Program-made: the position numbers and the translations under genes
The notes under the pieces: model-generated
The model's input: only the letters and a program-made list of their open reading frames with translations
The model's database searches: none
What the model was told of the DNA's origin: nothing
In this document: positions 1-30,481 of the stretch, in pieces
Numbering within the stretch: position 1 is the first letter of the stretch
Layout: the number at the start of each line of letters is the position of its first letter
From: a virus
Lineage: Duplodnaviria; Caudoviricetes
DNA length: 30,481 nucleotides
IMG/VR virus record: IMGVR_UViG_3300012952_000077
Coordinates: 1 to 30,481 of that record
Direction: 5' to 3' (one strand)

Positions 1-900
1 AACGAAGCACCTACTTTAGGATCGTCATTTACTGGATTCTACGTTGGTAAGATGCGTCAGTTAGATGATATATCATTTGAGTTTGATTCATTGAGATCTT
101 CCTTCAACCTTAAGCGTAGTGGTACATTCTACTCTATCGCACTGACTGAAGGTGTACAGGCAACTGAATCTATTATCGCAGATAACAATATTATTATCTC
201 ACTTAACGGTGTTATTCAGCAACCTGGAATCGGTTTTGAACTTGTTGGTTCTCGTGTCGTCTTCAAAGAAATTCCTCGTGTAGGATCTACATTTGTTGGT
301 TTCGCGTATATTGGTTCTGACGCTGACGTTACGCAGTCTGAAGTTGTTCCTCCAATTGAGGCAGGTGACCTTCTAGACATTCAAGGTGAAACAATTGACA
401 GAGAAGTTGCTGTTATTGAATCTTCTCAGACTCTGGTTACATTTGAATATATCGGATCTGTATTTGGTCGTGACGGACAAGGTGAAGCAGTTACTCTATC
501 CAATAGATTGGATGGTGTTCAGGTAACTAATCCTGGATCTGGATATACCTCACGTCCAGTTGTTAGAGTTGATAGTGCATCTGGTTTTGATGGTGCAGTT
601 AAAGCACTGGTTGGAATCAGTCGTGTTGATACAAACGCTGTTGGTTCTGGTTACAAGTATCCAAATGTAGATATTACAAATACTGTGGCAGATGATTATG
701 TCGCACCAAACCCAGCTGATTATGGTGAGGAAGCAATTTATAAAGAAGAGATTATTGACACTGACGTAGTTAATGTTACACCTGATAATCTATCTCAAGT
801 AAATAGTGGTGACATTCCTGGTCACGGTGATTCACCTGCTGCAACAGGAACTACTTTAACATCCTTTGAAATTACATCTATCTGGTCAAGTACACCATAA
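1..900 (+). CDS. gp7: C-terminal part of giant baseplate wedge protein (cyanophage gp7-like), 5'-truncated by window edge
   Basis: Frame is open from base 1 (NEAPTLGSSFTGFYVGKMRQ...), so Met at 52 is internal. LDDISFEFD..FNL, IISLNGVIQQPG, FKEIP..GSTFVGFAYIGS and VTNPGSGYTS motifs resemble cyanomyovirus gp7 C-termini; lies upstream of gp8. Confidence 0.7.
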   Translation, partial: NEAPTLGSSFTGFYVGKMRQLDDISFEFDSLRSSFNLKRSGTFYSIALTEGVQATESIIADNNIIISLNGVIQQPGIGFELVGSRVVFKEIPRVGSTFVGFAYIGSDADVTQSEVVPPIEAGDLLDIQGETIDREVAVIESSQTLVTFEYIGSVFGRDGQGEAVTLSNRLDGVQVTNPGSGYTSRPVVRVDSASGFDGAVKALVGISRVDTNAVGSGYKYPNVDITNTVADDYVAPNPADYGEEAIYKEEIIDTDVVNVTPDNLSQVNSGDIPGHGDSPAATGTTLTSFEITSIWSSTP

Positions 901-903
901 ATA
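896..903 (+). promoter_or_regulatory. T4-type late promoter CATAAATA
   Basis: 7/8 match to T4 gp55 consensus TATAAATA; contains the gp7 stop codon TAA (898-900); next ATG at 910. Confidence 0.6.
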
Positions 904-909
904 TTAACT

Positions 910-1764
910 ATGCCAGCTTCTACTACTACTGCATCTATTTCTGAAGGAGTCTTGACTGTAACTAGCAATGGACTCCCAGACCCTGCTTTGGCAGGTGAAC
1001 CATTGGGTTCTGGAAATTTTCCAAATAGTCCCAATAACATCTCTGCTCAAACTTATAATTATGAGTTTACTTACAGAGGTGGAACTAATACTTCCAGTCC
1101 ACAAGCAGCAACTTTTGGTGCTTTGGGTATAGCACTTAACGGTGTTATACTTGCTGCTCCTACAGCAGCAGACGGACCTCTGCCTGGCACTGATGATGCA
1201 CTACCTACTAATTTCCAATGGAATGCAGTATATAATGGTACTTCATATGGTGTAGATAAGTGTGGTGGTCATCCAGAACAGAACGGTTCATATCATTATC
1301 ATTCAGGTGAATTTTTAGTAAACTGTTGGGCTAACGGTATTGTTCAGTCTAATAGTTACTTTAGTTCCTCTCATTATGAAGGTAATTATTTTAGACATCC
1401 CGATGGTCATTCTAAGATTGTTGGAACATGTTTTGATGGTTATCCTGTATACGGACCTTTTGGTTATAAGATTTCTGATGATAATGATTCAGGAACTAAA
1501 AGATTGGCAAGTTCTTATAGAGTACTAACAACTCCTCCTGCTGGCAGAAACTATAGTTATGCCCAGAAATTTGCAGGTACTTTTGTACAGGACTATGAAT
1601 ATGTAAATGGTTTAGGAGACCTTGATATTAATAATGGTAGATTTGCAGTCACTCCTGAATTTCCAGGTGGTACTTGGGCATATTACATAACTTTAGACGA
1701 AGATAACAAACCAGTCTACCCATATGTCTTCGGTCCTCAAACCAAACAACAACGTCCCTCATAA
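910..1764 (+). CDS. YHYH-domain protein (284 aa)
   Basis: SNGLPD, GIALNGV, DKCGGHP, YHYH (1291-1302), GHSKIVG..FDGYPVYGPFGY, DYEY..GLGDLD..NGR..VTPEFP.GT.AYY motifs typical of the YHYH family. Confidence 0.85.
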   Translation: MPASTTTASISEGVLTVTSNGLPDPALAGEPLGSGNFPNSPNNISAQTYNYEFTYRGGTNTSSPQAATFGALGIALNGVILAAPTAADGPLPGTDDALPTNFQWNAVYNGTSYGVDKCGGHPEQNGSYHYHSGEFLVNCWANGIVQSNSYFSSSHYEGNYFRHPDGHSKIVGTCFDGYPVYGPFGYKISDDNDSGTKRLASSYRVLTTPPAGRNYSYAQKFAGTFVQDYEYVNGLGDLDINNGRFAVTPEFPGGTWAYYITLDEDNKPVYPYVFGPQTKQQRPS

Positions 1765-1767
1765 ATA
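1760..1767 (+). promoter_or_regulatory. T4-type late promoter CATAAATA
   Basis: Overlaps stop codon TAA 1762-1764; 17 nt before ATG 1785. Confidence 0.7.
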
Positions 1768-1784
1768 ACTAAAAACTAGGTCTA

Positions 1785-2969
1785 ATGGCAAAACAACTAC
1801 TAGCACTTGGAACTTCCGCTAACGATGGCACTGGTGATTCACTCCGTGCTGGTGGTGACAAGATTAACGACAATTTTACTGAATTATATGATTCTTTAGG
1901 TGGTTCTTCAGGTGCTCAAAACTTATTGGTTAATACTGCTTCACCCAGTGCAGGTGATGCTTTAACATGGAATGGTACAGCATTTGCACCAGGTCAACCT
2001 ACTAACAAGAATATTCTTGAACAGAATTTAAACGTAAATGGTTACAACATTGTATCATCTGGTAATGGTAATGTTGTAATCCAATCAGATGGTACTGGCG
2101 ATATAATGTTGAGAAACGGTACTAATGCTACCGATACTATCATTGATGGTCTTGATGGATTCCTTAAGTGGAATGCTCCTTATGTTGCAGCAGTAAACCT
2201 TCCTGCCTATGGAACATATACTGGAATGTTTGCATACCTTAATGATACTAAGAAAGCATACTTCTCTTGTGATACAGCATGGAGAGAACTTCTAGATACT
2301 ACTAACTCTAGACTACAGGACATTGGTACTGTACAAGACACGACTTATGCAGACGGGGAAGTTCCTACCTGGAATGCAGCAAACGGTGAGTTTAGACCTG
2401 GAACTGGTGGCGGGGCTGGCGGTGGTAATATATTTGCAACATTTAATGCTGACACTGGAAGTACAACTGCTCTTGGAGCAACTGATACTTTAACAGTTAC
2501 TGGTGGTACAGATATAACAACCAGTATTACTGGTGACACTTTAACAATTAATTACGCTGGATCTGGTGGATTCTCTTATTCAGGAACTGGTGTAAGTGAA
2601 GGTGACATGTTAATGTTTGATGGCTTTGACTGGATTCCAGTTTCTGCTCCATGCATAACATGGTTACTTGGTAATGATGGTACTAACTCTCATTATACCT
2701 TTACTGGATCAGGATTCCCTAACACTACTAATGATCCTATCCTATACCTAACAAGAGGACATGTCTACAGATTTAAGAACGATTCACAATATACTATTCA
2801 TCCATTTGAAATTCGTCAATCTGCTGGAGGAAATGCTTACACTGCTGGTGTAGGAAGTGATGGTGCTGGAACAACTACATTTACTGTTCCTATGGATGCA
2901 CCTGCAACTCTTTATTATCAATGTGCAAACCACCCATCAATGGGTAATCAAATCGTAGTTGTGACCTAA
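1785..2969 (+). CDS. Putative virion protein with T4 gp9/gp10-like N-terminus and C-terminal cupredoxin-like module (394 aa)
   Basis: N-terminus MAKQ...GTSANDGTGDSLRAGGDKINDNFTELY resembles the gp9/gp10 baseplate attachment motif; GDALTWNG / GEVPTWN / GDMLMFDG fibre-type repeats; ends HPF...LYYQCANHPSMG. Confidence 0.7.
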   Translation: MAKQLLALGTSANDGTGDSLRAGGDKINDNFTELYDSLGGSSGAQNLLVNTASPSAGDALTWNGTAFAPGQPTNKNILEQNLNVNGYNIVSSGNGNVVIQSDGTGDIMLRNGTNATDTIIDGLDGFLKWNAPYVAAVNLPAYGTYTGMFAYLNDTKKAYFSCDTAWRELLDTTNSRLQDIGTVQDTTYADGEVPTWNAANGEFRPGTGGGAGGGNIFATFNADTGSTTALGATDTLTVTGGTDITTSITGDTLTINYAGSGGFSYSGTGVSEGDMLMFDGFDWIPVSAPCITWLLGNDGTNSHYTFTGSGFPNTTNDPILYLTRGHVYRFKNDSQYTIHPFEIRQSAGGNAYTAGVGSDGAGTTTFTVPMDAPATLYYQCANHPSMGNQIVVVT

Positions 2970-2970
2970 T

Positions 2971-5900
2971 ATGCCAAGAACAGTACCTGGATCTGGAGCC
3001 GTTATTGAACCAATCTTTAATAGAGATTTTGGTGTAGATAGTGTTGTGGTTAAATCAGGTGGTAAAGATTATGATGCATCTGATCCGCCTCAACTAACTG
3101 TAACTAATTGTGGTACTCCAGAAAGTGCTGCTCTGTTATTTCCTATAATAGAAAGTGGTAAGATAACTCACGTACGAGTATTGACACCAGGTTCAGGATA
3201 TGATCCTCTTAGGGTTATTATTAATGCTAATCAAGATGATAGTTTAGTTGTTGATACATTTGACATTAGAAGTATATTAACTAGTGTATCTGCTTCTATT
3301 ACTACAGGTGCATTTGCAGGAGATAGGTTATCACTTCAATCTAATAATCTTCCAGATCCTGCTGGTTCTGGGATATTTCCTTCTACGTTTAATAACAACA
3401 ATATATTCGCACACTCATTCCTTCACAAGATAGTTTATCGTGGAGGTAAAGATGTACCTCAATTACCCCCAAATAATGATCCTGCTATTAAAGATAGAGG
3501 ATCTCTTACAGATTTAAACCAACAAAACAGCAGTCCTACAAAAGGACAAATTGGTTTGATGTCAAATGGTATTCCGATACTAACTCCCGATGGAGGAACT
3601 AATGGTACTCCTCCTACAGGATTTGCATTTGATGTTAATAAGACTAACTTCTATGATCATGATACTTATAATGGATATCCTAACAGTGATCATCTCTATA
3701 ACTATCAAGATGCTAAGGTAATTGATTCTTTTGGTTCTGGTCAAGGAGTCTTTGATATTAAGACTTACTATAGTGAGACTAATTTTGGTGGAGATAAATC
3801 ACGTCATGCCAATGGACACAGTAAAATTTTAGGTATATCATATGATGGATATCCGATATACGGTCCTTTTGGTTATACTACAGGATTAGATGATCAGTCT
3901 GCAATCAAAAGGATTGAGACTTCATATAGGTTTAGAACAGGTGTTGAGATTGATGGTAATAGAATACCAAGTAATACACCTACTTCAACAACTTATACTG
4001 TTACTGTTGCTGATTCTGGTAATGGTAATAAGTTTGTATTAAATGGAACTGAAGCACCAATTGAATTGATTGGTCGTGGAGATACAGTCACATTTAATCT
4101 AGATGATGCAAGTAACGTTGGACATCCTCTTTTAATAACAGATTTTGCTGGAGAAACAAACTTACAAGGTTGGCATGCAAGCACTCAAACTTTATATGAT
4201 AAAGATGTCCTATATGAACGTGGTGTCAAATATTACATTAATAATAGTGAGGTAACATACGCAGCATATCTTGCTAACTATGATGCTGCAACTAATAGAA
4301 AACTTGAGATAACAATTCCTTGGTTTGCTCCTAATAATCTTCACTACTTCTGTTACTTCCATGCTAACATGGGTAACAAGACTAATATTCTATACTATCC
4401 AGAAGGTACATTCATTGAAGATTACATCTATGAAGCTGCACTTGGAGATTTAGATACTCATAATGGTAGATATTGTGTAACTCCTGAGTATCCTGATGGA
4501 ACTTATGCTTACTTCTTAACCACAGCAAGTGGTGGTGAACCACAATATCCATATTGTATTGGTGATACTTTCTATAGTATACCTACTAAATTTGGAAATG
4601 ATACTCCTATAGTTCAACAAGAAGTACCTAGTGGTGCTAGAGCAGAAGTTATTCTTAGTGAAACTAATGCTGGTCAGGTTGAATATGTTAAGATGATTGC
4701 TGGTGGTGATGGATATTTTGGAGATGCTAGAGTAGATATTTTAGGTGGAGAGGGAACTGGTGCTACTGCTACTCCTGTTACTAAGTCTATTAGTGGTCTA
4801 TCATTAGAATCATCAGGATCAGGATACCTTTCACCTCCTACTTTATTCTTCCAAGGTGGTGGTGGACAAGGTGCTGAAGGAGTTGCAGATGTTGATTATT
4901 CTGGTATTGTTACTAATATAAATGTTGTTAATCCAGGTAGATTCTATCAAGATCCACCATATATTTACATCCAAGGTGGTGGTGGAGTTGGTGCAAAAGC
5001 AACTGCAAGAATTGAACAAGGTGAAGTTGTAGGTATTGATGTTACGGATCCAGGTAGAGGATATACTTCAGCACCTAATATTATATTCACTAAACTAGTT
5101 AATGTAAAAAGAAAGGTTAGGAATCGTCAGTCTTATAATGCTTCCAGTTTCTTCATTACTGGTCTTCAGAAATCTTTGGATACTAATACTGAAGAAGTTG
5201 TTGTAAAATCTACAGGAGCATTTCCTGGCTCTGGTAAGTTCATGATTGGTAGAGAGATCATTGAATATACTAGTAAAGATGCTAAGAGATTTTTAGGATG
5301 TACAAGAGGGACTAATTTTAGATTTGACCAGAGAGTTATTGTTGATGGTATTCAGAACGTTGATGGTGTATCAACATATGAGTTTAACGTTGGTGACAGA
5401 TTAGTTCGTAGAATTGAAAGTGCTAGTAATAAGGTTGCAGTAGTATATGACTGGAACCCAGTTAATAGGGAACTATTAATTGTATTCCAAGTTGATGAAT
5501 TAGCATTTATTGATGGTGGTGTTCCATCAACTACTATCAGAACAGTTGCTTTTGATGGTGGTACACCTGGTGCTTCTAGTAGTACTGAGTTACCACATAA
5601 CATAATTGATTCTATTGGTGATACAATTGTGGTCTATCAGTTAACTTTGACTGATAAGAAGTTTGAAGATGATGCTGAAAACTCAGGTGCAGGTGATGGT
5701 ATACCTGATGTTTTCAATACAGGAACTGACTTCGCTGACCAAATTAACCTTGATGGTGGTATACATAATTCATTATACGGTATTGAAGAAACCGTTGGTG
5801 GACAGAATACTACTATATTTGCTATAGGTGATCAGGTTAAAGATGCTTCAATACCATTTAAGTATTCAACTATTGAATCTGCTGGAGCATTAAGAGACGG

Positions 5901-6477
5901 AATTGAACATACTTCTAGAATAAGAGTGATACTATCAACTCTTGATACTAATAGTATTTCGTTTGTAGTGGGTGAGACTGTAACAGGTCAGAACTCTAAC
6001 ATTCAGGCAACTGTGGAATCATGGGAGCAAGCAACTAGAACTCTAGTTCTTATTAACCCAATTCCATACTTTACTAATAATGTTAACCTTGGAATACAGG
6101 GATACTTCTATGAGTTCTCTGCCGATTCCACTGTAACCCAAGTCAGAGTCCTTGATCCAGGACTTGATTATACTGCAACTCCTACTGTTTCAATTGAAAA
6201 TAGTGGTGAGATTCAGGCACAAGCAGTTGTTAATATGACATCTGACGGTGACCAAGTTGGATCATTAACTGTAACTAATGGTGGTTATGGTTATACAAAA
6301 CAAGTTACAGCAGGTACCCTGCATCCTACTGTTACGTTCACAAATGCAGGAATTGATACTACAGGAAGTGGTGCAGTCGCTGAGGTTATCCTTGGTGGAG
6401 AGAAGCTCGTTGGTGCGGGTGGTGCTTCTTGGAGAATAGAAAGTATAACTTACGATACAAGCATCCGCGACAACTAG
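2971..6477 (+). CDS. Large putative virion structural protein with GSGY beta-repeats, degenerate YHYH-like domain and cupredoxin-like insert (1168 aa)
   Basis: Multiple V..PGSGY...P.+ repeats; segment ~3328-4563 aligns by eye with the 910..1764 protein; located in the baseplate cluster. Confidence 0.75.
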   Translation: MPRTVPGSGAVIEPIFNRDFGVDSVVVKSGGKDYDASDPPQLTVTNCGTPESAALLFPIIESGKITHVRVLTPGSGYDPLRVIINANQDDSLVVDTFDIRSILTSVSASITTGAFAGDRLSLQSNNLPDPAGSGIFPSTFNNNNIFAHSFLHKIVYRGGKDVPQLPPNNDPAIKDRGSLTDLNQQNSSPTKGQIGLMSNGIPILTPDGGTNGTPPTGFAFDVNKTNFYDHDTYNGYPNSDHLYNYQDAKVIDSFGSGQGVFDIKTYYSETNFGGDKSRHANGHSKILGISYDGYPIYGPFGYTTGLDDQSAIKRIETSYRFRTGVEIDGNRIPSNTPTSTTYTVTVADSGNGNKFVLNGTEAPIELIGRGDTVTFNLDDASNVGHPLLITDFAGETNLQGWHASTQTLYDKDVLYERGVKYYINNSEVTYAAYLANYDAATNRKLEITIPWFAPNNLHYFCYFHANMGNKTNILYYPEGTFIEDYIYEAALGDLDTHNGRYCVTPEYPDGTYAYFLTTASGGEPQYPYCIGDTFYSIPTKFGNDTPIVQQEVPSGARAEVILSETNAGQVEYVKMIAGGDGYFGDARVDILGGEGTGATATPVTKSISGLSLESSGSGYLSPPTLFFQGGGGQGAEGVADVDYSGIVTNINVVNPGRFYQDPPYIYIQGGGGVGAKATARIEQGEVVGIDVTDPGRGYTSAPNIIFTKLVNVKRKVRNRQSYNASSFFITGLQKSLDTNTEEVVVKSTGAFPGSGKFMIGREIIEYTSKDAKRFLGCTRGTNFRFDQRVIVDGIQNVDGVSTYEFNVGDRLVRRIESASNKVAVVYDWNPVNRELLIVFQVDELAFIDGGVPSTTIRTVAFDGGTPGASSSTELPHNIIDSIGDTIVVYQLTLTDKKFEDDAENSGAGDGIPDVFNTGTDFADQINLDGGIHNSLYGIEETVGGQNTTIFAIGDQVKDASIPFKYSTIESAGALRDGIEHTSRIRVILSTLDTNSISFVVGETVTGQNSNIQATVESWEQATRTLVLINPIPYFTNNVNLGIQGYFYEFSADSTVTQVRVLDPGLDYTATPTVSIENSGEIQAQAVVNMTSDGDQVGSLTVTNGGYGYTKQVTAGTLHPTVTFTNAGIDTTGSGAVAEVILGGEKLVGAGGASWRIESITYDTSIRDN

Positions 6478-6485
6478 CATAAATA
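6478..6485 (+). promoter_or_regulatory. T4-type late promoter CATAAATA upstream of gp8
   Basis: Intergenic; followed by GGAGGA and ATG 6511. Confidence 0.75.
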
Positions 6486-6510
6486 AAACTGGAGGATTAA
6501 CTCTTAGACC

Positions 6511-8043
6511 ATGGCAGCACTATTAACTGACCAGTTCAGAATATTTACAGCACAGAAATTTATAAAATCACTAGAAGGACCTGATCCTCTTGCAAGTGAC
6601 ACAACTGCTGGCGACGATAGAGATCGTCTTTATATCTTTATTGGCCGTCCCCAAGAGTGGGACAACGAAAACTCACCACCACAAGCAGTTGATTCGTTTG
6701 ACGAATTTTCGGATGCCTACGATGATATGATGTCATTGAAACGTGTTCTTGCTGCCGACACGATTCAAGTTGTACGTCGTATTGACTGGATTCCCCCAGA
6801 GCAAACTACTGGTGGATTGGGTTACACATATGACATGTACCGTCATGATTTCTCACCAACTAACACAGCATCATCTGGTGCTACTAAGTTGTATGACTCT
6901 GATTTCTATGTCGTTAACTCCAATTACCAAGTTTATAAGTGTATCTACAACGGTACTAGTCCTAGTGACCCTAATGGTAAGCCTTCTACCGTTGAACCTA
7001 CTGGTACTTCTACATCCATCATCACTACTTCTGATGGGTATCGTTGGAAATATATGTACACTATCCCTGTTGCACAGGTTCTAAAGTTTTTCTCTGCTGA
7101 TTACATGCCTGTATTCAGCGATGCATCAGTTACTTCAAACGCTGTTGCTGGAGAGATTGATACTGTTATCATCACCTCTTCTGGTTCTGGTTACAACAAT
7201 GGTACATACGATAATGTTGCTATTGCTGGAGATGGAACTGGTGGACGTGTCTCCATCGTAGTTGATGGTGGTCGTGTTATATCTGCCACTGTGACATCTG
7301 GTGGTACTGGATATTCATTCGGTAAAGTAACAGTAGACGCTATTTCTGGTATTGGTACTGGAACTGGTGGTCAAATAGACGTTATCATTCCACCTCCAGG
7401 TGGTCATGGTAAAGACCCAGTAGTGGAAGTGGGTGCTTACCGTGTTATGGTTAACGCTAAACTATCATATGATGAAGGTGCTGGTGACTTCCCGATTGAT
7501 AACGACTATCGTCGTATTGGTCTCACCACCAATCCTAAGAAGTATGGTACTACCGAACTTCTTTCTGACCTAACTCTATCTGCTGCAAGAGCAGTTATAT
7601 TCCCTACAACTTTCCAAGGTAACTTTATCCCTGACGAAACGATTACACAAACTCGTATTGTCGGTGGTCAATCTGTTACTGCAACTGGTAAAGTTATCTC
7701 ATGGAATGCAACTACTAAAGTTCTTAAATATTATCAGAACAGAGTTGATGGTATTTTCCCAGCTGTAACTGGTTCATTGAACGAGTTTGATGGTTCTAAT
7801 GCCATACAGGGTTCATCATCTGGTGCTTCTGGCGACCCAGATGTAAACTTCCCAGCCGTTCCTAACACTTCTTCTCGTGTTATTAACAATACTGAGTATG
7901 ATCTCGGTATGAGATTTACCTCTGGTTATGCAAAACCTGAGATAGAGTCTAACTCTGGTAATATTATCTACATAGATAATAGACGTACCATTAGTCGTGC
8001 TAACGACCAAATTGAAGACATTAAGATCGTCATTGAATTCTAA
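6511..8043 (+). CDS. gp8: Baseplate wedge subunit gp8 (510 aa)
   Basis: LYIFIGRPQEW, VVRRIDW, YDMY, FYVVNS.YQVYKC, DGYRWKYMYTI, YRRIGL..NP and C-terminal SGNIIYIDNR..ISRANDQIEDIKIVIEF are characteristic of T4-like gp8. Confidence 0.92.
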   Translation: MAALLTDQFRIFTAQKFIKSLEGPDPLASDTTAGDDRDRLYIFIGRPQEWDNENSPPQAVDSFDEFSDAYDDMMSLKRVLAADTIQVVRRIDWIPPEQTTGGLGYTYDMYRHDFSPTNTASSGATKLYDSDFYVVNSNYQVYKCIYNGTSPSDPNGKPSTVEPTGTSTSIITTSDGYRWKYMYTIPVAQVLKFFSADYMPVFSDASVTSNAVAGEIDTVIITSSGSGYNNGTYDNVAIAGDGTGGRVSIVVDGGRVISATVTSGGTGYSFGKVTVDAISGIGTGTGGQIDVIIPPPGGHGKDPVVEVGAYRVMVNAKLSYDEGAGDFPIDNDYRRIGLTTNPKKYGTTELLSDLTLSAARAVIFPTTFQGNFIPDETITQTRIVGGQSVTATGKVISWNATTKVLKYYQNRVDGIFPAVTGSLNEFDGSNAIQGSSSGASGDPDVNFPAVPNTSSRVINNTEYDLGMRFTSGYAKPEIESNSGNIIYIDNRRTISRANDQIEDIKIVIEF

Positions 8044-8046
8044 ATA
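8039..8046 (+). promoter_or_regulatory. Possible late promoter variant TCTAAATA
   Basis: TAAATA core includes gp8 stop codon (8041-8043); 12 nt before ATG 8059. Confidence 0.45.
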
Positions 8047-8058
8047 TAAGTCCCTAAA

Positions 8059-11000
8059 ATGCCACAGAATACCAACCTGAATGTCACTCCGTATTACGAC
8101 GATTTTGACAAGAGTAAAAATTTCTATAAAGTATTGTTCCGACCAGGATTTCCGATCCAGGCTCGTGAACTTACGACCATGCAATCAATCATGCAGAATC
8201 AGATTGAGAACATGGGTACGCACTTCTTTAAAGAAGGTGCGATGGTTATACCTGGTCAAATTGGTTATGACTTAAATGTTCAAGCGATTCTTTTACAACA
8301 AAACTTCTTAGGGGCAGACGTTGAGTTGTATAGATCACAGTTAACAGGTAAGTTAATCACTGGTGTTACAACAGGTGTTAAGGCAAAAGTACTTTATTCA
8401 ATATCATCTGAGACTTCTGATAGAGGTTATATTACACTATATGTTAAGTACATTGACTCTGCTGACGCAACAAGTACTGAAGATATTAAAACTTTTAAAA
8501 ATAATGAACAGTTACTAGCAGATGCTGATATAACTTTTGGTACTACATTGATTGAGCAGGGTTCACCTTTTGCTCAGATGTTACCAGATAATGCAAGTGC
8601 TGTTGCTTCTGCTGCATATATTAACGAAGGTGTATACTTCATTCGTGGATATTTCGTAGACGTTCCTACTGGTTATATCATTCTAGACCAATATACAAAC
8701 ACTCCATCATATAGAGTAGGACTTGAGGTATCAGAATCTATCATTACCTCTGAGGATGATCCATCTCTAAATGATAATGCTGCTGGTACATCTAACTATT
8801 CTGCACCAGGTGGTCATAGATTTAGAATTAGAACGCAATTAGTTAAGAAAGCAATAACAGATGACTCGGATAAAAACTTTATAGAATTGTTGCGTCTTAA
8901 GAATTCTAAGGTACAACAGTTTGTAGAACATACAGCATATACAGAACTTGAAAGATCAATGGCACTTCGTACTTACGAAGAGTCTGGAGACTATGCTATT
9001 GATACTTTTGATATCACAATGCGTGAGCATAAGGATGATGGATTTAATAATGGTGTATATCAGGCAGATGAATCATCACTTGCTGGTTTAAATGCATCAG
9101 AGAGTCATGTTGCTGCTGAAGTTTCACCAGGTAAAGCGTATGTAAAAGGATATAGAACTCAAACTCTATCACCAACATATGTTGATATTCCTAAAGCAAG
9201 AGATACTAATGCAGTTCAGAATACTATTATTCCGTTTGAACTTGCACAATCAGTTCTTGTTACCAACATCTATGGTTGGCCACTATTGACAGGTCCTAAC
9301 GTAACCTATAACTATCAGGTTCTTGAGTTACGTGACAACTGGAATCCTTCAGGAGAAGGAACACCTCAAGGTAATATCATTGGTTTTGCAAGATGTGCTC
9401 AATTAAGTAACGAACTTACTAATGGTGGTATTGCTAATGCTACTCAAGGTAATATGTTGCACATCTTTGACGTGCAAATGTACACAGTATTGAATACTGC
9501 TGCTGATGTATCTGCAACTCTTAATGAGACTGGAATGATCGTTAGAGGTGCATCTTCAGGTGCTATAGGATCTATTCGTTCTATTAGTACAACTACTATT
9601 CAATTGACTGATGTTAAAGGTTCTTTCCGTCAGGGTGAGCAAATTGAATTAGACGGAGTTGCATTAACATCTATTAGTGCTCTTTGGACTTTTGAATTTA
9701 CTGATACTCGTTCTGTTGTGGGACGTGCAGATTTAGCATTGAACTCAACTGTTGTATTTACAGCAGATTTACTATTGAATACTGTTGAGTTTATTGAAGG
9801 TACAAAACACAATGTTGTATTGACAGGTAGTTTACCTAATACAAAATTAACTGGATCAACAACTAACTATGCTTCGGATGTACGTCCAGGAGAAGTATTA
9901 TCTGTAGGTATGTCTGATCAGACAGGTAATAATACAATGAGAGTGTTGGGAATTACTCAGTCAGATATTAACGCTACTTCAACAAACAAGAATAGTGGAA
10001 CCAATGTTATCTACGGTACTCCAACAGTTCAGACAGTACTGTTAGATGGAAGTAAGACTGTAGGTTCAGTTGTTGATGCAGATTATGATAGAGTTGGAAG
10101 ATTACGTCCTAGAGTATTCCTTAAGAACTATCAAAATGGTAACCTTACCATTGACATGCCGAAGGAATCTATTAAGTCAATTTCTGACGAATCCTTCACA
10201 GTTTATAGAACTTACAATGCTCAAAGTATTAACAATGGTGGTACAACAATTACTCTTGGTGAGAATGAGCAGTTTGAAACATTCTCTAATGATAACTTTG
10301 TAGTAACCATTGACACAGGTGGTGGTAGTAATAACGACTACGCAGGACCTGGTACTAAGATTGACATGGAAGCTGCTGTTAATGGAGGTACTATTGCAAT
10401 TACATTTGGTGCCGATAGACAAACAGCAACCTTAACATCTCCTGGTGCTGCTGGTACTGGTCTTAAGAGTATTACTTCAATTAAAGCAACAGTTGCACTT
10501 TCTAAGTCTGTAGTACAACGTAAGATTAAAACTGCATCTAAGATGCAATGTTTATCAGTTAATAAGACTAGAACTAAGCAAGATCAACAGTTATTTGGAT
10601 TAGGATATAGTAATAAGTATGGAACTCGTATTGAAGATGAGGAAATTACATTCGGTCTAAATGACGTTTATAAGATCCATGCAGTATATGAATCACTAGA
10701 TGGTGAAGCTGCTAAGGTTCCATTTGTAACTTTAGTTGAAACAGCATTCTTTGCTACTGGAACTCTAGTTGAGGGTGGTACATCTGGTGCTCGTGCTAGA
10801 GTTGTAGACTTTGTATCATCATCTTTAAAATTATATCTTGTTGTTCTTGATGGAGAATTCATACCTGGTGAACTTGTATCAGGTGTCAATAGTAATGCAG
10901 AGGCAATCAATGCATTTGTTTCTGATGCTGATGGTGCAATTGAAGTAGGTTCTACTAATATTACAATACAATATAATCTACAACCAGGACAAGATTCTTA

Positions 11001-14000
11001 TTACTACGATGTTTCTCGTTTAGTTCGTGGAAAAGCATACTCACAACCAAGACATCAATTAGCAATTGTATTTGATTACTTTAAGCATGAGTCTTCAGGA
11101 GACTACTTTAATGCTCAGTCATATGTTGGTATAGATTATAATGAAATTCCAGATTGGAAACCTGAAGGTGGTATTATGTTCTTGCGTGATACTATTGACT
11201 TCAGACCAGGTGTTAAAGAACTTGCTAGTGGATCTGGTACAGTAGGTAATCCATATTATGTAACTTGTACTTGTTTTGACTTTGAATCTCGTGTCTTTGA
11301 CGCTACTTCAACTGTCTTTGATATTATGGATACTGGCACATCATTCCGATGTGACTTTGATTATTATCTACCAAGAATTGATAAACTATTCCTAACACAT
11401 GATGGGCAGTTCCAATTAGTTAAAGGTAAGTCAGCTGAGGAACCTCAAGAACCTGACCATATGGATGCAGCAATGCTTATGGCAGTCATTGAGCACAAAC
11501 CATATTGTTATGATCCAGAAAGAGATATTCTAGTAGAGACTGAAAATAATAGACGTTATACAATGCGTGACATTGGTAACATTGAAACTCGCTTAGATAA
11601 CGTTGAGTACTATACTTCACTATCTCTTTTAGAAACTGAGACTCAGAATGCTACTACTTACGATGAAGATGGTTTAAACAGATTCAAGAACGGTTATGTT
11701 GTTGATGACTTTACTGACCATACTGTTGGTGATATTTTAAACGAAGATTATAAAGCATCTATTGATATTGAGAATGGTTATCTAAGACCTTCTCACTATA
11801 CTAATAACTGTCCATTAGAATGTAATTTTGCTACATCAACAGGTATAGCATTAACTCCATACGATCCCGATGATCTTGATGAGTCATTAGTTGTTACTCT
11901 TCCTTATGAAAATGAGGCAATTATTAATCAACCATATGCTTCAAGACTTGAGAACGTAAACCCATTTAACGTATTCACATTCATTGGACGTGTTGATTTA
12001 CTTCCATCATCTGATGACTGGGTTGACATTAAGCGTTTACCTGCTCGTATTGAAAACGTTGAAGGTGACTTCTCACAGGTAGCAAGAGATCTTAACGTTG
12101 ATAAGAATGGATTCTCTCCTACTCAATGGACTGGATGGACAACTAACTGGACTGGTGAAAGAGTAAGATCTAGTCGTAACTTCCGTTCTAGAACAAACTT
12201 AGGTGGTGGTCGTAGACTAGGTAGATTAGGTCACGCAGGTCGTCGTCAAGGTTTATTCTATGTTCACCAACGTCGTGAATTTACAGTTACTAATAACCAA
12301 ACTCGTTTAGGTATCAGAACTCGTGTTGTACCTAAGATTACAAGGCAGTCACAGGGTGATTCAATTCTATCACAAACCAATATTCCTTGGATGAGATCTA
12401 GAAATATTCGTTACACTATTACTCGTGCTAAGCCCAAGACAAGAATGTATGCATTCTTTGATAAGAAGAAGATTACTAATTACATTACTCCTAAACTGAT
12501 TGAATTAGTTAAGAACTCAACTGAGGATGCTAGAACAAATGAAACACCATTTGTTGTTGGAGAAGTTGTTAAAGGTTTGACTTCAAACTGTCGTTTGAAA
12601 GTTCTTAGACCTAACAGTGTATATGACACTAACCCATATTCAACAAATGATGATGCACTACCAACATCATATTCATCTCAGACACCGTTGTTAAATCACA
12701 ATGCTGCACAGATGGCAAAGATTACCAATAACAAAGCAAGAGGTAATATTGCTGTTGGTGAAGTATTAGTTGGTTTGACTTCTGGTGCTCGTGCTGTTGT
12801 TAAAGATCGTCGTCTTATTACTGATAAGCGTGGATATGCTAGAGGATGTTTCTTCGTTCCACCTCCAGTTAAAGATGTTAACCCACGTTGGGCAACTGGT
12901 GTTAGAACAATTAGATTCACATCTAGTGAAAAGAACTCAATGACTCCAGGTACAGTTGATTCTTCAGCTGAAACAAACTTTGCAGCAAGAGGTACTTTAA
13001 CTACTGTACAAGAAACTATACACTCAGTTCGTGACGCTCAAGTCGTTATGGATACTGTGACAGATACTCGTACTGTTACATCTACTAGAACTGAGGTTAG
13101 ACAGATTGGTTGGTATGACCCTCTCGCACAATCATTCCTTGTTGATACTGAGGGTGGTGTATTCCTAACTGGTGTTGATATTTACTTTGGAAGTAAGGAT
13201 GATGCTATTCCTATCTCTATGCAACTTCGTTCTATGGAGAATGGTTATCCTTCTAAAGTTATCTTACCTTTCTCTGACGTTAGTTTAAACCCAGAGGATG
13301 TTGAGATATCTGATAATGCTGCTATACCTACAAGGTTTACATTCCAAGCACCTGTTTATATTAAACAGTCTATTGAATATTGTTTCGTTCTACTATCTGA
13401 CTCTAATGAATATACAGTCTGGATTTCTAGAATGGGTGATATAGAGATTGGTGGAGATAGAACTATATCTGAACAACCTTACTCTGGTGCGTTATTCAAA
13501 TCACAGAACGCATCTACATGGACTGCTGACCAGTATGAAGATTGTAAGTTTACAATTTACCGTGCGGTATTTGATACAACTGCTGGTGGAGTTGTTAAAT
13601 TTGAGAACGCAGAACTTGGAGTTGCAAATGCGGGTTCACATACTCTAGTTGAAAACCCAATTCAGACATTGAAACCTCAACAGGTTCTAACACTTGCTAC
13701 TGGTACTAACTATAACATATCAGTTGGTGCTCGTCTTTATCAGGAAACTACACTTGCTGAAGCAACTGTTACAGCATTCAATAGTACAACTGATCCAGAT
13801 ACAATAACTATTACTTCTATTAAGGGATCATGGTTATCAGGATCATTAGATAATAATGGTAATACAGTACAAGGTATCGTATCTTCTGCTGCTACTGCTA
13901 CGTTATATCTAACACACCCTGTTACAGGTACATTTACTGTTCCTAATACTTCCGATCCTTCTAATCCTATTGAAGGTGGATTTGTTGTTGGATCTTCTAG

Positions 14001-15522
14001 TGGTACTAGAGCACAGATCACAGGATTTACTGAGGGTTCAGCAGGTGTTCCTTCAGAACTAACAGTTCGTTATGTTAGTGGTGTATTTGATCCTTCTCAA
14101 GATCAGATAGACCAAGAGAATAGTACTGCTGCTGGTGCATTTGCTACTGGACACGCTAGTGGTGGTGTAACTGCTGCTGGTGATAGTGTTAATGCATATC
14201 CAGTTGCACAACCAACTTATAATAATGATGAGCGTGAGTGTTGGGTATATCATCAAAACCATGGTATGCATGACAGACAAAATAACGTTGAGATTGAAGG
14301 CATCATGTCTGAGATCACTCCAACAAGTTTGACTGCTGCTCTTGCTGCTGATTCACTTTCTATTAGTGTTGAATCTGCTGCTGGATTCCATACGGTTGTT
14401 AACGGTGTTGCTGTTTCATCATCTAACCCAGGTTACATAATGATTGAAGATGAGATTATACAGTATAGTGCAATCTCTCAAGATGGTAAGACCATAACAG
14501 TACCTACTCTATCTGCTAGAGCTGCTGCTGGAACTACTGCTGCTGCTCATGCTAATGCTACTCCAGTATTCTGTTATAACTTAGATGGTGTTCCTCTAAC
14601 AGAAATCAATAAGGTTCACACTTCTATTTCATGTCCAACTATGGACACATACATGCTTCATCTAACTTCCGTTGCCACTGATGGTATACGTGCAGGTGGA
14701 TTTGCTGGTGTTGCAACTCAGAACTTACCATTTGAAGTATTGACACCTAACATGAAGACTATGGTTCTACCTAAGACCGAACTTCGTGCTAGATGTAATA
14801 CTGTTACTGCTACATCTATGAATGATGGTAAGACAGCAAACATGACTCAGCAATCATTCATTAATGATGGTGTGTTTGAGGATATTATTCTAAACGAACA
14901 GAATTACTTCCCAACTCCTCGTATGATTTGTTCTAAATTAAATGAGGATAATGAGTTGAGTGGTGCTAAATCATTCACTATGGAATTGATAATGACTAGT
15001 GAATCTGATAATGTATCACCTGTGGTTGACCTTGATCGTTCTTCTTTGATTACTACATCAAATAGAATTAACAATCTAGTAGGCACAAGCACTGGTGGAT
15101 CTGGTTACTTAATGGAAACTGGAACCTCTGGATTCCAGACTAATAATGACTGGTCAACCCTAGCAAAGGGTGATCCAAATGAGGCTATATACATTACACG
15201 TCTAGTTAAACTTGCTACTAAAGCAACTGCTTTAACTGTGTCGTTTGCTGCTAGTAGACATTCTGATACAACTATTGGCATCTACTATAAGGTTAATCCT
15301 GTTGGATCAACTGGAAGTTTAGATGAACAACAATGGATCAATATGGGTTATCAGACTAACTATAACTCAACTGCTACAGAAGAAGAACTTTGGAAAGATT
15401 ATGAATACGAAGTTAAAGGTTTGAACTTTAACGCAATGCAAATTAAAATTGTTATGCGTTCAACAAACCAGTCTCGCGTACCATTAATCTCAGATTTCCG
15501 TGCTATTGCCCTTGCTAAATAA
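8059..15522 (+). CDS. VrlC-like / DUF4815-type large virion structural protein (2487 aa)
   Basis: MPQNTNLNVTPYYDDFD..KNFYKVLFRPG.PIQARELT, RTYEESGDY, PGKAYVKGY, YYLPRIDKL, RRYTMRDIG, RFKNG.VVDDF, DPLAQSF, LFKSQNASTW, C-terminal RAIAL; usual position directly after gp8 in cyanomyoviruses. Confidence 0.85.
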   Translation: MPQNTNLNVTPYYDDFDKSKNFYKVLFRPGFPIQARELTTMQSIMQNQIENMGTHFFKEGAMVIPGQIGYDLNVQAILLQQNFLGADVELYRSQLTGKLITGVTTGVKAKVLYSISSETSDRGYITLYVKYIDSADATSTEDIKTFKNNEQLLADADITFGTTLIEQGSPFAQMLPDNASAVASAAYINEGVYFIRGYFVDVPTGYIILDQYTNTPSYRVGLEVSESIITSEDDPSLNDNAAGTSNYSAPGGHRFRIRTQLVKKAITDDSDKNFIELLRLKNSKVQQFVEHTAYTELERSMALRTYEESGDYAIDTFDITMREHKDDGFNNGVYQADESSLAGLNASESHVAAEVSPGKAYVKGYRTQTLSPTYVDIPKARDTNAVQNTIIPFELAQSVLVTNIYGWPLLTGPNVTYNYQVLELRDNWNPSGEGTPQGNIIGFARCAQLSNELTNGGIANATQGNMLHIFDVQMYTVLNTAADVSATLNETGMIVRGASSGAIGSIRSISTTTIQLTDVKGSFRQGEQIELDGVALTSISALWTFEFTDTRSVVGRADLALNSTVVFTADLLLNTVEFIEGTKHNVVLTGSLPNTKLTGSTTNYASDVRPGEVLSVGMSDQTGNNTMRVLGITQSDINATSTNKNSGTNVIYGTPTVQTVLLDGSKTVGSVVDADYDRVGRLRPRVFLKNYQNGNLTIDMPKESIKSISDESFTVYRTYNAQSINNGGTTITLGENEQFETFSNDNFVVTIDTGGGSNNDYAGPGTKIDMEAAVNGGTIAITFGADRQTATLTSPGAAGTGLKSITSIKATVALSKSVVQRKIKTASKMQCLSVNKTRTKQDQQLFGLGYSNKYGTRIEDEEITFGLNDVYKIHAVYESLDGEAAKVPFVTLVETAFFATGTLVEGGTSGARARVVDFVSSSLKLYLVVLDGEFIPGELVSGVNSNAEAINAFVSDADGAIEVGSTNITIQYNLQPGQDSYYYDVSRLVRGKAYSQPRHQLAIVFDYFKHESSGDYFNAQSYVGIDYNEIPDWKPEGGIMFLRDTIDFRPGVKELASGSGTVGNPYYVTCTCFDFESRVFDATSTVFDIMDTGTSFRCDFDYYLPRIDKLFLTHDGQFQLVKGKSAEEPQEPDHMDAAMLMAVIEHKPYCYDPERDILVETENNRRYTMRDIGNIETRLDNVEYYTSLSLLETETQNATTYDEDGLNRFKNGYVVDDFTDHTVGDILNEDYKASIDIENGYLRPSHYTNNCPLECNFATSTGIALTPYDPDDLDESLVVTLPYENEAIINQPYASRLENVNPFNVFTFIGRVDLLPSSDDWVDIKRLPARIENVEGDFSQVARDLNVDKNGFSPTQWTGWTTNWTGERVRSSRNFRSRTNLGGGRRLGRLGHAGRRQGLFYVHQRREFTVTNNQTRLGIRTRVVPKITRQSQGDSILSQTNIPWMRSRNIRYTITRAKPKTRMYAFFDKKKITNYITPKLIELVKNSTEDARTNETPFVVGEVVKGLTSNCRLKVLRPNSVYDTNPYSTNDDALPTSYSSQTPLLNHNAAQMAKITNNKARGNIAVGEVLVGLTSGARAVVKDRRLITDKRGYARGCFFVPPPVKDVNPRWATGVRTIRFTSSEKNSMTPGTVDSSAETNFAARGTLTTVQETIHSVRDAQVVMDTVTDTRTVTSTRTEVRQIGWYDPLAQSFLVDTEGGVFLTGVDIYFGSKDDAIPISMQLRSMENGYPSKVILPFSDVSLNPEDVEISDNAAIPTRFTFQAPVYIKQSIEYCFVLLSDSNEYTVWISRMGDIEIGGDRTISEQPYSGALFKSQNASTWTADQYEDCKFTIYRAVFDTTAGGVVKFENAELGVANAGSHTLVENPIQTLKPQQVLTLATGTNYNISVGARLYQETTLAEATVTAFNSTTDPDTITITSIKGSWLSGSLDNNGNTVQGIVSSAATATLYLTHPVTGTFTVPNTSDPSNPIEGGFVVGSSSGTRAQITGFTEGSAGVPSELTVRYVSGVFDPSQDQIDQENSTAAGAFATGHASGGVTAAGDSVNAYPVAQPTYNNDERECWVYHQNHGMHDRQNNVEIEGIMSEITPTSLTAALAADSLSISVESAAGFHTVVNGVAVSSSNPGYIMIEDEIIQYSAISQDGKTITVPTLSARAAAGTTAAAHANATPVFCYNLDGVPLTEINKVHTSISCPTMDTYMLHLTSVATDGIRAGGFAGVATQNLPFEVLTPNMKTMVLPKTELRARCNTVTATSMNDGKTANMTQQSFINDGVFEDIILNEQNYFPTPRMICSKLNEDNELSGAKSFTMELIMTSESDNVSPVVDLDRSSLITTSNRINNLVGTSTGGSGYLMETGTSGFQTNNDWSTLAKGDPNEAIYITRLVKLATKATALTVSFAASRHSDTTIGIYYKVNPVGSTGSLDEQQWINMGYQTNYNSTATEEELWKDYEYEVKGLNFNAMQIKIVMRSTNQSRVPLISDFRAIALAK

Positions 15523-15782
15523 TGGAAGACGATTTTTCAGCATTTACTGAAGAACTTATCCCTGTTGAAGGGGAAGACGGTTGGTATCGTGACCCTGCCT
15601 CTGGTGCAGTTCTTAACTGCAACACACAAAAATACGATGAATACATGGCTCAATACGAAGCCCGCCAGGCTAAGAAAAAAGATTTTAACTCTTTACAAAC
15701 TGATGTTGATGTGCTAAAATCTGATATAGGCGATGTTAAAGACCTTTTGAAACTTTTACTAAACAAACAAAATGACCGTTGA
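15522..15782 (+). CDS. Conserved small phage protein with C-terminal coiled coil (86 aa)
   Basis: TAATG coupling to upstream gene; VEG..GWYRD..SGAVLN motif then heptad pattern LQTDVDVLKSDIGDVKDLLKLLL. Confidence 0.8.
   Translation: MEDDFSAFTEELIPVEGEDGWYRDPASGAVLNCNTQKYDEYMAQYEARQAKKKDFNSLQTDVDVLKSDIGDVKDLLKLLLNKQNDR
15692..15720 (+). promoter_or_regulatory. Sigma70-type promoter inside the 86-aa gene
   Basis: TTTACA (15692-15697), 17-nt spacer, TAAAAT (15715-15720), with extended -10 TG at 15712-15713. Confidence 0.6.
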
Positions 15783-15984
15783 AAGAGTATCTCAAGATGA
15801 ACTTAAAGCACAGTTCACTGAGCGTTTACAAAAATTGGTTGCTGAGAATAACCAGCTTGGAACCAAGATGCGAGATAATGAACAACAGATCCTTAAGTTA
15901 CAAGGAGCAGTTGAAACTTTAGATTATCTCATAAATCCTGAACCAACAACTGAGACTCCTCCAGAAGCAACAACCGAAGAATAA
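15772..15984 (+). CDS. Small coiled-coil protein with acidic Pro/Thr tail (70 aa)
   Basis: Fills the gap before the terminator; heptad helix plus LQGAVETLDYL; overlaps previous gene by 11 nt. Confidence 0.8.
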   Translation: MTVERVSQDELKAQFTERLQKLVAENNQLGTKMRDNEQQILKLQGAVETLDYLINPEPTTETPPEATTEE

Positions 15985-15986
15985 TT

Positions 15987-16012
15987 GGAGGGGTCAGCAG
16001 ACCCCTTTCTTT
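15987..16012 (+). terminator. Rho-independent terminator
   Basis: Stem AGGGGTC (15989-15995), loop AGCA, GACCCCT (16000-16006), followed by TTCTTT, immediately after the stop codon. Confidence 0.85.
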
Positions 16013-16016
16013 ATGG

Positions 16017-16024
16017 TATAAATA
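16017..16024 (+). promoter_or_regulatory. Perfect T4 late promoter TATAAATA for the fibre/neck operon
   Basis: Exact consensus, intergenic, just after the terminator and 37 nt before ATG 16062. Confidence 0.88.
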
Positions 16025-16061
16025 ACAATATAGAACCTGTGCCCCTACAGAATATAAACAG

Positions 16062-19000
16062 ATGGCAAATAGATTACAACTAAGACGAGGAGGTGCTCAA
16101 GAGTGGGCAAACGAAAACCCTACTCTAGCTCAAGGCGAAATTGGAATTGAACTTGATACGAACCGATTTAAAATTGGTGATGGTGTTAGGGGTTGGAACA
16201 CTTTGCCATATGAACGACCTATAGAATCTGTTGCTAACACAGCAAACACTCTTGTGGTAAGGGATGCAGACGGTAACTTCAGTGCAGGTTCTATTACAGC
16301 AACTGTTATCGGTAATGCTGCTACAGCATCAAGACTAGCAAACCCACGTCAGATACAGTTATCAAGTGACTTAGCAGGTTCGGGCACATTTGATGGATCA
16401 GGTAACCTTTCCATCGCTGCACAGTTACAGATTCTTACAACTCTACCTCATTATGATGGTACTACAACATCTACAGGTGACTATACAAAGGTAACAGTAG
16501 ACGCAAAAGGTAGGATTACAAATGCTTCACAACCATCTTCATATACTGCTCTTGGTTTAACAGACGTACAACCATTAGATACTGACTTAACATCTATTGC
16601 AGGTTTAACATCAACAGGATTACTTTGTAGGGCATCAGCAGGTAACATGGTTCCTAGAACCATTAACGGTTCATCTGGTAGAATATCAGTTGTTAGTGGT
16701 AGTGGTGTTGCAGGTAACCCAACGATTGACCTTCCTGATACAACTATTGCAGTAGAATCAGAATTTGTTTCAAGTACTGGTCAGTATAATATTCCATCTT
16801 TAACATCAGTTGGTGGAGATAGTCTTCCAACTGCTGCAAATATAACTGTTAACGCTACAAGATATACAGTAGACCAGTATGGTCGTTTTACATCTGCACT
16901 GACTATTCCTATTGCTACTGCTATAGAAGGAAGTAAGTATGCTGCTTATAATGCAGGAACTACATATGTACGTTATGATATTATTGAAGCTGGAAGTAAG
17001 GTCTATCAAGCAATAACAGGTATTGCTTCTGGTGGTGGAGCACCAACTCATTCAGATTCTTCTGATGCTGGTGGGTGGAGATATCTTGCTGCTGCTAAGG
17101 TAGAGCAAAAAGGTCTTGCTTCATTTGCACAAGAAGATTTTGATGTTGATGACAATGGTCATGTCAGCATTGCTGCTCAAGGTATTGATAATACTCAACT
17201 TCAAAATAACAGGTTATCATTCTCTGATAATAATACACAACAGAATTTTGAACTAGATCAAGAATTAACTATTGCTGGTTCACATCATGGATTTGATTAT
17301 CTTAATTATATCAAGATCAATGATACAAGTGGCAACCTATTATTTGGTGCTAATAATACAGGTGATGGTGGAGCTGGAGAAATTGATATTAACGTTAGAT
17401 CTTACTTCAGTGACCCTGATGTAACATTTGATGGTGCTGTTGCACAGATGATAAACAAGACAGGTGATGGAAACTTCACTCTTGGTTTATCTAATAATAG
17501 TGGTGATGCTAGAAACCTAACAATTGTTGCTGCTAACACTGGTGCTGGAACAAGTAATGTTGTTATTCAAGCAGAAGATACTGTAACTATTAATGCTACT
17601 GAAGCAACTGGTAAAGTACATGTAGAAGATGTAAGAGTACAAACCAACTACATAGCAACAACCAATGCAACAATGTATTTGGATCCAGGTGATGACCGTG
17701 CGGTCACTGGAACCGTAGTAGTAAGTGGAGATTTACAAGTAGATGGAACGACTACAACAGTTAATTCAACCACTTTACAGGTTGACGATCCTATTGTCAC
17801 TCTTGGTGGTGATACTGCACCAGTTTCAGATGACAACAAGGATAGAGGAGTTGAATTCAGATATTACGACGCAAGTGCAAAGGTTGGATTCTTTGGATAC
17901 GATGATTCTGCCACTGATCTTGGAGGACATACAGGAGCATTCTCCTTCCTCTACGATGCCACAAATACCTCGGAGGTATTCTCTGGAACAGATGCAGGGA
18001 TCATTGCGGGTAATTTAAGTCTTACAACAAATACTAACTCAACATCTAATACTACTGGAGATTTGGTAGTTGCTGGTGGTGCGGGTATTGGTGATGATGT
18101 TAATATTGGTGGTACGTTAGATGTAGATACTAACTTCCGTACTCATGGTACAAGTAGATTTGATGATAATATTGTATTCCAAGGTGCTTCTAAGACATTA
18201 TCTCTGAATAATGGTAGTGGTACAACTAAGATTCAACTTCATACTACCACAGGTAATGTTGAAATTGCTGGTATTTTAACTAACACTGGTAATGTTGATG
18301 CTAATGCAAATCTAAACGTAGCATCTCTAGTTCATTTTGAAAGTACTGATGAACCAACTGTTGCACTGAATGGTGGAACTGGTAATTGGGATATTCAATC
18401 ATCTGATTATGGTGCTGTAAAAATAGATGGTGGTGGATATGTTGCAGGTGATTGGGTGTTTGATAAAGACTTATATGTTAATGGTCTAATCAGACAGAAA
18501 GATGATACTACTGCAAACTTTAACTTAAAGAACTACCTATCTGTTCGTTATAAGTTACGTGTAGGTTCTACTGTTCAACATAATCCTTCTTATGCAGATG
18601 ATAACACATCTAACTTAAGAGTATATGGTGGTGCAGGTATTGTTCAGGATTTACATATTGGAGACGATCTATACATTGGTAAGGTTAATAGTGGAGATAC
18701 TGTTGAGTTCCAAGTACTTGGTGAATCTGGTAATACTACTATTGGTAGATCAGGAGCTGGTACTGCCTCTGTAGGAACTTTAACTGTCTATGGTGATACT
18801 ACTCTTGATAGAGATGTTGATATTACTGGTAATGTAACTGTAACTGCTAACTCAGAATTCAATGGAACTGTTGATGTAGATGCTGACTTCGCAGTTAGAA
18901 ATGGTACTACTGATAAGTTCTTTGTTGATAACGTAACTGGCAATACTAATATTGAAGGCACACTGACTGCTGATGGTCATACTGAATTAAATAGCACTCT

Positions 19001-22000
19001 TAACGTAGATAGTAATACAACTCTAGGTGGAACATTAACAGTCACAAACAACTCAGAGTTCAATGGAACTGTAGATGTAGATAATAACTTTGCAGTTAGA
19101 AATGGTACTACTGATAAATTTACAGTCGCATCTTCAACTGGTAATACAGTTATTGTTGGTGAACTGAATGTTAACTCTGCTGTTGACTTAGATAGCACTC
19201 TGAATGTAGATGCAGGAGCAACATTCCAAGATAATGTAACCTTGAACGCTGACAATAAGATGTTCAAGATCCAGACAAACGCTGGAGTTGATAAGTTTAC
19301 AGTTGATTATGATAATGGTAACACTAATATTCTAGGTACGTTAGACGTATCTCTTGCTTCTAATATTAACAATACTCTAGGTGTTACTGGTATTACATCT
19401 ATTACTAACAACACACAGCAAACCTTAACAGGATCTTATGCTGCTGATGGTTCATTACAAGTAACTGGTGGTGCAGGTATTGCTAGAGACGTAGCAATTG
19501 GTGGTAGTGCAAGAATTTATGGTAATCTAGAAACAACAGGAACTTTAACTCAGACTGATGATTCATCGTTCGCTGGTAAGGTTACTATCACAGATAGTAA
19601 GGATATCACATCCTTTGCTGATGCTCAGGTATCACTAACAACTACTGGTGGTGCACGAGTCAATAAGAATCTCTACACTGGTGGAGACTTTATTGTATAT
19701 GATCAAGTTGGAAGTCAGAATAGTTTCTTTATAGATGCTTCTACAGGTAATGCTGAATTAAGAAATAACATGCAGGTAGGTGGTAACCTAACTGTATTGG
19801 GAACCACAACTACAGTTGAAAGTACAGTTACTACTGTAGAAGATCCTGTAATGACTCTGGGTGGTGCTTCTGCTCCTGGTTCTGATGATGGTTTAGATCG
19901 TGGTATTGAGTTTAGATATTATGATGGATCCGCTAAGATTGGATTCTTTGGATGGGATAATAACCTTAACAGATATAGATTCTTAACTGATGCAACCAAT
20001 AGTGCTGAGACATTCAGTGGAACTGATGCATCATTACAAGTTGGTACACTTCAAATTACTGGTGCTGGTACTGCTCTTGACGTTGATAATAACGTAAACG
20101 TTGATGGTACTATCACAGCTGACGGACAAATAATTTCAAATGTATCATCTGGTGCTGCTTTAGTCATTCCTAACACAGTCAAGATTGCTAATCTTAACTC
20201 AGACTTGTTAGATGGTATGACAACTGCTGCTACTAACACAGCATCTACAGTTGTTAATCGTGATTCATCTGGAGACTTCTCTGCTAATATTATTACTGTT
20301 AATTCAGGGACTGGTGCAAATGCAGGTATTCAAGGTAACGCAACTACAGCAGATACTTGGAAAACTTCTAGAACTCTTACCATTGATGGTGTAGTAGATG
20401 GTTCGGTTGCTGTTACTGGTGGATCTGACTTTACGGTTACTACTACCTTTAATGATCCTGACATAGCTGCTTTAGCTGGTTTGAGTGGAACAGGTCTGGT
20501 TACCCGAACAGCTGCCAACACTTATACAGAACGTGCAATCACTGTTAGTGGATCTGGTATTGGTGTAAGTAATGGAAATGGTGTTGCAGGTAATCCATTA
20601 ATTACTATTACATCTAACTCTGCTAACTCTGCAAACAACTTAGTCATTCGTGACGCATCTGGTAATTTTGCTGCTGGTACCATTACTGCATCTCTAACAG
20701 GTAATGTAACTGGTAATGTAACTGGAGATGTCACAGGTAACGCAGACACTGCTACTGCACTTGAGACAGCTAGAACAATTGGTGGAGTATCATTTGATGG
20801 TACTGCTAATATTAACCTACCAGGCGTTAATGCAGGGGGTAATCAGGACACCTCTGGAAATGCTGCAACTGCAACTGCTCTAGCAACTGCAAGAACAATT
20901 GGTGGAACATCCTTTGATGGTACTGCTGATATTACACCTGCAACTGCTACTCAGGCAGCAAACCTAAGCAACCATGATACTGCTGATCTTTCTGAGGGAA
21001 CTAACCTTTACTATACAGAAGCAAGAGTTCAAGCAAAACTTGACAACGCATATGCTCAGTTAAAGTCTATGCTGAATAACCTTGCGACTGCATCAACATT
21101 AACACTGAACTTATCTGGAGATCCAACTCCTGGTTCTGTTGTAACTCTAGGTTCTATTACTGCTAGTGGTCTTGGTGGATTTACTGGTTCTACTGGAGTT
21201 AGCACAAGTGGTGGAACTGGATCTGGATTGACAGTTAATACTACAGTCAACGCATCAGGTGCTATAACAGGACTAGCATTGAATAACGCTGGTACTGATT
21301 ATCTAATTGGAGATGTCTTACAGATTACTAACCCTAATCTTGGTGGTGTTTCTACTCTAAACTTAGGTACATTATCAGGTGGAGTTGGTGGATTTAGTTC
21401 TGCCTCTAACGTTTCTACAACAGGTGGAACTGGATCTGGATTAACCTTTGATACTACTGTTGATGGAAATGGAAACATTACAAACCTTACAGTTAACGCA
21501 GCAGGTACAGGATATGCTAATGGAGAAACGATTACAATCACTAACGCTAATGCGGGAGGTGCTTCTACTATTGACACCCTCGTGGGTGGTACAGGATATG
21601 CGAATGGCTCTGCTATCGCAACCACTGGAGGAGGTGGATCAGGATTAACACTTGATCTTACAACTTCTAATGGTGTTGTAACTGGTGCAGTAATTAATGC
21701 TGCTGGTACAGGATACGCAACAGATGATACCATCACTATTGTTAACGCAAATGCAACTGGTGTTAGAACTCTTGGTTCTATTGCAACTGCTGGAACTGGT
21801 TATGCAGCTGGATCTGGAATTGCAACTACAACCAGTGCATCTGGAACTTCATTTACTGCTGACATTACAGTTGATGGAAACGGTGCTGTAACTGGAGTAA
21901 CTATTAATAACGATGGAACGGGATTTGTAGATAACGAAGTTATAACAATTACAAACGCAAATGCAACTGGTGTTAAGACTCTTGGAACTATCAGTGCTGG

Positions 22001-23255
22001 TGGTACTGGATATGGTTCAGGTACTGCTCTTTCAACCACAACAAATGGTGGTGGATCTGGTTTAACTGTTGACGTTACTGTTACTAACGGTGTTGTTGAT
22101 GGTGTATCAATTAACAATGATGGATCAGGATATGGAGCATCAGATGTAATTACTATTGCTAACGCTAATGGATCTGGTGTTGCTAGTCTTGGAGGTATCA
22201 CAGGTGGTACTGGATATTCAACAGGAACTGGAATTGCAACTACAACAAATGGTTCTGGATCTGGATTGACTGTTAACATTACATCTGTATCTGGTTCTGG
22301 TGCTATTACAGGTCTTACAATTAATAATGATGGATTGAACTACGCTGCTAGTAATACTATTACAGTTGCTAATGCTAACTCATCGGGTGTTAATACACTT
22401 GGTTCTATCAGTGCTGCTGCTTCAGGTTATTCTGCTGGCACAGTTAATACAACAACAAATGGATCTGGTTCAGGATTGACTGTTGCTGTTTCAGTTAACG
22501 CAGATGGAGAAGTAACTGGAGCGTCTATCGTTAACGATGGTTCTGGTTATTCAAACTCAGATACCATTACATTAACTAACGCTAATGCTAGTGGTGTTAA
22601 GACTCTTAATTCAATAATGGTCGCTGGTACTGGATACCCTGCTAGTACTACTGTAACTGGTGTTACCACAACTTCTGGTGGATCTGGAACTGGATTGACT
22701 CTTGACATTACAACCAATGCATCTGGACACGTAATAGGTGCTGTAATTAATAATGATGGATCTGGATATGCTGCTGCTGACAGTATTACGATTGCTGGTT
22801 CTGGAGATGGTAACTCAGTTACTGGTGTTGCTGCTATTCATGGTAATGCAACTACATCTGTCGGAGCAATTCATGGTAATGGTGGATCAACTTCTGTTGG
22901 TACTATTCATGGCAATGGTGCTCAGATCCCAGTTTCTGCTATCCATGGAAATGGTTGTACAATCCCTGTATCAGCTGTCCATGGTAACGGAGCAACAGTT
23001 GATGTCGGTGCTATCTTTGCTAACGCAACGATTAATACTGCTACAGTATTCACTCATGCAACCTTCGCACTATCTGATATCACAACGATGGAAGTTGGTG
23101 CAACTGTAACAGGTGGAACCTCTGGTACAACTGGAACAATTACTGCTCTGGGTGCTACAAGTGTCACTGTTGACACGGTTGATGGATTCTTCAAGGTTGG
23201 AGAAACCGTTGGTGCTAATGATGTTACTAACTTGACTATTACTTCATTCGGATAA
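16062..23255 (+). CDS. Long fibre protein (2397 aa) with Mtd_N-like N-terminus, in the fibritin/neck-adjacent position
   Basis: QLRRG..QEW..ENPTLAQGEIGIELDT..FKIGDG...WN.LPY (Mtd_N-like); KVTVDAKGRIT, GVAGNP.I, LV.RDA.GNF.AG.IT and TARTIGG.SFDGTA.I fibre motifs; G/T/N/S-rich; directly upstream of gp13. Confidence 0.85.
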   Translation: MANRLQLRRGGAQEWANENPTLAQGEIGIELDTNRFKIGDGVRGWNTLPYERPIESVANTANTLVVRDADGNFSAGSITATVIGNAATASRLANPRQIQLSSDLAGSGTFDGSGNLSIAAQLQILTTLPHYDGTTTSTGDYTKVTVDAKGRITNASQPSSYTALGLTDVQPLDTDLTSIAGLTSTGLLCRASAGNMVPRTINGSSGRISVVSGSGVAGNPTIDLPDTTIAVESEFVSSTGQYNIPSLTSVGGDSLPTAANITVNATRYTVDQYGRFTSALTIPIATAIEGSKYAAYNAGTTYVRYDIIEAGSKVYQAITGIASGGGAPTHSDSSDAGGWRYLAAAKVEQKGLASFAQEDFDVDDNGHVSIAAQGIDNTQLQNNRLSFSDNNTQQNFELDQELTIAGSHHGFDYLNYIKINDTSGNLLFGANNTGDGGAGEIDINVRSYFSDPDVTFDGAVAQMINKTGDGNFTLGLSNNSGDARNLTIVAANTGAGTSNVVIQAEDTVTINATEATGKVHVEDVRVQTNYIATTNATMYLDPGDDRAVTGTVVVSGDLQVDGTTTTVNSTTLQVDDPIVTLGGDTAPVSDDNKDRGVEFRYYDASAKVGFFGYDDSATDLGGHTGAFSFLYDATNTSEVFSGTDAGIIAGNLSLTTNTNSTSNTTGDLVVAGGAGIGDDVNIGGTLDVDTNFRTHGTSRFDDNIVFQGASKTLSLNNGSGTTKIQLHTTTGNVEIAGILTNTGNVDANANLNVASLVHFESTDEPTVALNGGTGNWDIQSSDYGAVKIDGGGYVAGDWVFDKDLYVNGLIRQKDDTTANFNLKNYLSVRYKLRVGSTVQHNPSYADDNTSNLRVYGGAGIVQDLHIGDDLYIGKVNSGDTVEFQVLGESGNTTIGRSGAGTASVGTLTVYGDTTLDRDVDITGNVTVTANSEFNGTVDVDADFAVRNGTTDKFFVDNVTGNTNIEGTLTADGHTELNSTLNVDSNTTLGGTLTVTNNSEFNGTVDVDNNFAVRNGTTDKFTVASSTGNTVIVGELNVNSAVDLDSTLNVDAGATFQDNVTLNADNKMFKIQTNAGVDKFTVDYDNGNTNILGTLDVSLASNINNTLGVTGITSITNNTQQTLTGSYAADGSLQVTGGAGIARDVAIGGSARIYGNLETTGTLTQTDDSSFAGKVTITDSKDITSFADAQVSLTTTGGARVNKNLYTGGDFIVYDQVGSQNSFFIDASTGNAELRNNMQVGGNLTVLGTTTTVESTVTTVEDPVMTLGGASAPGSDDGLDRGIEFRYYDGSAKIGFFGWDNNLNRYRFLTDATNSAETFSGTDASLQVGTLQITGAGTALDVDNNVNVDGTITADGQIISNVSSGAALVIPNTVKIANLNSDLLDGMTTAATNTASTVVNRDSSGDFSANIITVNSGTGANAGIQGNATTADTWKTSRTLTIDGVVDGSVAVTGGSDFTVTTTFNDPDIAALAGLSGTGLVTRTAANTYTERAITVSGSGIGVSNGNGVAGNPLITITSNSANSANNLVIRDASGNFAAGTITASLTGNVTGNVTGDVTGNADTATALETARTIGGVSFDGTANINLPGVNAGGNQDTSGNAATATALATARTIGGTSFDGTADITPATATQAANLSNHDTADLSEGTNLYYTEARVQAKLDNAYAQLKSMLNNLATASTLTLNLSGDPTPGSVVTLGSITASGLGGFTGSTGVSTSGGTGSGLTVNTTVNASGAITGLALNNAGTDYLIGDVLQITNPNLGGVSTLNLGTLSGGVGGFSSASNVSTTGGTGSGLTFDTTVDGNGNITNLTVNAAGTGYANGETITITNANAGGASTIDTLVGGTGYANGSAIATTGGGGSGLTLDLTTSNGVVTGAVINAAGTGYATDDTITIVNANATGVRTLGSIATAGTGYAAGSGIATTTSASGTSFTADITVDGNGAVTGVTINNDGTGFVDNEVITITNANATGVKTLGTISAGGTGYGSGTALSTTTNGGGSGLTVDVTVTNGVVDGVSINNDGSGYGASDVITIANANGSGVASLGGITGGTGYSTGTGIATTTNGSGSGLTVNITSVSGSGAITGLTINNDGLNYAASNTITVANANSSGVNTLGSISAAASGYSAGTVNTTTNGSGSGLTVAVSVNADGEVTGASIVNDGSGYSNSDTITLTNANASGVKTLNSIMVAGTGYPASTTVTGVTTTSGGSGTGLTLDITTNASGHVIGAVINNDGSGYAAADSITIAGSGDGNSVTGVAAIHGNATTSVGAIHGNGGSTSVGTIHGNGAQIPVSAIHGNGCTIPVSAVHGNGATVDVGAIFANATINTATVFTHATFALSDITTMEVGATVTGGTSGTTGTITALGATSVTVDTVDGFFKVGETVGANDVTNLTITSFG
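18849..19121 (+). repeat. In-frame DNA direct repeat, ~72-nt units 201 nt apart
   Basis: aactcagaattcaatggaactgttgatgtagat...gcagttagaaatggtactactgataa at 18849 and a near-identical copy at 19050 (NSEFNGTVDVD..FAVRNGTTDKF). Confidence 0.85.
20700..20936 (+). repeat. 12-nt tandem (GNVT) repeat followed by two ATAL.TARTIGG.SFDGTA.I units 120 nt apart
   Basis: ggtaatgtaact x2 plus a degenerate third copy at 20700-20735; agaacaattggtgga...tttgatggtactgct twice (units at ~20751 and ~20871). Confidence 0.8.
21144..23084 (+). repeat. Eight ~67-72-aa repeats (21144-22808) followed by eight 11-12-aa repeats (22809-23084) in the fibre
   Basis: Long unit TLG.I..GTGY...TT.G.GSGLT...V..G.+TG..+NN.G.GY...D.ITI.NAN; short unit GN..T..V.A(I/V)H. 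Confidence 0.9.
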
Positions 23256-23261
23256 TAACAA

Positions 23262-24068
23262 ATGTCTGCTACAAAACCTGCAACTAAAACTGAGCTGAAG
23301 ATGTATGCTCTTCGTAGATTAGGTTACCCTGCTATTGATATCAATGTATGTGATGAGCAGTTGGATGATCTAGTGGAAGAAGCAATTGACTATTGGCAAG
23401 AATATCATTACGATGGTTCTCAAAAACAGTTGATTAAGATTGAAGTAACTCAAGCAATAAAGGATTCTGCTGATGGTGCAACAGACATAACTGGAACTGA
23501 CTGGAAGAAGAATAATCTTAGTGTTGATCTACCTCCTGGCGTGGTAGGAATCAATCAGGTCTATGCTAATTTAAGTAGCAGTAGTGTAGTACCTGGTAAT
23601 ATGTTTAACATTAAGTACCAGATTTTCTTGAATGATATTTACGCATTCACTAACTCTCAGATTCTACATTACTTTATGGTATCTCAATACCTTGAGACAC
23701 TTGACTGGGTAACGAACTCTCGTGCTCATCGTAGAATGAGATATAATAGGGTTGAGAATAAATTGTATCTTGACTTTAGTTGGGAAGAACTCACAGTAGG
23801 TAACTATATTCTAGTTGACTGTACTATGAGAACTGATGCAGAAATTTATACTTCTGCTTATAATGACAACTGGTTAAAAGACTATTGTGAAGCAATCTTC
23901 ATGCAACAGTGGGGTAGAAACCTAAGTAAGTATGATGGCATTCAAATGTTGGGTGGTGTAACACTCAATGGTCGTCAAATACTAGAAGACGCTTCTGCTA
24001 GAAAAAAGGAACTAGAAGAAGAGATTAGAGATCGTTATGAGATACCACCACTAGATCTTGTAGGCTAA
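23262..24068 (+). CDS. gp13: Neck protein gp13 (268 aa)
   Basis: ELK.YALRRLG.P.I.INV..EQ.DDLVEEAI.YWQEYHYDG; WLKDY...QQWG.NLSKY.G.Q.LGGVTLNG..I. Confidence 0.95.
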   Translation: MSATKPATKTELKMYALRRLGYPAIDINVCDEQLDDLVEEAIDYWQEYHYDGSQKQLIKIEVTQAIKDSADGATDITGTDWKKNNLSVDLPPGVVGINQVYANLSSSSVVPGNMFNIKYQIFLNDIYAFTNSQILHYFMVSQYLETLDWVTNSRAHRRMRYNRVENKLYLDFSWEELTVGNYILVDCTMRTDAEIYTSAYNDNWLKDYCEAIFMQQWGRNLSKYDGIQMLGGVTLNGRQILEDASARKKELEEEIRDRYEIPPLDLVG

Positions 24069-24069
24069 T

Positions 24070-25230
24070 ATGGCATACTCAAATTCTCCAGCATCAGATT
24101 GCAATCAGTCAGATTATAATTCTGCCTGTAGATTGAATATTAATGGTTCAGCTCAGGAAAGAAAGTTCATGGAGAACTTGGTTGTAGAGTCTATTGAATT
24201 ATATGGACAGGATGTTTATTACTTACCTAGAACTTATATTGGAAGAGATAATATACTAGACGAGATAGATAGCAGTAAGTTTGAGAATGCATATCCTATT
24301 AGAGCATATGTAAATAACGTTGATGGATGGGAAGGACAAGGAGAACTACTATCTAAATTTGGTGTTAGAATTGAGGATAAGACAACCTTTATCATTTCAC
24401 GAGAAAAGTTTACTGAGAAGGTTGATAATAATGTTACATTGAATGTTGAAGGAAGACCAAATGAAGGAGATTTAGTTTGGTTCCCCGTAACAAAACATCT
24501 ATTTGAAATAAAATTTGTAGAAGCAGAAAGACCATTTTACCAACTAGGTAAAGGTTACGTCTGGGAAATGCAATGCGAACTCTTTGAGTACTCTGATGAA
24601 GATATTGATACTGGTATTGCTGATATTGACGCTATTGAAATTGCGTTTAGTAACTCCACAAGTGTTACTATGGGTACTGGTGGGTCTGGTGATTATGTGG
24701 TTGGTGAAACCGTTATTGGTAATCTTAATACTGCTACTGGCACAGTTACTCTCAATGGTGACATCGTGGATTCTGTTACTATTACTGATGGTGGTGAGTA
24801 CTATACTTCTGCTCCTACTGTAACATTCAGTGGTGGAGGGGGATCTGGAGCAGCAGGTACTGCTATTATATCAGCTGGTGGTCTAGTAACTGGTGTAACC
24901 ATAAATACAGCAGGTACTGGATATACCTCAGCACCAACTATAACCTTTGGTAATTCACCGAAGGATGTTCAAGCAGAGGTTAAGTCTTGGGATTCTTCTA
25001 CAAGAATACTACAGATCATCAACCGTACAGGTACGTTCAATACTGCTGAGTACATCAAGGGTCAAACCTCTGGTGCAAACTGGAGTGGAGAATCTTACAA
25101 TACTCTAGACAATACCAACAGTGAAGTAGATCAGAACTATAGTTTTGAAACTGCTGATGATGACGTTATTGACTTCTCCGAAAGTAATCCATTCGGAACT
25201 ATTGGTTCAACTACTGACTTTACAATCTAA
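24070..25230 (+). CDS. gp14: Neck protein gp14 (386 aa) with inserted GSGY module
   Basis: LVVESIELYGQDVYYLPR, LSKFG, RPNEGDL.WFP...LFEIKFVE...PFYQLGK, CELFEYSDE, DFSESNPFG. Confidence 0.95.
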   Translation: MAYSNSPASDCNQSDYNSACRLNINGSAQERKFMENLVVESIELYGQDVYYLPRTYIGRDNILDEIDSSKFENAYPIRAYVNNVDGWEGQGELLSKFGVRIEDKTTFIISREKFTEKVDNNVTLNVEGRPNEGDLVWFPVTKHLFEIKFVEAERPFYQLGKGYVWEMQCELFEYSDEDIDTGIADIDAIEIAFSNSTSVTMGTGGSGDYVVGETVIGNLNTATGTVTLNGDIVDSVTITDGGEYYTSAPTVTFSGGGGSGAAGTAIISAGGLVTGVTINTAGTGYTSAPTITFGNSPKDVQAEVKSWDSSTRILQIINRTGTFNTAEYIKGQTSGANWSGESYNTLDNTNSEVDQNYSFETADDDVIDFSESNPFGTIGSTTDFTI

Positions 25231-26015
25231 TGTTAGGAAAATATTTTTATCACGAAGTCTTCAGAAAGACCGTTGTTGGGTTTGGTACTCTATTCAATAA
25301 TATAGAGATCAAACAAGGAACTACTGTTATGAAGGTTCCTTTGGCATACGGACCGAAGCAAAAGTTTTTAGCTCGTTTAGAGCAAGTACCCGATCCTACT
25401 AACAAGAGGGTACAGATTACACTGCCAAGAATCTCTTTTGAGATCACAGGTATATCATATGATCCTAGTAGAAAAGTTAGTCCTACTCAGAAGATCATGG
25501 TACCTACTAGTGGCACTAAAAATAAGGTGGCATACATGCCAGTCCCTTATAATTTAACCTTTGAATTAGCAATCATTTCCAAAAATCAAGATGACGGCCT
25601 TGAAATTATTGAGCAGATATTACCCTACTTTCAACCGAGTTACAATCTGCCACTCAAGCTTGTTCCAGGAATCAATGAAACAAAGGATGTTCCTGTCATT
25701 ATTAATTCTATTGACTATGATGATGAGTATGAGGGTAATTTTGCCTCTCGTAGAGCAATCATTTACACCCTAGGATTTACTGCCAAGACATACGTTTACG
25801 GTCCTGTACAAGAATCCTCTGTTATCACTAAGGTTATTGCAGATGCTTATACAAGCACTGCTGTTAGCACTGCACCTCGTGAAGTAAGATACACTGTAAC
25901 ACCTGATCCTATCACTGCTGATGCAGATGATGATTTTGGATTTGGAGTTACCACAGAGGAATTTACGGATAACGAAAAACGTAATCCTACTAGCGGACAG
26001 GATGAACCACTATGA
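25230..26015 (+). CDS. gp15: Tail sheath stabiliser / tail terminator gp15 (261 aa)
   Basis: YFYH..FRK.VV.FGTLFNNI, KVPLAYGPKQKFL, LPR.SFE, PVPY, I.EQILPYFQP; TAATG coupling with gp14. Confidence 0.95.
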   Translation: MLGKYFYHEVFRKTVVGFGTLFNNIEIKQGTTVMKVPLAYGPKQKFLARLEQVPDPTNKRVQITLPRISFEITGISYDPSRKVSPTQKIMVPTSGTKNKVAYMPVPYNLTFELAIISKNQDDGLEIIEQILPYFQPSYNLPLKLVPGINETKDVPVIINSIDYDDEYEGNFASRRAIIYTLGFTAKTYVYGPVQESSVITKVIADAYTSTAVSTAPREVRYTVTPDPITADADDDFGFGVTTEEFTDNEKRNPTSGQDEPL

Positions 26016-26425
26016 GCACTTTTGATGGATTGAATAAAGTTTTCGGAGATGAACCTTCAGACTTGCAGAAGCATGTTGAGAAGTCTAAATCTCTAAGAAC
26101 TGAGAAACCTGACATACAGGCAGACTATGAAACCTCTCGTGCCAATCTACATAACTTAGTAATGAAAGGACAGGAGGCTGTTGATGGTATACTTGATGTG
26201 GCACGAGCGTCAGATCATCCTCGTGCTTATGAGGTGGCAGCTACAACAATTAAAGCAGTTGGAGACGTAACTGATAAGTTAATAGACCTTCAACAGAAGA
26301 TGAAAGACCTTGATAAAGAAGAGAAGAAAGGTCCTAACAATGTTACCAATGCACTATTTGTTGGTAGCACTTCAGAACTTCAGAAAATGTTGAAGAAAGA
26401 AAGTAACATAAATAATAAGGATTAA
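26012..26425 (+). CDS. gp16: Terminase small subunit gp16 (137 aa)
   Basis: DYE.SRANL, A..SDHPRAYEV, NVTNALFVGSTSELQKML; ATGA overlap with gp15. Confidence 0.93.
   Translation: MSTFDGLNKVFGDEPSDLQKHVEKSKSLRTEKPDIQADYETSRANLHNLVMKGQEAVDGILDVARASDHPRAYEVAATTIKAVGDVTDKLIDLQQKMKDLDKEEKKGPNNVTNALFVGSTSELQKMLKKESNINNKD
26407..26414 (+). promoter_or_regulatory. Late promoter CATAAATA within the 3' end of gp16
   Basis: 24 nt upstream of ATG 26439. Confidence 0.65.
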
Positions 26426-26438
26426 ACATAGACACGAC

Positions 26439-26978
26439 ATGACAGTCCTCAATGTATTAAGTACAAACGCAGTGGCCGCAGGTGCTACTGAATACCAAGT
26501 TGTACAAACTGGCTTTTTTAGAGTCATCGCAAATGCTGGAGATGCTACAGTGGCATTTAACGGCGGACCTGCTATAACTCTTATAGATAATGAATCACTT
26601 TTAGTGAAGGGTGGTAAACCTGGTACAGCTAAAGTTGTCAAAGCAACTGATGCTGCAACAGCAGTTTATACATTAGGAAATAGTTTACAAGAGAATATGT
26701 CAAGAGACACTCATCCATTTTCAGTTGGTGATTTCATCGCTGTAATAGATGATAGTACATCTCCTGCCATAGATGCTGCATTTCTGAGTGCTGGCACAGT
26801 TGGTAAAGCAATTACTGCTACCAGTAGTGCTACGATCACAACAGATATTGATTCACAAGCAGCTTCAGCTGACTACACATTTGCAACTGGCAATCAAGCA
26901 AAAGTAAAACGTTGCGTTAAGATTGCAGTAACAGGAAATGCTATTGTAGTTGAAGAAGTCCAAGTTGTAGGAGGCTAA
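26439..26978 (+). CDS. Hypothetical, probably virion structural protein (179 aa)
   Basis: A/T/V/G-rich beta-type composition; late promoter upstream; follows gp16. Confidence 0.7.
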   Translation: MTVLNVLSTNAVAAGATEYQVVQTGFFRVIANAGDATVAFNGGPAITLIDNESLLVKGGKPGTAKVVKATDAATAVYTLGNSLQENMSRDTHPFSVGDFIAVIDDSTSPAIDAAFLSAGTVGKAITATSSATITTDIDSQAASADYTFATGNQAKVKRCVKIAVTGNAIVVEEVQVVGG

Positions 26979-26979
26979 A

Positions 26980-27720
26980 ATGTCCGACCATTTAAACGAA
27001 GAAACTCCAGCTGAAAGAATAGATAGAATCTCTAAAGCTAACGTTGCTAAACAAAAAGCATCTTCTGATGCTAAGAAAGCAAAGTCAAAGGCTTCAGCTG
27101 ATGCATTTAAGAAGCATAAAGCGTCAGTTATGTCAAAAGGAGGTCGTCCAGTAGACGCACTTGACTCTTGGCAGAAGAAGAAAATTGAAAAACGTAAGAT
27201 GAACAAAGAAGGTAAATCTTACAAGGACTTCATGAGCGAGGGAAACCCAACCTCTCGTATGCTTCACAAATCAAAAACCCAAGTAACAGGAAACATTTCT
27301 GCTGACAGAGGTTCTGATGAAAAAAAGAACCGTGAGAAACGTCGCGCTCTAGAGAAAGATCTCAAAAAGAAAGGCATTGGTCACAAGAAAGGTGTAGGTG
27401 AATACAAGTACGGTGATGGCAAAACAGGCCGTGAAGTATCATACCAAACCTCCAAACCCGATAAAATGTCCAAACGTCGCTTTGGTAAAGTCATGAGACG
27501 ATTAGGACGGAAGCATGACCAAGAATCAGTAATTACAAAAGACAAGAACAAACCAGCAAGATTACACGATACCGAATCTAAAAAACCTGGTAAGTCTGTC
27601 AACATAGGAAAATCAAAAGCAGGAAAAAACAAATCTGGTGACGGTGAAACATCTGGAACCAAGGTGCGTAGTGGTAAGTTACCAAAGAAAACTACTAAGC
27701 CAAGTTACAAGTACGGTTAA
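26980..27720 (+). CDS. Lys-rich basic protein, candidate capsid-internal protein (246 aa)
   Basis: Very K-rich; internal KSYKDFMSE; G.ISADRG...N.EKR..LEKDL...G.G..K..G.Y...E.SY...LG.K..QESV pattern recalled from T4-like phage hypotheticals. Confidence 0.7.
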   Translation: MSDHLNEETPAERIDRISKANVAKQKASSDAKKAKSKASADAFKKHKASVMSKGGRPVDALDSWQKKKIEKRKMNKEGKSYKDFMSEGNPTSRMLHKSKTQVTGNISADRGSDEKKNREKRRALEKDLKKKGIGHKKGVGEYKYGDGKTGREVSYQTSKPDKMSKRRFGKVMRRLGRKHDQESVITKDKNKPARLHDTESKKPGKSVNIGKSKAGKNKSGDGETSGTKVRSGKLPKKTTKPSYKYG

Positions 27721-27748
27721 AGTTGGGGGAATCTAATCCAAAGAACCC

Positions 27749-27883
27749 ATGTCTATTAATGACGAAGTAAAGGACTTGCAAAAAAAGTTAGAGAACATTG
27801 AGAAGAAACAAGAGTTTCTTCAGAAGATTCAGAATATGGAAAGAGATAAAGCACAGCATGATGGGAAATTGCCCAAGTCTTGA
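27749..27883 (+). CDS. Small coiled-coil ORF, 44 aa, not in the ORF track
   Basis: ATG 27749 to TGA 27881-27883: MSINDEVKDLQKKLENIEKKQEFLQKIQNMERDKAQHDGKLPKS; fills an otherwise empty gap. Confidence 0.6.
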   Translation: MSINDEVKDLQKKLENIEKKQEFLQKIQNMERDKAQHDGKLPKS

Positions 27884-27908
27884 AATCAATAAAGCTTTAT
27901 GGTATAAT
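27880..27908 (+). promoter_or_regulatory. Sigma70-type (early/host RNAP) promoter
   Basis: TTGAAA (27880-27885), 17-nt spacer, TATAAT (27903-27908), extended -10 TG at 27900-27901; downstream GGGAGG SD (27939-27944) and ATG 27948. Confidence 0.8.
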
Positions 27909-27947
27909 GATGCTACGTATCATAAGTAGTGTCATGTTGGGAGGTTT

Positions 27948-28274
27948 ATGACAGAAGAAACAATCACCAGAATATGCTATACTAAGGAACAGGTTGATGT
28001 TATGATACGTGCTGCTGTTGAAGAAGCACGAGCAATAGATGAAGCATCTATGGCAAAGCACAACAGAGAAGCAACAATCATTAGCATGATTCTAGGATTT
28101 ACTACTCTAGCATTATTTGTGGATGGACTACTAAGAATCTTAGGAATCATTCCACCTTTCATGCACATAGATGTTAACATCATAGAAAAGATTGCTGACA
28201 AAGTAGAGACTGATGTGATTGATAAAATCAAACAAGTTCCATACCAAAAAATTATCCAAGGGATTAGACGATGA
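27948..28274 (+). CDS. Conserved cyanophage-type membrane protein (108 aa)
   Basis: KHNR.ATIISMILGFTTLALFVDGLLRILGIIPPFM.IDVN hydrophobic segment; strong SD-like sequence. Confidence 0.8.
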   Translation: MTEETITRICYTKEQVDVMIRAAVEEARAIDEASMAKHNREATIISMILGFTTLALFVDGLLRILGIIPPFMHIDVNIIEKIADKVETDVIDKIKQVPYQKIIQGIRR

Positions 28275-28555
28275 GTTTTTTATTTACAATGGCAGGGTTA
28301 TTAAATCTGTTATTTTATATCTTTGCGGTTGGATTTATAATCTCACTGCTATTTGAACAATGGTTAAAGTTTAGACCTTTGTCCGTTGATGAATCAATGA
28401 ATGAGAGAAACATGTACATTGTACAAACCAATAGAAGATATTGTTGGAGACAAGCATGGGTAACTAATCTTTACTGGTTCGCATGTAACGTGGGATTATA
28501 TTTCATCTCAAGAAATATGCAAACCCCAACAGACACCTTTTGGAATGGGATGTAG
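28271..28555 (+). CDS. Hypothetical membrane protein (94 aa)
   Basis: ATGA overlap with previous gene; long N-terminal hydrophobic helix and second Trp-rich hydrophobic segment. Confidence 0.75.
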   Translation: MSFLFTMAGLLNLLFYIFAVGFIISLLFEQWLKFRPLSVDESMNERNMYIVQTNRRYCWRQAWVTNLYWFACNVGLYFISRNMQTPTDTFWNGM

Positions 28556-28557
28556 GG

Positions 28558-28565
28558 TATAAATA
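28558..28565 (+). promoter_or_regulatory. Perfect T4 late promoter TATAAATA upstream of the 58-aa ORF and petE
   Basis: Exact consensus in the intergenic space. Confidence 0.8.
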
Positions 28566-28600
28566 CTTACAAATAATTTGCGAGCCCACGGCTTAAAATC

Positions 28601-28777
28601 GTGTCTCATTACACAGTTGGGTATCATACCCCACAACAGGTTAATCTAGAGATTTGTGAATATGCAGATGATGCATATTCAGCAATAGAACATAGTAAAG
28701 AGGATGTATCCGTATTAAAGGATCATCCTCATTTTGTTGACTATTGTTTTGAAACTCCGAAAGGAGTAATATTATGA
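28601..28777 (+). CDS. Small acidic His/Cys-containing protein, 58 aa, GTG start, not in the ORF track
   Basis: MSHYTVGYHTPQQVNLEICEYADDAYSAIEHSKEDVSVLKDHPHFVDYCFETPKGVIL; its stop overlaps the petE start (ATGA); resembles a small family I recall from Prochlorococcus and cyanophages. Confidence 0.75.
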   Translation: MSHYTVGYHTPQQVNLEICEYADDAYSAIEHSKEDVSVLKDHPHFVDYCFETPKGVIL

Positions 28778-29151
28778 AAAGTAAAGAACTAAAACATGAA
28801 ATTATGTGGTGGATGAGTAGACTTACAATAATGCTTACTTCGTTATTGCTTTCCTTTACATTAGCAGCTAGTGCTTGGGCTGCAGAAATACAAATGGGTT
28901 CTGATGGGAATCTAGTTTTCAATCCTTCCGAAGCAACAATTAATAGTGGTGAATCCATAACATTCGTTAACAATGATTTACCTCCTCACAATATAGTATT
29001 CATCAATGGACATGATGAACTATCTCAACCTGATCTTAACTTTATTAAAGGAGATAAAGTAAAGATAACCTTTAGCGAACCTGGAGAATATGAATTTCAG
29101 TGTGAACCTCATGCTGGAGCAGGAATGAAGGGAGTTATCCATGTTAAATAG
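28774..29151 (+). CDS. petE: Phage plastocyanin (125-aa precursor)
   Basis: Signal peptide ending AWA; MG..GNLVF.P, PPHNIVF (His 28987-28989), GEYEFQCEPHAGAGMKG.I.V type-1 Cu ligands; AAGGAG SD upstream. Confidence 0.96.
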   Translation: MKSKELKHEIMWWMSRLTIMLTSLLLSFTLAASAWAAEIQMGSDGNLVFNPSEATINSGESITFVNNDLPPHNIVFINGHDELSQPDLNFIKGDKVKITFSEPGEYEFQCEPHAGAGMKGVIHVK

Positions 29152-29170
29152 TGATAGTTATTGAGAACAT

Positions 29171-29470
29171 ATGCTATCAACCCAATATCGTCTGAGATTG
29201 GAATCAATCTGTAAAGACATTGCCTCTGGCACAGAAGTAAGTATGAGCGATATGATATGGGCACAGAAATTATCAAAAGCAAATACCTCAGCGAGAGGTA
29301 TGCTAAACAGGGCTCGCAGGATGGCAACTAATCCTGACGAGTCTTTTCTTAATTCTCTTGATATAGGTGACCCCGATCAAGAGAATCACCGTAGGGGTTT
29401 CTATAAACCAGAAGATGTGGTAGAATGGTTTCATCAAGAACGTTCCGACGACTGGAGGCAACGTGACTAA
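29171..29470 (+). CDS. Conserved cyanophage hypothetical protein (99 aa)
   Basis: MLSTQYRLRLE.IC..IA.G.EV...DMIWA.KL.KAN.SAR; C-terminal WF....SDDWRQRD. Confidence 0.8.
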   Translation: MLSTQYRLRLESICKDIASGTEVSMSDMIWAQKLSKANTSARGMLNRARRMATNPDESFLNSLDIGDPDQENHRRGFYKPEDVVEWFHQERSDDWRQRD

Positions 29471-29762
29471 AATTTATGTCAGTATGGGTATTGCATGGAT
29501 AGCATGGTGTGCAGTACCTGTTTTCTCACAGGAGAAAACGGATTTCATTAATAACTGGGATACAGTTAACGACTTCGCATATAGTCTTATTCATCAAATG
29601 GAAAAAGACAAAAGAGAAGCGGATAGAGTACCTATTGATGAGATGCTAAATAGTGCACTACTGGAGTTTGAATATGGGAGCAATGACCCCACCGAGCAGA
29701 AAGAGCTGCTACAATTTCCGAGTTACGGAAGTGAACAGAGTTCTGGATGGAGATACAATTGA
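29463..29762 (+). CDS. Hypothetical protein with N-terminal hydrophobic/signal segment (99 aa, GTG start)
   Basis: GGAGG upstream of the GTG; hydrophobic N-terminus; 3' end overlaps the nuclease gene. Confidence 0.6.
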   Translation: MTKIYVSMGIAWIAWCAVPVFSQEKTDFINNWDTVNDFAYSLIHQMEKDKREADRVPIDEMLNSALLEFEYGSNDPTEQKELLQFPSYGSEQSSGWRYN

Positions 29763-30138
29763 TGTCACCATTGATCTAGGATTTGATCTGTTCAAAAAGG
29801 AAAGAGTTCGTGTGGCTGGGGTAGACACTCCTGAGAAAAGAACTAGAAATTTAGAAGAAAAGGCACTAGGAATTGATGCAACAAACTGGCTTAAGCAAAA
29901 ATTGGAAGATGTTCTGGCTGGCGATGACGAGCTCATTGTTCGTACTGAGCTTCACGGTGGTGTTGGGAAGTACGGTAGGCTTCTGGGTTGGTTATACATT
30001 GGGGACTCAACAGAGTCGCTCAATGAGCAAATGATTACCGAAGGATATGCTCACGCATATGATGGAGGTACAAAAGACATGAACCTAGAAGCACTACGTG
30101 AGATTCGTAGATCATTCGGTACACTAAACGAGGGTTAA
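29674..30138 (+). CDS. Thermonuclease (staphylococcal nuclease-like) family protein
   Basis: RVLDGDTIDV, RVRVAGVDTPE, KYGRLLG, SLNEQMI.EGYA..YDGG. Start moved to ATG 29674 because GGAG lies at 29663-29666. Confidence 0.88.
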   Translation: MGAMTPPSRKSCYNFRVTEVNRVLDGDTIDVTIDLGFDLFKKERVRVAGVDTPEKRTRNLEEKALGIDATNWLKQKLEDVLAGDDELIVRTELHGGVGKYGRLLGWLYIGDSTESLNEQMITEGYAHAYDGGTKDMNLEALREIRRSFGTLNEG

Positions 30139-30142
30139 GATT

Positions 30143-30328
30143 ATGTTTTCAGTATTAAATGTAGTAGAAGCATGGAATGAGATCTCATGGGCAGATGCTA
30201 TTCCATTCACTCTAGTATTAATAGGTCTTTACTGGGTTAAAGTAAAGATAGATTCCAACGTTGGTCTAGGTAAAAAAGGTAAACAACTCAAGAGAATTAT
30301 CAAAGAGGCAATAGAAGAAACCAAATGA
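30143..30328 (+). CDS. Small single-pass membrane protein (61 aa)
   Basis: AIPFTLVLIGLYWV hydrophobic helix followed by a basic tail. Confidence 0.7.
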   Translation: MFSVLNVVEAWNEISWADAIPFTLVLIGLYWVKVKIDSNVGLGKKGKQLKRIIKEAIEETK

Positions 30329-30481
30329 AAATGGTAAAGCGAGAGCAGGTCATTATCCTAGATGATCTGTTCACCGAACGCGAAGTGCAACAAATGGAAG
30401 AATACTTCATTCACTTTGACGGTTGGCAACTTATATTTGATGATCCATCACAAGATTTAAGTAGTTACTCTTTAGGTAAGG
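30325..30481 (+). CDS. N-terminus of a gene cut by the window edge, possibly a 2OG-Fe(II) oxygenase
   Basis: ATGA overlap; open to the end: MKMVKREQVIILDDLFTEREVQQMEEYFIHFDGWQL...; I.ILDD.F...W start resembles cyanophage 2OG-Fe(II) oxygenases, but the catalytic motifs are outside the window. Confidence 0.5.
   Translation, partial: MKMVKREQVIILDDLFTEREVQQMEEYFIHFDGWQLIFDDPSQDLSSYSLGK

Follow-up and report, generated by a model that had tools for sequence, protein, structure and literature searches.

A predicted linear nest of eight homologous beta-barrels at the end of a giant virion protein of a T4-like cyanophage

The window studied here, which is the whole stretch of viral DNA that was analysed (30,481 nucleotides), is the structural region of a T4-like cyanophage, with baseplate wedge genes, a gene for a DUF4815 protein, the gp13-gp15 neck genes and the small terminase gene. 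Towards its end, an open reading frame at 28774-29151 resembles plastocyanin (petE) when judged by eye; petE is a common host-derived gene of cyanophages. Directly upstream of the neck gene gp13 lies the open reading frame of a giant protein (Table 1), which by profile (a full-length match to phrog_697, E 0, 2927 bits) and by position is the phrog_697 cyanomyovirus structural protein, T4-like GC 402. Relatives of this protein were found in 155 phage records, whose names are all Synechococcus, Prochlorococcus or "Cyanophage"; the records that were opened belong to the Kyanoviridae and carry the gene immediately 5' of gp13, and the annotations given to the relatives differ (fiber, structural or head protein). 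The end of the protein that bears the Mtd_N domain is likely the one that attaches to the virion. In T4, the same slot directly before gene 13 is occupied by wac (fibritin). The likeness is one of gene position, however, as fibritin is a coiled coil divided into segments and the cyanophage protein is five times longer and beta-rich, and no sequence match between fibritin and the 2,397-aa protein was found. According to the available sections of PMC2984593, cyanomyoviruses are without wac and other structural proteins may substitute for it.

The last 720 residues of this protein, on which Pfam found no family, are the subject of this study. As an earlier note on this DNA had described, they hold eight long repeats of 66-74 amino acids (about 21132-22808, from the translation and from an HMM that has eight matches in the protein's own record), followed by eight short segments of 11-12 amino acids (22809-23084, from the translation). 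The first seven repeats do share a linker and the eighth does end in ITIAGSGD, but the form ITI.N(A/P)N given for the shared ending was only approximate, the actual consensus being xTxxN[AP]N (QITNPN, TITNAN, TIVNAN, TITNAN, TIANAN, TVANAN and TLTNAN). The junctions are mirror-matched, again as described: the first two outgoing linkers are of the GG type and the next five of the xGV type, and on the return there are five HGN linkers and then two of the F type. Likewise, repeats 4-8 have an Asp in their second turn, and it mirrors the terminal His of return segments 5-1. Because the repeats are only 57-71% identical to one another in DNA, they are old and not a product of assembly; an assembly artefact is ruled out by this divergence (no run of identical bases exceeds 20) and by the recurrence of the 2,397-aa form across its 17-member cluster.

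Table 1. Features of the giant protein gene and of its C-terminal repeat block (positions in the window; L, long repeat; S, short return segment).
Feature	Position	Strand	Basis
Giant virion fibre-like structural protein, 2,397 aa	16062..23255	+	phrog_697; relatives annotated "T4-like GC 402"
Mtd_N domain, residues 6-42	16077..16187	+	Pfam PF18454, E 4.4e-12
Conserved segment of helical character, just 5' of the predicted host barrel	21018..21092	+	inferred from sequence
First strand of the predicted split host barrel, TLTLNLSG	21093..21119	+	model strand 3-7; single-barrel matches spanning model 1..720, 53-68 aligned residues
Long repeat L1 (basal), predicted partner S8	21132..21338	+	translation, HMM
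Long repeat L2, predicted partner S7	21339..21551	+	translation, HMM
Long repeat L3, predicted partner S6	21552..21752	+	translation, HMM
Long repeat L4 (Asp type), predicted partner S5	21753..21962	+	translation, HMM, covariation
Long repeat L5 (Asp type), predicted partner S4	21963..22169	+	translation, HMM, covariation
Long repeat L6 (Asp type), partner S3 in model	22170..22379	+	structural-alignment range 3..245
Long repeat L7 (Asp type), partner S2 in both models	22380..22586	+	ranges 70..232 and 434..593
Long repeat L8 and turn-around loop (innermost, distal), partner S1	22587..22808	+	range 139..222
Return segments S1-S5 (starts 22809, 22842, 22875, 22911, 22947)	22809..22982	+	each His-terminated
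Return segments S6-S8 (starts 22983, 23019, 23052)	22983..23084	+	ends Phe, Phe, Thr
Rest of the predicted host barrel, MEVG... to C-terminus	23088..23252	+	models, structural-alignment ranges

The earlier note had proposed that each domain sits in the last loop of the previous one and that the chain then returns to supply their final strands in reverse order, with the prediction that long and short repeats would be equal in number across homologues. We took as a block the sequence between two flank motifs, in 121 proteins (that of the window and 120 listed of 349 matches) and in 198 of 245 loci, the other 47 being left out because a flank motif was missing or they held other proteins; these 319 records, duplicates included, gave 159 distinct blocks. 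For the long repeats, the count came from an HMM in whose construction no short segment was used; for the short segments, it came from a separate profile that was trained on those same segments and gave stable counts at three thresholds. This profile replaced an earlier hand-made scorer, which had missed visible segments and found equal counts in only 82 of the 159 blocks. The prediction held in 158 of the 159 distinct blocks (318 of 319 records with duplicates), for n = 1 to 8 (nine blocks at n=1, then 15, 29, 31, 35, 30, three and six at n=2 to n=8), a match too general to be due to chance. Among cultured phages, S-RIM2 has n=1, S-SM1 n=2, P-SSM7 n=3 and P-RSM3 n=6. A motif-free measure, the length of the return against the number of long repeats, gave r=0.986 with a slope of 11.6 aa per level. 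Nests of more than eight levels were absent from the best 120 of 349 matches and from the best 120 of 1,850. In the nine blocks with n=1, the flanks enclose a single long repeat that is joined through a short loop to a single short segment, and these blocks thus define the complete domain as a long repeat plus a short segment. This corresponds to L8 plus S1 in the window, where the profile of the one-repeat homologues covers residues 2179-2259 contiguously.

The sole exception, P0050, has four long and three short repeats and comes from one contig. Of its first 140 block residues, 139 are the same as in P0123, a 4/4 member of its cluster, and its last 110 residues all agree with those of P0073 and P0074, which are 3/3 proteins; by these identities it is a single-crossover chimera, natural or assembled. 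In P0242, one repeat is without its central hairpin and four return segments are nonetheless kept, possibly through a deletion or an assembly error.

The counts also bear on a different reading of the block, in which the long repeats would be normal domains in tandem, each of which might take over the first strand of its successor, and the HGN segments would form a separate solenoid or a trimeric metal-binding beta-structure. Five consecutive repeats of 11-12 residues that end in His do resemble a solenoid or a metal-bound fibre tip, for which T4 gp37 is the analogy. In such an arrangement, however, the two counts should vary independently, yet they match almost everywhere, and one segment is enough to complete the domain where n=1.

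The order of pairing was approached from the sequences themselves. The Asp of the second turn and the His of the segment end agree in mirror order in 604 of 630 domains, as compared to 102 of 630 in forward order, and the linker types agree in mirror order at 502 of 516 junctions, figures that come from related sequences and in which count is confounded with position. When repeats and segments of the window were compared by similarity, the mirror order ranked in the top 0.38% of 40,320 orders; over the blocks, it beat the forward order in all 6 with n=8 and in 25 of the 30 with n=6, and was not favoured at n=5 (15/35) or n=7 (0/3). Mutual information was 0.195 for the mirror order, 0.194 and 0.153 for the mirror order shifted by plus and minus one, and 0.130 for the forward order, so that the first two are not separable by this measure. 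Couplings learned from contiguous domains of other proteins favoured the mirror order in 132 of 134 blocks, and in 90 of 134 after 9 fibre-like proteins had left the training set, the window then ranking in the top 3.7%. The weakness of some of these register tests is a point in favour of a separate solenoid, and sequence comparison by itself supports the reversal better than the exact register. We take the register to be fixed by the contiguous tip together with the equal counts.

Structures were predicted with AlphaFold2 for the three inner levels (contiguous 22176-22910, 77 sequences) and for the whole block (100 sequences), and the topology was read from the first and last aligned residues when the models were structurally aligned to single barrels 43-80 residues long. 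The inner model (pLDDT 93.4, pTM 0.79) is all beta and its three return segments are strands. Its 50 structural matches fall mostly into three ranges: 15 span about 1-245 (start of L6 to end of S3), 27 about 70-232 (L7 to S2) and 5 about 139-222 (L8 to S1), the other three being two matches inside L6 and one poor longer match. None of the 50 had the ranges 1-222 (L6-S1) or 139-245 (L8-S3). The best whole-block model had a pLDDT of 87.3 (four others 68-71; pTM 0.52) and is weakest at the turn-around (block residues 571-580, pLDDT 63); its ranges include 434..593, which is L7 plus S2, and 1..720 with 53-68 aligned residues. By these ranges, the proposed pairing of repeat k with return segment 9-k holds for the levels that were read (6, 7 and 8), and that of levels 1-5 is predicted from the counts and covariation. 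An Asp-His contact is also predicted inside each distal domain. The suggestion that TLTLNLSG and the downstream flank are two halves of one module found support as well, since the 1..720 ranges join both into one barrel; the first strand and the C-terminal 57 residues are thus predicted to form one host barrel, with the nest inserted within it. The best match of this host barrel (Z 6.6-6.8) is to residues 766-842 of a 1,030-residue chain of the T4 baseplate, which we take to be gp7 from its length. An independently predicted structure of the relative from P-SSM3 compares with a TM of 0.74 but an rmsd of 11. Neither the block nor the unit profile had a significant sequence match in the PDB, Foldseek gave no match to the PDB at E<=0.001, and the ESM Atlas returned unnamed clusters, the nearest named family, PF09215 at 0.85, being a lead only.

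Based on these results, we infer that the block is very probably a nest in which eight small homologous beta-barrels follow one another linearly, each placed in the last loop of the previous one and closed by one returning strand. The nested, out-and-back reading of the earlier note is thereby supported overall, in a predicted structure of which levels 6-8 were read. The model ranges, in joining long and short units, add to the evidence against tandem domains followed by a solenoid, and that reading is largely refuted and highly improbable. A second alternative keeps the pairing and moves it between chains: the returning strands would complete the barrels of a neighbouring chain, and one stitched bundle would be formed rather than separate arms. 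The shaft of the protein, with repeats typical of trimeric fibres, and its Mtd_N domain speak for this arrangement (from such repeats, we presume the shaft to be trimeric), and the equal counts and mirror covariation would fit it equally well. The single-chain models nevertheless satisfy the pairing at high confidence, and we regard strand swapping as very unlikely.

The depth of the nest has changed often. On a tree of the flanks (FastTree, 154 of 159 rows), n changes at least 33 times, as compared to 96-101 in the first five shuffles; cassette swapping may inflate this number, the floor of which is seven for eight states. Clustering of 674 repeats gave the architectures BDC, BDAC, BBAAC, BBAAAC, BBAAAAC and BBAAAAAA, in which the base and tip types are constant and type-A levels are inserted between them; all 57 cases of type C are tip domains, below which lie 0-4 domains of type A. 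It is thus mid-nest that depth changes, and growth requires additions to both sides of the tip, at two sites, as the earlier note had argued in proposing that expansion takes place at two distant sites. As a possible mechanism, co-infecting genomes would undergo a double crossover that is out of register, one crossover falling among the long repeats and the other among the short, and one such event would add or remove one level. A single crossover would yield a mismatched product of the kind seen in P0050; such products are rare, and folding would remove those with unequal counts.

The nest cassette occurs in two protein families besides phrog_697. With three long and three short repeats and the same linkers, it is inserted in the DUF4815 protein in S-CAM22 and in ACG-2014g; the window's own DUF4815 orthologue (8059-15522) has no such repeat. 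In S-CAM22 (L084) and ACG-2014g (L085), the nest takes up residues about 507-745 of the translated loci and has the same tip type. P0148, a protein of 1,809 aa of a T7-like kind (Phage_nozzle, PF25675), has many barrel copies, and one more copy has a three-level HGN-type nest placed within its hairpin loop. With this nozzle protein, the cassette seems to cross phage families. Its presence in unrelated hosts favours a self-contained unit over one that is completed by neighbouring chains.

Barrels of this kind were also seen outside the cassette. In the window, a single copy is inserted in a gp8-like wedge protein (7150-7392) and another in the neck protein gp14 (24763-24954), where it splits a motif like that of the host barrel. 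A baseplate wedge protein (2971-6477) has half-repeats of the same motif on both sides of a YHYH domain, which suggests further nesting, and YHYH is also present at 910-1764. By eye, P0209 (839 aa) apparently has four to five levels of nesting that run through the same barrel's central hairpin loop, with first halves on the way out and second halves on the way back, and this would be a second insertion site. The same barrel repeats, without a covering Pfam family, are found in P0156, P0166, P0203, P0205, P0162 and P0173; this set takes in proteins that carry T9SS tails and PA domains, a sheath protein from Nostoc, one protein named for the flagellar hook and others named for multicopper oxidase.

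On the virion, the N-terminus would anchor the protein near the neck and a long shaft would bear the host barrel at its end; the whole nest, inserted in this C-terminal barrel, would project from it with domain 8 outermost. The nest may serve as a stiff spacer arm, with a length set in whole-domain steps, that holds a binding surface off the virion, a role we consider possible, if slightly short of evenly balanced. The middle levels are seen as spacers because one domain type is confined to the tip. Given the same nest, a less probable use, the main rival to this one, is that each barrel is a weak binding site for the host surface, particles or virion fibres, and that depth tunes avidity and not reach. 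Domain I of T4 gp18 protrudes and binds the baseplate and retracted fibres (available sections of PMC3004832), and the repeat barrel turns up in numerous surface proteins and virion proteins, both of which would suit avidity; the tip-only type, however, suggests a special distal role, with spacers beneath.

More broadly, the case is about evenly balanced that a barrel like gp18 domain I has become a self-inserting block, which would build telescopic arms of selectable length for marine phages, their depth changing from 1 to 8 through single two-site recombination events, their register kept by folding, and the cassette moved among fibre, DUF4815 and podovirus nozzle proteins. If this is true, the nests would be a class of repeats that tandem-repeat detectors and domain parsers misread. 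Repeat proteins usually grow by tandem duplication; here, matched gains would have been made at two sites, many times, in an abundant marine phage family. The natural series of depths from 1 to 8 could serve to study how deeply nested chains fold, a question that arises because the outer barrels cannot close before the inner ones exist, and also to ask if arm length affects host range or adsorption. As both ends of the rod are basal, it can be placed in the loop of another protein, as the homologues show, and a loop-insertable rod is a spacer property sought by protein designers.

Among solved structures, the best match to the repeat unit is domain I of T4 gp18 (Z 5.3-5.9, below the tool's decisive level; rmsd 2.5-3.2 over 75-77 aligned residues, 18-27% identity). 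As described in the available sections of PMC3004832 and PMC6088184, gp18 (PDB 3FO8/3FOA) is also a "Russian doll" of nested insertions in a T4-like virion protein, and its domain I (98-188), a six-stranded beta-barrel, is itself an outward-pointing insert (PMC3004832). The same sections mark the difference: in gp18, four different folds are nested, their number is fixed and domain I is used only once (PMC3004832, PMC6088184). Domain I also has an added alpha-helix, whereas both repeat models are without a helix. The Pfam family of this domain (PF22639, curated cut-off 27 bits) had no match on the window protein, and elsewhere it appeared below its cut-off, at E 0.013 for one of the 15 aligned units and at 23.3 bits for P0148. 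With hhalign, gp18 domain I gave a probability of 30.8% over 22 columns, and among 11 T4 proteins only gp18 97-118 matched the repeat unit (E 5e-4). These weak hints, all under the family cut-offs, agree with the likeness to gp18 domain I.

In the literature consulted, mainly openly accessible and in its main texts, we found no description of this phage nest, and the available sections of PMC3797505 contain nothing relevant to it. The closest architecture is that of Si3 in the cyanobacterial RNA polymerase subunit RpoC2 (PDB 8EMB), which the available sections of PMC10895346 and PMC13114784 describe as eight domains in a six-level recursive insertion. As predicted for our block, one small beta domain is recursively inserted into itself, giving an elongated out-and-back body with both ends basal. 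Recursively nested homologous domains of this kind are predicted in the block from the counts, the n=1 domain and the model ranges for levels 6-8. In direct comparison, 8EMB aligns to the whole-block model at Z 3.7 over 41 residues (range 1..696) and is absent from the matches of the repeat-only model. From the same sections, Si3 appears to differ in its domain, a sandwich-barrel hybrid motif; its continuous and split copies are mixed, and the whole is branched, with 8-10 domains. The predicted cyanophage nest, in contrast, is strictly linear, eight deep plus the host barrel, with one closing strand per level and a depth that ranges from 1 to 8. Eight levels and a host would, if true, exceed the six-level Si3, the example of complex nesting in a 2026 domain-insertion survey. 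Recursive nesting was thus already known from Si3 and gp18, and what the models would add is its greater depth, its strict linearity and its variable depth.
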